A DNA stretch of 64,000 bases from an uncultured Bacilli bacterium (lineage in GTDB: Bacteria > Bacillota_I > Bacilli_A > RFN20 > DUOF01), in contig CALVUJ010000024.1 in the NCBI GenBank assembly GCA_944363575.1, forward strand, positions 144,107-208,106, read 5' to 3'. The translations under genes and the position numbers were made by a program. The first letter of the stretch is position 1. Every line of letters begins with the position of its first letter. Positions 1 through 64,000 of this stretch are shown piece after piece. The notes under the pieces are model-generated. The model was not told the origin of the DNA and searched no databases. It saw only the letters and a program-made list of their open reading frames with translations.

Positions 1-1062
1 TTAGATATTGATATAAAAGAAAATGAAATTGAAGAGTTACAATTAGAGGCTAGTAGAATTGCTAAGTTTAATAAACTAAATGAAAATCTTACTGGTGCGA
101 TTAGTAGGCTTGATGGAGAAAAAGGAATTAATGAATTATTATATGAAGTAAAGCATTATATAAATAATGTAAGTGATGATCCTTTGTTTACTGATTTTAG
201 TAGTAAATTAGAAGATTTGTATGAAACTAGTAAAGATATAACTAGTGACCTAAAAAATGCTTTTTATAGTCTAGATATTGATGAATCTAGAATTTCTTAT
301 ATTGAAGAAAGATTATATAAAATTAATAAGTTAAAAAGAAAATATGGTAGTTCTTATAATGATATTATAAAAGCTAAGAAAGATTATGAAGATAAAATAG
401 AATTATATGATAATCGAGAATACGTTTTAAATAAATTAAATAATGAACTTGAAGTCTGTAAAAAGGCTATGTTAGAAAAAGCTTCTAAGTTAACATTAAA
501 ACGTAAAGAAATAGCTAGTATTTTAGAGAAAAATATTGAAAAAGAATTAAAAGATTTATATTTAGATAAAACTGTCTTTAAAGTTTTTTTTAGTGAAGTA
601 GAATGTACTAAGAATGGTCAAGATAAAGTAGAGTTTATGATAAGTACTAATGTTGGAGAAACACTTCGACCTTTAAGTGTAGTAGCAAGTGGAGGAGAAA
701 CCTCTCGATTAACCTTAGGATTAAATGTTGTTTTTAATGATATTTATGGTATTTCTCTAGCTATTTTTGATGAAGTTGATAGTGGTGTCAGTGGTAAAGT
801 AGCAACCAGTGTAGGACAAAAAATTAAACAGTTATCATCTAAATATCAAACACTTGTTATCTCACATTTGCCACAAGTAATAAGTTATGCTGATTATTTT
901 TATTATGTTTATAAAAAAGTTGAAAATAATAAAACTAAGTCTTATGTTAAATTATTAGATAATAATGAAAAGATTTATGAATTAGCTAAAATTTTAAGTG
1001 GAAGTGATTTCCCATCAGATAAATTTATCGATAATGCTAAAGAATTATTAATGTATAAATAG
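1..1062 (+). CDS. recN: DNA repair protein RecN, C-terminal part (5' end lies outside the window)
   Basis: The frame is open from base 1. The C-terminal SMC-like motifs LSVVASGGETSRLTLGL, FDEVDSGVSGK and LVISHLPQVISYAD match RecN. The ORF-track start at 184 is an internal Met. Confidence 0.85.
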   Translation, partial: LDIDIKENEIEELQLEASRIAKFNKLNENLTGAISRLDGEKGINELLYEVKHYINNVSDDPLFTDFSSKLEDLYETSKDITSDLKNAFYSLDIDESRISYIEERLYKINKLKRKYGSSYNDIIKAKKDYEDKIELYDNREYVLNKLNNELEVCKKAMLEKASKLTLKRKEIASILEKNIEKELKDLYLDKTVFKVFFSEVECTKNGQDKVEFMISTNVGETLRPLSVVASGGETSRLTLGLNVVFNDIYGISLAIFDEVDSGVSGKVATSVGQKIKQLSSKYQTLVISHLPQVISYADYFYYVYKKVENNKTKSYVKLLDNNEKIYELAKILSGSDFPSDKFIDNAKELLMYK

Positions 1063-1156
1063 GAAAAAATTACCGAGTTAATTATTGTAAGTTTTAAAAT
1101 ATAATAATAGTTAAAAATATAATTGTAATCTTGCTTTCCTTTTTTGAAAGGAGAAT

Positions 1157-2170
1157 ATGATGCCTAAAAGAAGTGGATTACTTACATCGTTGTTAACTTT
1201 AATTATGCTAGTTACTTCACCAATGACTATATTTGCAAAAAATGTTTATGTTGGTGGGCAAAATATAGGAATTGAACTAAAAAGTAACGGGCTATTAATT
1301 TCAGGCACATATGATGTAAAACAACAAAACAAAACATACAATCCTAAAAGCAATAGTGATTTAAGAAAAGGTGATTTAATTATTAGCGTTGGAGAAGATA
1401 GGGTTAATTCATTAAATGATCTAGTAACTATTTTAAAAGAGAAATACGCTAATGAAGATAGTGCCCCAATAACTATTTTACGTGATGGAATAACATATAA
1501 GAAAAATTTAAAATTAATTAAAGATGAATTTGGTAATATTAAAACGGGGTTATTTATTAAAGAAAGACTATTAGGAATTGGAACAATCACTTATTACGAT
1601 CCAGAAAATAAGAGCTATGGTGCTTTAGGACACGAGATGAATGATGCTAGTTATAGCCCAAGCATTGATTTGTCTTTTGGAACTATTTATGCAAGTGATG
1701 TAACCTTAATTAGAAAAAGTAAAGATGGTGCACCAGGAGAAAAAATAGCATCCATAAATGAAGATGAAATACTAGGTGAAGTAACAAAGAACAATGAATA
1801 TGGCATTTATGGTAAATATACCGTTAATGTTGATGATTATGTTTCTTTAGAAGTAGGCGATAAAGATGATGTTAAACTTGGGAAGGCTCAAATATGGACG
1901 GTTATCCATGGAGATAAAGTAGAAAAATTTGATATAGAAATAGTGAGTGTAAAATCCCAAGAAAAACAAAGTATTAAAGGTATTTCTTTTAAAATAGTAG
2001 ATAAGAGGCTTTTAAATATAACAAATGGCATTGTAGCGGGAATGAGTGGCTCTCCAATTATCCAAGACAATAAAATTATAGGTGCAGTTACCCATGTTCT
2101 AGTTGATAAAGTAGAGTATGGTTATGGTATCTTTATTGAATGGATGCTAGAAGAGTCCAATAACTTATAG
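1157..2170 (+). CDS. spoIVB: SpoIVB peptidase (S55 family, PDZ domain plus serine peptidase)
   Basis: It has an N-terminal signal or anchor and a PDZ-like region (DLRKGDLIISVGEDRVNSL). The serine-peptidase motif GMSGSPI and a GALGHEM His region are present. The recN–spoIVB adjacency matches Bacillus and Clostridium gene order. Confidence 0.8.
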   Translation: MMPKRSGLLTSLLTLIMLVTSPMTIFAKNVYVGGQNIGIELKSNGLLISGTYDVKQQNKTYNPKSNSDLRKGDLIISVGEDRVNSLNDLVTILKEKYANEDSAPITILRDGITYKKNLKLIKDEFGNIKTGLFIKERLLGIGTITYYDPENKSYGALGHEMNDASYSPSIDLSFGTIYASDVTLIRKSKDGAPGEKIASINEDEILGEVTKNNEYGIYGKYTVNVDDYVSLEVGDKDDVKLGKAQIWTVIHGDKVEKFDIEIVSVKSQEKQSIKGISFKIVDKRLLNITNGIVAGMSGSPIIQDNKIIGAVTHVLVDKVEYGYGIFIEWMLEESNNL

Positions 2171-2207
2171 TCTAGATAGCAATATCTAGACTTTTTATAT
2201 AAAAAAA
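2154..2207 (+). repeat. 54-bp direct repeat, copy 1; it overlaps the spoIVB stop codon and contains an intrinsic terminator hairpin
   Basis: The sequence agtccaataacttatagtctagatagcaatatctagactttttatataaaaaaa is identical to 4813..4866. It contains the hairpin tctagata-gca-atatctaga followed by cttttt. Confidence 0.85.
2171..2198 (+). terminator. Rho-independent terminator after spoIVB
   Basis: An 8-bp stem TCTAGATA/TATCTAGA with a short loop is followed by a T-run. Confidence 0.6.
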
Positions 2208-2320
2208 TTTATTTGTTATGACCACAGTTTGCTAGTAAAAAAATTCATTAATTTTCATATACTAAATATTTAATAACAATTAAGATTGTATATACCTATA
2301 ATCATACATAAAGACAAATA

Positions 2321-2349
2321 TTGACAAAATATTAAAAACTTTATATTAT
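2321..2349 (+). promoter_or_regulatory. Sigma-A-like promoter (TTGACA-17-TATTAT) upstream of a leader ORF and the toxin-like gene
   Basis: TTGACA lies at 2321-2326 and TATTAT at 2344-2349, separated by a 17-nt spacer. Confidence 0.4.
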
Positions 2350-2374
2350 TAACCTAAGTTATGGAGGGTTTTAT

Positions 2375-2476
2375 ATGAATAAGAAACTCATTTATAAACT
2401 TAATAACATGTATATAATCGCAAGGGGAATTTTCCCCTTTTTTGTTACAAAAATAATGCAAGGTGTTCCACCCTGA
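2375..2476 (+). CDS. Putative 33-aa leader peptide (MNKKLIYKLNNMYIIARGIFPFFVTKIMQGVPP)
   Basis: A GGAGGG sequence sits 6 nt upstream of the ATG. The ORF is not in the six-frame track because it is too short. It contains an intrinsic terminator hairpin inside its coding sequence. Confidence 0.25.
   Translation: MNKKLIYKLNNMYIIARGIFPFFVTKIMQGVPP
2420..2446 (+). terminator. Intrinsic terminator or attenuator hairpin inside the leader ORF
   Basis: The hairpin aagggga-att-ttcccctt is followed by ttttgtt. Confidence 0.4.
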
Positions 2477-2525
2477 TAGAGTAGATTATAACTTATAAGA
2501 ATACAAAAAGGGAGGGAAAAGAAAA

Positions 2526-3590
2526 ATGAAATTAAAAAGTAAAATTATAAGTTTTGCAGTTTGTTTAAGCTTTTGTTTGGTGGCTTTATTTAATGCTATA
2601 TATTATAGAGATGAAAATATAAAAGTTCATGATACAGTTGTAAATAAAACAGATATAGATTATATGTCTTTATTAGATACATTTGATGAAAAGGAACTAA
2701 TAGTTAAAGAAGATGGGGCTAAATTAGAAGCTGTTCAATATTTAGATACTGATTTCTTTTCTGAACTAGATAATATGAGTTATAATGATGAAGTAGTTAC
2801 TAATAGTTATATTGATTATTCGTTTGATTTTAATAGTACATGTGATTTAATTATAGTAACAATTAGTTTCTATGAAAATGGTGAATTAGTTTCGGTAGAA
2901 ATAATTCAAGGTGTGCCTTTTGTTAATGAAGAAGGAAAAACTGATGCTGTTTTTAATGATGAAGGAGAAATTATTTATTTAAGTGATTTTGCCGATTTAA
3001 ATGAATTTGAAAATTGTGGCTTGTTTTCTAAATTAAAGAAAGTGGTAAAAACAATAGCACAAGTAGCAACAACAGCGACAGCTTATGCATTAGGTGCTGC
3101 GACAGTTTGTGGTGTGGTTGCAGTTACAGCAGCTTCAGCAATAGCAAGTGGTGGAGTAACTTTACCAATAGGCTTACCAGCGGTAGCAGCGACATTAGGT
3201 TGGGCGATGGTAGGCATATCTACAATAACAGGAACAACAGCAATTGGCTCATGGGGAATCACTGTGGGGATAGAAAAAACGGAAGAATCAGCAAATTCTA
3301 AAGAAGAAGATAAAGAAAAAGACTTAGAAGATAACAATAGTTCTAAAGCGGAGACTTCTCAAAACCAAATGCAAAAACAGGTGGAACGTGGACAGGCTCC
3401 TAAAGAAGTTGATAGAGTGGACAAAAAACATAATGAATATGGACAAGATCATGTTCATTTCAAAGATGGAACATCTATCAATAAAGATGGAACAGTTCAT
3501 GATAAAGGACATGGCACACCAAACTTGACAAATGATGTTCTAGATTGGCTAAATAGAAATGGATGGTGTTTAAATGGATTACAAAACTAA
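2526..3590 (+). CDS. Secreted toxin-like protein with a signal peptide, a Gly/Ala-rich glycine-zipper membrane segment, a charged linker and a His-rich C-terminal domain
   Basis: AGGGAGGG lies 9 nt upstream of the ATG. The N-terminal signal peptide is MKLKSKIISFAVCLSFCLVALF. The hydrophobic GxxxG/A stretch is AYALGAATVCGVVAVTAASAIASGGVTLPIGLPAVAATLGWAMVG. The C-terminal tail is HNEYGQDHVHF...HDKGHGTP. The 3' end overlaps the next ORF. Confidence 0.55.
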   Translation: MKLKSKIISFAVCLSFCLVALFNAIYYRDENIKVHDTVVNKTDIDYMSLLDTFDEKELIVKEDGAKLEAVQYLDTDFFSELDNMSYNDEVVTNSYIDYSFDFNSTCDLIIVTISFYENGELVSVEIIQGVPFVNEEGKTDAVFNDEGEIIYLSDFADLNEFENCGLFSKLKKVVKTIAQVATTATAYALGAATVCGVVAVTAASAIASGGVTLPIGLPAVAATLGWAMVGISTITGTTAIGSWGITVGIEKTEESANSKEEDKEKDLEDNNSSKAETSQNQMQKQVERGQAPKEVDRVDKKHNEYGQDHVHFKDGTSINKDGTVHDKGHGTPNLTNDVLDWLNRNGWCLNGLQN

Positions 3591-4008
3591 TAAAACAACT
3601 AATATTAATAAAATGGAATTTTATTCTATATTACATGATTGTGTTGTAGGAAAAATTCATTATACAAATGAAAGTTTGACATTTGATATATGGGATAATT
3701 CTAAAGTGGATGATACTCCTAAATACAATTTGAATATTCCTTTAAATAGTAAATTAGAAGATTGTGTGAATATTTATAATTATAAATTTGTTAATTACGG
3801 GGATATACAAGGAAAGGTCAATGATAGTAATGTTATTCTTAATGATTCTTTTAAGTTTCAAATTATAGATATAGGATATATGTATAACACCGTGTTTTTC
3901 AAAGGAAGCATGATTGATTCTAATGGTAATTTAGATAGAAATTACATTATAATAGAAGTTATAATAGAAGAAAATTTTGATAAATTAATCTTAAAAACGA
4001 ATATCTGA
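3574..4008 (+). CDS. Small cytoplasmic protein, candidate immunity partner
   Basis: Its start overlaps the upstream gene by 17 nt. GGATGGTG lies just upstream. It has no signal peptide. The architecture is typical of a toxin-immunity pair. Confidence 0.45.
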   Translation: MDYKTNKTTNINKMEFYSILHDCVVGKIHYTNESLTFDIWDNSKVDDTPKYNLNIPLNSKLEDCVNIYNYKFVNYGDIQGKVNDSNVILNDSFKFQIIDIGYMYNTVFFKGSMIDSNGNLDRNYIIIEVIIEENFDKLILKTNI

Positions 4009-4050
4009 TATGTTTTTTAGAATGTGTTTTAAGAGCTGTAAAAATAAGGA

Positions 4051-4764
4051 ATGATAAAATTGAAAGAAAAAAGAAATATATTAAGTCTGATAAATATAAT
4101 AATATCTAGTTTAGTATTAATAGGATTAATAATATTAATGGTTATTAATTTAAATAAGAAGGATGCTAATGATATATTTAAAGATACTTATGAAAGTATA
4201 GTAGAAGTTAAAGTAACCGAAGGTGAAGATATAGGTTATGGTAGTGGAGTAATTATTAGTGAAGATGGTAAAATAATTACTAATGCTCATGTTATTATCT
4301 ATGAAGAAGATAACTTATTTGATAAAGTAGAAATAAGATTAAGTTATGAAGATGAATACAGAGAAGTAAGTATTTTAAAATATGATAGCGATAAAGATTT
4401 AGCATTGCTTAAACTAGATAATGTAAAAGTAAAAAGTATTAAAACAAATACTGAATATAGTTATGGAGATAAAGTATATGCGATAGGTAATGGAAGCAAC
4501 TATGGTATTTCTATAACTGATGGAATAATATCTAATCCAAAGTTAACAATAGAATTAAGTGAGAGAAATGTTATAACCATACAATGTGATCTTACTATAA
4601 GTGAAGGTAATAGCGGAGGAGCATTATTAGATAACAAAGGAAGATTAATAGGAATAACTACATTTAGATTAAAAGATAGTAGCAATAAAGTAATACAGGG
4701 AATCAGTTATAGTATTCCTTATTATATAGTTAATGAATTTATTGAATGTGATAATAATTTTTAA
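4051..4764 (+). CDS. Membrane-anchored trypsin-like serine protease (S1 family, no PDZ domain)
   Basis: An N-terminal transmembrane segment is followed by the catalytic His motif TNAHVI, the Asp motif DLALLKL and the Ser motif GNSGGALL. Confidence 0.75.
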   Translation: MIKLKEKRNILSLINIIISSLVLIGLIILMVINLNKKDANDIFKDTYESIVEVKVTEGEDIGYGSGVIISEDGKIITNAHVIIYEEDNLFDKVEIRLSYEDEYREVSILKYDSDKDLALLKLDNVKVKSIKTNTEYSYGDKVYAIGNGSNYGISITDGIISNPKLTIELSERNVITIQCDLTISEGNSGGALLDNKGRLIGITTFRLKDSSNKVIQGISYSIPYYIVNEFIECDNNF

Positions 4765-4812
4765 CAAAAAGTATCTCAACTAGAATACACTAGTATTATA
4801 TAATTAAATATA

Positions 4813-4866
4813 AGTCCAATAACTTATAGTCTAGATAGCAATATCTAGACTTTTTATATAAAAAAA
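4813..4866 (+). repeat. 54-bp direct repeat, copy 2 (identical to 2154..2207), including a terminator hairpin
   Basis: It is a perfect 54/54 match to copy 1 and sits immediately upstream of addB. Confidence 0.85.
4830..4857 (+). terminator. Rho-independent terminator (second copy)
   Basis: The same hairpin tctagata-gca-atatctaga is followed by cttttt. Confidence 0.6.
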
Positions 4867-4900
4867 ATGATTTCTTTGCTATAATAAAAAAGGTGATTAT

Positions 4901-7237
4901 ATGCCATATAAATCTTATTTACAAGATAACACTTGCTTTATAGTTCCTAATTCCTTAAAACAGGAAATACTTTTTTATATATCAAATAATAAATTATTAG
5001 TTAATGTTTCTTTTTATAATATTGAAGAAGTAAAAAGAAATCTTTTTTTTGATTATGATGAAAAGACTATTTATATGTTAGCTACTCATTATCACCTTTC
5101 TTATGATGATGCCAAACTATATATAGAAAACATGTATTACTTAAATGATAAAAAACTAAACCATTTCAAAGTAACTAAATTACAAGAAATGAAAGCATAT
5201 CTAGATCAAAATAATTTATTAAAATATAACCCTACTTTTATAAATAATTTAAATAAGAAAAAAATTATTACAAGTTATTCTAAAACTTCCTTTTTTAATG
5301 AAAAGATTTTTTCTTTATTAAATAATGTAACTTATCTTCATAATGAAATTAGTGAAGAAAAAGAAATTTATGAATTTAATTTTATTGAAGAAGAAGTAGA
5401 GTTTATCGCTAATAAAATAGCTAGTTTAATAGATTCAAAAGTCAATATAAATAACATAAAATTAGTAAATGTAAAAGAAGAAGATCTTTTATTTATAAAA
5501 AAAATCTTTTCCTTTTTTAATATCCCTCTTCAACTAAATAATAGCACTAATAGCTATGAAACAGAGATTATCAAATATTTTATCAATAATTTAAAAGAAA
5601 CAAATGATTTAACTTTATCTTTAAATAATTTTAAAGAAAAATATCCTTTAATAAATACAAGAAACAACGATTTTTATAATCTAATAATTAACGTTATGAA
5701 TAAATTTTACTATATAACTGATTATAAAAAGGATCTTACTTATTTAATTGAAGAATTTAAAAAACAATATATAAGAGAAGAAAAATTAGCAAATTGCATA
5801 GAAATCATCTCTTTAGAAGAAATGAATAATAATGATAATTACTACTTTTTAATGGGTTTTAATAGTTATTTTCCTTTTCTATATAAAGATGAAGACTATT
5901 TAAGTGATAAAATAAAATTAGAATTAGGCTTTAAAACAAGTACTTATATCAATAAAGAAATCAAAAAATATACATTAAATAAAATAAAAGAAACTAAAAA
6001 TATTATTATTAGTTACAAATTAAAAGATTACTTTAACTCCTATCATATTTCTACTTTAATTGATGATTTATCTTACAATTTACATCAAAATTATCAAAAT
6101 AATAATGACTTTAGTTATTCTTCAAAATATGACAAACTAAAATTATCCAAATACTTAGATGAATTTTATAAATATTCGTATAAAAATAGTGAACTAGAAA
6201 AATTATATTCTAGTTATAAAGGGGATTATTATAATAGTTATGATAATCGGTTTAAGGGATTAGAAAAAAATAAATTTATAAATTATTTAAATAATGAATT
6301 AACATTATCTTATACTTCCTTAGATGACTTTTATAATTGCTCTTTTAAATATTATCTTACAAATTTACTAAAAGAGAATACACCAACTTTTGCTTCTAGT
6401 ATTGGCAATCTTTTTCATTATGTTTTATCTAAAATGTATCAAAAAGATTTTGATTTTGAAAAAGTTTATAACGAATATTTAAATACTTTAAACTTACTTG
6501 AAAAAGAAAAAGTTTTATTAATCAAAATTAAAGAAACTTTAAAAAAAGATATTGATATTTTAAATGAACAAATAAATAAAAGTTCTTTTGTTAAATGTAG
6601 ATGCGAAGAAAACATTAAAATTAACATTAAAAGTTCTATTTCGGTTATTTTAAAAGGATATATTGACAAGATTATGTTAACGGATGATTATAAAAAAGCT
6701 TATATTGTTGATTATAAGACAGGAAATCCTAAATTTAGTTTTGACTATTTAGAAAACGGGTTATATATGCAACTTGCTATATACATGTATTTATTAAATA
6801 AAAGTAAAGAATACGCTGATGTTTTTTTAGTGGGTTGCTACTTACAAAAAATACTCGATGATGATTTAAATAAAGAAGAATTAAAGTTAGAAGGGTATAC
6901 TTTTAATGATTTAAATATCGTACAAGAAATTGATCACAATTATCAATCTGGCAGTTTTATTAAAGGTATAAAAGCAACTAAAGATGGTGGATTAGGAATG
7001 TATGCAAAAACCTTTAATAGTGACACTTATAAACAAATTATTGAAACAATTGGTCGTAAGGTTAAAGAAGCTATTAATGATATTATTGATAATAAGTTTA
7101 CTATTAACCCTAAAATTGTTAATGGGAACAATATTTCTTGTAAATATTGTGAATTTAAAGATATTTGTTATCGTAAATATCAGGATTATATTAGAATTGT
7201 AAAGGAAGGTGATGAAGATGAGCAAGAATTGGACTAA
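4901..7237 (+). CDS. addB: ATP-dependent helicase/nuclease subunit B (AddB/RexB), compact form
   Basis: The RecB-like nuclease motif YIVDYKTGNP is present. The C-terminal CKYCEFKDIC plus an upstream Cys match the AddB Fe-S Cys pattern. It overlaps addA by 29 nt. At 778 aa it is much shorter than Bacillus AddB. Confidence 0.8.
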   Translation: MPYKSYLQDNTCFIVPNSLKQEILFYISNNKLLVNVSFYNIEEVKRNLFFDYDEKTIYMLATHYHLSYDDAKLYIENMYYLNDKKLNHFKVTKLQEMKAYLDQNNLLKYNPTFINNLNKKKIITSYSKTSFFNEKIFSLLNNVTYLHNEISEEKEIYEFNFIEEEVEFIANKIASLIDSKVNINNIKLVNVKEEDLLFIKKIFSFFNIPLQLNNSTNSYETEIIKYFINNLKETNDLTLSLNNFKEKYPLINTRNNDFYNLIINVMNKFYYITDYKKDLTYLIEEFKKQYIREEKLANCIEIISLEEMNNNDNYYFLMGFNSYFPFLYKDEDYLSDKIKLELGFKTSTYINKEIKKYTLNKIKETKNIIISYKLKDYFNSYHISTLIDDLSYNLHQNYQNNNDFSYSSKYDKLKLSKYLDEFYKYSYKNSELEKLYSSYKGDYYNSYDNRFKGLEKNKFINYLNNELTLSYTSLDDFYNCSFKYYLTNLLKENTPTFASSIGNLFHYVLSKMYQKDFDFEKVYNEYLNTLNLLEKEKVLLIKIKETLKKDIDILNEQINKSSFVKCRCEENIKINIKSSISVILKGYIDKIMLTDDYKKAYIVDYKTGNPKFSFDYLENGLYMQLAIYMYLLNKSKEYADVFLVGCYLQKILDDDLNKEELKLEGYTFNDLNIVQEIDHNYQSGSFIKGIKATKDGGLGMYAKTFNSDTYKQIIETIGRKVKEAINDIIDNKFTINPKIVNGNNISCKYCEFKDICYRKYQDYIRIVKEGDEDEQELD

Positions 7238-10200
7238 TGAACAATTAGAGGCCATTAATTCACCTACTGGAAATATACTTGTAAGTGCAGGAGCAGGAAG
7301 TGGCAAAACAGCTGTTTTAACTGAAAGAGTTATTACCTTACTAAATACGAATATAAAAATAAATGAATTGCTAATCTTAACGTTTACTAAAGCAGCAGCA
7401 ATGGAAATGAAAGAAAGAATTAAAAAAGCTATTAAAAAGAATTCAAAATTAAAAGAACAGTTAGATTTATTAGACAATGCTTACATTACTACTTTTGATA
7501 GTTTTGCTTTATCTATCGTTAAAAAATATCATTATTTATTAGGTGTTTCTAGTAATGTTAAAATTGTTAATGAAGCAGCACTAAAACTAGAAAAATATAA
7601 AATTATTGATGAAATAATGGAAGAAAAATATCATAGTAAAGATATCCATTTTACTTCTTTAATCTATCGTTTCTGTTTAAAAGATGACCAAGATTTAAAA
7701 AATTTATTTTATGAACTGAATGAAAAATTTTCTTTAATAATTGATAAAGAAACTTTTTTAGAAGAATTTTCTAATTCTTTAAATGAACAAAGAATTAAAT
7801 CTTTATGGGATTTTTACTTTAATAAAATTTTAGAAGAAATGACCGTTTTACAAAACTTATATTATGAAATAGAAAATAGTTTAGAAAGTGTTGAAGATGA
7901 AAACCTTTTTGAAAAACTTTCTCTAATCATGGAACCATTTATCAATAGTAATGATTATGATGTTATTGCTAGTAACATTAATTTTAATTTATCAAGTCTT
8001 AGAAACACTAAAAATATTAATGACACTTTTTTAAATAATAAAAAGGAAATGAGTAAAGTAAGAGATAAAATTAAAAAGATGATTAGTTATCCTCATAAAA
8101 AAGAAATTCTTGAAGCTTTAAAAGAAAATCAAAAATATGAAATAGAAATTATTTCAATTATTAAAGAAATTAATAAAAGAATTAATAAATTAAAGTTTGA
8201 TAATCAAATGTTTGAATTTATGGACATTGCTAAATTAGCTATTAAAGTATTAAAAGAAAATAAAGATATACGTGAGGAATTTAAAGATAGTTTAAAAGAA
8301 ATTATGTTAGATGAATATCAAGATACTAGTGATATTCAAGAAGCTCTTATTTCTTTAATATCTAATAATAATGTATATATGGTTGGAGATATCAAACAAT
8401 CTATTTATCGTTTTAGAAATGCTAATCCACGTATTTTTCTAGATAAATATAATGCCTACTTGAATAATCAAAATGGTAAAGTTATTAATTTAATGCGTAA
8501 TTTTAGATCTAGAGAAGAAGTATTAAATGATATTAATCTTTTATTTAATGAAATAATGGTCTCTAAACTTGGAGGGATAGAGTACTCAAATGGGCATAAG
8601 TTTATATATGGAAACATTGAATATGATAAAAATAAATTTTCTAATCAATCAAATAATCTAGAAATATATAACTATGATCGTAAAAAACTTAGTTCGCTTT
8701 CCTTTGATGAAATAGAAGCCTTTATTATCGCTTATGATATAAAAAATAAAATAGAAAGTAACTATATGATATATGATAAAGATAACAATATATCTAAAAA
8801 ACTTGAATATAAGGATATTACCATCCTTATCGATCGTAAAACAGGATTTGAAACTTATCAAAAAGTTTTTGAATACCTTAAAATACCTTTAAGCATTTAT
8901 AAAAACAACGATTTAACATTTAGCAATGAAATACTTTGTTTTAAAAACATTTTCAAACTACTTTTAAAATATAAAGAAAATAATTTTGATAGTGAATTCA
9001 AACACTCATTTATGTCTGTTGGAAGAAGTTTCCTATTTGAAATTAACGATAACGACTTATTTGATATAATTAGTAAAGAGAACTATTTTACTAACCAAAT
9101 ATATTTATCCTTAAAAGAAATTATCGATAATATAGATTATTTAAGTCTTAAAGAAATAATGAACAAAATTATGGAAAAACTAGATGTTTTTTATAAAATA
9201 GCAAAATGTAATAACATTGAAGACACTAGTGCGATTATCCATTATCTCAATGAATTAGTAGGGGATTTAAGTACCTTAAATTATGATTTAAAGAAACTAG
9301 TAGAATATTTTGAAGTCGTAATTTCTAAAGAATTTAAAATTGAATTACCTGTTCGTAAAAACAGTATGAATTCTGTTAAAATTATGACAATTCATATCTC
9401 AAAAGGATTAGAATTTAATATATGTTATTTTGCAGGATTTAATAAACGATTTAGCGAATTTGATAGTAAGAAAAAGTTTTTATATGATGATGAACTAGGT
9501 TTTTTATTACCTTTATTTATTAATGATGAAAAATATAAAAATATTGGAAATTATTATTATTTTGATAAATATTATGAAGAAGAGATAAGTGAAAAAATTA
9601 GATTATTATATGTTGCTTTATCTAGAGCCAAAGAGAAGATGATTATCGTAGGAGATTTTAGTGATACCAAAAATAAAAAAATTAACTTAAATGAAACACG
9701 AAGTTTTTATGATTTGATTAAATATGGAGAGTCTGTTTTAAACAAATATTACCGTTTTATTGATTTAACAACATATAATATTGACCCTAATTATAAATAC
9801 TATCGTCCAGTAAATAATTTATTTAAAAGTACTGCTAAAAAAATTATAAATAAAGAAATAAAGATAAATAATCACGTATTAGAGCGAACTAGTTTTTCTA
9901 AAAAGCAATTAAATCTTTTAGATGAAGATACTTGTAAATTATTAGAAAAAGGTAATGAGTTGCATCATATTTTAGAAAATATTGATTTAAAAAATCCTGA
10001 TTTAAGTATATATAAATTAAAGGAAAATGATTTAGAATTAGTTAAAGGATTCTTAAATAGCCCTTTAATAAAAAACATTAAAAGCGGAAAAATATATCAA
10101 GAATATGAGTTTATGTATCAAGAAAACGATGAAATAAAACATGGCTTTATTGATTTAATGATTGTTTATGATAATTATATTGATATTATTGATTATAAAT

Positions 10201-10337
10201 TATCTAATATCAATGATGAAAATTATGTTAAGCAATTAAAAGGATATAAAAATTATATTACTTATTTAACCAATAAACCGGTTCATTTATATTTATATTC
10301 ATTATTTAAAAAAGAATATTTAAAGATAGGAGAATAG
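7209..10337 (+). CDS. addA: ATP-dependent helicase/nuclease subunit A (AddA, UvrD family)
   Basis: The Walker A motif is GAGSGKT. UvrD/PcrA helicase motifs are present. The C-terminal nuclease motif is IDIIDYK. Confidence 0.85.
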   Translation: MMKMSKNWTNEQLEAINSPTGNILVSAGAGSGKTAVLTERVITLLNTNIKINELLILTFTKAAAMEMKERIKKAIKKNSKLKEQLDLLDNAYITTFDSFALSIVKKYHYLLGVSSNVKIVNEAALKLEKYKIIDEIMEEKYHSKDIHFTSLIYRFCLKDDQDLKNLFYELNEKFSLIIDKETFLEEFSNSLNEQRIKSLWDFYFNKILEEMTVLQNLYYEIENSLESVEDENLFEKLSLIMEPFINSNDYDVIASNINFNLSSLRNTKNINDTFLNNKKEMSKVRDKIKKMISYPHKKEILEALKENQKYEIEIISIIKEINKRINKLKFDNQMFEFMDIAKLAIKVLKENKDIREEFKDSLKEIMLDEYQDTSDIQEALISLISNNNVYMVGDIKQSIYRFRNANPRIFLDKYNAYLNNQNGKVINLMRNFRSREEVLNDINLLFNEIMVSKLGGIEYSNGHKFIYGNIEYDKNKFSNQSNNLEIYNYDRKKLSSLSFDEIEAFIIAYDIKNKIESNYMIYDKDNNISKKLEYKDITILIDRKTGFETYQKVFEYLKIPLSIYKNNDLTFSNEILCFKNIFKLLLKYKENNFDSEFKHSFMSVGRSFLFEINDNDLFDIISKENYFTNQIYLSLKEIIDNIDYLSLKEIMNKIMEKLDVFYKIAKCNNIEDTSAIIHYLNELVGDLSTLNYDLKKLVEYFEVVISKEFKIELPVRKNSMNSVKIMTIHISKGLEFNICYFAGFNKRFSEFDSKKKFLYDDELGFLLPLFINDEKYKNIGNYYYFDKYYEEEISEKIRLLYVALSRAKEKMIIVGDFSDTKNKKINLNETRSFYDLIKYGESVLNKYYRFIDLTTYNIDPNYKYYRPVNNLFKSTAKKIINKEIKINNHVLERTSFSKKQLNLLDEDTCKLLEKGNELHHILENIDLKNPDLSIYKLKENDLELVKGFLNSPLIKNIKSGKIYQEYEFMYQENDEIKHGFIDLMIVYDNYIDIIDYKLSNINDENYVKQLKGYKNYITYLTNKPVHLYLYSLFKKEYLKIGE

Positions 10338-10339
10338 TA

Positions 10340-10918
10340 ATGAAAATTGGTCTTTTTATAGGAAGTTTTAATCCCGTTCATAATGATCACCATAAAATAG
10401 TAGAAATAGCCAAAAGTTATGTAGATAAAATTATTGTTATACCCACGAATGAAAAATATCATTTAAAAAGTAATTTAATTTCTTTTAAACATCGTTATGA
10501 AATGCTTAAATTAGTTTTTAAAGAAGAAGATATTATCGTTAGTGATCTTGAAAAAGAAAAGTATCATTATACTTATCAAAATATTAAAAAAATTAGAAAG
10601 GAATATAAAAATGATGATTTGTTTTTAATAATGGGAGCGGATAACTTATTAGAATTAAAAACATGGAAAAACTATCGTTATCTTTTAAATAATTGTTTTT
10701 TTATTATTTTTAAAAGGAACAATATTGATATAGAGACACTTATAAATAATTGTTTTACAAAGCATCTAAATAAGTTTATAATAGTAAGTAGCAAGCTAAA
10801 TGATATTAGTTCAACTTTGATTAGAAATAAATTAGAAAATAATGAGGATGTTAAAGTTTATTTAAATGAATCAATTTTAAACTATATCAAGAAAAACAAT
10901 TTGTATAAAGGAGAATAA
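10340..10918 (+). CDS. NadD-like nucleotidyltransferase paralog (nicotinate or nicotinamide mononucleotide adenylyltransferase family)
   Basis: The N-terminus is IGLFIGSFNPVHNDHH, which is HxDH rather than the canonical HxGH. A second canonical nadD sits at 14102. Confidence 0.6.
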   Translation: MKIGLFIGSFNPVHNDHHKIVEIAKSYVDKIIVIPTNEKYHLKSNLISFKHRYEMLKLVFKEEDIIVSDLEKEKYHYTYQNIKKIRKEYKNDDLFLIMGADNLLELKTWKNYRYLLNNCFFIIFKRNNIDIETLINNCFTKHLNKFIIVSSKLNDISSTLIRNKLENNEDVKVYLNESILNYIKKNNLYKGE

Positions 10919-10921
10919 AAG

Positions 10922-11404
10922 ATGAACGTAAAATATGATAAATTAAAAGAAGTTTTAGAAAAAATGATAAGCATGAATCATATGATTGCTACAATGGAAT
11001 CTTGTACTGGTGGAGGTGTGAGTAGCGTTATCACTAATGTGCCTGGTGCTAGCGAAGTTTTTCATTTTGGGGTAGTAACATACTCTAATGATTATAAGGT
11101 TAAAATGGGTGTCGATCATCGTATTTTAGAAAAATTCGGGGTATATAGTATTGAAACATCTAAAGCCATGGCTAAAGCTATTTGTTTATTAACAAATGCT
11201 GAAATAGGTATTGGTGTAAGTGGTAATTTAAACATGGTAGACCCTATAGAAAATAAAGGTGGCATCGTTTATTTTTCAATTTATCAATTAAAAGAAAAGA
11301 AATTTTATAGTAAAGTCGTAACAATTACTAAACCCCAACGAGAATATTCTAAAAAAGCTATTATTAACGTTATTATTGACACTTTATACGATATTTATTT
11401 TTAG
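10922..11404 (+). CDS. pncC: CinA C-terminal domain / NMN amidohydrolase PncC
   Basis: The motif MESCTGGGVSSVITNVPGAS and the overall length fit a CinA-C domain. Confidence 0.75.
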   Translation: MNVKYDKLKEVLEKMISMNHMIATMESCTGGGVSSVITNVPGASEVFHFGVVTYSNDYKVKMGVDHRILEKFGVYSIETSKAMAKAICLLTNAEIGIGVSGNLNMVDPIENKGGIVYFSIYQLKEKKFYSKVVTITKPQREYSKKAIINVIIDTLYDIYF

Positions 11405-12093
11405 TTTTCTTCCGTCTTTTTTATTTGATTTAAGAGCTTTATAAGAGCTCTTTTTTCAATTCTTGAAACATACGAACGTGAAATATTAAATTTTTTTGCT
11501 ATTTCTTTTTGCGTTAATTCTTTACCATTAATTCCATATCTCAAATCAATTATTTCTTTTTCTTTATCATCCAAAACATTCAAATTTTCACTTAATATTT
11601 TTAATCTATCATCATGCAAAAGTTTATCTTTTATTGCCTCATCATTAGAAGAAATAACATCAATTAACGTTATTTCGCCACCATCTTTATCTTTTCCAAT
11701 TGAATCAGAAAGGGAAGCTACTTGAAAATTTCTTTTATTAGCTCTTAAATGCATTAACATCTCATTTTCTATACATTTTGCAGCATACGTAGCAATTTTA
11801 ACACCCTTATCAAAAGAAAAAGAATCTACTGCTTTAATTAAACCTATCGTTCCAATAGAAAACAAATCATCTTGTGTTTCACCACTATTTTCATATTTCT
11901 TAGCAATATGCACCACTAAACGAAGATTATGCTCAATTAACTTTCTTCTAGCATTCTCACTATGATTTTTAAATAATTCATTAACATAATAATCTTCCTC
12001 TTCCTTACTAAGAGGTAAAGGATAAGCACCATTCTTCAAATAACCAACAAACAAAAAAATCTCTTTAAAAGTATCAAAAACAAAATTAAACAT
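11401..12093 (-). CDS. sigK: RNA polymerase sporulation sigma factor SigK (pro-sigma-K), uninterrupted
   Basis: FVGYLKNGAYPLPLS resembles the B. subtilis pro-sigK cleavage region. IEHNLRLVVHIAKKYENSG and RSYVSRIEKRAL are also present. It matches SigK better than SigE. Confidence 0.8.
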   Translation of the reverse strand: MFNFVFDTFKEIFLFVGYLKNGAYPLPLSKEEEDYYVNELFKNHSENARRKLIEHNLRLVVHIAKKYENSGETQDDLFSIGTIGLIKAVDSFSFDKGVKIATYAAKCIENEMLMHLRANKRNFQVASLSDSIGKDKDGGEITLIDVISSNDEAIKDKLLHDDRLKILSENLNVLDDKEKEIIDLRYGINGKELTQKEIAKKFNISRSYVSRIEKRALIKLLNQIKKTEEN

Positions 12094-12177
12094 ATAAACC
12101 TCCTATATATTTAATTAAATGCACTTAAAATCTTTAAAATTACTATTATTTGAAGTAAAATATTACTGGGTGATTTT

Positions 12178-12699
12178 ATGTCTAATTTAATACCAACATG
12201 GTATTCAAGAAGTATTTATGATATTGATATTGATAAATTAAAAGAAAATAATATTAAATATATTTTATCTGATTTAGACAATACTTTAGTGGGGTATGAT
12301 ATTCCTACACCAAACGAATCAGTAATCAATTTAGTTACTAAATTAAAAGAAAATAACATCAATTTATTAGTAATTTCTAATAATAGTTATAAAAGATTAA
12401 AAACTTTTTCTAATCCATGTTCATTAAATTTCTTATCAAGAGCTAGAAAACCTGGAAGTAAAAAACTTGCTAACTATTTAAAAGAAAATAATATTGATGT
12501 TAAAGACTGCGTTTTTGTAGGAGATCAACTATTAACTGACATGTGGTGTGCTAATAAATTAAAATGCAAATCGATACTAGTAGACCCACTTCAAAAAAAA
12601 GAATCAATTTTTACTTTTTTTAACCGCCTTATTGATAAAAAAATTCGTAAGAGATATCATAAACAGGGAAGATTAGTTAGCATTATGAAAGGAGAATAA
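12178..12699 (+). CDS. yqeG: YqeG-family HAD phosphatase
   Basis: The HAD motifs DLDNTL, VISNNS and VGDQLLTD are present. It is the first gene of the conserved yqeG–yqeH–yhbY–nadD–yqeK–rsfS operon. Confidence 0.75.
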   Translation: MSNLIPTWYSRSIYDIDIDKLKENNIKYILSDLDNTLVGYDIPTPNESVINLVTKLKENNINLLVISNNSYKRLKTFSNPCSLNFLSRARKPGSKKLANYLKENNIDVKDCVFVGDQLLTDMWCANKLKCKSILVDPLQKKESIFTFFNRLIDKKIRKRYHKQGRLVSIMKGE

Positions 12700-12702
12700 G
12701 TT

Positions 12703-13818
12703 ATGGAAGAAAAATTATATTGTTATGGATGTGGTCATATCTTGCAATCTAATGATGAAACTAAGGCTGGTTATGTGCCTGAAAAAATCTTAGAAACGAA
12801 AGAAAACATACTGTGCCAAAGATGTTTTAAATTGCAACATTATAATACTAATAGTGAAATTCAATTAGTAGAAGAAGATTACATAACTATTCTTAAAAGT
12901 ATTGCTAAAGAAAAAGCATTACTTGTATATGTTATCGATGTTTTTAACTTTGAAGCAAGTATTATTAAAGATTTTACTAAATATGTAAATAATCAAAAAA
13001 TTCTTGTTCTTGTTAATAAAAGAGATTTAATTCCTTCATCAGTAAAAGATGAAAAATTATTAGAATGGATAAAAGAAAAATTATATGTAAATGGGATTAA
13101 AAATATTCATGATATTATTATGAGTAGTGGACAAACTAATTATAATATTGATTTAATTTTAAATAAAATAGATGAATTAAGAGAAGGAAGAGATGTTTAT
13201 GTAATTGGTAATGCCAATGTAGGAAAATCAACTTTTATTAATTCACTATTAAAAAATTATAGTAATGAAACCGATAAATTTATTACTACTAGTTCCTTTC
13301 CAGGAACAACATTAAATGTTATAAGGATACCATTAGATATGAATTCTTATATTTACGATACTCCTGGAATTATTGAAAAGAACTCTATGTTATATGCTGT
13401 AGATCCACATGTTTTAAAATATATTTTACCTAGAAAAGAAATCAAGCCTTTAACTTTCCAATTAAAGCAAGAACAATCATTATTAATTGGAGGTTTAGCG
13501 GCATTTGATTTTGTTAAAGGTCGCGAAATAGGTTTCACTTGCTATTTTTCTAGTTTTGTTAAAATACATCGTTGTAAAAAAGAAAAAAGAGAAGATATTT
13601 TTAATAGTTTAGTAGCATCAAAAAGCATTTTGCCTACTTCTTCTAGAATCAGCAAATTTAGTGATTTAAAGTTAAAGAAAATAGAATTAAATTCTCCTGG
13701 TAAAGTTGATATCGTTATTTCAGGATATGGTTGGATAAGTTTTGAATATACTAATCAAGAAATAGAAGTTTATGTGCCTGGTAATTGTAAAGTATATTTA
13801 AGGGAGGCTCTTATTTAA
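12703..13818 (+). CDS. yqeH: Ribosome biogenesis GTPase YqeH
   Basis: An N-terminal zinc ribbon (CYGCGH...CQRC) is followed by a circularly permuted GTPase with VIGNANVGKSTFINSL. Confidence 0.85.
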   Translation: MEEKLYCYGCGHILQSNDETKAGYVPEKILETKENILCQRCFKLQHYNTNSEIQLVEEDYITILKSIAKEKALLVYVIDVFNFEASIIKDFTKYVNNQKILVLVNKRDLIPSSVKDEKLLEWIKEKLYVNGIKNIHDIIMSSGQTNYNIDLILNKIDELREGRDVYVIGNANVGKSTFINSLLKNYSNETDKFITTSSFPGTTLNVIRIPLDMNSYIYDTPGIIEKNSMLYAVDPHVLKYILPRKEIKPLTFQLKQEQSLLIGGLAAFDFVKGREIGFTCYFSSFVKIHRCKKEKREDIFNSLVASKSILPTSSRISKFSDLKLKKIELNSPGKVDIVISGYGWISFEYTNQEIEVYVPGNCKVYLREALI

Positions 13819-14105
13819 TGCTAACAACTAAGCAAAAAGTTAAATTACGTTCACTAGCAATGAATTTAAGACCCATTTTTCAAGTTGGTAAAGATAGCCT
13901 TAGTGCTAATTTAATCGAGGGCTTAAATAATGCTTTAGAAGCACATGAATTAATAAAAGTTACTGTTTTAAAAAATTGTTCTGATTCAATTAAAGAATTA
14001 GCTTTAGATATTTCTAGTAAAACTCATAGTGAAATTATCCAAATTATTGGAAGGAATATTGTTTTTTATCGTAAATCTAAAAAACAATTAATAGATTTAT
14101 CATGA
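13818..14105 (+). CDS. yhbY: YhbY/CRS1-family RNA-binding protein (YqeI)
   Basis: The LTTKQKVKLRSLAMNLRPIFQVGK motif is present. Confidence 0.75.
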   Translation: MLTTKQKVKLRSLAMNLRPIFQVGKDSLSANLIEGLNNALEAHELIKVTVLKNCSDSIKELALDISSKTHSEIIQIIGRNIVFYRKSKKQLIDLS

Positions 14106-15184
14106 AAAAAATTATTCTTTTTTATGGAAGTTTTGATCCCATACATAATGGACACTTAAAAATTGCTAAAGAAGCTTTAAAATTAATAAAGGGTGATGAA
14201 TTATACTTTGGGTTAAATAAAAACTCACATTTAAAGAATTTGACCCCTTTTACGAAAAGAAAAAAAATGATTGAATTAGCAATTGAACACAATACCAAGT
14301 TTTTTATATCTAATATCCTATTTGATTATAATGATATTGAAAAAACTTATACTGAAATATTAAATAATTGTAATGATGATAATGAATATTATATACTAGT
14401 TGGACAAGATCAATTAGCACTCTTACATAACTGGCATAACTTTTCTTTACTAAAAGAAAAGTTCAAATTTATTATAGCAAATAGAGGAAACATTACTTTT
14501 GATATTAATCCTAATTATATCTACCTTAATAACAAAGTATATAATATCTCTAGCAAAGAAATAAGAGAAGGGAATTATAAAGATATTCCTTTAAAAGTTA
14601 AAGAGTACATCATCAACAATAATATATATTTAGAAAAACAAATAAAAAAATATATGTCACCTAGAAGATTAAAACATACTTTATCCGTAAAAAAATTAGC
14701 ACTAAAAATATATAAATATAATAAAAATGACTTAAATACAAATAAAATAATAACAGCATGTCTACTACATGATATAGCAAAAGAATATCCTTTAAACAAA
14801 ACAAAAATAATCATGAAAAAGTATTATAGTGATAAAATCAAAGAAAATGCTTCTGTATATCATCAATACATAGGAGAATACATAGCTATCAAAAAATTTC
14901 ACATACAAGATAAAGAAATACTTGAAGCAATTAAATATCACACAACAGGCCATAAAAACATGTCAAAATTAGCAAAACTAGTATATGTTTCAGATAAGCT
15001 CGATCCACTAAAAAAATATGATTCATCTTTATTAATAAATGAATGTTTAAACAATCTAGAACAAGGATTTATTAGTGTGCTTAAAAAAAACATTGGATTT
15101 TTACATATTAATGGTTTAAAATATAATCATGGTGATACGAATAGTACTATCGACTATTATTTGAAGGGAGACATATTATCATGA
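14102..15184 (+). CDS. nadD: Fusion of nicotinate-nucleotide adenylyltransferase NadD (N-terminal) and the YqeK HD-domain phosphohydrolase (C-terminal)
   Basis: The N-terminus has the canonical HxGH motif YGSFDPIHNGH. The C-terminal HD domain has HTLSV...LLHDIAKE. The two activities sit in a single 360-aa ORF. Confidence 0.8.
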   Translation: MKKIILFYGSFDPIHNGHLKIAKEALKLIKGDELYFGLNKNSHLKNLTPFTKRKKMIELAIEHNTKFFISNILFDYNDIEKTYTEILNNCNDDNEYYILVGQDQLALLHNWHNFSLLKEKFKFIIANRGNITFDINPNYIYLNNKVYNISSKEIREGNYKDIPLKVKEYIINNNIYLEKQIKKYMSPRRLKHTLSVKKLALKIYKYNKNDLNTNKIITACLLHDIAKEYPLNKTKIIMKKYYSDKIKENASVYHQYIGEYIAIKKFHIQDKEILEAIKYHTTGHKNMSKLAKLVYVSDKLDPLKKYDSSLLINECLNNLEQGFISVLKKNIGFLHINGLKYNHGDTNSTIDYYLKGDILS

Positions 15185-15537
15185 TAGAATTAATTGTAAA
15201 AACATTATTAGACAAAAAAGGGGAGGATATTACTATTATAGATGTTTCAAAAAGAAATCCTTTATGTGACAACTTTATTATTTGTTCAGCAAATAATGTA
15301 CGTCAATTAGAAACTTTAGCTAAACAATTGGATGATAAATTAGCAGAAAATAACCTTCCTACTAAAAAAATTCAAGGAAAAGGTTCAAATTGGTTAATTG
15401 TAGATGCAGGTGATGCTATTGTACATATCTTTACAAAAGAAGAAAGAGAAAAATTTAACTTAGAAAAATTATGGGGTGATTTTCCTATTAAACATATCAA
15501 TACTAATGTAGAGAAAGTTGCTACTAAAAAAAGATAA
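15181..15537 (+). CDS. rsfS: Ribosomal silencing factor RsfS (Iojap/YqeL)
   Basis: The motifs GEDITIIDVS and LIVDAGDAIVHIF are present. Confidence 0.85.
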   Translation: MIELIVKTLLDKKGEDITIIDVSKRNPLCDNFIICSANNVRQLETLAKQLDDKLAENNLPTKKIQGKGSNWLIVDAGDAIVHIFTKEEREKFNLEKLWGDFPIKHINTNVEKVATKKR

Positions 15538-15636
15538 TTTTAAAAAAAAGGTATTATAATCTAATAACCTTTTTTTATTTATAGATTATATTTACATTTT
15601 TTCTTTTTTAAAATATACTTAAAGAAAATAAGGAAA

Positions 15637-16233
15637 GTGATAAAAATGATTCAAGAAAGTAAAATATTATCTCTAGCTAAAAAGAATAGGGGAGTAGTAA
15701 CTACTAAAGAAGTAAGTAACCATAACATAGCAAGAACATATTTAACTAAACTTGTTAATGAACATAAATTATATAGAGTAGAAAGAGGAATTTATTCTAC
15801 CTTTAACAAAAAAATAGACTTGTTTTATAAAATTCAAAATAGTAGCAAAAAAATTGTTTTTTCACATTTCACTTCCTTAGATATACAAGGATTTTATAAA
15901 AACATTGATATAACAGAACAATTGAGCATCCCACAAGGATATAACGCAAAAAATTACTCTAATTATAAATTATTTTATAATCACTTAAATAATTATCAAA
16001 AGGGGATGATAAAATACAAATATAATGATTATACTATCAATGTATATGATATCGAACGTTCAATTTGTGACATAATAAAAGATCGCCATCGTTTTGATGA
16101 AAGTAAATATAATAAATTTATAAACTTTTATTTTAATAAAACAGATATTAATTATAGTAAATTACTTGAATATTCAAAGATGTTACACATAAGCCCTTTA
16201 GTGCATCACTATTTATCATTATTTAAAGCTTAG
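15637..16233 (+). CDS. AbiEi-like winged-helix protein (type IV toxin-antitoxin antitoxin-like)
   Basis: The N-terminal pattern NRGVVTTKEVSNHNIARTYLTKLVNEHKLYRVERGIYS matches the AbiEi wHTH signature. The middle segment VFSHFTSLDIQGF is also AbiEi-like. The ATG at 15646 is an alternative start. Confidence 0.4.
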   Translation: MIKMIQESKILSLAKKNRGVVTTKEVSNHNIARTYLTKLVNEHKLYRVERGIYSTFNKKIDLFYKIQNSSKKIVFSHFTSLDIQGFYKNIDITEQLSIPQGYNAKNYSNYKLFYNHLNNYQKGMIKYKYNDYTINVYDIERSICDIIKDRHRFDESKYNKFINFYFNKTDINYSKLLEYSKMLHISPLVHHYLSLFKA

Positions 16234-16269
16234 TAACTAAAAAAATATTTATACATATTAATAATTAGG

Positions 16270-16749
16270 GTGATATGTATGAATAATTTTGATGAAGGAC
16301 TAAAAGAAACTAGAAACTATTTATATCAACAGGTAGATACTCTTGCACTTTTAAATAAATTATCTACTTCAATTAATTGTGAAATTTTAAATTTAGAAAA
16401 TTATCGAATTAATGTAATAGATGAAAACAGTTATATAATAAAATTTAATTTAACAAGCTTAATAAATAAACTAAAAGAATTTTTAAATGAAATTCATATT
16501 TTAATAAAAGGAAAAAAAGGATTTCCTATCTTTGGGTTAGGGGATATAGAAGCCATCTCGATAATAAAAGTAGCACCATCCACAGACTACAAACAATACG
16601 TAATATCAAATAACTTAAATAAAGAATTCAAAAACTTAAAAAACATTACATCAGAAATATTAAAAAATGCTCAAAAAGAAAATGATTATGACACTTTAAC
16701 CTTAATAGGTAACTTCTCGCTATTTTTAAATAAGAATATAAACTCCTAA
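16270..16749 (+). CDS. Hypothetical protein, putative partner of the AbiEi-like gene; it has no nucleotidyltransferase motifs
   Basis: A 159-aa ORF lies 36 nt downstream of the AbiEi-like gene. No recognisable motif was found. Confidence 0.4.
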   Translation: MICMNNFDEGLKETRNYLYQQVDTLALLNKLSTSINCEILNLENYRINVIDENSYIIKFNLTSLINKLKEFLNEIHILIKGKKGFPIFGLGDIEAISIIKVAPSTDYKQYVISNNLNKEFKNLKNITSEILKNAQKENDYDTLTLIGNFSLFLNKNINS

Positions 16750-16792
16750 ATCATAACTTCGCATAATATATATTATGTAATTTTTAAAGCAA

Positions 16793-16824
16793 TAAAAAAA
16801 GTATTCCTAATCGAATACTCTTTT
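16793..16824. terminator. Bidirectional intrinsic terminator between the hypothetical gene and metG
   Basis: The sequence aaaaaaa-AGTATTC-ctaatc-GAATACT-cttttattt has an A-run and a T-run flanking a 7-bp stem. Confidence 0.5.
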
Positions 16825-16826
16825 AT

Positions 16827-18422
16827 TTATACATTCATTCTTGTAAATAACGGCTCAATTTCTTTCAATTTTAAATCTTTTTCTATTTCAGTATAATTCC
16901 ATGAAAGACTATCTAAATCTAAAATATCTTTAATTTTTAGGCTTGTTTCAGGCATAAAAGGATTTAAGATATTAGCAAGATTAGCAATTATATTCAAACA
17001 AGTATAAATAACCTTATTAAATTCACTTATATTCTCTTTAAATAAAACCCATGGCTTACTATCATCATAATACTTATTAGCATACTCAAGCAACAATAAC
17101 ACTAAATGACAAGCTTCTTTAAATTCATATTCTTCAATTTTAGCACCAATCTTCTCATAATACTCTAAAACTATTTTCTTAACATCTACATCCATTATAT
17201 CCTTTTTAATTTCACTCAATCCTTTAAACTTTAACGTCCTATTAACAAAATTACCAAGTTTATTAACAATTTCATTATTATGAACAGTAGCATATAACTT
17301 CATACTAAAATCACTATCTTTTTTCTCAGGCCCATACCCTAGAATAAAAAACCTTAAAGTATCACTACTACCCTTACTAACAATATCAACTGTTTCTTCA
17401 TAATTACCTGTAGATTTAGATATCTTATCACCATTTAAAGTTAAATACTCACTAGAAACAATTTCACTAGGCAATTTATAATTTTCATTAAGAGCCATTA
17501 ATAAAGCTGGGAATATAATCGTATGAAAATTAATATTATCTTTACCATGAACCATATAACAAATATCACAACTATTTTCTTTTAAATAATCATTATAATT
17601 TAAATTATTTTCTAAACAATATCTTTTACAAGCAGTAACATAACCTAAAACAGCTTCAATCCATACATAAATCCTTTTATTATCATAACCTTCAAAAGGC
17701 ACTTTTATTCCCCAATCTAAATTACGAGTAATAGCCCTATCAATTAATCCCATCTTTAAATATTTTTTCGTTTCATTAATCGCATTAACTCTCCAATGAC
17801 TTTCATGTTCTTTTAAATAATCTTCAATTTTAGACTGAAAAGCACTTAATTTAAAATATAAATTTTTATCCTTACCTACAATTAATTTATTATTACAAAC
17901 CGCACACTTACCTTCCTTTAAATCTTCAAATGTAGGAACTTCACCACAATCACAACCATCACCTTTAGCCGTTTTACCACATTTCTTACAAGTATAAATT
18001 ATTTCCCTATCTTCCACAAACTTTTGACAATGCTCACAATACAAAGCATTATCTTCCTTTTCATAAATATAGCCATTATCATACATTTTCTTCAATAATT
18101 CTTGAACTTCTTTCTCATGAAAATCAGTTGATGTTTGAGTATATAAATTATAAGAAAAATTTAATAAATTGAAAGTCTCAACAAACCCTTCATGAAATTT
18201 ATCACTAATAACTTTAGGACTAACTTTTTCCTTAACTGCTCTTAAAGTAATAGGAGTACCATGACAATCACTACCAGAAACATACACTACATTATCCCCT
18301 TTTAAACGATGATATCTTGCTAGTGCATCCCCTGGCAATAACCCTGATAAGTGTCCAACATGTAAAGTACTATTTGCATAAGGCCAAGCACCACCTATTA
18401 AAACATTTCTTTTTTTACTCAT
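16827..18422 (-). CDS. metG: Methionyl-tRNA synthetase (short form without the C-terminal EMAP domain)
   Basis: The HIGH motif HVGHLSG and the KMSKS motif KISKST are present. Cys-rich zinc knuckles are also present. Confidence 0.9.
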   Translation of the reverse strand: MSKKRNVLIGGAWPYANSTLHVGHLSGLLPGDALARYHRLKGDNVVYVSGSDCHGTPITLRAVKEKVSPKVISDKFHEGFVETFNLLNFSYNLYTQTSTDFHEKEVQELLKKMYDNGYIYEKEDNALYCEHCQKFVEDREIIYTCKKCGKTAKGDGCDCGEVPTFEDLKEGKCAVCNNKLIVGKDKNLYFKLSAFQSKIEDYLKEHESHWRVNAINETKKYLKMGLIDRAITRNLDWGIKVPFEGYDNKRIYVWIEAVLGYVTACKRYCLENNLNYNDYLKENSCDICYMVHGKDNINFHTIIFPALLMALNENYKLPSEIVSSEYLTLNGDKISKSTGNYEETVDIVSKGSSDTLRFFILGYGPEKKDSDFSMKLYATVHNNEIVNKLGNFVNRTLKFKGLSEIKKDIMDVDVKKIVLEYYEKIGAKIEEYEFKEACHLVLLLLEYANKYYDDSKPWVLFKENISEFNKVIYTCLNIIANLANILNPFMPETSLKIKDILDLDSLSWNYTEIEKDLKLKEIEPLFTRMNV

Positions 18423-19615
18423 TTTATTGCCCCCTCAATATCCTCTAATAAAGAATCACCAATTTGATGATCTAACTTATTAATGCCAAAATTATCTATA
18501 ATTGTAGCACCTATACAGGCAAAAGTCATCCTTTCTTTTAATTCTTTCCCTTTTTTTATCTTATTATTATAAATAAGTAATGGTACCTGTTCCCTTGTAT
18601 GATCAGTTCCCTTATAACACGGATCATTACCATGATCAGCTGTAATTATCAATAAATCATCATCTTTTAAATATTTTAATAATTCTTCAATTTTATCATT
18701 AGTTTCTTTTAAGCAATTATAGTAACCAAGACTATTTCTTCGATGCCCATACTCACTATCAAATTCTACTAAATTAACAAAACATAATCCTTTAAAATCT
18801 CTTTCTTTACAAATTTCAATTGTCTTATTTAACCCATCCAAATTAGATTTAGTTTTACTAAAATCACTAATACCTTGTCCATTAAAAATATCATTAATTT
18901 TTCCAATAGCAATAACTTCAAAATTATTATCTTTTAAATTATCTAAATATGTTTTAGCAAAAGGACTAAGAGCATAATCATGCCTATTAGAAGTCCTCGT
19001 AAAATTATCTTTATTAGTACCAACAAAAGGCCTAGCAATAATCCTATCTACTTTCCATTTATCTTCTAAAGTAACCTCTCTTGCTATTTCACACATTTTA
19101 TATAATTCATCTAAAGGAATAACCGCATCATTAGCAGCCACCTGCAATACAGAATCTGCCGAGGTATAAACAATAGCTTCACCCGTTTTTAACTGTCTTT
19201 CACCTAACTCTTTAATAATTTCTGTTCCACTCGCACTCTTATTACCAATAATTTTCCTCCCCCATCTCTTTTCTAACACATCAATTAAATCTTGAGGAAA
19301 ACCCGTTTCAGTAAAAGTAATAGATGGCTTAGTAACTAAAAGACCCATCATCTCATAATGCCCAGTTAAAGTATCTTTACCCGCACTAGCTTCATTAAGC
19401 TTACATATAAGCCCTTTATAATCATTAATGTGATACTTAGCATCACTACTTAAATTCAAAAAACCCAACTCTTTTAAAGTATCAAGTTTTACTTCACTAG
19501 CGCTTTTTAAAACACTATTTAAAGTATTACTCCCTACATCATCAAATTTACTTGCATCTTTTCCATTTCCAATTCCAAGCGAATCTAAAACAATTAAAAA
19601 TATTCTTCTAAACAT
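18419..19615 (-). CDS. deoB: Phosphopentomutase
   Basis: The motifs LIVLDSLGIG, DTLTGHYEMMG and ITADHGNDP are present. Confidence 0.85.
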   Translation of the reverse strand: MFRRIFLIVLDSLGIGNGKDASKFDDVGSNTLNSVLKSASEVKLDTLKELGFLNLSSDAKYHINDYKGLICKLNEASAGKDTLTGHYEMMGLLVTKPSITFTETGFPQDLIDVLEKRWGRKIIGNKSASGTEIIKELGERQLKTGEAIVYTSADSVLQVAANDAVIPLDELYKMCEIAREVTLEDKWKVDRIIARPFVGTNKDNFTRTSNRHDYALSPFAKTYLDNLKDNNFEVIAIGKINDIFNGQGISDFSKTKSNLDGLNKTIEICKERDFKGLCFVNLVEFDSEYGHRRNSLGYYNCLKETNDKIEELLKYLKDDDLLIITADHGNDPCYKGTDHTREQVPLLIYNNKIKKGKELKERMTFACIGATIIDNFGINKLDHQIGDSLLEDIEGAIK

Positions 19616-20483
19616 TTATATCCTCCTCAACAAAATATTTATCATAGTTTTCAATAATATTACTTACATTCATATGTGTATATATCTCTGTTGTAGCAAT
19701 ACTCTCATGCCCAAGCATAACTTGCACAGCTCTTAAATTAGCCCCATTTTCTAATAAATGAGTAGCAAAACTATGCCTCAAGGTATGTGGAGATATCTTC
19801 TTATTAATATTCGCTCTTTTAGACAATTCATTAACAAGACAAAACACATACTGCCTAGTAACCCTTTTCCCTTTATTAGTTAAAAATAATAAACTATCAC
19901 TAGCCTTATATTTCAATTTATCTCTAACTTCTAACAAATACTTTTTAATACTTGCTAAAGCTATATCATTAATTGGAACAAATCTTTGTTTATTACCTTT
20001 ACCCTTACATTCTATCACTTTTTCTTCATTATGAACATCTTTAAGCTTCATATTTATAATTTCACTAACCCTTAAACCACATCCATATAAAACTTCTACA
20101 ATAGCCCTCATTAAATATTCATCATCTCTAATACTTCTAATTAATCTATCTACTTCTCCATAAGTTAAATAAACAGGCAATTTTTTCTCTTTTTTAGGAT
20201 GATCAACGTTATCAAACAAAACATAATCTACATATTTATTTTCATATAAAAAAACAAAATATTGTTTAATAGAAGTAATCTTCCTATTAAGCGAACTAAC
20301 CTTAATCCCCTTATCATTTAAATACTTCAAATAACCAAAAGAATCTTTACCCTCCTCATCATATTTAAAGAAATCTTTAATATCAATAATATAACTATTA
20401 ACGGAATTAATACTTAAACCTTTTTCCACCAACAAATATTGCTTATATAACTCTAAATATTTAATCATCATTACTAACCTCAC
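19608..20483 (-). CDS. xerD: Tyrosine recombinase XerD/XerC (RipX-like)
   Basis: The C-terminal catalytic motif is HTLRHSFATHLLENGANLRAVQVMLGHESIATTEIYTH. It is adjacent to deoB, as ripX is next to drm in Bacillus. Confidence 0.75.
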   Translation of the reverse strand: MRLVMMIKYLELYKQYLLVEKGLSINSVNSYIIDIKDFFKYDEEGKDSFGYLKYLNDKGIKVSSLNRKITSIKQYFVFLYENKYVDYVLFDNVDHPKKEKKLPVYLTYGEVDRLIRSIRDDEYLMRAIVEVLYGCGLRVSEIINMKLKDVHNEEKVIECKGKGNKQRFVPINDIALASIKKYLLEVRDKLKYKASDSLLFLTNKGKRVTRQYVFCLVNELSKRANINKKISPHTLRHSFATHLLENGANLRAVQVMLGHESIATTEIYTHMNVSNIIENYDKYFVEEDINV

Positions 20484-21639
20484 TAGCTTTCTTAAATACT
20501 TTATCGCCCACTAAATCATTCAATCTTTCAATAATTTTATCAATATTTTCTTTATTATCAATATTAATCTCAAAAATATTCATTTGCCTAATAATATCCT
20601 TCTTTTCCTTAAGATCATACAAAGTTATCCCAAGCAACCTAATAGGTTTATCATAATAATAATTGTTTTCTAACAATTTCAAAGCTTTTAAATATATCTC
20701 ATCATCATTACAAATAGGTTCATCAACTTTCATAGATCTATTAATATGCGTAAAATCATTAAATTTAATAGTAATAGAAATTCCAAAAGCTAAATTAGAA
20801 ACCAAACATATCCTTCTAGAAACACTTTTTGCTAATTCTTTTAACTCCTTCTTTATTTCATTTTCTTCAATTAAATCATTATAAAACGTCGTAGAATTAC
20901 CAATACTTTTAGCATCAACCTCATAATCAATAACTTCACTATCATCAATACCATTAGCCAAATTAACATAAACATAATAATTCTTACCAAGTATTTTCAT
21001 AACTTCATAATTATTTTGACAATTTGCTAAATCACCAATTGTAAAAATGCCTACTTCCTTTAACCTAGGTGCCGTCTTATTCCCTACACCATACATATCT
21101 TTAATATCTAAAGGCCAAAGCATCTTACTAACATCTCTTTTTCTTAAAATGGTAAACCCCATTGGCTTATGCATATCACTCGCCATTTTAGCTAAAAATT
21201 TATTAGGAGCAACCCCAATAGAACACCCCAAATTTAAAGTGTCTTTAATATGTTTTTGCATCTTTTTTAAATAACTAACAATATCACTACAATAATTTGT
21301 ATAATCAGAAAAATCTACATAACATTCATCAATGCTTGCAACTTCTATTTTCGATCCACACCACTTCTCTATAATATTAAAAAACTTCTTAGAATACTCT
21401 TTATAACTAGACATATCAACAGGGTTAATAATTAATTCTGGACACAATTTCAAAGCTTGCCCTACAGGCATTGCACTATGAACTCCTCTTTTACGAGCTT
21501 CATATGAACAAGTAGAAAGCACTCCCCTTTTAAGACTCCCCCCAACAGCATGAGCCTTTCCAATTAATCTAGGGTTTTTAATTTCTTCTACACTAGCAAA
21601 AAACGCATTTAAATCGATATGTAAAATGATTTTTGCCAT
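20461..21639 (-). CDS. dinB: DNA polymerase IV (Y-family, DinB)
   Basis: The motifs ILHIDLNAFFASVE and SIDECYVD are present. Confidence 0.85.
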   Translation of the reverse strand: MAKIILHIDLNAFFASVEEIKNPRLIGKAHAVGGSLKRGVLSTCSYEARKRGVHSAMPVGQALKLCPELIINPVDMSSYKEYSKKFFNIIEKWCGSKIEVASIDECYVDFSDYTNYCSDIVSYLKKMQKHIKDTLNLGCSIGVAPNKFLAKMASDMHKPMGFTILRKRDVSKMLWPLDIKDMYGVGNKTAPRLKEVGIFTIGDLANCQNNYEVMKILGKNYYVYVNLANGIDDSEVIDYEVDAKSIGNSTTFYNDLIEENEIKKELKELAKSVSRRICLVSNLAFGISITIKFNDFTHINRSMKVDEPICNDDEIYLKALKLLENNYYYDKPIRLLGITLYDLKEKKDIIRQMNIFEINIDNKENIDKIIERLNDLVGDKVFKKASEVSNDD

Positions 21640-21774
21640 ACAATCAACTCCATATACATTATATCAAAAACCTATATTTTTAAATATAAATAAAGACACA
21701 AAACAATTTTACAATTATTCTTTTATAAATTAAAATTAAAGATACTTTGTAAAATTATTTGTAAAAAAAAAGAA

Positions 21775-21812
21775 CTTTTTTATAAATAAAAAGTGTAAGC
21801 AGATGCATACAC
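21775..21812 (-). terminator. Putative terminator downstream of spo0A
   Basis: On the minus strand, the hairpin gtgtatgcatctgcttacac is followed by tttttatttat. The stem is weak. Confidence 0.3.
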
Positions 21813-21817
21813 TATCA

Positions 21818-22648
21818 TTAAATTGTTCTAACAAAGTAATTTTCTTTTTGTTTACTAACGTGTTCAAGTCTTAACCTATCAGCAATCATTGAAATAAATT
21901 CAGAATTCGTAGGTTTAGCCTTATACGCATTAATAGTATAACCGAAAATATCATCAATAGAATCTACATTACCTCTATTCCAAGCAACTTCAATCGCATG
22001 CCTAATAGCTCTTTCAACTCTAGAAGATGTTGTCTCATATTTCCTAGCAATTAAAGGATATAAAGTTTTAGTAATCTTCCCTTGCATATCCGTAGAATAA
22101 TACATCTCTTCAATACCAGTTCTTAAATAGTTATAACCCTTAATATGTGCAGGTATACCCACTTCATGTAAAATATGAGTAATATCATTTATTAACATAT
22201 TTTTTGTTAAATCACTACTTAAATTATTATCATTTCCTTTAACCATTAAAGAATAATGGTGTTTGGACTCACTACATACTAACTTACTAATTTTAGAAAT
22301 TAAAGAATCTAAATTATATGGTTTCATAACTAAAAGTTGCACTCCATATTCATTTAAAAAATCTAATAAACAATCATTAATTAAACCAGAAGTAACAATA
22401 ATATTTTTAACAACACACCTATAATCGTTCCTAATTTGCTTAATAATTTCAAAACCATCTAAAGAAGGCAAAACAGAATCAATCACCAATACATCAATAT
22501 CATGATACAAAGCAATCTTCTCTAAACAAACTTTACCATCACCTACTACATCAATTAAATTAATATTGTTCTCTAATTTAATCTTCTGCTTAATTTCTTC
22601 TTGTAATCTGACATTTGGTTCTGCTACAAGAAGATTAATTTCTTTCAT
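21818..22648 (-). CDS. spo0A: Sporulation master regulator Spo0A
   Basis: The C-terminal effector domain [22 protein letters not shown]...[18 protein letters not shown]...[17 protein letters not shown] is diagnostic. The receiver domain has Asp in VLVIDSVLP, and the Thr and Lys are present. The acidic pocket reads AEPN instead of ADDN. Confidence 0.85.
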
Positions 22649-22797
22649 AAATTTTCCTCCCCTTTTTACACAATATACGCAAAATTATATGTTATATAAC
22701 ATTTTTTTACAAACAATCCCAGTATAAATTCATAAGCAAAAAGGAAAGAAAACAATTATCGACAAAATAAAACACTAAAAAATAACCAAACAAGAAA

Positions 22798-22827
22798 ATT
22801 ATACCTTTTTTTGTCTTATTTTGTCAA
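22798..22827 (-). promoter_or_regulatory. Sigma-A-like promoter TTGACA-18-TATAAT upstream of spo0A, with a 0A-box-like TGTCGAT at 22758..22764
   Basis: On the minus strand, TTGACA lies at 22827-22822 and TATAAT at 22803-22798. The sequence ttgtcgat resembles the 0A box TGTCGAA. Confidence 0.3.
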
Positions 22828-22858
22828 AGAATACCCCTTTAAATTAACATAACAGCAA

Positions 22859-23281
22859 TTATTTATTATTTAATAAGCTTTTAATATAAAAATTCAAACT
22901 AAATGCACCTAGAATCAAAGAAAATCCTAAAAATAAATAAATATTCATATACATAGAAACATACTCCATATATTCACCATAGTTAACAATATTAGTAACA
23001 TCACGATACCCTACAACAGTATTTAAAATAACCAACCCTAAAACAAATAAAGACTCCAAAAAAGCAATTAACAAAACTTCATGACTCTTTTTACTAATAA
23101 AAGCCTTATTACTAGCAAATAACGTAGTAATAACAGCAACTAAACCAAGCACAATTTGAGCAAATAACAAATAAGAAACAACTACCCCACTCTTAGCCAT
23201 AAAATTAACATAAATGGAACTTCCTACTAACAAAAACAAAATAACCCCTAAAACAATAAACAAAACTTTTTTACTCATCAC
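22859..23281 (-). CDS. Small polytopic membrane protein, hypothetical
   Basis: It has about 4 hydrophobic helices. It overlaps the nadE stop codon and was probably transcribed together with nadE. Confidence 0.45.
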   Translation of the reverse strand: MMSKKVLFIVLGVILFLLVGSSIYVNFMAKSGVVVSYLLFAQIVLGLVAVITTLFASNKAFISKKSHEVLLIAFLESLFVLGLVILNTVVGYRDVTNIVNYGEYMEYVSMYMNIYLFLGFSLILGAFSLNFYIKSLLNNK

Positions 23282-25196
23282 TATTTTCCTCCAATTCTTT
23301 CAAAAATATTTCATAACTTGTATCACTAGACATTCTTAAATCCCCTCTAGGAGACATACTAATCGTACCTACTTTAGGCCCATCAGGCATAGCGCTTCTT
23401 TTAAACTGTTGACTAAAAAACCTTTTAATAAATACTTTCAACCATTTCATAATTTCTTCTTTACTATACTCATCAAAAGTTTTAACCGCTAAATAATATA
23501 TTTTAGAAAACTTCGCCCCATATCTTAAAAAATGATAAATAAAGAAATCATGTAAAATATATGGCCCTATTTTATCTTCGCTAAGTTGAACAATCTGCTT
23601 ATTATCACTAGGTAATAACTCTGGAGAAATAGGAGTATCTAAAATGCCATACAAGACTTCCTTAACTTCATCATTATTATCAGCATAATACTTAACCAAA
23701 TGCTTAACTAATGTCTTAGGAATAGAAGCATTTACATTATACATAGACATATGATCACCATTATAAGTACACCAACCTAAAGCACTTTCAGATAAATCAC
23801 CAGTACCCACGACAATACCATTTTCCTTATTAGCAAGATCCATTAAAATTTGTGTTCGTTCCCTAGCCTGTACATTTTCATATGTAACATCTTGCTTACT
23901 ACAATCATGACCAATATCTTTAAAATGAACTAAACATGCTTCCTTAATATCAATTGTTTTTGAAGTAACATTACCCAATCTCATTAACTCAAGCGAATTA
24001 TGCAAAGTTCTATCACTAGTAGCAAACCCTGGCATCGTTACACCAATTATTCCCTTACTATCTAATCCTAACTTTTTAAAAGCTTTTAAACACACTAAAA
24101 AAGCCAAAGTAGAATCTAAGCCACCAGAAACGCCCAAAACCACTTTACTACACCCAATATGCTTCAATCTTTTCTCTAAACCTGTAGATTGTATCTCCAT
24201 TATTTCTTCATAATTATCATTAACAAAAGGATATTTATCATATTTTCTTACTAAATCATTCTTTTTCTTATATAAATCAAAATATATTTCTCTAAAATTA
24301 TTTATACACCCTTCATAATCCATATAACTTTTTTCTTTATATCTAAGAGCCTTTAACTTAAAAATATCAATATCATTATAAATTAATTCGCTATCAAAAC
24401 TAAATCTCTTAGTTTCATTTAAAATTTTCCCATTTTCACATATCATTGAATGCCCAGAAAAAACTAAATCGGTTGTAGACTCACTACTACTAGCAGAAGC
24501 ATACACATAACCAGTAATAGTTCTACTAGATTGACTGCTAACAAGTTGCTTACGATACTCATATTTTCCTACAATTTCATTACTAGCACTCAAATTAAAA
24601 ATAATACTTGCCCCATTATACGCTAAAATGCTACTTGGAGGAAATAACGACCATAAATCTTCACATATCTCTATCCCAAACATAAAGTCATAATTACTAC
24701 ATTTAAACAACAAATCATTACCAAAAGGAACCTTATTCTCTCCTATATCAATCTCTTTTTCATATGCGTTACAAGCACTTGAAAACCATCTTTTCTCATA
24801 AAACTCACTATAATTAGGAATATAAGTCTTAGGAACAATACCTAATATCTTACCCTTTTCAATCACACACGCACAATTAAACAATTGATTACACGCATAT
24901 ATCGGCAACCCTATAATACTAACAATATCTAATTCCTTGGTTTCTTCAACTATTTTAATTAAAGCAGTCTTACTTTCACTAATAATCGTATCTTGCAAAA
25001 ACATATCCCCTAAAGTATAAGAAGTTAAACTAAGTTCAGGAAAACAAATTATTTCAACACCTTTATCATAAGCTTCCTTAATACCCTTAACAATACTCTT
25101 ATAATTAAAATCAATATCTCCTACCCTAACTGCACTAGAACATGCTCCAACACGTATAAAACCATATTTTTTAAGCATACCATCACCCACCATCAT
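23271..25196 (-). CDS. nadE: Glutamine-dependent NAD+ synthetase (nitrilase domain plus NadE)
   Basis: An N-terminal CN-hydrolase domain is followed by the PP-loop SGGLDSTLAF. At 641 aa it is the long form. Confidence 0.85.
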   Translation of the reverse strand: MMVGDGMLKKYGFIRVGACSSAVRVGDIDFNYKSIVKGIKEAYDKGVEIICFPELSLTSYTLGDMFLQDTIISESKTALIKIVEETKELDIVSIIGLPIYACNQLFNCACVIEKGKILGIVPKTYIPNYSEFYEKRWFSSACNAYEKEIDIGENKVPFGNDLLFKCSNYDFMFGIEICEDLWSLFPPSSILAYNGASIIFNLSASNEIVGKYEYRKQLVSSQSSRTITGYVYASASSSESTTDLVFSGHSMICENGKILNETKRFSFDSELIYNDIDIFKLKALRYKEKSYMDYEGCINNFREIYFDLYKKKNDLVRKYDKYPFVNDNYEEIMEIQSTGLEKRLKHIGCSKVVLGVSGGLDSTLAFLVCLKAFKKLGLDSKGIIGVTMPGFATSDRTLHNSLELMRLGNVTSKTIDIKEACLVHFKDIGHDCSKQDVTYENVQARERTQILMDLANKENGIVVGTGDLSESALGWCTYNGDHMSMYNVNASIPKTLVKHLVKYYADNNDEVKEVLYGILDTPISPELLPSDNKQIVQLSEDKIGPYILHDFFIYHFLRYGAKFSKIYYLAVKTFDEYSKEEIMKWLKVFIKRFFSQQFKRSAMPDGPKVGTISMSPRGDLRMSSDTSYEIFLKELEENSDE

Positions 25197-25221
25197 TATA
25201 GCACAACTCTAATTTATGCCA

Positions 25222-26466
25222 TCAATCAATCACTAAATTATTATATTTTTGATAATCAATCTCATCACAATCTAACTCAATATAAATTCCATCATCTCTT
25301 TCTTCTTTATAATTAATAAAAGAGTTTTTATTTAATTCATAAAGAACATTAGCTCTCTCATAAGGAATTAGCATTTTACACTTTTTAAGATCACCAAAAA
25401 CAGTATTTAAAATCATCTTAACCAAATCATCAATACCCTCATTATTTTTACTAGAAACAAATACTTCATTATCCTCTAATTCAATAATATTATTCGTAGG
25501 TAAATCTATCTTCGTATAAACATTAATAATCTTCTTATCACGACCTTTTAAAACCTCTTTTAAAGTAATTTCAGTTACTTCTTTTTCCCTTAAATAATTA
25601 TAACTAGTAATATCAATAACATTTAATAATAAATCGGCATTAACCACTTCATCTAAAGTAGATTTAAAAGCTTTAATTAAATGATGAGGTAAAGAAGAAA
25701 CAAACCCAACTGTATCCGATAAAATAAAACTTTTCCCATAAGCATTAATTTTCCTCGAAAAAGTATCAAGTGTAGCAAATAACATATCTTTTTCAAAAAC
25801 AACCTTTTCTTCTTTTTCTCCAAACAAAGAAACAATACAATTCATTAAACTAGATTTACCTGCATTCGTATAACCTACCAATGCTACTTTAGGAATCCTG
25901 CTAGAGTTACGAAGCTTACTAGTTAATTCTTTTTGTTTCTCTATTTCCTTTAACTCTTCTTTTAAATTATTAATTTGCACATTAATTTTTCTTCTATCTA
26001 GCTCAAGAAACTTCTCTCCAACACCTTTATTTTTACCCCCACGTTGCCTATCTAAATTACCTTTTAAACCCACTAACTTTGGACGCATATACTCAAGACT
26101 CGCTAATTCAACTTGTAACTTAGCTTCTTTACTTTTAGCTCTTCTAGCAAAAATTTCTAAAATTAACATCGTTCTATCAATTACCCTAACATTTAAATAC
26201 TCTTCTAAATTAGTTAATTGTAAAGCACTTAACTCATTATTAAAGATAACAATATCAATTTCATGCTTATTAAGATAACTTTTAATTTCCTTTACTTTAC
26301 CACTACCAATATAAAAGGTAGAAGAGGTTTCTTTAATATTTTGAGAAATGGAATTAATTACTTCTAAATCTATGGAATCTGCTAAAGCAGCCAATTCAAT
26401 CATCGAAGTTAAAAAATCTTTATCATCATTAATATTAGCACCCACTAACAAAACCTTTTCATTCAT
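25222..26466 (-). CDS. hflX: GTPase HflX
   Basis: The G1 motif is GYTNAGKSSLMN and the G3 motif is SDTVGFV. Confidence 0.85.
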   Translation of the reverse strand: MNEKVLLVGANINDDKDFLTSMIELAALADSIDLEVINSISQNIKETSSTFYIGSGKVKEIKSYLNKHEIDIVIFNNELSALQLTNLEEYLNVRVIDRTMLILEIFARRAKSKEAKLQVELASLEYMRPKLVGLKGNLDRQRGGKNKGVGEKFLELDRRKINVQINNLKEELKEIEKQKELTSKLRNSSRIPKVALVGYTNAGKSSLMNCIVSLFGEKEEKVVFEKDMLFATLDTFSRKINAYGKSFILSDTVGFVSSLPHHLIKAFKSTLDEVVNADLLLNVIDITSYNYLREKEVTEITLKEVLKGRDKKIINVYTKIDLPTNNIIELEDNEVFVSSKNNEGIDDLVKMILNTVFGDLKKCKMLIPYERANVLYELNKNSFINYKEERDDGIYIELDCDEIDYQKYNNLVID

Positions 26467-26526
26467 AACATTACCCCTTAAAAGTTATTATAACTAATAA
26501 TTAGTATTATTAAAATAAAATAAATG

Positions 26527-26552
26527 AAAAAAGCTCAAAGAGCTTTCTTCAT
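26527..26552 (-). terminator. Second hairpin with a T-run downstream of rpsU
   Basis: On the minus strand, aagctctttgagctt is followed by ttttcattt. Confidence 0.35.
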
Positions 26553-26616
26553 ACAATCATAATGTAGATAATTTCTTCTATCTACAATATTAGTATTTAC
26601 AACTATCTAAAATTCA

Positions 26617-26645
26617 TACAAAAAAATGACTTTTCAGTCATTCTT
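26617..26645 (-). terminator. Rho-independent terminator of rpsU
   Basis: On the minus strand, aatgactgaaaagtcatt is followed by tttttttg. Confidence 0.6.
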
Positions 26646-26648
26646 TAA

Positions 26649-26831
26649 TTAATCTCTTCTTTTGTTTTTACGTGCTTCTAGTGATTTCAACTTGCGTTTT
26701 ACACCAGGCTTAACATAGAATTCGCGTTTCTTCACTGCAGCAAGAGTACCTGCCTTGGATACTGATCTTTTAAAACGACGTAAAGCATCGTCTAAATTCT
26801 CATTATCGCGTACTGCTATTTTTGGCATCAA
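26649..26831 (-). CDS. rpsU: 30S ribosomal protein S21
   Basis: The sequence [29 protein letters not shown]...ARKNKRRD matches S21. The start is either of two adjacent Met codons. A GGGGGAGGGA ribosome-binding site lies upstream. Confidence 0.9.
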
Positions 26832-26917
26832 TTTCCCTCCCCCTGAAGCAAACTAGCTAATTCGATAAAATTATATATAACATAACAAATAAAATCAATA
26901 AAAAAGTGCATTTTTCC

Positions 26918-27580
26918 TTAATTTTCTTGATTTATTCCCTCTTTTACGATACTTACCCCACTAGAAGTACCTATACGTTCTGCTCCCACTAGGATAAATT
27001 CTTGAACCTGTGCCAATGTTTTAATCCCCCCACTAGCCTTAATCTTAAGTTTATCTTTACAATATTCCTTCATTATCTTAACATCCTCTACCTGTGCACC
27101 ATTAATCCCATAACCAGTAGAAGTCTTCACATAATCTACACCACACTCATAAACTAACTCACAAGCTTTAAGTATTTCTTCCTTACTTAAATAACATGTT
27201 TCTATAATTACTTTAACTAACACCTTTTTATTACATAAATCAACAATCTTAGCTATTTCTTTACCAACATAATTATATTTCTTATCTTTAAACTTAGCAA
27301 TATTCATCACTACATCAACTTCATCTACCCCATCCGTAATAGCTTTTTTAGTTTCTAATAATTTAACTTTACTAACATTTGCACCTAACGGAAATCCAAT
27401 AACGCAACAAACCTTAACTTCACTATTTCTTAAATATTTTTTAGCTAACTTAACATACATAGGATTAACACAAACACTAAAAAAACCATATTCCTTAGCC
27501 TCTTTACATAGCCTTTTAATATCCTTTTCACTAGCATCTGCCTTTAATAATGTATGATCGATATAACTTGCATAATTCAT
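26918..27580 (-). CDS. deoC: Deoxyribose-phosphate aldolase
   Basis: The motifs IDHTLLK and VCVNP are present. The Schiff-base Lys lies in the KTSTGY region. ASGGI is also present. Confidence 0.85.
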   Translation of the reverse strand: MNYASYIDHTLLKADASEKDIKRLCKEAKEYGFFSVCVNPMYVKLAKKYLRNSEVKVCCVIGFPLGANVSKVKLLETKKAITDGVDEVDVVMNIAKFKDKKYNYVGKEIAKIVDLCNKKVLVKVIIETCYLSKEEILKACELVYECGVDYVKTSTGYGINGAQVEDVKIMKEYCKDKLKIKASGGIKTLAQVQEFILVGAERIGTSSGVSIVKEGINQEN

Positions 27581-28902
27581 AATATTTCTCCTTTCATCTC
27601 ATAATCATTATCTTTTTCTATTAAATCAGTAATTATTACTTCTTTAAACTCATTTAATAAACTCTCATCACCAACACAACGAACTTTAATATAGTTACCG
27701 GTATAACCACTAACCATCCCACTTTCATTATCATAAGTTTCAAACAAAACTTCCCTTTTTTTATTTAAAAACTTACTATAATACTCTTTTCCTAATCTCT
27801 TAGACAAACTTATTAACTCATTAACCCTCTTTTTCTTAACCTCCCCACTAACCTGCTCTTTCATTTTAGAAGCTACTGTACCACTTCTACTAGAAAAAGG
27901 AAAAACATGCACTTTCGTAAACCCTATCTCTTGAATAGTTTTCATCGTTTCCTTAAATTCTTCTTCGCTTTCCCCTGGAAAACCTACGATTACATCCGTT
28001 GTTAAACTACAATCTTCCATATTTTCTCTAATTACCTGAACTCTCTTAGAAAAATAATCTAAATCATACTTTCTATTCATTTTCTTTAAAATAGTATCGC
28101 TCCCTGCTTGTAAAGGAATATGAAAATGATTAACAAAACACTTATGCTCTTTCATAATTTTTAAAACATGATCATTTAATTCATGTATCTCAATTGAAGA
28201 AATCCTAATTCTCGCCTTATCTTGCACTACATTAGCTAAATCCTCCAACAAATTTTCAAAACGATAATTAACAAAATCTAAGCCATAAGCACCAGTATGA
28301 ATACCAGTTAAAACAATCTCTTTATACCCATTATCTACTAATCTTTTAGCCTCTTTTAAAATTAAATCTTTATTTTTTGAACGAACACGTCCCCTAGTAT
28401 AAGGAATAATACAATAACTACAAAAATTATTACACCCATCTTCAATCTTTAAATATGCCCTAGTATTAGAAAAATAATCTACTACTTCTAAATTCTCAAA
28501 ATCTCTAAACGTATTACTATCTTCTATTAAAACAATTTGTTTTCTTTCTTTCTCAAACTCTTTAATTAACTCCACCATTTTATCCCGATACTTAGTACCT
28601 ATAACTATACTAACACCATCAATATTTACAACTTCATTAGCCTTAACTTGACTATAACACCCCATCACACACACAATAGCACCTGGATTACTATTAATCT
28701 CATGTCTAATCTTTTGCCTAGACTTACTATCACTAGTAGAGGTAACACTACACGTATTAACAACAATTACATCAGCCTTATCCTCACTTCTAACAAATCC
28801 TTCCTTAATTAACATATTGGATATTGCTTCACTCTCATAAGCATTAACTTTACACCCTAACGTAACAACCTTAAATTTTTTCATTAACTTCACCACACTC
28901 AT
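27577..28902 (-). CDS. mtaB: Radical-SAM tRNA methylthiotransferase MtaB (YqeV)
   Basis: An MTTase N-terminus is followed by the radical SAM motif CNNFCSYCIIP and a TRAM-like C-terminus. The position after rsmE matches the Bacillus yqeU–yqeV order. Confidence 0.8.
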   Translation of the reverse strand: MSVVKLMKKFKVVTLGCKVNAYESEAISNMLIKEGFVRSEDKADVIVVNTCSVTSTSDSKSRQKIRHEINSNPGAIVCVMGCYSQVKANEVVNIDGVSIVIGTKYRDKMVELIKEFEKERKQIVLIEDSNTFRDFENLEVVDYFSNTRAYLKIEDGCNNFCSYCIIPYTRGRVRSKNKDLILKEAKRLVDNGYKEIVLTGIHTGAYGLDFVNYRFENLLEDLANVVQDKARIRISSIEIHELNDHVLKIMKEHKCFVNHFHIPLQAGSDTILKKMNRKYDLDYFSKRVQVIRENMEDCSLTTDVIVGFPGESEEEFKETMKTIQEIGFTKVHVFPFSSRSGTVASKMKEQVSGEVKKKRVNELISLSKRLGKEYYSKFLNKKREVLFETYDNESGMVSGYTGNYIKVRCVGDESLLNEFKEVIITDLIEKDNDYEMKGEIL

Positions 28903-29632
28903 ACATATAACTAATTATACTCAATAAAAACAAAGGTGCCGTTTCACTTCTTAAAATTCTTTTACCTAAAGAAACAACCTCAAACCCATTATTAACCAAA
29001 TAATCAATCTCTCGCTGCTCAAACCCACCTTCAGGCCCAACCACTAAAGTAACACTATCAAACCTATTACTTAATAACTTATTTAATTTATTACACCCTT
29101 CATTACTAACATCTTCATACGCTACTATATTAAGTTTAGATTTATAATTTAATAAACTATCTTCATCACATATTCTCTCTACTTTAACTAATTTATTTCT
29201 TTTAGCTTGCTCACTAGCTTCTTTAGCTATCTTATTCCATCTCTCTACTTTCTTATCCTCTTTATCCCTAGAAATAACACTAATGCTTCTACATGCCTTA
29301 TAAGGAACAATAGTCCTAACACCTAACTCCGTAGCTTTCTGCACTACAAAATCAAATTTATCCCCCTTAGGCAAACCATAAATCAAAGTAACATCACAAT
29401 CTAATTCGTTATTAATAACTGTTTCCCTAACAATCTCCACATTAACTTTCTTATTAATAAATTTAATAACGCATTCATATATTTTATCTTCATAACTCAC
29501 ATAAACAAGATCATTATCTTTCATTCTCATAACTTTTTCGATATGAAATAAATCTTGATCATCAAGAACAAATCGATTATTAATCTTATCTTTAGCAAAA
29601 TATTGTTGCATACCATTCACCACCAATATCAT
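28871..29632 (-). CDS. rsmE: 16S rRNA (uracil1498-N3)-methyltransferase RsmE
   Basis: The C-terminal SPOUT motif is LVVGPEGGFEQREI...LGKRILRSETAPL. Confidence 0.8.
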   Translation of the reverse strand: MILVVNGMQQYFAKDKINNRFVLDDQDLFHIEKVMRMKDNDLVYVSYEDKIYECVIKFINKKVNVEIVRETVINNELDCDVTLIYGLPKGDKFDFVVQKATELGVRTIVPYKACRSISVISRDKEDKKVERWNKIAKEASEQAKRNKLVKVERICDEDSLLNYKSKLNIVAYEDVSNEGCNKLNKLLSNRFDSVTLVVGPEGGFEQREIDYLVNNGFEVVSLGKRILRSETAPLFLLSIISYMYECGEVNEKI

Positions 29633-29645
29633 ACCATATTAACGT

Positions 29646-29677
29646 AAAAAAAGCCCCTATAAAGAGGCCTTTTTTTA
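29646..29677 (-). terminator. Intrinsic terminator downstream of the hydrolase-membrane gene pair
   Basis: On the minus strand, aggcctctttataggggct is followed by ttttttt. Confidence 0.5.
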
Positions 29678-29693
29678 TAACTAATCTTTTAAA

Positions 29694-31805
29694 TTACATA
29701 GCTAATAAGTAAACAGTCGTATTAGCAATAGCAATCATTGTAAACAAGAAAGTATTAAAGAATGCACTAGTCCAAACATTGTTTGTTTTCTCATAGAACT
29801 TTCTAGCAAAAATAGCAGCAACAGCAAGTGAAGGAATTAATCCAAATAACAAGATAGGTTCTAATGATAAATCAGCAACACCAGCTGTACCTGTAATAAA
29901 TAACTTTCCATAATGCCATGCTAAGAACAACAACAATCCACCAATATTTAATGCCAATGCATATAAATAACCTTTCCATCCCTTAACATTCTTCGTATTA
30001 CTTGTAACCACAATACTATTAATGAAATAGTATACAAAATAAACAGGAACATAACGTAAGAATGATACAAAATGATGCCATTCAAATGATTTAATTGCAT
30101 AAACCCATAATCTAAAGTCAGTATTAAATATCCAACCAACTAAGAATACAATTGCATATAAACCAACGAACAAAATAACGGAAATAAGAAAAGCTAAACA
30201 AACTTGTTTAAATGAAGCCACTAAACCATAAGATTTAATAGTAACTTCATCTTTCCTTCTTACGATGTAATGAACTATGACTAAAGTAAGTAAAGCAATA
30301 CCAGCACTAATTAATGCCCAAAAACCAATACTACTAGCAGTAGGTGCATTATAATAATAACCAGTCTTTAAAATATCAAAATTATTTGCTAAATAACGAA
30401 CAAATAATGCTACAAAACTAATCATAATAGCGCCTTTAGTAATACCCCATGCTACTTCACGAGATTTAACAGACTCTTCTTCCGTTTTAAACATTCTAGA
30501 AACAAGATAAATAATCCAACCTGCTACTGCAAAAACAGTACATATATAGATAATATCTTCCATTAAATCAGAGAACATTGGTAGTTTCTCACCTGAACTA
30601 ATGAATGTAGGGAAATAATAAGCAGGAATAAGTGAAGTAACAAGTGCTACAACAGCTAATCCTATTTTCTTTCCTTTTGAAGTTTCTTTCTCTACTGGAA
30701 TAGCAGAGTCATCTGTTCTAACTTTAGCAAAGAAAGGAACTTTTAATAACATAGCCAAAGCAGGAACAATAGCTACTAATAAACCTATCAAAGCGATAAA
30801 TTCAAAAGTTTCCTTTAACCACCATGTTTGCCCACCCATATCATCTGCAGAAAATTCACTAGCTAAACCAGCCTTTTCTAATTGATATGAGAAAGCTTCT
30901 TCATAGAAATCAATCATATAACCAGTAGTTTCTGTAGAAAAATGATTCCAAGGATGGATTTCATAAGGAGTATAAATAACTCTTTGTCCATCAGTAGCAT
31001 TTACTTCATAAATTTTACCTGCTTCAAACTCTTCATTTTCACTCAAAGTATATCCAGCAGATTTCAAGAAGCTTTGACCTTCTTCTGTTTCAACATAATC
31101 TTTATAACCAACCGTATTTCTTCCAAGTTCACCATCATCACCAAAGAACTCATCAAAATGTGCAAGAATCATACCAGATGATCTAGTACCATACATATTA
31201 ATAATAGACTCATTAGTATACCTATAATCAGCACCAACAGTTAAACTTACAGCAATCTTTAAATGACCTTGAGTACCATAAGCCAAAGTATCATACATAA
31301 CAGCCATTTCTGTTGAGAACCCACCCATTGAGTGCCCACTAACAGCTATCATACCATTACCATTAGCATCTTTTAAAGTATATGGCTGATCATAAACCCA
31401 CTTTACAGCATCCCATAAAGATACAGTATAAAAAGCGAATTGTGCAGGAGTTGTCCAAGTAGACTCTCCATGATCATACATATCTAATGCTAATACAATA
31501 TAACCCCTCTTAGATAATTCAATCGCAGGAGCATCTTGCATTTCTTTTGAGTTTAGATACCCATGTGTTGTAACAATTACAGGACACGGATTATCTTTAT
31601 CACACCCTTTTGGAGTGTAAAGTAAACCTTCAAGTTGTCCCTCATATTCTTCGCCAAAAGCAGTACCTTCTGTTTCAAAAGCCACATTTTTAACTTTTAC
31701 AGAATATAAGGAAGTATTAACCATATTAGCTAACAAACTAAACAAAATCACGACACCCATACAAAGAGTAAATAACCATACAGGTGTTTTTAAAATTTTT
31801 TTCAT
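29694..31805 (-). CDS. Exported alpha/beta-hydrolase fused to a C-terminal polytopic membrane domain (paralog B)
   Basis: It has a signal anchor, the VTTHGYLNSKEMQDAPAIELSKRGYIVLALDMYDHG segment and the nucleophile elbow GHSMGG. About 8 or more hydrophobic helices follow from residue 330 onward. The AAGGGGG ribosome-binding site lies 17 nt after the upstream paralog. Confidence 0.6.
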   Translation of the reverse strand: MKKILKTPVWLFTLCMGVVILFSLLANMVNTSLYSVKVKNVAFETEGTAFGEEYEGQLEGLLYTPKGCDKDNPCPVIVTTHGYLNSKEMQDAPAIELSKRGYIVLALDMYDHGESTWTTPAQFAFYTVSLWDAVKWVYDQPYTLKDANGNGMIAVSGHSMGGFSTEMAVMYDTLAYGTQGHLKIAVSLTVGADYRYTNESIINMYGTRSSGMILAHFDEFFGDDGELGRNTVGYKDYVETEEGQSFLKSAGYTLSENEEFEAGKIYEVNATDGQRVIYTPYEIHPWNHFSTETTGYMIDFYEEAFSYQLEKAGLASEFSADDMGGQTWWLKETFEFIALIGLLVAIVPALAMLLKVPFFAKVRTDDSAIPVEKETSKGKKIGLAVVALVTSLIPAYYFPTFISSGEKLPMFSDLMEDIIYICTVFAVAGWIIYLVSRMFKTEEESVKSREVAWGITKGAIMISFVALFVRYLANNFDILKTGYYYNAPTASSIGFWALISAGIALLTLVIVHYIVRRKDEVTIKSYGLVASFKQVCLAFLISVILFVGLYAIVFLVGWIFNTDFRLWVYAIKSFEWHHFVSFLRYVPVYFVYYFINSIVVTSNTKNVKGWKGYLYALALNIGGLLLFLAWHYGKLFITGTAGVADLSLEPILLFGLIPSLAVAAIFARKFYEKTNNVWTSAFFNTFLFTMIAIANTTVYLLAM

Positions 31806-31822
31806 TATTTACCCCCTTTCAA

Positions 31823-34129
31823 TTACATTGATAACAAATAAATAGTAGTATTAGCCACAGTAATTAATGTAAATAACATTGAATTCAAGAAGGCAGCAAC
31901 CCACACATTATTTGTCTTTTCATAAATCTTCTTAGCAAAAACAGCAGCTAAAGCAAGAGATGGTATTAAACCATACAATAAAATTGGTTGTAATGCAAGT
32001 GTAGGAAAAGCACCAACACCCGTTAAGAATAACTTACCATAATGCCATATTAAGAATAAGATTAATCCACCTGCATTTAATGCCATTGCATATAAATAAC
32101 CTTTAAAGCCCTTAACATCTTTAGTATTAACAGCTACAACAATAGCATTAATAAAGTAATAGATAAAGAATACTGGAGTATACTTTAAGAATGCCACAAA
32201 GTGATGAGCACCAAATGTTTTAACAGCATATACCCATAACCTAAAGTCTGTTTTAAAGATTAAATCAACTAAGAATACAATTACATAAATACCTACAATA
32301 ACAGCAAGAGCTAAAACAAATGCAATACCAACTTGTTTTAACGATGCCTTTAATCCATAAGACTTAATTGTAGCCCCATCTTTTTTATTTACAGTATAGT
32401 GAGTAATTACTAAAGAAAGTAAAGAAATACATGCACTAATTAAAGCCCAATAACCAATTGAATTAGTCGTAGGAGCATTCCACCAATATCCTTCTTTTAA
32501 AATATCTCCTGCATTAACACACAAATACCTTAAAGCTAAAGCAATAAGAGCAACAACTAAGCAACTCTTTGTAACTTTCCAAGCATAAGCACTTGCTTTG
32601 TTAGTAGTCTCTTCTCCTTTACTAACACGTGACACTATAACAGCAACCCATAAAGCTACAATTAATACAAATAAGATATAAATAATACCTTCAGCTATTC
32701 TAGTGAAAATACTCAAATCAGCTGATTTTGTAATAAATGTAGGGAAATAGTAAGCAGGAATAAGCGATACTAATAATGAACTTATCACTAAGCCAATCTT
32801 CTTACCTTTATTTGCCTTCTTATTATCTTCACTAACTTCTTCTTCACTAGTAACAGTCTCACCTTCAACAGTAACAACACTTGCAAAGAAAGGAACCTTT
32901 AATAATAAAGTAATCATAGGAATTATTGCTAAAAATAAACCTATCATAGCAACAAACTCAAAACCTTCCTTTAACCACCAAGTTTGTCCTCCACCACTAG
33001 TTAAATCTAACGCATTAAAATCTAAATCAGCATGTAATCCCATCTGATATTCAAATGCTTCATTGTAAAATTCAATCATATAAGCAGTAGATTCTGTAGA
33101 AAAATGATTTTGTGGATGTGTTTCATAAGGTGTATAAATAACTCTTTGACCAGTATATGTCTCACCAGTTGTTACATAATTACCATCATCATCTAATTTA
33201 ACATCATAAAACACCCCAGCAGCATATTCTTCATCAACACCTAAATTAGTACCATTACCTAAATAGTAACGGCCAGTATCAGTATCAACAAAATCTTTAT
33301 AAACAACTGTATCATTTGGGAAATTATAGCCTGAACTAGAATCACCAGCTACAATTTCACTACCTCTATCTAAAAAGAAAAATTCATCAAAATGACCAGC
33401 AATTGTACCACTAGTACGATCTGCATAAGTTGCTAAAATTTCTTCATGAGATTTAATAACTCTCATTTCTTCAGGAGTTCTAGCATCAGGTGACTCCATT
33501 CTTTTAAAGTCAGCACCTGCAGCTAAATTAATAGCAATCTTACGATGTGCCGTAGTAGGATCAGCAGCTACCATTTCTTGATAGTTCAATTCATCCCAAT
33601 AAATAGCAAGATGAGATGAAAAACCACCCATTGAATGACCACTAACAGCAATCATACCATCACCATCAGCAGCCTTTAATACATAATCTTTTTCATACAT
33701 TACCTTTACAGCATCCCACAAAGCAGTTTGCCAGAAAGTAAATGTAGCAGGAGTATCCCAAGTAGAATCTCCATGATCATACATGTCTAATGCTAATACA
33801 ATATAACCCCTCTTAGATAATTCAATCGCAGGAGCATCTTGCATTTCTTTTGAGTTTAGATAACCATGTGTTGTAATAATTAATGGACATGGCTTATCGT
33901 TACTACAAGTATCAGGCATATATAACAAACCAGAAAGTTTACCATTATTATTACCAGTCTCTAATGTAACTTCATCAACATCAACTTTATAAAATGAAGT
34001 ATTAGCCATTTGAGCAAAAATGCTTCCTAGTAATACAAGAATCATCGCCAATGATAATAACCATGTTGGTTTTTTAAAATTTTTCATAAAACTTTTAAAA
34101 CGACATTCTTTTTTTACATTTTCTTCCAT
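31823..34129 (-). CDS. Exported alpha/beta-hydrolase fused to a C-terminal polytopic membrane domain (paralog A)
   Basis: It has the same architecture as paralog B. The 35-aa TTHGYLNS...MYDHG block is identical and GHSMGG is present. The internal ATG at 34087 aligns with the start of paralog B and is an alternative start. Confidence 0.6.
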   Translation of the reverse strand: MEENVKKECRFKSFMKNFKKPTWLLSLAMILVLLGSIFAQMANTSFYKVDVDEVTLETGNNNGKLSGLLYMPDTCSNDKPCPLIITTHGYLNSKEMQDAPAIELSKRGYIVLALDMYDHGDSTWDTPATFTFWQTALWDAVKVMYEKDYVLKAADGDGMIAVSGHSMGGFSSHLAIYWDELNYQEMVAADPTTAHRKIAINLAAGADFKRMESPDARTPEEMRVIKSHEEILATYADRTSGTIAGHFDEFFFLDRGSEIVAGDSSSGYNFPNDTVVYKDFVDTDTGRYYLGNGTNLGVDEEYAAGVFYDVKLDDDGNYVTTGETYTGQRVIYTPYETHPQNHFSTESTAYMIEFYNEAFEYQMGLHADLDFNALDLTSGGGQTWWLKEGFEFVAMIGLFLAIIPMITLLLKVPFFASVVTVEGETVTSEEEVSEDNKKANKGKKIGLVISSLLVSLIPAYYFPTFITKSADLSIFTRIAEGIIYILFVLIVALWVAVIVSRVSKGEETTNKASAYAWKVTKSCLVVALIALALRYLCVNAGDILKEGYWWNAPTTNSIGYWALISACISLLSLVITHYTVNKKDGATIKSYGLKASLKQVGIAFVLALAVIVGIYVIVFLVDLIFKTDFRLWVYAVKTFGAHHFVAFLKYTPVFFIYYFINAIVVAVNTKDVKGFKGYLYAMALNAGGLILFLIWHYGKLFLTGVGAFPTLALQPILLYGLIPSLALAAVFAKKIYEKTNNVWVAAFLNSMLFTLITVANTTIYLLSM

Positions 34130-34340
34130 TAAAGAAAATTCCCTCCTTTTTATTTATATTTCCCAAAAAAATAAATAAAATAGCAAATTTTCCCTCCCTT
34201 CCTTTGTTATTTATTTTTCTGCAAAACAACAAAAGACACATAAAACAAAACTTAACTACAAATTAATTATAAAAAATAAAAAGCTTTTACTCAACTAAAT
34301 AAACCTTTTTTCTAGATATTTTTCTATTTATTTCCCAAAT

Positions 34341-34363
34341 AAAAAAAAGCAACATATGTTGCT
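34341..34363 (-). terminator. Intrinsic terminator of the TasA/SipW/AAA+ operon
   Basis: The perfect palindrome agcaacatatgttgct is followed on the minus strand by tttttttt. It lies 3 nt after the stop codon of the 83-aa ORF. Confidence 0.55.
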
Positions 34364-34366
34364 CCC

Positions 34367-34618
34367 TTAACCATGTAACCCGTTACTTTGCCTTTGCATA
34401 TCCTCAACCACAATATCAAAAATATCACCAATCGAGGCACAATATTTCAAAACTTCCCATGGAGTATTCGTATGAAAATGAATTTTAATCAAGTTTTCAT
34501 CCCCCACCACTAACAAACAATCACCTTCAATATTATTTCTAATATAATCACTAATATCATCTTCAGACAAATTATTTCCCTCTATCAATAACTGCGTATC
34601 ATACTTATACTCTAACAT
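34367..34618 (-). CDS. Small 83-aa protein, last gene of the operon
   Basis: An AGGAG ribosome-binding site is coupled to the upstream gene. The segment CLLVVGDENLIKIHFHTNTPW resembles the C-terminal domain of DAK2/FakA-type proteins. This is a weak, memory-based similarity. Confidence 0.4.
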   Translation of the reverse strand: MLEYKYDTQLLIEGNNLSEDDISDYIRNNIEGDCLLVVGDENLIKIHFHTNTPWEVLKYCASIGDIFDIVVEDMQRQSNGLHG

Positions 34619-34629
34619 TCTATCACTCC

Positions 34630-36288
34630 TTATTTACTATTCTTCTCTAATAAAACTTGTTTTCTTTTAGCTCTCTTCTCTTTATTAACCTTATTCATAG
34701 CCTCTACTTTTTTATCAATCTCTTTTATCTTAACCTCATAAACTTTAATTTTTTTCTTATACTTTACAATATTCTCTTTCCATGCCACTTGCATCTTCTT
34801 TAGATTAACAATTTCTTTTTTATTATCTACAACATTAACTTTATTATTAATTTCCTGCTTAAGCATATAAATAGTACCATGACTCTTTTCAATATTACTA
34901 TCACAAATCTTAATTTTATTCATTAAAACATTAATTCTATTATTAAAAATATATTTACGATCTCTAACCTTCTTAACAGCCTTAGACTCTTGCTCAATAA
35001 TAGCCTTTTCTTTTCTAATACGAGCCCTCCTCATCATCTCTTTACGAGCTTCACTCTTTTGCTTCAACAACTCATCAATTTCCTTTTGTTTCAGCCTAAT
35101 ATATTCCCTTTTATCATTTTCTATTTCCTTCAATTCTTGCTCTTTTTGCCTATGTTTTTCAATAGTAAGACTAAGCTGCTCCTTCAAATAAGCCTTCTCC
35201 TTAATTAACTCTTCTAATTGTTTAGCCTTATCTTCACCAAATAAATATGGATCAATCTCTTCTCTTACTTCCACATTCTCATTATTATCCATAACTTTTT
35301 TAATCTTTTTAATTTTATTATTTTTAATAACTAAATTAATAGATTTCTTTAATGCCTCATTATACTTTTCATTATCTTTTTGACAAGCATCAACTGCAGA
35401 ATACATATACATTATAGCCTTATTCATCTTCTTCTTATACTTATCAGTTAACTCAATAGGAATCTTCTCAACCCTAAAATCCAAAACCATACCCTCATAA
35501 TTACTAATATAATTCCATAAATTATAACAAATATTATAATTAGGCTCCTTAGTAATAATATTTGTTCTTTTAATTGCTCCTACTAAAGGCCTAGCCTCTG
35601 CTAACCTTTTCATAAACATACTACCATAAACTCTACCTAATGTTCTTCTAATCCATGCTACTCTTCTAAACAAATCATCCATCTTCATAATATCATCTTT
35701 ATTAAAATTATCCGTAACAATATCTAAATTCATCTCAAAATTAACCCTAGAATTCTTAATATTAAAAGTCGTTTTATTCTTTAAAGCCGTCAAAGAAGAA
35801 AAATCAATATCATCTAAAAACTCACTAAATCTCCTATCAAAAAAAGTAGCTAAATTTAAAATTAATGACTTAATAAAAATATTCTCATATAAAACAAAAT
35901 TATCATCAGATAACCCCGTCAAAATCCTTGTAGGAACAACCATTCCATCTTCATCAACTCTACTAATCAAATGAGAATGACTAGATAAATGCTTAATAGA
36001 AGCCGTACCCGTTTTCCTAGCTAACTCAACGGGAATAATTTCATAATCGGTCTTTAAAAACTGCTTAGGTGCTCTAGTAATAATATCAAGTGCTACTAAA
36101 CCATTCTCAATCATTTTCAAACACTCTTCATCATATTCCCTAACAACAACTTTAGTTATATGGTCAATTTTAATATCTGCTTTATCAAATCCATTACTAA
36201 ACAATGCATAAAAAGTATCATCTTTACCAACATTATCATGACGACGACTAAGTTTTTCCCAAAATCTCTTAATAATATCCACAGCCAT
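34630..36288 (-). CDS. Protein with a ~330-aa N-terminal domain and a long Lys/Glu-rich coiled coil; putative partner (McrC position) of the McrB-like GTPase
   Basis: It is translationally coupled, with an AGGAGG ribosome-binding site 6 nt after the AAA+ gene. Residues 330 to 552 are highly charged heptad-like repeats. No clear PD-(D/E)xK motif was seen. Confidence 0.5.
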   Translation of the reverse strand: MAVDIIKRFWEKLSRRHDNVGKDDTFYALFSNGFDKADIKIDHITKVVVREYDEECLKMIENGLVALDIITRAPKQFLKTDYEIIPVELARKTGTASIKHLSSHSHLISRVDEDGMVVPTRILTGLSDDNFVLYENIFIKSLILNLATFFDRRFSEFLDDIDFSSLTALKNKTTFNIKNSRVNFEMNLDIVTDNFNKDDIMKMDDLFRRVAWIRRTLGRVYGSMFMKRLAEARPLVGAIKRTNIITKEPNYNICYNLWNYISNYEGMVLDFRVEKIPIELTDKYKKKMNKAIMYMYSAVDACQKDNEKYNEALKKSINLVIKNNKIKKIKKVMDNNENVEVREEIDPYLFGEDKAKQLEELIKEKAYLKEQLSLTIEKHRQKEQELKEIENDKREYIRLKQKEIDELLKQKSEARKEMMRRARIRKEKAIIEQESKAVKKVRDRKYIFNNRINVLMNKIKICDSNIEKSHGTIYMLKQEINNKVNVVDNKKEIVNLKKMQVAWKENIVKYKKKIKVYEVKIKEIDKKVEAMNKVNKEKRAKRKQVLLEKNSK

Positions 36289-36303
36289 CTTCTTAACCTC
36301 CTA

Positions 36304-38175
36304 TTATACTTGTTTTAATAATTCATTAATATACTCAATAGAATCTGCAAAAACACCCTTACCAAACTCTTTATCCAAAACATTTAATAAGCCTTTTAAT
36401 TCATTCTTAATAAATGAAATATTTAAAGCTTCAAGTTTATGTAAAATCTTTCTAGTTAATAAATGGTCAACTGCTTCATATTCACTACCACCACATCCCA
36501 TATAACAAGGAACAAATCTCTTTATTTGCTTCATAATACGGTTACCAAAAGAAATCTTAAAGTTAGTAATCATATACTTATCTACATTAGCTAACTTTTG
36601 TAAAGTCTCTTCACTAATCGCATACTTAGTACAAGCATCATCAAATAACTTCTCAAAATATTCACTAGTCATTGTAATACTATCAGCATCAAACTCAGGC
36701 TCAAATGCTACTGTCTTTTTATTTAAAGACATTGACATCGCACGGTCATAAACTTTATCGGTAATAAGGAAAGTAGAATCATCATTATTCGCCGTACCTA
36801 AAAACCAAACATTTTTAGGAATTAGCAACTTACCGTGATCTAACAAAATAGGATCACCCTCCATAGTAGTATTAATAATTTCTATAATCCATTCATCTCT
36901 ATTAGGCATTTCCATAATAGACAAGAAATCAGCAAAATAATACTCAATACGAGCTAAGTTCATTTCATCAAGTACAAGTATCATTGGCTCTTTATGTTTC
37001 GCACATGTATATAGTTCCTCCAAAAAAGCCGACTCATTAAACTTCTTTGTAAATTCATTTAAATAACCCAATAATTCAGATCTATCTTTCCAGGATGGTT
37101 GAACTGCTACAATTGGTGTCCTACTCTTAAAAAACTTACCAAAAGCATAAGGAAGTGAAGTTTTACCAGTACCAGATATACCCTCCAAAATAGCAAAGTG
37201 AGTGGTACCTAACCCCGCAAAAAACAATGCCAAAGTTCTAAAACTATAGTACAACTTAAGCTTACCTGCTGCAAAGTTTCTAAATCTTTTAACTAATTGC
37301 TCTAAAGTAATTGTTTTTTCTTCTTCACTCATTTCAGGAAAAGAATAATTACGATAATCAAAATCAATTGTAATAAGCTTAGGAAAACGAGCTTTCTCTA
37401 GTACTTCTTTAGGAAGTCTCTCCTTACCATCTTCTTCATCTACTACTTCAACTTCTTCTACAGAATCATCTTCCTTATCTTCGCTATCAACAGGAATTGG
37501 ATACCCATTAACATCAAATAAAAACTTCCCTTTTTTATCTTTTTTAAACTCAATAAGAGGAATAGGTTTCTTATTCTCATCTAATAAAACATTACCCTCT
37601 TCATCTTTTTTATACTCTAACTCAATCTCAGGAAAACCATTCTTACCAAATTTAGGTCTCCCTTTTTTATCAACTTTAAATTTAAAACCAACAGTCTTAA
37701 CTCCATCAGGATTAAGAATAGCCTCTTCTGCTCTCTTTCTCGCATTTTCCATATTCTTAAGATCTTCTTTAGTAGGAGCATACCCTAACTCTGCAACCTT
37801 TAAAGATAAAAGTTGACTCCTCTCATCCATCAAATCAATAACCTTATTATTCAAAGTTTCAATTTCCCTTAACAAAACAATCTTATCTTTAACCTTTCTT
37901 TTAGCAATATATCTTCTTTTAGAAACCCTAACAATTAAATAAACCAAAGCACCAATTGCCGCTACAAAAACTAAAATAGAAAGAACAAATAAAACCCAAC
38001 CTAGAAAATCAAAACCATCTGAATACAAATCAAAAACAGACTTATAATAAGAAAAATTACCAATAATAGCTCGCCATACAGAAACTAAAAAATCAATTAT
38101 TAACTTAAAAAAATCAATAATATCCTCCCATAATACTTTAAGCAATCTCCCAATATACTTACCAAACGCTGCCAT
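36304..38175 (-). CDS. Membrane-anchored McrB-like AAA+ (AAA_5) GTPase with an N-terminal transmembrane segment, a coiled coil and a Lys-rich linker
   Basis: The Walker A motif is GISGTGKTS. The McrB-type Walker B motif is ILVLDEMNLAR. The McrB signature FLGTANNDDSTF is present. The ATG directly abuts the sipW stop codon (TAAATG). Confidence 0.65.
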   Translation of the reverse strand: MAAFGKYIGRLLKVLWEDIIDFFKLIIDFLVSVWRAIIGNFSYYKSVFDLYSDGFDFLGWVLFVLSILVFVAAIGALVYLIVRVSKRRYIAKRKVKDKIVLLREIETLNNKVIDLMDERSQLLSLKVAELGYAPTKEDLKNMENARKRAEEAILNPDGVKTVGFKFKVDKKGRPKFGKNGFPEIELEYKKDEEGNVLLDENKKPIPLIEFKKDKKGKFLFDVNGYPIPVDSEDKEDDSVEEVEVVDEEDGKERLPKEVLEKARFPKLITIDFDYRNYSFPEMSEEEKTITLEQLVKRFRNFAAGKLKLYYSFRTLALFFAGLGTTHFAILEGISGTGKTSLPYAFGKFFKSRTPIVAVQPSWKDRSELLGYLNEFTKKFNESAFLEELYTCAKHKEPMILVLDEMNLARIEYYFADFLSIMEMPNRDEWIIEIINTTMEGDPILLDHGKLLIPKNVWFLGTANNDDSTFLITDKVYDRAMSMSLNKKTVAFEPEFDADSITMTSEYFEKLFDDACTKYAISEETLQKLANVDKYMITNFKISFGNRIMKQIKRFVPCYMGCGGSEYEAVDHLLTRKILHKLEALNISFIKNELKGLLNVLDKEFGKGVFADSIEYINELLKQV

Positions 38176-38709
38176 TTATAACTCCTCCTTTTTCTCACTA
38201 ATCATCTTAATAAACTCATATAACGTTATACAAAACATCACGCCTAATGGACCAATAACCAATAACCAATAACCTAAACTAGTCCTTGAAAACCTTATAA
38301 CATACCCTAATAATGGTATCCTAAAGCCTCTATATACACCAATTATCTCACTAGCACTTACCATTTTATCATCAATATTAGGATTATTAACCCCTTTTGT
38401 AACATATTTATCTTCATAAACATCAACAATCTCATGAGTAACAATCTTCTCTTCACTATCAATAATAGTAATAAAACTAATAACATCACCAATTTCATAT
38501 TTCTCTTTTTTATTCTTATCAATAGCAATATAATCCCCATCTTTAATAAGCGGCTCCATACTACTGCCATTAACATCTAAAAAAGAATACCTACCAAACT
38601 TACTAACCCCATAATCATTACTCATAAAACTAATGATTAATAAACCTAATACGAAAATGATAAAAATGCTAATAAAACAACCACTAATAATTTTAAATAC
38701 TCTTTTCAT
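38176..38709 (-). CDS. sipW: Signal peptidase I, SipW type (archaeal/ER-type)
   Basis: The catalytic motif is VNGSSMEP. N-terminal and C-terminal transmembrane helices are present. It sits directly downstream of a gene with a SipW-cognate signal peptide. Confidence 0.75.
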   Translation of the reverse strand: MKRVFKIISGCFISIFIIFVLGLLIISFMSNDYGVSKFGRYSFLDVNGSSMEPLIKDGDYIAIDKNKKEKYEIGDVISFITIIDSEEKIVTHEIVDVYEDKYVTKGVNNPNIDDKMVSASEIIGVYRGFRIPLLGYVIRFSRTSLGYWLLVIGPLGVMFCITLYEFIKMISEKKEEL

Positions 38710-38718
38710 ACTATCACC

Positions 38719-39513
38719 CTAGCTATCATCTCCTTCTCTATCAATGGCCTCAAAACGCACATTAACCCGCAACTTACAATCAAAAATAGAAATATCACAA
38801 TTAACATCATCACTCTCTAACCAAACAAAAACATCCATTTTAGAAATTTTATTAGCATATAAATCTAATAACAAAACATCATCACTAGACCCTGTATATC
38901 CTAAATTATTAAAAGTTTCATATTTTAATAATCCCCCTTTATAAGACGAATTATCTTTAATCTCTGTCGCATACACCTCAGTATTAATTGGTGCATAACT
39001 AATTTCAATACCTGAACTAGTAGGAGTTTCAACAGTAGTATAAGAAACAAAACCAACCCTAAGAGACTTAACAATCTTATTTTTTTGCTCATTAGTAAAG
39101 ATACTAGACTCATCAACAATATCAATAACAGTCCCCGAAATTGAACCCGCTAAATACAAATCTTTATCATCGCTAGCCGAAAAATACAAACTAAAAGAAA
39201 TATACCCATCAGTCGCCGTATTACTACCATCAAACAAACTAATATAATTATCACCAACAGTACCAAGCAATGGCTTTAAAGTAACTTCATTATCGCCTAT
39301 CATCTCATTAAAACTAATACTATCTTTAAAAGTTCCCTTAACCCCACTAGTAGAAACCATCACATTTTCTTGTGTGGCTACATTAAAAACTAAATTATCA
39401 ACGCGTGGATGTAACTGCTCAGAAAAATAAGCATAGGTTGCACTAGCGAAAGTAACAAAAGAAACAATTAATAAACTTAATAAAAAAACCATCTTCTTTT
39501 TCATAACTTTCAC
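38719..39513 (-). CDS. TasA/camelysin-family secreted protein with a SipW-cognate signal peptide
   Basis: The signal peptide is MKKKMVFLLSLLIVSFVTFASATYAYFSEQ (AYFS-D/E class). The C-terminus CKLRVNVRFEAI resembles the TasA motif KLQFSFEAT. Confidence 0.65.
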   Translation of the reverse strand: MKVMKKKMVFLLSLLIVSFVTFASATYAYFSEQLHPRVDNLVFNVATQENVMVSTSGVKGTFKDSISFNEMIGDNEVTLKPLLGTVGDNYISLFDGSNTATDGYISFSLYFSASDDKDLYLAGSISGTVIDIVDESSIFTNEQKNKIVKSLRVGFVSYTTVETPTSSGIEISYAPINTEVYATEIKDNSSYKGGLLKYETFNNLGYTGSSDDVLLLDLYANKISKMDVFVWLESDDVNCDISIFDCKLRVNVRFEAIDREGDDS

Positions 39514-39516
39514 CCC

Positions 39517-40191
39517 TTATAAAACACCCAAAACATCAAAAGACATTGAAAGTGAAATAGACCCACCTATTTTATCATTCGTACAATCAACATCAGCACC
39601 CTCAATCCAAATAACTAACGAATACTTTGTAACTTCATCAGGTTCAAAATCAGTAACAGTATGACTAACAATAACTTTATCATTTTCAAAAGCAACAGTT
39701 CCACTCTCAGGTTCATTAGTTAAACTATTTTTCTTCGCATAAGTCGCATTTAAAAGAGAATTACTATCCTCATCTATAACATACAACTTAACCCTAATAG
39801 CCTCATCCAAATCATTACTTTTATTTTCAACATTCAAACTCATTGAATAATCCAAATTTTCAATTCCACTATTAAAAACATAAAAAGTATAAGCAATATA
39901 ATTATCACCGCTACTATCACCATCAATTAAATCAGTAATCGTAGGAACATAATCTTCTGTAGTATCCCATGCTTCCATAATTGAAGGGCCATACATCTTA
40001 CCCTTAGGATCACTCAAAGTTTTAGACTCTGATAAAGACAAACACTTTCTAAGACTACTACGATCAACAAAAATAGTTAAATTGCCTTGACGGTTACTAG
40101 TAACAGCAATAACAATTAAAAAGAATATTGAACATAATAAAACGGAGATTAAAATAGGTCTTATTTTTTTCCAATAAAATCGCTTACTCAC
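39517..40191 (-). CDS. TasA-like paralog with an uncleaved-type N-terminal membrane anchor (TapA-like position)
   Basis: An N-terminal transmembrane segment is present. The C-terminal segment WIEGADVDC...SISLSMSFDVLG is shared with the downstream TasA-like protein (WLESDDVNC). It is the first gene of the operon. Confidence 0.5.
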   Translation of the reverse strand: MSKRFYWKKIRPILISVLLCSIFFLIVIAVTSNRQGNLTIFVDRSSLRKCLSLSESKTLSDPKGKMYGPSIMEAWDTTEDYVPTITDLIDGDSSGDNYIAYTFYVFNSGIENLDYSMSLNVENKSNDLDEAIRVKLYVIDEDSNSLLNATYAKKNSLTNEPESGTVAFENDKVIVSHTVTDFEPDEVTKYSLVIWIEGADVDCTNDKIGGSISLSMSFDVLGVL

Positions 40192-40429
40192 CTATTACAC
40201 CCCCATCATAAAAAGACTTACACTATCAATATACTTTTAATGACTAAATTAATCAATATAAAGCCTTTATTTTTTAAAAAAGATAGGTCTTTTTGTCGAA
40301 AAAAGCTGCATCTATTTTCACCTATTTTTACAAAAAATGTAATTAAAAAAAAACGATATCCTCATCGTTTCTTTATCACTAAACAACTAATTATAACCTT
40401 CTATCTTATCAAACTACTTAATATCAAAA

Positions 40430-40789
40430 TCAAATTAAGTTATTATTACGCAAAACACTTTCAATATACTTTATTCTTTTAGCTAATGACGCACGATCTT
40501 CATAATTAGCTCTATCATTCATATCCTTTCTATCACTCTCCACCTGCAAAACAAATCCTTGATGAGAAGTAATTAAAAATAAATTAGTAGTAATCGTTGA
40601 AAAAATACTTCCAATTACTGTTATTTCTTCAATAGTAAAAGACTCTGTTAAAACAAGTGCAATAACATAACTTAGTATAGGTAACTCATAAGAATTAAAC
40701 TTTAATAGCCAAGAACAAAAATTTCTTACATTTTCAGCTTCAAAATCTTCTAAAAAAGGATCATTAGTAAAATTATATTCAGGATTCAT
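40430..40789 (-). CDS. Hypothetical 119-aa protein with one central hydrophobic segment
   Basis: The ORF lies between the dnaJ terminator and the TasA-like operon. No recognisable motifs were found. Confidence 0.35.
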   Translation of the reverse strand: MNPEYNFTNDPFLEDFEAENVRNFCSWLLKFNSYELPILSYVIALVLTESFTIEEITVIGSIFSTITTNLFLITSHQGFVLQVESDRKDMNDRANYEDRASLAKRIKYIESVLRNNNLI

Positions 40790-40822
40790 AAAATCACCAT
40801 CTATAAATATTATGCAAATAAA

Positions 40823-40843
40823 AACTCACTTATTCAGTGAGTT
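40823..40843 (-). terminator. Hairpin terminator overlapping the dnaJ stop codon
   Basis: The hairpin aactcact-tattc-agtgagtt is followed on the minus strand by tttttatttg. Confidence 0.45.
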
Positions 40844-41966
40844 ATTTATTTTTAAAAGCTTTTTTAAATTTTTCAAAAATAGAATCTCCTTGCTTACTTT
40901 CTAAAGATTTAAGTTTCACATACAAATCTCTTTCTTCCTTAGATAACTTAGAAGGAACTTTAATATCCAAAATAACGTATTCATCACCAATACTAGTACT
41001 TCGCAAATCCTTAATACCTTTACCCTTGATTCTTAATTTTTGACCATTTTGAATACCAGCAGGCACTTCTACTTTCACATCCCCATGAATAGTAGGAACA
41101 TCAATCTTACACCCTAAAGCAGCATCAACATAAGAAATAGGAACACTAACGTACACATCATTATTTTGTCTTTCAAAATATTTATGTTTAGAAACAATAA
41201 TCTCAACATACAAATCTCCATTAGGCCCTCCATTAATACCTTTTTCGCCTTTACCCGTAATTCTTAATTGTTGACCAGAATTAATCCCTGCAGGAACACT
41301 AACATCAACATTAACTTTCTTACGCACATATCCTTCACCCTTACAATCAGGACACTTATTTTTAACAACTTTTCCTTTACCTTTACAATAAGGACAAGTT
41401 GTTTGACTTTCAAAAGTACCAAATATTGTCCTTTGTTGAGTTCTAGTCACACCACTACCATGACAATGTGAACATGTTTCAACATCCGTTCCATTAAGTG
41501 CACCAGTTCCCCTACATGAAGTACATCTCTCATCAATAGTTAAAGAAATAACTTTCTTAACACCAAAGGCAGCTTCTAAAAAACTAATTTCCATCTGCAA
41601 ATATTTATCTTCACCTTGCATAGGACCTGAACTTCTTGATTTTTTACCCCCACCAAAGAAAGAAGAAAAGATATCACCAACATCAAAATCACTAAAGTTA
41701 AAGCCACCAAAGCCTCCACCCATGCCACCATTAGCATTAGGATCAACCCCAGCATGACCATAACGATCGTATAAATTTTTCTTTGTCTCATCACTCAATA
41801 CTTCATAGGCTTCTTGAACTTCCTTAAACTTTTCTGGAGCATCCGCAGACTTGTTAATATCCGGATGATATTTTTTAGCAAGTGTTCGATAAGCTTTTTT
41901 GATTGTATCATGATCGGCATCCTTAGAAACCCCAAGCACCTCATAATAATCTCTTTTTTCAGCCAT
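40842..41966 (-). CDS. dnaJ: Chaperone DnaJ
   Basis: The J domain has KKYHPD. A G/F-rich region and four CxxCxGxG zinc-finger repeats are present. Confidence 0.9.
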
Positions 41967-42001
41967 TTACTTACCCCCCTTTAAAATATCATATGATTTC
42001 A

Positions 42002-43852
<1,851 letters not shown>

Positions 43853-44467
43853 TTATTCCCCCTTATCTTCGCTATTTTCACTTTTGGCTTCTAAATTTTC
43901 TTGTTCAATCTTTTCTTCTTTTTTAAAACTATATACTTTCACAGATACAGGCCTTAAAACCTTGTCCCCAATCTTATACCCTTTCTGCAAAATCTCACAA
44001 ATTTGCTCATTTTCTTCTTCATTCAAAGTTTCTACTTTTTCCACCCCATTATGAAGATTATGATCAAACTTGTCCCCTACCTTACAAACAATCTCACTAA
44101 CCTCATGCCTAGACATCAAATCTTTAAATTGATTAAACACAAGTTCAAACCCTTTAAAATAAGCACTAACTTCACTAGGCACATTAGGACTCTCTAAAAC
44201 TAAAGAAAATACATCAATAATAGGAAGTAACTCCTCCATCAAATCATATGTAACATATTTAACAGAAATAGCATTTTCTTTTTCATATGTTTTATGCAAA
44301 TCTTTCATCTCTGCTAAAGCATACAAATACTTTTCATTTAAAGCTGCATACTTTTCCTCTAACTCATTAATTTTCTTTTCTTCTTTAGAAAGCTTTTTCT
44401 CTTTCTTCTTTTCTTTCTTCTCTTCTTCAACTTCTGAATAATTTACTTTTTCATTAGTTTCTTCCAC
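43853..44467 (-). CDS. grpE: Nucleotide exchange factor GrpE
   Basis: The position between hrcA and dnaK fits GrpE. The C-terminal GrpE beta-domain segment GYKIGDKVLRPVSVKV is present. Confidence 0.85.
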   Translation of the reverse strand: MEETNEKVNYSEVEEEKKEKKKEKKLSKEEKKINELEEKYAALNEKYLYALAEMKDLHKTYEKENAISVKYVTYDLMEELLPIIDVFSLVLESPNVPSEVSAYFKGFELVFNQFKDLMSRHEVSEIVCKVGDKFDHNLHNGVEKVETLNEEENEQICEILQKGYKIGDKVLRPVSVKVYSFKKEEKIEQENLEAKSENSEDKGE

Positions 44468-45495
44468 TACTCATCATCCTCCTCTTCACCATATGTCAAA
44501 TTCAATTGATCTACCAAAAACTCCATAACACCTATAACCTTTGCATAATCCATTCTAGTAGGCCCAACTAAAGCAATCTTCGCCCCTTCTTGTCCTTTAA
44601 CATTAACATCCATACTTACCACACTAATATCATCTAAATCACCATCAATCCCAATTTGAACGTTAATCTTTTGCTTATCATCACTATTTACAATAAACTT
44701 CCAAACATTATTACTCTCAATAAGTTTAACCATCTTCTTTAACTTATCAATATTATTCGCATACTCAGGCTGTTCAAACAAATTAGAAGTACCCCAAGCA
44801 TTTACCTTACTATTATCATTCATTTGATTAAACATATTAACAAAAGCATTAATCAAAACTTCATACTTCTCAATATGCAAAGACAAAACAGGTTTTAAAG
44901 CTATCATTTTTTCTACAACAGCATACAAAGGAGTACCTTTTAACCTATCATTTAAAATCTCTACACACTTCTCAACATCCACTGCATTAACCCCATTAGG
45001 AATATTAAAAGTCTTATGTTCAACATGCCCGTTACTTGTAATAAACACGCACACTGCACTATTGCTACTAATAGGTATAAGTTGAATCTTTGCTAACGTT
45101 TCCCCTAACTCATCAGGACCAAGCATAATTGAAGTAAGCGAAGTCATTTCACTTAAAATCGCACAACTATGCCTCAAAACATCACTAACCTGCGTAGACT
45201 TATCATTTAAAATCTTCTTAAGTTTATATAAATTGTCTTCATTCAAATTCTCATCTCTTAAATTATCGATATAGTAACGGTAACCCTTCGCACTAGGAAC
45301 TCTCCCACTAGAAGTATGAGTCTTCTCCAATAATCCCATATTCTCTAACTCCATCATATCATTACGAATAGTTGCACTAGAATAACTAAGATTATACTGT
45401 TCAATCAAATAATGTGACCCAACTGGTTGAGCTGTCTTAACAAATAATTCTACAATATATTTAAGAATTAAATCTTTTCGACTAAGATTACCCAA
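44467..45495 (-). CDS. hrcA: Heat-inducible transcription repressor HrcA
   Basis: It has an HrcA N-terminal wHTH and is the first gene of hrcA–grpE–dnaK–dnaJ. The start appears to be TTG at 45495, with a GAGGTG ribosome-binding site 5 nt upstream. Confidence 0.85.
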   Translation of the reverse strand: MGNLSRKDLILKYIVELFVKTAQPVGSHYLIEQYNLSYSSATIRNDMMELENMGLLEKTHTSSGRVPSAKGYRYYIDNLRDENLNEDNLYKLKKILNDKSTQVSDVLRHSCAILSEMTSLTSIMLGPDELGETLAKIQLIPISSNSAVCVFITSNGHVEHKTFNIPNGVNAVDVEKCVEILNDRLKGTPLYAVVEKMIALKPVLSLHIEKYEVLINAFVNMFNQMNDNSKVNAWGTSNLFEQPEYANNIDKLKKMVKLIESNNVWKFIVNSDDKQKINVQIGIDGDLDDISVVSMDVNVKGQEGAKIALVGPTRMDYAKVIGVMEFLVDQLNLTYGEEEDDE

Positions 45496-45507
45496 AATAT
45501 CACCTCT

Positions 45508-45534
45508 TTAGCACTCTTTCATTTTTCGTGCTAA
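45508..45534 (-). promoter_or_regulatory. CIRCE operator (HrcA binding site), copy 1
   Basis: On the minus strand TTAGCACGA-N9-GAGTGCTAA matches the consensus TTAGCACTC-N9-GAGTGCTAA at 16 of 18 positions. A TATAAT -10 box lies immediately upstream. Confidence 0.6.
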
Positions 45535-45553
45535 TTATAGTATACACATATTT

Positions 45554-45580
45554 TTAGCACTGTCAACAAAATATTGCTAA
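45554..45580 (-). promoter_or_regulatory. CIRCE-like element, copy 2 (more degenerate)
   Basis: On the minus strand TTAGCAATA-N9-CAGTGCTAA has a 9-nt spacer and matches the consensus at 14 of 18 positions. Confidence 0.4.
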
Positions 45581-45725
45581 TTTTATACGATATACAAAAA
45601 AAATAAACTATTTTTTACCTTCGCTTTCATTTCAAAACATCCTATTATTAATTAAAATAAACCTTTTATCACTACAAAAACGCACATCACTGCACTCACC
45701 AAATTAATTACCAATTAAATAAATT

Positions 45726-46187
45726 TTACTTATGCTTTTTTATCTTATCAATTATTTTAGTTGAATCCACATGATAATTAGTCCCCGTATTAACAACCAT
45801 CGTCTCACTAATATCATCAAATAACGTAGTAGTCTTAGTCCTATAAACACCCATATATAACAAATTAATAACAAATAAAACAGGAATAGATATACTAATC
45901 GAACGCAAAATATTCTGCTTAAAACTAACCTTTTCCCAATCAAAAGATAATAACTTTAAGCCCATTAAAGCTAAACCTATTGTTTTATCTTTAAAAAATA
46001 AAACGCACAAAAACTGATACAAAAACATCGTTAAAGTAAACATAAACATATAATAATAATCAAAATTCATAAATCTAACATCCAACAACACATTCAATAA
46101 TAAACTAGTCAAAAAAGCCAATATTAAACCTATGCCCGCATCAATTAAAGTAGCAAGAAACCTTTTTTCATGCAACATAATATTCAT
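45726..46187 (-). CDS. Small membrane protein (RDD-family-like), hypothetical
   Basis: It has three or four hydrophobic helices. Confidence 0.4.
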   Translation of the reverse strand: MNIMLHEKRFLATLIDAGIGLILAFLTSLLLNVLLDVRFMNFDYYYMFMFTLTMFLYQFLCVLFFKDKTIGLALMGLKLLSFDWEKVSFKQNILRSISISIPVLFVINLLYMGVYRTKTTTLFDDISETMVVNTGTNYHVDSTKIIDKIKKHK

Positions 46188-46188
46188 A

Positions 46189-47277
46189 CTACTCGCCTCC
46201 CCACATAAGTTTAATTAAAACAGAATCTAGTAACATCATACCTTCATAAGTTGTCTTCAAACAATTATCTTTAATCTCAACTAACCCTTTACTAACCAAT
46301 TCTTCAACAACTCTTTCATATTTTATCAAAAAATCACCATTAAAGATAGATTTATAATCATTTAAATTTATTCCTTCATCTAATCGTAACCTAAGCATAA
46401 TCTCTTCTTTTTCTCTATCAGCCACTTCTTTCTCTTTATTAACAATCCCTTTAACATATTTAGTTATACTTTTACTAGAAGTATACCTAACCCCATTAAC
46501 ATAACTAGAAGCACCCGCTCCTATCGCATAGTACTCTTCATTATGCCAATACACTAAATTATGTTTACACTCATACCCTTTTAAACAAAAATTACTAACT
46601 TCATATCGATTATATCCATACTTCTTTAATTCATTATAAATGTAATCATACTCTTCCCTAACTTTATCTTGCTCTTCTTCTTCATAATTATTTATTTTTA
46701 AAAGAGTATTATCTTCTAAAATCAAACTATAAAAAGATAAATGCTTAGGCTTTAAACTAAACACTTTATCTAAATAATCAACCTTAAATCCTTTAATTCC
46801 ATAAATAAAATCCATTGAATAATTATTAATATCATATTTACTAAGCAAACTAACACAATTCTTTACATCTTCAAAATTATGCTTCCTATTCAATAATTTT
46901 AAAACACCATCATCAAAACTTTGAACTCCAATACTAACCCTATTAATCCCATATTTTCTAAATAATTTTATTTTATCTTCACAAACACTTTCAGGATTAA
47001 CCTCAATACTAAACTCATAATCATCATCTAAATATTTATTCAATTTACTCAATAATCTATCCAATTGATCTACACTTAAACAACTTGGAGTACCCCCACC
47101 AATATAGATAGTCTTAAGTTTACTAACATTTAAATTATTTAATTCTTCAAATAAACACCCTAAATAATTATCTACTACCTTTTCATCATAAAACATTTTA
47201 CAAAAATCACAATAACTACAAATATGATCACAAAAAGGAACATGAACATATAAAGAACTATTTATTTTCTTCATCAT
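46189..47277 (-). CDS. hemW: Radical-SAM heme chaperone HemW (HemN-like, oxygen-independent coproporphyrinogen-III oxidase family)
   Basis: The motif YVHVPFCDHICSYCDF is present. Its position before hrcA matches Bacillus gene order. The track start at 47280 is GTG; the ATG at 47277 is the likely start. Confidence 0.8.
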   Translation of the reverse strand: MMKKINSSLYVHVPFCDHICSYCDFCKMFYDEKVVDNYLGCLFEELNNLNVSKLKTIYIGGGTPSCLSVDQLDRLLSKLNKYLDDDYEFSIEVNPESVCEDKIKLFRKYGINRVSIGVQSFDDGVLKLLNRKHNFEDVKNCVSLLSKYDINNYSMDFIYGIKGFKVDYLDKVFSLKPKHLSFYSLILEDNTLLKINNYEEEEQDKVREEYDYIYNELKKYGYNRYEVSNFCLKGYECKHNLVYWHNEEYYAIGAGASSYVNGVRYTSSKSITKYVKGIVNKEKEVADREKEEIMLRLRLDEGINLNDYKSIFNGDFLIKYERVVEELVSKGLVEIKDNCLKTTYEGMMLLDSVLIKLMWGGE

Positions 47278-47410
47278 CACTTTTAATTCTTCTCTCTAAA
47301 TAATCATCTTTATCACTATAATCTTGATCATCTACCCTTAAATGAAAAACTTTCTTTAATAACATTACAATCAAAATTAAGCAAACTATTCCAATAAGAA
47401 AATATATCAT
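47258..47410 (-). CDS. Candidate unannotated 50-aa small membrane protein (MIYFLIGIVCLILIVMLLKKVFHLRVDDQDYSDKDDYLERRIKSDDEENK)
   Basis: A GGGAAGGTG ribosome-binding site lies 6 to 7 nt upstream of the ATG. It has one transmembrane helix and an acidic tail. It is below the ORF-track size cutoff and overlaps the hemW start by about 20 nt in another frame. Confidence 0.25.
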   Translation of the reverse strand: MIYFLIGIVCLILIVMLLKKVFHLRVDDQDYSDKDDYLERRIKSDDEENK

Positions 47411-47425
47411 TAATCGCACCTTCCC

Positions 47426-48703
<1,278 letters not shown>

Positions 48704-48758
48704 TTAAAACACATATAAGTTTATCATAATTAAAACTTTATTAAAATAATATCCTTAT

Positions 48759-50561
48759 TTATTCATCATCAACAGACAAAACAGCCATAAAAGCTTCTTG
48801 AGGAACTTCCACACTACCTACTGCTTTCATCCTCTTCTTACCCTCTTTTTGCTTCTCTAAAAGTTTCTTCTTACGCGTAATATCCCCACCATAACACTTC
48901 GCAAGCACATCCTTTTTCATAGCCTTAATTGTACTTCTAGCAATAGCCTTATTATTAATACATGCTTGAATAGGAACTTCAAATTGTTGACGAGGAATAA
49001 TCTCCTTTAATTTCTCACAAATATAATTACCACGATGATAAGCAAAATCCTTATGAACAATAATAGACAAAGCATCTAAACTTTCCCCATTTATTAAAAT
49101 ATCCATTTTTACTAATTTTGCCTCCTTATAACCCGCTAATTCATAATCAAAAGAAGCATACCCCTTAGTACTAGACTTCAACTTATCAAAAAAATCAAAA
49201 ACAATTTCCGCTAAAGGAATTTCATAAATCAATTGCATTCTATTATGATCAATATAAACTAAATCAACATAACTTCCCCTCTTCTTTTGACATAACTCCA
49301 TTAAAGGCCCAACATAATCATTTGGAGTCATAATACTAACCTTTACAACAGGTTCTTCAATTTTAGATATTCTTTGCACATCAGGAAGTTTACTAGGATT
49401 TTCTATTTCAATCATTGACCCATCAGTTAAATAAACATGATAAATAACAGAAGGAGCCGTAGCAATTAAAGGAATATTAAACTCCCTTTCAATTCTCTCT
49501 TCACTAACATCCATATGCAAAAGCCCTAAAAAACCACATCTAAACCCAAACCCTAAAGCTGTAGAAGTTTCAGGTTCAAAAACTATAGAATCATCATTTA
49601 ATTTTAACTTTTCCAAAGCATCTTTTAAATCATTATATTTAGCATTGTCAATAGGATAAATACCAGAATATACCATAGGAACCATCTCTCTATAACCAGG
49701 CAAAGGTTCTTTACAAGGATTATCCGCTAAAGTAACCGTATCCCCAACATGAACATCTTTAACTTGCTTAATAGAAGCACCAATCCAACCAACTTCACCA
49801 GCCTCTAAACAATCTTTCTTTTCTTCTTTAGGCCTCCTAACACCTAATTCTATCACTTCATATATAGCCCCATTAGACATTAGTTTAATCTTATCACCAA
49901 CTTTAACTTTACCTTCTTTAATCCTAACTTGCATAATAACCCCTCGATATGAATCATAGTAAGAATCAAAAATTAAAGCTTGCAAAGCATTTTCATCCTT
50001 CCCACTAGGTGAAGGAACATACTTAACAATAGCTTCTAAAACATCTTCTACCCCCATACCCGTTTTAGCACTTATTAAAGGAGCATGATCGCTAACTAAA
50101 CCAATTACATCTTCAATTTCTTGCTTAACTTTATTAGGATCAGCACTTGGCAAATCTATCTTATTAATAACGGGAATAATCTCTAAATTATTATCTAAAG
50201 CTAAATACACATTAGCAATCGTTTGAGCTTCTATACCTTGAGTAGCATCTACCACTAACAAAGCTCCCTCACATGCTGCAAGTGAACGCGACACCTCATA
50301 AGCAAAATCAACATGACCTGGAGTATCAATCAAATGAAAAATATAAGTATTGCCATCTTTAGTTTTATACTCTAACTGAACACTATTCAACTTAATAGTA
50401 ATTCCTCTTTCTCTTTCTATATCCATATTATCTAATAATTGCTCTTTCATCTCTCGTTTTTCTACTGCCCCACACATCTCAATAATGCGATCTGCCAAAG
50501 TAGACTTACCATGATCAATATGTGCAATGATAGAAAAATTTCTAATCAAACTTTTATTCAT
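48759..50561 (-). CDS. lepA: Elongation factor 4 (LepA)
   Basis: The motifs [15 protein letters not shown] and DTPGHVDF are present, as is the LepA C-terminal domain. Confidence 0.9.
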
Positions 50562-50562
50562 A

Positions 50563-50979
50563 TTATAAACTCCTATATATATCTATTAGCGTTTTAATTT
50601 GTTGACCCCCACTAGACTGATTATCATCATCACCAGGTGGAGCTTCTTCTGGTAAAAACCACATTAAAATATAAGATAAAAAAGTAGAAATAATCGTAGA
50701 CACAATTGCCCCAAACATAATAGCTTTAGCCCTATCTCTTTCAGAATCATACATAATCCACGCTATTAAAAAACCAACATATGGCAAAATAAGCCCTATT
50801 AAAAACCACAAAATCAACTTATAATTACGAATCTTTTTACCATGATTAATATGATAAACGTCCATATACTCCTTATTTTCTACATAGTTATCCGTCAAAG
50901 CCCCACATTTAGGACAAATTAAAACATTATCACCACATACCTCACCACAATGCAAACACTTTTTCATATAATCACCCAT
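50563..50979 (-). CDS. Zinc-ribbon protein with C-terminal transmembrane helices
   Basis: The ribbon is [19 protein letters not shown], followed by two hydrophobic helices. It lies 1 nt downstream of lepA. Confidence 0.45.
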
Positions 50980-51079
50980 ATTAATTATATTTAATTTTAA
51001 AATATAATCTACAAAAATAACTATTAATTTATTTTTATATCTTCAAAATCAAGCTTTATTCACCATTCTAAGTTTAAAA

Positions 51080-51286
51080 TTACTCTAGTTCCTTAACCTC
51101 ACCATTATCAAAAATTTTCACAGCTTGACTTTCAATATTTTTCAACTTCTCCTCTAATATTTTACTTAATTTCATACCCTCATCAAAAGCCACCAAAGAT
51201 TCATCTAACGTTAACTCCCCACTCTGAAGTTGCCTAACTAACTCCTTTAATCTCTCTAAATTTTCTTCAAAACTCTTCTCTTCCAT
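51080..51286 (-). CDS. xseB: Exodeoxyribonuclease VII small subunit
   Basis: The motifs FEENLERLKELVRQLQSGELTLDESLVAFDEG are present. The start is placed at the ATG at 51286, with a GGAGGA ribosome-binding site. The track's longer N-terminus overlaps xseA. Confidence 0.8.
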   Translation of the reverse strand: MEEKSFEENLERLKELVRQLQSGELTLDESLVAFDEGMKLSKILEEKLKNIESQAVKIFDNGEVKELE

Positions 51287-51287
51287 C

Positions 51288-52568
51288 TTATTTTTCCTCC
51301 TTTTTAGTAACACTTGCATAAAACTTACCATCACTCACTCTAACCTGCACAACATCATTAACTTCAATATCCTTAACACTACTAATAACCTTATCACTAG
51401 TTTTAACTACACTATAACCCCTAAGCAACACTTTTAAAGGAGAAATATTATCTAAAACACTAACAACATTAAACCATTCATTTCTACAATTAAAATACTT
51501 ATCTTTAAAAGCATTCCTTAACTTATTAACTTCTTCTTTAACAATCAAACTATAATCATTATAAATATTTAAAGCATAATTATTTAATAATAATAACTGA
51601 TTATGAACATCCTTCTTCTTATTATTCACTAAACTAATCAAACTATCTTTATTAAAATTCAAACTTAAATTACTAATTAATAAACGATAATTATTTAAAG
51701 TATTATGAATATACTTACTTAAATCTAACTTATAATTATCTATTTCCTTAATCAACTCTTCAATACTAGGAGTAACAAGCTCTGCTGCCCCACTAGGTGT
51801 AGGAGCCCTCACATCACACACAAAATCACTAATCACAAAATCCGTTTCATGCCCTACTGCACTAACGACAGGCACTTCATAATCATAAAGATAATAAGCT
51901 AACTCTTCATCATTAAAGCACCATAAATCCTCAATACTTCCTCCACCTCTACCAATAATCATTACATCTAAACTAACTTTTTTACTATCTTCTAAAGCCT
52001 TTATAATGCTCTTGCTAGCTCCTTCCCCCTGAACCAAGCAAGGAAAAACAATGATTTCTCCAATTGGCCACCTTCTTTTAATAATAGAAATGATATCCCT
52101 CAAAGCAGCCCCACTACTAGAAGTACAAACTCCTATTTTAAAAGGATATTTTGGCAATTGCTTCTTATGATAACTAGAAAACAAGCCTTCTTCCTCTAAC
52201 TTCTTTTTAAGTCTTTCAAACTCTAAATATAAATTACCTATCCCATCTTTTTCAATATTCTTAACATAAATCTGATAAGTACCACCTTGAAGATAAACAC
52301 TCAAACTACCACTTACAATAATTTTATCCCCTTCATTTAACCTAAAATTAAGATTACTAACATTTGAAGCAAACATCACACACTTAATAACACTCTCGTT
52401 ATCTTTCAAAGAAAAGTAGATATGCCCACTTGGATGATACTTTAAATTAGAAATCTCCCCCTTAACTAAAAGGCTATTAAAAACAACATTATCATCAATA
52501 ATATTTTTCAAATACGTATTCAATTGCGTAACACTAATAATTGAAACATTACTATTTAACATAAGCAA
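51288..52568 (-). CDS. xseA: Exodeoxyribonuclease VII large subunit
   Basis: An OB-fold N-terminus and a conserved catalytic core are present. The gene lies between nusB and xseB. Confidence 0.85.
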   Translation of the reverse strand: MLMLNSNVSIISVTQLNTYLKNIIDDNVVFNSLLVKGEISNLKYHPSGHIYFSLKDNESVIKCVMFASNVSNLNFRLNEGDKIIVSGSLSVYLQGGTYQIYVKNIEKDGIGNLYLEFERLKKKLEEEGLFSSYHKKQLPKYPFKIGVCTSSSGAALRDIISIIKRRWPIGEIIVFPCLVQGEGASKSIIKALEDSKKVSLDVMIIGRGGGSIEDLWCFNDEELAYYLYDYEVPVVSAVGHETDFVISDFVCDVRAPTPSGAAELVTPSIEELIKEIDNYKLDLSKYIHNTLNNYRLLISNLSLNFNKDSLISLVNNKKKDVHNQLLLLNNYALNIYNDYSLIVKEEVNKLRNAFKDKYFNCRNEWFNVVSVLDNISPLKVLLRGYSVVKTSDKVISSVKDIEVNDVVQVRVSDGKFYASVTKKEEK

Positions 52569-52960
52569 TTATCTAAAACCCCATTAATAAACTTATATGA
52601 TGTTTCATCACAATATTTCTTAGCTAACTCTATCCCAACATTAATAACAACTTGTTTAGGTTGCTTCATATATTTAAACTGCGTATAAGCTGACAATAAA
52701 ATAGCTTGCTCTATTAAATTCAAACGATCAAAAGACCAATCATTTAAATACTTAGAAATATCTTTAATACTATCATCAGCATATTTAATACTATCTTTAA
52801 ATAATTTTCTTACAAAAGGATCACACTCTTTAACATCACAATCAAAAACCCCACCAAGTATCTCACTAATAGATGGTTTCATCTCACTATTATAATAAAA
52901 TAAATATTGATATATACAAAAAACTGTTAACTCTTGCAATTTATTACGCGAATAAGCCAC
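52556..52960 (-). CDS. nusB: Transcription antitermination factor NusB
   Basis: The motif LIEQAILLSAYTQF...VVINVGIELAKKY is present. Confidence 0.8.
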   Translation of the reverse strand: MAYSRNKLQELTVFCIYQYLFYYNSEMKPSISEILGGVFDCDVKECDPFVRKLFKDSIKYADDSIKDISKYLNDWSFDRLNLIEQAILLSAYTQFKYMKQPKQVVINVGIELAKKYCDETSYKFINGVLDNCLC

Positions 52961-53019
52961 TTTAATACCCCACTTCTAAGATATTTTACCATACTTAACC
53001 TAAATTGAACACTATTTTA

Positions 53020-54075
53020 TTAATTATTAATTTTAATTAATTTTTTAGTACAATTAGTCAATAACTCACAACCATTTTCCCTAACAACCACATCATCTTC
53101 TATTCTAATTCCACCAAGCCCTTCAACATAAATTCCAGGTTCTACCGTAAACACCATACCTTCTTTTAAAACAACATCACTAAAAGGACTAATAGCCAAA
53201 CTATCATGAACCAAAATACCTAACCCATGCCCTGTACTATGCGTAAAATAATCTCCATAACCCATCTTACTAATATAATCACGACACGCAAAATCAACCT
53301 CTTTAGCTTTAATACCAGGCCTAATAATATCAAGTGCTTTTTGTTGAGCTTCCCTAACAATCTCATAAATCTCTAACATTTTTTTACTAGGCTTACCCAC
53401 TACAAAACTTCTAGTAAGATCACTACAATAAAAATCTTTTATACACCCAAAATCTAAAGTAACAAAATCTCCTTCTTTAATTCTTTTATTACTAGCAATA
53501 CCATGAGGCATCGCTCCCCTAGCCCCACTAGCTACAATGATCTCAAAAGACTCTTTACTAGCCCCAAGTTCAAGCATATAACGAATCATCTCATTACGAA
53601 CTTCCATTTCCTTCATCCCAACTTTAACAAACCCCAAAATATGCTTATAACACTTATCCGCTATCACACAAGCCTTTTTAATTGCTCTAATCTCTTCTTC
53701 ATCTTTAACATACTTCAAAGACTCAATATTTAAACTAACTAATTCTTTATTTAACCCTTCACTCCAAGCTTTATAACGATTAAAAGCTAAATTCTCCTCA
53801 AAACCAATTCTTACAATCTCTTCGCTAATTAATTCCCTAAAAACACTCAAATAACTCTTAGTAATAGTAATAACTTTAAAATCTCTCGCTTCTTTACTAG
53901 CTTGAATAGTATATCTACTATCAGTAATCAAATAACACTCTTTCATAGTAATAAAAAGTAGGGCATCTTCACTAGTAAAATGCGAATAATAAAAGATATT
54001 AGCAAAATTACTAATAATCATTGCATCTATCTCTTGTTTCTTCATATATTTCCTTAATTTACTAATTCGATACAT
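53020..54075 (-). CDS. pepP: Xaa-Pro aminopeptidase (M24B)
   Basis: The motifs HSTGHGLGILVHD and GMVFTVEPGIY are present. Confidence 0.8.
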   Translation of the reverse strand: MYRISKLRKYMKKQEIDAMIISNFANIFYYSHFTSEDALLFITMKECYLITDSRYTIQASKEARDFKVITITKSYLSVFRELISEEIVRIGFEENLAFNRYKAWSEGLNKELVSLNIESLKYVKDEEEIRAIKKACVIADKCYKHILGFVKVGMKEMEVRNEMIRYMLELGASKESFEIIVASGARGAMPHGIASNKRIKEGDFVTLDFGCIKDFYCSDLTRSFVVGKPSKKMLEIYEIVREAQQKALDIIRPGIKAKEVDFACRDYISKMGYGDYFTHSTGHGLGILVHDSLAISPFSDVVLKEGMVFTVEPGIYVEGLGGIRIEDDVVVRENGCELLTNCTKKLIKINN

Positions 54076-54115
54076 AAAAACACCTCCACCACAAAAAAAA
54101 CTCTATAAAAGAGTT

Positions 54116-54445
54116 TTACTTAACAACAATACCATCTACCCTAACATTAATTTTAGGATTCCCAATTTCACACATATTAACAAGTGCTGTTTCAACCTTC
54201 TCTTGAATAACACCTGTAACTTGATTAACGTTAACCCCATAATCTACTTTAATAGCAATATTAACAATAAAAGTTTCTTCTTTTGTTTCACAATTCACTT
54301 TCATAACGCTAATATTTTTAACATCTTTCAACGTTTCCTTAATAACGTTACAAATAGCTTCATAAGCAATACCAATCTTTCCAAAATTAGAATAGTTTTT
54401 AATATAATGATACACGGCTTGAGCCATTAAAATCCCCCATTTCAC
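54116..54445 (-). CDS. Asp23/Gls24-family alkaline shock protein
   Basis: An Asp23 fold signature is present, and the gene sits upstream of nusB as in Bacillus yqhY. Confidence 0.7.
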   Translation of the reverse strand: MKWGILMAQAVYHYIKNYSNFGKIGIAYEAICNVIKETLKDVKNISVMKVNCETKEETFIVNIAIKVDYGVNVNQVTGVIQEKVETALVNMCEIGNPKINVRVDGIVVK

Positions 54446-54484
54446 ATTATTATTATAAAACTATTTATCCCTCTTTTCAATTAT

Positions 54485-54979
54485 TTATGCTTTAAATGAT
54501 ACACTAGGAACATACTTATTACCTAACTTTTCATAAGCAATTTTAATAATGTTAACAGCATCACTCTTACTAGCATCTTTCTTAGCAACTAAAATATTAA
54601 CTACATTATCTTCATACTCTACATAAGCATTACTATATCCTGCTTCCTTTATAGCTTGCTTCAAACTTTCTTCTTCCTTAGTCATCTTCTTCTTATTAGC
54701 AATCATCTCCAAAGCCTCAATCTTTTCTTCCATAGTAGCACTACTAGAAGCAACAATTTGATTCAACTCATCAATATCATCATTAATCTTACTAACCTTA
54801 GCCAACTCTAAACTCTCAAAATAAGCATCCTCACCATCACTAACACTAACAACGGCATCTTCCCCACTAGTAGGATTCTCTAAAGTAGCGTTATTTACAG
54901 GAACTAACACATAATAAATAGCAAGAACTAACACCAAACTAAACAAAGATAAAAACGAGATTAAACGACGATTTTTCAT
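54485..54979 (-). CDS. spoIIIAH: SpoIIIAH-like membrane protein (N-terminal transmembrane segment plus YscJ-like extracytoplasmic domain)
   Basis: An N-terminal transmembrane helix is present. The C-terminal segment AIKEAGYSNAYVEYEDNVVNILV resembles the SpoIIIAH KGY..V....V.V motif. Its position upstream of asp23 and nusB matches Bacillus. Other spoIIIA genes are not nearby. Confidence 0.45.
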   Translation of the reverse strand: MKNRRLISFLSLFSLVLVLAIYYVLVPVNNATLENPTSGEDAVVSVSDGEDAYFESLELAKVSKINDDIDELNQIVASSSATMEEKIEALEMIANKKKMTKEEESLKQAIKEAGYSNAYVEYEDNVVNILVAKKDASKSDAVNIIKIAYEKLGNKYVPSVSFKA

Positions 54980-55047
54980 ATAAATTTTTCCCCCTTAAAT
55001 TATTTTTATTAATATATATTAAAGAAGAATCACATATAGAACACTTT

Positions 55048-55851
55048 TTATAAATTTTTATCACAAAAAACTAAATTACTAATAATCTCTTCACCTAAAT
55101 AACTAGAACAATATTCAACACATTCCTTATAACTACTTATTTGATTCCTAAAATGAGCATCTACACCATACACTACCTTAACATGATATTCACTAGCAAT
55201 CTTCCAAAATTCTTTACAAGGATAAGCTATCTTCTTACTCTCCTTAACCAAAAACATTGCAATTCTAGTTAAGTTAATTTCTAATGGTACACCATACTTA
55301 ACTGCACTCTCACAAATAATTCGTGTAGCCCGTTGCTCAGTTTCACCAAATCTCTCACTAGATAACATAAATAAATCAGGATGAGCCACGATATCTACAA
55401 GCCCTTTTTCCATAGCTTCCTTCACCAAATAAGCATACCTTAACACATCCTCACTAGAATTACTACTATACCCAATTATCTTAAAATTACTACCATCATC
55501 ATCACAAACAAAATGTTGCCCTAAAATCATTTTATCTGTCTCTTTTTTTAATTGCTTCAAATATTCTTCTTCACTAGGAACATATTCAAACTCAAAACCA
55601 ACTTCTATATCAATTAAAATTTTATACTTTTCTTTTAAAGTTTTAATACTCTTATAATATTCATCTTTCATCGAATAATCCATACGCATATTATTTCTAA
55701 AATCAATTTTATTCATAAAAGGAACATGATCCGTAAAAGCAATCTTCTTAAAACCATATTCAATAAACATTTTTACATATTCTTCATCAGACATACTCAT
55801 ATCCGCATGCCCACATCTATACGTATGCGTATGATAATTAAAATCTTGCAT
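55048..55851 (-). CDS. PHP-domain phosphoesterase (histidinol-phosphatase HisJ family)
   Basis: The PHP metal-binding motif YHTHTYRCGHA is present. Confidence 0.6.
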   Translation of the reverse strand: MQDFNYHTHTYRCGHADMSMSDEEYVKMFIEYGFKKIAFTDHVPFMNKIDFRNNMRMDYSMKDEYYKSIKTLKEKYKILIDIEVGFEFEYVPSEEEYLKQLKKETDKMILGQHFVCDDDGSNFKIIGYSSNSSEDVLRYAYLVKEAMEKGLVDIVAHPDLFMLSSERFGETEQRATRIICESAVKYGVPLEINLTRIAMFLVKESKKIAYPCKEFWKIASEYHVKVVYGVDAHFRNQISSYKECVEYCSSYLGEEIISNLVFCDKNL

Positions 55852-55900
55852 AATATACCCCCATTTAACAAAAAGGTAATGCTTTAAACATTACCATAAT

Positions 55901-57664
55901 TTATTCCAAAATTGCTTTAATTCTACGAACCCCAGCACTACTAGCTTCTTCTTTAGTAATCTTAAAATGCCCTAACTCGCTAGTATTACTAACATGTGGC
56001 CCACCACATAATTCTTTAGAAATATCACCAATCTTATAAACCGTAACAACATCACCATACTTTTCAATAAACATAGCTTCTGCTCCCATCTTCAAAGCTT
56101 CTTCTTTATTCATTTCTAATTTCTCTACTTCTAAACTTCTACTAATATACTCATTAACCAAGTCTTCCGTTCTCTTCAATTCTTCACTAGTCATCTTACT
56201 ATCATGAGAAAAATCAAAACGCATTCTCTCTACCGTAATATTACTACCTTTTTGATGAACATGATCCCCTAAAACAACTTTTAAAGCTGCATTCAATAAA
56301 TGAGTAGCCGTATGATACTTAGTCTCCATTTCCCCAGTAGATGCTAACCCGCCTTTAAACTTACCTGCTGCTCCTTGTCTAGACTTCTCTTGATGCTCCA
56401 TAAACTTTACTTTAAACCCTTCTTCATCAACTTTAATACCCTTTTCTCTAGCAAGTTCAACCGTTAACTCTAAAGGAAAACCATAAGTATCATATAACTT
56501 AAAAGCATTAGAGGCATCAATAACCCTACTAGATAACCTACTAACAATCTTATCAAATTCTTTTAACCCTGTCTCCAAAGACTTAACAAACTTCTTTTTC
56601 TCTAAACTAATTTCCTCTAAAATAATTTTCTCATTTCTCTCTAATTCTTTATAAGTACCTTTAAGCTTATCTATAAACATCTTACAAATAACTAAATCAA
56701 AATCACTATTAACATCCATATTTAACTTACGTGCATGCCTAATAGCTCTCCTAATTAACCTACGCACAACATAACCCTGATCAGTATTTGAAGGTTTAAT
56801 AAGTGCATCATCACCACAAATAACTACTACACTACGATAATGATCAGCAATAATACGCATGCTAGCCTTATTATTGTCATCCTCATAAGATAAACCAGAT
56901 AACTCCTCTATCTTCTTAATAACATCTTTAAATAAAGAAGTCTTATAATTATCATCTACATTTTCTAAAACAGCAGTAACCCTCTCTACTCCCATACCAG
57001 TATCAACATTTTTATTCTTTAAAGGCTCAAAAGTATTATTCTCTAAATGATTGTACTGCATAAAAACATTATTCCAAATCTCAACCCATCTTTTATCACT
57101 AGGATCAAAAACCTCAGGAACTTCCTCATCACTTCTAAAATAAAAAATCTCCGTATCAGGACCACAAGGACCCAAAAGCTCCATATTAGGCCACCAGTTA
57201 TCATCTTCTCCTAAAAAAGCAATTCTCTCTTCTTTAATTCCTAAACTTTTCCAAATAGAAGCACTCTCTTCATCTTTACCAACTAAATCATTACCCTTAA
57301 AAACCGTAACAGCTAATTTACTAACAGGAATATTTAAAATCTTAGTTAAAAATTCAAAACTCCAACTAATAGACTCTTTCTTAAAATAATCTCCTAAAGA
57401 CAAATTAAATAACATATCAAAAAAAGTATGATGATAACTATCACCAACAGAATCCAAATCATTCGTTCTAAAACACTTTTGCACATCTACTAACCTTGTC
57501 CCTAAAGGATGCTTAGCACCCTTTAAATAAGGAATAAGAGGTTGCATACCCGCTGTATTAAATAAACATGTAGGATCATTCTCAGGAATAACAGAACTAG
57601 AAGGAATAATCACATGACCTTTACTCTTAAAAAAACTTAAATATTTCTCTTTTAAATCTAACAT
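55901..57664 (-). CDS. alaS: Alanyl-tRNA synthetase, short 587-aa form (catalytic core fused directly to the HxxxH/CxxxH editing module; no C-Ala domain)
   Basis: Class II AlaRS motifs FNTAGMQP and HHTFFDMLFNLSLGDYFK are present, as is LYDTYGFP. The editing motifs are HTATHLLNAAL and CGGPHV. The gene ends 49 nt before the next gene. Confidence 0.75.
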   Translation of the reverse strand: MLDLKEKYLSFFKSKGHVIIPSSSVIPENDPTCLFNTAGMQPLIPYLKGAKHPLGTRLVDVQKCFRTNDLDSVGDSYHHTFFDMLFNLSLGDYFKKESISWSFEFLTKILNIPVSKLAVTVFKGNDLVGKDEESASIWKSLGIKEERIAFLGEDDNWWPNMELLGPCGPDTEIFYFRSDEEVPEVFDPSDKRWVEIWNNVFMQYNHLENNTFEPLKNKNVDTGMGVERVTAVLENVDDNYKTSLFKDVIKKIEELSGLSYEDDNNKASMRIIADHYRSVVVICGDDALIKPSNTDQGYVVRRLIRRAIRHARKLNMDVNSDFDLVICKMFIDKLKGTYKELERNEKIILEEISLEKKKFVKSLETGLKEFDKIVSRLSSRVIDASNAFKLYDTYGFPLELTVELAREKGIKVDEEGFKVKFMEHQEKSRQGAAGKFKGGLASTGEMETKYHTATHLLNAALKVVLGDHVHQKGSNITVERMRFDFSHDSKMTSEELKRTEDLVNEYISRSLEVEKLEMNKEEALKMGAEAMFIEKYGDVVTVYKIGDISKELCGGPHVSNTSELGHFKITKEEASSAGVRRIKAILE

Positions 57665-57823
57665 ATATAGACCTCTTTTCTTTTACTAGCATATTCTAGC
57701 AACAAGACAAAAACAAGTCAATTATTACTTTATTTTAAAATAACTTTAGCCTATAATTAATAAAAAAACAAAATTCAAGTTAATTTCAATAAATATTTTC
57801 TACAATAAAAAAGGGGTGAGATA

Positions 57824-58501
57824 ATGAAAATATTACTAGTAGATGATGAAAAGCAACTAACAGATGCCCTAAGTGCCGTTCTTATAAAAAATAAATATAA
57901 TGTAGATGTAGCAAATAATGGTGAAGATGGTTTAGAATATGCTCTTACTGGTCTATATGATGCGATTGTTTTAGATATCATGTTACCTTATATCGATGGA
58001 TATGAAATTTTAAAAAGAGTAAGAAGCAAAAAGATTACCACACCAATAATTATGCTAAGTGCTAAAAGTGATGTAAATAATAAAATAATGGGCTTAGATT
58101 ATGGTGCGGATGACTACTTATCAAAACCATTTGATACAGACGAACTACTAGCAAGACTTAAAGCCATAACTAGAAGAAAAGGAGAAATAGCAGATAACAT
58201 CCTAACTTTTGGAGATCTTTCTTTAAATTGTAATTCACATGAACTAATAAAAGGAACGCAAAGTATTAGTTTAGGACTTAAAGAATATGAAATTATGGAA
58301 ATATTGTTAAAAAACACATCTTCTCTTATATCAAAAGAATTTTTTATAACTAAAGTATGGGGATATGATAGTGATGTAGAATATAACACTATTGAAGTTT
58401 ACATTTCCTTTTTAAGAAGAAAATTACAATCTTTAAATTCCATAGTAAAAATAAAGTCTTCAAGAGGAAGTGGCTATAAATTGGAGTACACAAATGATTA
58501 A
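57824..58501 (+). CDS. OmpR-family response regulator
   Basis: The receiver has DDE and D in VLDIMLP. A winged-helix C-terminus is present. Confidence 0.85.
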   Translation: MKILLVDDEKQLTDALSAVLIKNKYNVDVANNGEDGLEYALTGLYDAIVLDIMLPYIDGYEILKRVRSKKITTPIIMLSAKSDVNNKIMGLDYGADDYLSKPFDTDELLARLKAITRRKGEIADNILTFGDLSLNCNSHELIKGTQSISLGLKEYEIMEILLKNTSSLISKEFFITKVWGYDSDVEYNTIEVYISFLRRKLQSLNSIVKIKSSRGSGYKLEYTND

Positions 58502-59687
58502 GAAAGTTCAAATGAAATTTGTCGCCGTTATGATGATCATTTTAAGTTTTATCATGATTTTTGTAAGTGGTGCAGTTTTACTAAACTTAACTATTAATGA
58601 AAATAAAGAAATAAAAGTTTCTTTAAATCTTATTATACGTAACTATCGAAACGAACTTTCTCCTTTCGATGATAAAACTCCTGAAGAAAACCTCAACAAT
58701 TTACGTAGCTTTGCAATTGAACTAGATAATAACTACAACATTATATACATGAAATACGAAGAAAACACCTTTACTAAAGAAAGCATTATTACTTTAACTA
58801 ATAAAATCATTAATCGTAAAGATAATGAAGGAAAAATTGATAACATCGCTTACCTAAAAACAACTAATGAAAACGGAATGGTAATTGCAGCAATTGACCG
58901 AACAATTGAAAACAGCGTCTTTTATCAAACAATCATCAGTATTATTATCTTTACTATCGTAGGGTTACTAACACTACTAAGTATTATTATTCTTCTATCT
59001 TTTTGGATTGTTAAACCTATAAAAGAAACATTAGACAAACAAAAAAGATTTATTTCCGACTCAAGTCATGAACTAAAAACACCATTATCCATTATTAATG
59101 CTAATGTTGATGCCCTAAGTAATGAAATAGGAAATAATGATTGGATTAATAATATTAAATCACAAACTTCAAGAATGAACACTCTAATAATTGATATGCT
59201 ACAATTAGCTAAACTTGAAGAAACTAAAACTATTATTAACAATCAAATTGACTTAAGTCACATCATTGAAAACACTATCTTACCATTTGAAGCCCTAGCC
59301 TTTGAAAGCAATAAAAAACTAACTATTAATATTGAAAAAAATATTTCTTACATTGGAAATGAAGAAAACATTAAAAACATTACTAATATTTTTATGGACA
59401 ATGCAATAAAATATAGTAACGAAAAAGGGAAAATAAAAGTAACTCTAAAAAAAGAAAAAAACACTCCTTTTTTAGAAATATATAATACAGGCTGTACTTT
59501 TCTTAACGAAGAAAGAGATAAGATCTTTCAAAGGTTTTATCGAAATGATAACTCAAGAAACAGGGAAACTGGAGGAAGTGGCTTAGGATTATCCATTGCT
59601 AAAACAATCGCCGATAAAAATAACTGGAAAATAGAAGTAGACAGTGAATATAATAAATACACCAAATTTACAATTTATTTTGAATAA
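58494..59687 (+). CDS. Sensor histidine kinase (two transmembrane helices, HisKA plus HATPase_c)
   Basis: The H-box is SDSSHELKTPLS and the ATP-binding boxes are N, G1 and G2, with GGSGLGLSIAK. The ATG at 58494 has a GGAG ribosome-binding site and is preferred over the track start at 58470. Confidence 0.8.
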   Translation: MIKKVQMKFVAVMMIILSFIMIFVSGAVLLNLTINENKEIKVSLNLIIRNYRNELSPFDDKTPEENLNNLRSFAIELDNNYNIIYMKYEENTFTKESIITLTNKIINRKDNEGKIDNIAYLKTTNENGMVIAAIDRTIENSVFYQTIISIIIFTIVGLLTLLSIIILLSFWIVKPIKETLDKQKRFISDSSHELKTPLSIINANVDALSNEIGNNDWINNIKSQTSRMNTLIIDMLQLAKLEETKTIINNQIDLSHIIENTILPFEALAFESNKKLTINIEKNISYIGNEENIKNITNIFMDNAIKYSNEKGKIKVTLKKEKNTPFLEIYNTGCTFLNEERDKIFQRFYRNDNSRNRETGGSGLGLSIAKTIADKNNWKIEVDSEYNKYTKFTIYFE

Positions 59688-59714
59688 AAAATCGCCCATT
59701 TTGGACGATTTTAT

Positions 59715-60314
59715 TTAATCATGATTTTTTCTGTTCATTCTTTTTTCAAGTATTTTTATTTTTCTACTTGAAGAAGAAACCTCTTCAACCTCTTCCCCTT
59801 TAACCTTTTTAATAAAATTATTAACTGTTGTAATAGGCCTTTTCAAGTTTTCAATATCTTTATTCCATCCTTCAATCAACAAATCCTTTTTATCCTCAAA
59901 AATAACTACAATTAGTTCTAAAATAACCTCTAACACCCAAGTAATAATCATAAGTGTAGCCAAAATAATAGAAAATCCTGAAACATTACTAGAAGCTACA
60001 TACACTCCATAAATCATTACTCCTAAACTAAATGTTTTATTAATAAATTTAATTCCCTTATAACTTCTTCTAACAAACTTTTTTAATAACTTAAAATGCT
60101 TTCTATTAGTAAAAAAATCTAAAATCATATAAACAACAAATAAAACTAACAAAGTTAAATTAACTCCAAAATACCCATAATCATTACTTAGTACATAAAC
60201 AAAATAAAGCATTGTAAAAATCATCGAAGAATACTTAAAAATATTATAATACTTTTTAATATCCTTAATTATTATATTAATTGCCGTTTTAGTATAATCA
60301 AACACCATTATCAC
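59715..60314 (-). CDS. Hypothetical polytopic membrane protein
   Basis: It has 4 to 5 hydrophobic helices and a charged C-terminus. Confidence 0.4.
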   Translation of the reverse strand: MIMVFDYTKTAINIIIKDIKKYYNIFKYSSMIFTMLYFVYVLSNDYGYFGVNLTLLVLFVVYMILDFFTNRKHFKLLKKFVRRSYKGIKFINKTFSLGVMIYGVYVASSNVSGFSIILATLMIITWVLEVILELIVVIFEDKKDLLIEGWNKDIENLKRPITTVNNFIKKVKGEEVEEVSSSSRKIKILEKRMNRKNHD

Positions 60315-60351
60315 TCCTTATAAATAAAAGAAGAAAGATAACCTTTCTCTT

Positions 60352-62094
60352 TTAAATATTATATTCTTTGCTATTAATTACTTCTTTTATCTTCTTCAAT
60401 AATTCTTCTTTACTACAAGTTATTGTTTCTTTACTACCATACAAACGATAACTAACTAAATTATGATCCTTTTCATTATCTCCAATAATTAAAGTAATAG
60501 GCACCTTCTTAGTTTGTGACTCTCTCATTTTATAAGAAAGCTTCTCTTCTCTATCATCTAACTTAACTCTAACATCATTACACTTAAAATACTCAAACAA
60601 TTCCTTAGAATACTCTAAATGATACTCATTATTTACAGGAATAACATTTACTTGAACAGGTGCTAACCAAAGAGGAAATGCTCCTGCATAATGCTCAATT
60701 AAAACCCCCATAAATCTCTCAATTGAACCAAAAATAACACGATGAAGCATGATAGGCCTTCTCTTACTACCATCTTTATCAATGTAAGTTAAATCAAATC
60801 TTTCAGGCAAGTTCATATCAAGTTGAATCGTTCCACATTGCCATTCTCTTCCAATAGAATCTCTAATATGGAAATCAAGTTTAGGACCATAAAAAGCCCC
60901 ATCGCCAGGATTAATTTTAAACTCTCTACCAGCCTTTTTACAAGCACTAGCTAAAGCTTCCTCAGACTTATTCCAAATAGCAATATCACCAATATACTTC
61001 TCTTCAGGTCTAGTAGATAACTCAATCGTAAACTCTAAATTAAATACCTTATAAAATCTTTCAATAAAATGAATTAAACGAATAACTTCTTCTTCAATTT
61101 GATCTTCCCTCATAAAAATATGAGCATCATCTTGTGTAAAAGTTCTAACTCTAAATAACCCACTTAACGCTCCACTTGCCTCATGTCTATGAACTAACCC
61201 TAACTCACCACACCTAATAGGTAAATCTTTATAAGAATGAATACTATTTTTATAAGCTAACATACCACCAGGACAATTCATAGGTTTAATTGCAAATACT
61301 TTATCATCTATCTCACTAGTGTACATATTTTCCCTATAATTAGCCCAATGCCCACTAACTTCCCATAACTCTTGATTTAACATAATTGGAGTCTTAATAA
61401 ACACATACCCTTCTTTTTCATGCTCTTTATACCAAAAATTCTCTAACTCATTACGAATAATCATCCCATTTGGTAAAAAGAAAGGAAAACCTGGGCCATA
61501 TTCACTAATCATAAATAACTCTAACTCTTTTCCCAATTTACGATGATCCCTTTTCTTAGCTTCTTCAAGCATCGTTAAATACTCACTCAAATTTTCTTCA
61601 TTATCAAAACAGATACCATATATTCTTTGAAGCATCTTATTTTTAGAATCTCCCTTAAAATAAGCTCCATTAACCTTTAATAACTTATAATATTTTAACT
61701 CCTTAACACTCTCTACATGAGGACCTCTACATAAATCAGTAAAATCGCCTTGACTATAACAACTAATAACATTACTATCATCCATATTATTAATCAAATC
61801 AATTTTATACTCATCATCTTTAAACATTTCCAAAGCTTCTTTTTTACTAATTTCTCTTCTAACAATTCTCTTCCCATCTTTAGAAATCTTTTTCATTTCC
61901 TTTTCAATCTTTTCTAAATCTTCTTCTTTAATAACTTCTTCTCCTAAATCAATATCATAGTAAAACCCACTCTCAATAACAGGACCTACCCAAAACTTAG
62001 CCTTTGGATATAAATGCTTAACAGCTTGAGCCATCAAATGAGCACAACTATGATTCATCACACTAAGTTTTTCATTTTCTTTAATATTAATCAT
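60352..62094 (-). CDS. thrS: Threonyl-tRNA synthetase (lacks the N-terminal TGS domain)
   Basis: The editing-domain motif HSCAHLMAQA is present. Class II motifs and the anticodon-binding C-terminus are present. Confidence 0.9.
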   Translation of the reverse strand: MINIKENEKLSVMNHSCAHLMAQAVKHLYPKAKFWVGPVIESGFYYDIDLGEEVIKEEDLEKIEKEMKKISKDGKRIVRREISKKEALEMFKDDEYKIDLINNMDDSNVISCYSQGDFTDLCRGPHVESVKELKYYKLLKVNGAYFKGDSKNKMLQRIYGICFDNEENLSEYLTMLEEAKKRDHRKLGKELELFMISEYGPGFPFFLPNGMIIRNELENFWYKEHEKEGYVFIKTPIMLNQELWEVSGHWANYRENMYTSEIDDKVFAIKPMNCPGGMLAYKNSIHSYKDLPIRCGELGLVHRHEASGALSGLFRVRTFTQDDAHIFMREDQIEEEVIRLIHFIERFYKVFNLEFTIELSTRPEEKYIGDIAIWNKSEEALASACKKAGREFKINPGDGAFYGPKLDFHIRDSIGREWQCGTIQLDMNLPERFDLTYIDKDGSKRRPIMLHRVIFGSIERFMGVLIEHYAGAFPLWLAPVQVNVIPVNNEYHLEYSKELFEYFKCNDVRVKLDDREEKLSYKMRESQTKKVPITLIIGDNEKDHNLVSYRLYGSKETITCSKEELLKKIKEVINSKEYNI

Positions 62095-62099
62095 AAACT

Positions 62100-62350
62100 T
62101 TCCCCCTATTCATTAATATTAACTCATAAAAAAAGAGTTCCTAACATATAGGAACTCTGTATAAACAAAGCGGTACCATCCTACTTCATAGAATATCTAT
62201 GCTCTTAATTTGTTATTAACGCTAACTAACGCTACTCCATTACAGGTAGAACTCCTAGGTAGTAACTATATATCTTCCTTATTAGTTTTCACCAACCACT
62301 AACTCTCTACAAATTCCAACATATAATCATGTCCTAATCAACATTCGCTA
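62100..62350 (-). promoter_or_regulatory. T-box riboswitch leader of thrS (specifier ACU, Thr) with a terminator hairpin
   Basis: On the minus strand, Stem-I-like AGAGAG...GUGA is followed by the specifier context gaaaACUAau at 62284-62286. The T-box sequence gaagtaGGATGGTACCGCtttg lies at about 62171-62190. The terminator hairpin agagttcctatatgttaggaactct is followed by ttttttt at 62127..62158. A sigma-A promoter TTGCTT-17-TATAAT lies at 62352..62380. Confidence 0.75.
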
Positions 62351-62351
62351 T

Positions 62352-62380
62352 ATTATAAAATATATTTTTAAAAAAAGCAA
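62352..62380 (-). promoter_or_regulatory. Sigma-A promoter of the thrS T-box leader (TTGCTT-17-TATAAT)
   Basis: On the minus strand, -35 TTGCTT lies at 62380-62375 and -10 TATAAT at 62357-62352. Confidence 0.45.
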
Positions 62381-62426
62381 TACTAACAAACACATATTTA
62401 CGATTACTCAAATACATGATAAAAAA

Positions 62427-64000
62427 CTATAATTTACGCTTTTTCGCTCCTTGACTATTACTCTTTTCCTCAATTAATTCCTTCTTAGCATTCTCTATTT
62501 CTCTAATAATAGAATTAATAACTTTATTTTTCTTATTCCACCAATCTCTAGTCCAAACATGATACATTCTCCATCCCCTAGACTCCAAAAAACTCAAATG
62601 ATACAATTGATTTTCAACCATTTCTCCAATAGTTTTATACTCTTTATTAATACACTCTATACCTAATAAATATTGCTTAAAATCTTTATCATATACTGCT
62701 ATATCAACTTTTCTTCTAGTATTACCAACATTTGTTTCAACAATATACCCATTTTTCTCTAAACACTCTTTAATCTCTTTAGCAATAATATCACTAGAAA
62801 CAACATCACTCTCCATATTATCCTTCCTACTATTCAACCAAACTTTTACTTCCTTATCATTATTAGAAGAAACAGCCCTAACATAACTCAAATATTTTTT
62901 CAAAATCTTAGGACCATCATTCTTAGAACCTTCAACTTTTAAATCCTCAGGCTCAATAGAAGTAACTACAAACATACTATCTTTAGCCCTAGTAATAGCT
63001 ACATTCAACCTATTTTCACCACCATCTAAAGATAAAGACCCAAAATTAGCAATTATCCTACCACTCTCATTAGGAGCATACCCAGTTGACATAATAATAA
63101 TATCTCTTTCATCGCCTTGTACATTTTCTATATTTTTTACAAATAAAGAAACATCTTCATTATTTTCAAACCTATTTTGTTCACTAACTATATTATCTCT
63201 AAAACTAGAATCCTTCTTACTTTCTTTACGAATAGCATCCTCAATCGCATATGCCTGCTCACTATTAAAAGTAATAATACCAATACTTTCTTTATTCCTT
63301 CTACTCTTTAAAATTTTCTTTAATATCTCTACTACTTTCTCTGCCTCTACTTCATTTTTCCTATCAACCCATCGACCATCCACTTTAAATCTACGTATAG
63401 CTTTATTATTATTCAAATTAGGAGAAACCTCTAATTTACCATCATAAAAATAATTATTAGAAAAATTAATAAGTTCCTCATTTCTACTACGATAATGATA
63501 GTTTAAATTAGTACTAGGTAACCTAGAAGTTGCTAAATCTAATAAACTTTCAACTTCAAGTGCTGCTTCTCTAGTAGGATCATCCTCCTCTATATCGCTT
63601 CCCATATATCTTTTCATAAAAGTAGATGTAGGCCTAAGTTGCTTAGAATCTCCCGCTACTACTAACTTCTTACCACGATACAAAATAGGTAAAGTATTTT
63701 CAATAAAAACCTGTGAAGCCTCATCAATTAAAACAACATCAAACATATCTTTAACAAGTGGTAAAATCGTCGAAACATTTTCAGGTGAAAGTAACCAGCA
63801 AGGATATAAATCAATCATAAACTCATAATATGAATTCATAAATTTCCTGATAGGCCAAGTATTTTGTTGTTTATTAATTTGATACAAGAAATTTTTACTA
63901 CTTGCATCATTATTAAAATGACTTAAATACTTATCATTAAAACTATTTGAAGCAATAACCTGAGACAATAAATTTTGTTTCTTTTTCAAGTTAAGAATTT
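62427..64000 (-). CDS. Superfamily-1 (Upf1/DNA2-like) helicase with a C-terminal DUF559/Vsr-like endonuclease domain; the N-terminus lies outside the window
   Basis: Helicase motifs VVLIDEASQ, LVVAGDSKQLRP, YRSR and NVAITRAK are present. The C-terminal segment VDIAVYDKD...RGWRMYHVWTRDWW resembles DUF559. The frame is open to base 64000. Confidence 0.7.
   Translation of the reverse strand, partial: ILNLKKKQNLLSQVIASNSFNDKYLSHFNNDASSKNFLYQINKQQNTWPIRKFMNSYYEFMIDLYPCWLLSPENVSTILPLVKDMFDVVLIDEASQVFIENTLPILYRGKKLVVAGDSKQLRPTSTFMKRYMGSDIEEDDPTREAALEVESLLDLATSRLPSTNLNYHYRSRNEELINFSNNYFYDGKLEVSPNLNNNKAIRRFKVDGRWVDRKNEVEAEKVVEILKKILKSRRNKESIGIITFNSEQAYAIEDAIRKESKKDSSFRDNIVSEQNRFENNEDVSLFVKNIENVQGDERDIIIMSTGYAPNESGRIIANFGSLSLDGGENRLNVAITRAKDSMFVVTSIEPEDLKVEGSKNDGPKILKKYLSYVRAVSSNNDKEVKVWLNSRKDNMESDVVSSDIIAKEIKECLEKNGYIVETNVGNTRRKVDIAVYDKDFKQYLLGIECINKEYKTIGEMVENQLYHLSFLESRGWRMYHVWTRDWWNKKNKVINSIIREIENAKKELIEEKSNSQGAKKRKL

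Follow-up and report, generated by a model that had tools for sequence, protein, structure and literature searches.

A small alanyl-tRNA synthetase without beta-barrel and C-Ala domains in the genome of a spore-former-type gut Firmicute

In the usual account, alanyl-tRNA synthetase (AlaRS) is one invariant four-domain prototype across cellular life, with the prokaryotic C-Ala domain serving dimerisation and tRNA binding (PMC8887476, PMC8583063). The prokaryotic C-Ala consists of helical and globular subdomains, through which the enzyme dimerises and binds the elbow of the tRNA (PMC10036535, PMC8583063). A mini-AlaRS without C-Ala nevertheless charges tRNA and sustains the growth of yeast (PMC10036535); as counterpoints, a review holds that bacterial AlaRS needs C-Ala-mediated dimerisation to charge tRNA (PMC8583063), and the N461 fragment of the E. 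coli enzyme is a poor tRNA binder (PMC10036535). A further compact version, named small-AlaRS, has been described in a preprint as comprising the catalytic, ATL and editing domains only, without the cradle-loop barrel and C-Ala (bioRxiv 10.1101/2023.05.29.542759). That preprint places it in CPR, Thermoplasmatota, DPANN and Asgard groups and has the archaea acquiring it from bacteria (10.1101/2023.05.29.542759). The family is a large bacterial set that does without both the barrel and C-Ala, known from annotation databases and this one evolutionary preprint; we found no biochemical data on the enzymology of any small-AlaRS in the searchable literature.

Here we analyse an alaS gene from a 64-kb stretch of DNA (the window) belonging to a low-GC, spore-former-type gut Firmicute with a Clostridium-like genome, in which Spo0A, SpoIVB and SpoIIIAH are present. 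Judged from its sequence and a structure model, the gene encodes a natural three-module small-AlaRS that is most likely the housekeeping AlaRS of the bacterium, a reading to which we give a probability of roughly 0.8. The architecture itself is already known, both as a curated NCBIfam equivalog and under the name small-AlaRS in the literature, and there is no new kind of enzyme here. The features of the gene and its surroundings are collected in Table 1.

Table 1. Features of the small-AlaRS gene, with positions in the 64-kb window
Feature	Position	Strand	Basis
Small-AlaRS coding sequence, complete	55901..57664	(-)	587 aa + stop; ORF list and NCBIfam NF002436
Class II catalytic domain, ~residues 1-245, including the VDTGMG alanine-binding motif	56930..57664	(-)	Alignment, Foldseek
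Helical tRNA-recognition (ATL) domain, ~residues 246-433	56366..56929	(-)	BLASTP to E. coli; helical in model
Basic, glycine-rich junction GKFKGGLASTG, residues 434-444	56333..56365	(-)	Model pLDDT, motif count
AlaX-S-like editing core, residues 445-587	55904..56332	(-)	tRNA_SAD, AlaXM model, Foldseek
HxxxH zinc/editing motif, H451-T-A-T-H455	56300..56314	(-)	Invariant in 24-sequence alignment
CxxxH zinc/editing motif, C553-G-G-P-H557	55994..56008	(-)	Invariant in 24-sequence alignment; C553 ~ E. coli C666
Four base differences from the 99.97%-identical strain; amino-acid changes E83D, G86F and W88L, strand FFEMLGNWSLGDYF	57402..57416	(-)	DNA and protein comparison
Promoter-like site TTGACT-17-TAGAAT, extended -10 TG	57693..57721	(-)	Consensus scan, 10/12 matches
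Ribosome-binding site AAGAGG, 7 nt 5' of ATG	57672..57677	(-)	Read directly from sequence
Terminator-like hairpin, 9-bp stem then TTTTTG	55875..55895	(-)	Scan and sequence

The ORF runs from an ATG to a C-terminus ending in RRIKAILE directly before the stop codon. A preliminary description of this DNA had credited the product with a full aminoacylation and tRNA-recognition core followed by an HxxxH...CxxxH editing module near the C-terminus, and with the loss of both the beta-barrel linker and C-Ala. All of this is borne out by comparisons with profiles and with the E. coli enzyme. Pfam tRNA-synt_2c covers residues 4-436, reaching profile positions 2-436 of 552 only (E=1e-134), and tRNA_SAD covers residues 540-582 (E=8e-20), with HTATH at 451-455 and CGGPH at 553-557. 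BLASTP against E. coli AlaS yields just two blocks, one pairing query residues 3-433 with E. coli 7-441 at 40% identity and the other pairing 432-585 with E. coli 538-698 at 47%; therefore, E. coli residues ~442-537 (the beta-barrel) and 699-876 (C-Ala) are without counterpart, and the ORF stops where E. coli AlaS has residue ~700. In an alignment of the window protein with 57 other short and 75 long forms, it places 12 residues in the columns of E. coli 442-545, as against 86-131 in canonical forms, and none in those of E. coli 701-876. The protein hence departs from the canonical prototype, in which a beta-barrel accompanies the editing domain and C-Ala follows.

Residues 3-430 align to the catalytic fragments of A. 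aeolicus and E. coli AlaRS (E=1e-97 and 1e-92), and the motifs VDTGMG, PSN and YDTYGFP are conserved with E. coli AlaS; in one otherwise invariant strand of the core, however, this allele has the changes E83D, G86F and W88L (see below). By alignment, the E. coli residues N303 and D400, which read the G3:U70 pair, correspond to N293 (in PSN) and D392 (in YDTYGFP), the former being invariant in an alignment of 24 diverse short forms. The same alignment shows H451, H455, C553, H557, Q471 and R581 to be invariant (24/24), with R581 falling in the neighbourhood of E. coli R693. The genes for tRNA-Ala, which we sought in order to check for G3:U70, were found neither in the 64-kb window nor in 60 short-form loci.

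An AlphaFold2 model, built from the 24-sequence alignment of diverse short forms, attained a mean pLDDT of 89.1 and a pTM of 0.70. In Foldseek searches, residues 1 to ~430 fit the catalytic fragments solved for E. coli, A. aeolicus and human AlaRS with target TM scores of 0.86-0.91 (0.87-0.91 for 3hxu, 1riq and 9jdn). The C-terminal module matches the whole of AlaX-S (1v7o, 1v4p, 1wnu; TM 0.83-0.87) and AlaX-M in the C-domain only (TM ~0.5); likewise, the NCBIfam AlaXM model is matched at profile positions 96-233 of 234 only. The model has no beta-strands from the helix at 414-437 to the helix at 445-465. On this combination of alignment and modelling, the C-terminal module is predicted to be a minimal editing core of the AlaX-S type, devoid of the beta-barrel and with the four zinc ligands of the Ser/Gly-tRNA(Ala) editing site kept.

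The position where the beta-barrel would be is taken by the junction, as part of a linker of ~15 residues, with a pLDDT below 50 at residues 434-442. Of the short-form cluster representatives, 44/57 have a motif with GG there, of the pattern [KR]F.GGL[AS][DE]; this junction is therefore conserved, though predicted to be disordered. We also considered whether KFKGGLA might be what remains of the glycine-rich GGQ loop in the barrel. On this, MAFFT, phmmer and global hhalign disagree with near-zero confidence, placing KFKGGLA at the start strand or at the last strand of the canonical barrel depending on the method, and we dropped this homology because the alignments conflict without confidence.

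The window protein belongs to an established family. NCBIfam NF002436 (PRK01584), a 595-position equivalog named 'alanine--tRNA ligase' with a curated cutoff of 529 bits, matches residues 3-587 at profile positions 5-593/595 with 799.5 bits (E=1.8e-240); the general alaS model TIGR00344 is also passed, at 606.7 against a cutoff of 457. The best 120 of thousands of homologues from a word-indexed search are almost all 585-590 aa in length and 73-100% identical, and derive mostly from gut metagenomes. The description of the 587-aa product as unusually short consequently stands with respect to the canonical ~870 aa but not within this large curated family, where it is the standard length. The best 150 of an exhaustive search of representatives (clusters at 50% identity) include 57 short-form cluster representatives of 560-660 aa and 39-65% identity, and canonical forms of 840-940 aa rank among them. 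The same two segments are absent from 58/58 short sequences, the window protein included, with ~12 residues in place of E. coli 442-545 and 0-10 in place of E. coli 701-876. In a neighbour-joining tree of 534 shared columns, which is a distance tree from a biased sample, a single split parts the 58 short from the 75 long sequences. The tRNA-recognition and editing domains of the short forms are on average ~3 charges more positive (nominal p=0.001 and 4e-6, for sequences that are non-independent); any case for charge compensation is weak because the values of the window protein itself are +2 and -4.

The short form is also broadly distributed, being present at 63/80 genome loci among the matches listed. 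These comprise ruminant and human-gut Clostridia and Bacilli metagenome-assembled genomes (MAGs; 57-67% identity), MAGs labelled Christensenella and Oscillospiraceae, those of Treponema, Spirochaetales and Sphaerochaetaceae, many Patescibacteria (Saccharibacteria, Peregrinibacteria, Paceibacteria, Gracilibacteria and the complete 602-kb Kazan genome CP011216.1), and Lentisphaeria, Kiritimatiellales and several DPANN-labelled MAGs. Borrelia burgdorferi and Treponema pallidum probably have an AlaRS of ~600 aa and are not known to carry another copy. The earlier suggestion of a minimised AlaRS is supported by the end-to-end match to NF002436, the shared deletions, the single clade and the purifying selection on the gene (see below); the minimisation is old and widespread and not particular to the source genome.

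At the level of the locus, alaS lies in a conserved housekeeping block made up of hrcA-grpE-dnaK-dnaJ, lepA, purA, xseAB, nusB, pepP, asp23, spoIIIAH, alaS, a two-component system and thrS, and a 1.03-Mb contig from the human gut keeps the synteny around an orthologue of 84% identity. The promoter-like site upstream of alaS is the top-scoring hit of the consensus scan in the region, as a consensus match only. No T-box or other leader was recovered 5' of alaS at E<=1; the neighbouring thrS, unlike alaS, has a tRNA-sensing leader upstream. The terminator-like hairpin begins 5 nt past the stop codon of alaS, and the next gene, noted before as following 49 nt downstream, indeed begins 49 nt past that stop; it encodes a PHP-domain, histidinol-phosphatase-like protein (55048..55851). 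Compared with the 84%-identical orthologue, dN/dS is 0.10 for alaS, 0.07 for thrS and 0.17 for pepP, all from the same genome pair with a dS of ~1.1, which is near saturation. On these sequence-based estimates, alaS is under purifying selection comparable to that on thrS.

The particular allele in the window carries a peculiarity of its own. An 18.1-kb stretch from an independent assembly, 99.97% identical to the window, also has the short alaS, and an NCBI-derived collection holds a 100% identical protein. With respect to a 99%-identical protein, the window protein differs at three residues (E83D, G86F and W88L), all in the invariant strand FFEMLGNWSLGDYF; G86 is invariant in 132/132 other AlaRS compared, short and canonical alike. 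At the DNA level, 6/18,100 positions differ between the window and the 99.97%-identical stretch, 4/6 of them within 15 bp and the others at 52032 and 50728, and the plus strand of the window reads A at 6/6 of the differing sites where the other strain has C at five and T at one. Rather than to selection, this all-A pattern points to ambiguity codes that were resolved to A, or else to a consensus that is damaged or of low coverage. Hence, from the sequences compared, the cluster is probably a sequence error. If real, the three substitutions could impair catalysis by this exact allele; the family assignment is unaffected by them.

At ~290 aa below the canonical length, the protein could at first sight come from a canonical alaS that is truncated or has been altered by an assembly error or a frameshift. 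The deletions, however, are two separate segments, of which one lies inside the gene and keeps the frame, and over 100 homologues of 585-590 aa stop at the identical C-terminal residue. Profile HMMs of the beta-barrel and C-Ala, built from those segments of 75 canonical AlaRS, gave zero matches in six-frame translations of the 64-kb window, and the same HMMs readily detected every canonical AlaRS among the fetched loci. A tblastn search of the window with E. coli AlaRS found no second alaS, AlaX or C-Ala, the editing domain of thrS alone being matched. A frameshift, which the preliminary description had already discounted, is excluded because a hairpin follows the stop, over 100 homologues end alike and there is no downstream remnant in any frame of the window. 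With an unrelated PHP phosphatase gene as neighbour and independent assemblies holding the same gene, we regard truncation as refuted.

Two other alternatives accept the gene as intact and differ as to what it does or what it works with. The protein might be a second-copy paralog, with a canonical ~870-aa alaS elsewhere charging the tRNA and the short protein acting as an auxiliary, such as a stress isoform or in resistance or tRNA-dependent biosynthesis. AlaRS-like enzymes with non-translational roles are known (PMC12945691); moreover, our survey of AlaRS genes spans the 64-kb window only, and alaS is devoid of the T-box or tRNA-sensing leader that adjoins thrS. Several lines of evidence point the other way: in NCBI's curation the family is an AlaRS equivalog; the residues for catalysis, for reading G3:U70 and for editing all appear conserved; the constraint is as strong as on thrS; and the neighbourhood is a housekeeping one with no biosynthetic cluster. 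Further, since genomes with the short form can be very small, including the complete one of 602 kb, spare synthetase paralogs are improbable in them, and, as a weak indication, 0/16 barrel-bearing loci share an assembly with a short-form locus among the matches listed, which include neither the species of the window nor that of its 84%-identical relative. On balance, a paralog is unlikely. By analogy with the AlaRS of Nanoarchaeum equitans, which works as two polypeptides (PMC10036535), the enzyme might instead be split, with the beta-barrel and/or C-Ala supplied in trans by a separately encoded protein, for example one of the AlaX-L/AlaXp-II type with editing and C-Ala. Free-standing proteins with editing and C-Ala do exist, such as the DHHA1 protein of Clostridium perfringens (3kew). 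Against this, the barrel and C-Ala HMMs match nothing in the window or within +/-6 kb of the 63 listed short-form loci; a trans partner would therefore have to be unlinked in every lineage examined. A split enzyme is very unlikely.

Returning to a housekeeping small-AlaRS, we advance the following mechanism for its action. By sequence and model, a complete aminoacylation unit with the G3:U70-reading residues is joined by the ~15-residue linker to a minimal zinc-dependent editing core, similar to the one with which AlaX-S hydrolyses Ser-tRNA(Ala); this core would carry out the editing of Ser- and Gly-tRNA(Ala) in cis. Having neither the coiled coil nor the globular domain of C-Ala, the enzyme would be a monomer with no clamp on the tRNA elbow; with C-Ala absent, its affinity for tRNA would derive from contacts with the acceptor stem. 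The Tupanvirus mini-AlaRS and N453 of A. aeolicus operate by such recognition of the acceptor stem only. The acceptor end of the tRNA would then swing between the synthetic and the editing sites on the flexible linker.

A stronger version, which we put forward as tentative and rather doubtful, holds that a spore-forming gut Firmicute, and not ultra-reduced symbionts alone, depends on small-AlaRS as its sole AlaRS; the enzyme would be a monomer indifferent to the elbow, and its KFKGGLA junction a functional element replacing the role of the barrel. The junction might then act as a hinge, as a loop completing the editing pocket, or as a guide for the CCA-end between the two sites. If true, a sole elbow-independent monomer would contradict the textbook need for C-Ala-mediated dimerisation in bacterial AlaRS. 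In any event, the window shows the short form in a Clostridium-like gut genome of the spore-former type, and offers a clean, compact gene as a test case for elbow-independent, monomeric charging combined with cis-editing.

Set beside the known systems, the window protein shares with small-AlaRS and NF002436 the three-module layout, the end-to-end HMM match and membership of one clade with the other short forms. It differs as to the host: in contrast to the lineages listed in the preprint, the window copy belongs to a gut Firmicute of low GC content and spore-former type, and spirochaetes were found here as well. With the canonical E. coli AlaS (876 aa; TIGR00344) it has in common the core (40% identical), the editing core (47%), the zinc ligands and an equivalent of R693, whereas it is without the ~100-aa beta-barrel and the ~175-aa C-Ala that dimerises and binds the tRNA elbow.

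Among other compact versions, the C. elegans mitochondrial AlaRS is comparable as a natural enzyme whose C-Ala is no more than residual (PMC8887476). It differs in being a eukaryotic organellar enzyme suited to T-armless tRNAs, and its abstract hints at no barrel loss (PMC8887476). The Tupanvirus mini-AlaRS (PMC10036535), E. coli 461N and A. aeolicus N453 work without C-Ala and rely on the acceptor stem, as the window protein would. These three are without an editing domain, whereas the window protein has tRNA_SAD with its four zinc ligands; moreover, the conserved Asn and Asp are gone from the Tupanvirus enzyme but kept in the window protein. Finally, AlaX-S (P. horikoshii PH0574; 1v4p, 1v7o, 1wnu) shows the same minimal barrel-less fold with the HxxxH and CxxxH motifs; however, it is free-standing and acts in trans, whereas the window protein carries its editing core in cis, on one chain with a complete synthetase.

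The small alaS, whose 587-aa product lacks the beta-barrel and C-Ala domains, shares the window with other abbreviated synthetases: a ThrRS without the N-terminal TGS domain, in which the editing (tRNA_SAD) domain forms the very start of the protein; and a MetRS reduced to the catalytic and anticodon-binding domains, the C-terminal tRNA-binding appendage being absent. Counting MetRS, this single 64-kb window thus holds three compact synthetases. Unlike the ThrRS gene, alaS has no T-box leader. Outside the window, locus L080 holds a longer AlaRS reading frame that matches the beta-barrel HMM and gives no C-Ala match; it may be intermediate in architecture, or the gene may be truncated.

Positions of the features discussed (window coordinates unless stated)
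Feature	Position	Strand	Remarks
SpoIVB homologue	1157-2170		
AbiEi-like antitoxin gene	15637-16233		close to GC skew flip
MetRS	16827-18422	-	531 aa
XerC/D-type tyrosine recombinase	19608-20483		close to GC skew flip
Spo0A homologue	21818-22648		
Four ORFs	29694-38175	-	Pfam
SpoIIIAH homologue	54485-54979		
Terminator-like match	55994-56009	+	CGGPH-motif codons
Differences from L086	57402-57416, 52032, 50728		DNA comparison
ThrRS	60352-62094	-	580 aa
T-box leader ahead of ThrRS gene	62147-62350	-	93.3 bits; gathering score 93
AlaRS reading frame of L080	5890-8043 (L080)		718 aa; MAG labelled Alphaproteobacteria

Within alaS, the terminator-like match is no real signal: it arises solely from the palindrome that the codons for CGGPH form (ATGTGGCCCACCACAT). 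Against the contig of another strain (L086; 99.97% identity), 6 of 18,100 bases differ, four of them clustered in a 15-bp stretch inside alaS, where they result in E83D, G86F and W88L in an invariant motif. At all six sites the plus strand of the window carries A, against C or T in the other strain, a pattern suggestive of ambiguity codes that were resolved or of errors in the consensus.

Elsewhere, the GC skew changes sign near 16 kb, positive values giving way to strongly negative ones, coincident with a switch in gene strand, and the stretch at ~14000-20500 may be a replication terminus region. Of the four ORFs, which lie in DNA of slightly higher GC content (0.32) than the remaining window, the large neighbouring ones of 703 and 768 aa show only weak N-terminal alpha/beta-hydrolase matches, and those of 552 and 623 aa match no Pfam family.

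Finally, the SpoIVB, Spo0A and SpoIIIAH homologues in the window show that the host, with a GC content of ~28%, is a spore-former-type Firmicute, a kind of host missing from the host list of the preprint that named the small AlaRS (bioRxiv 10.1101/2023.05.29.542759).
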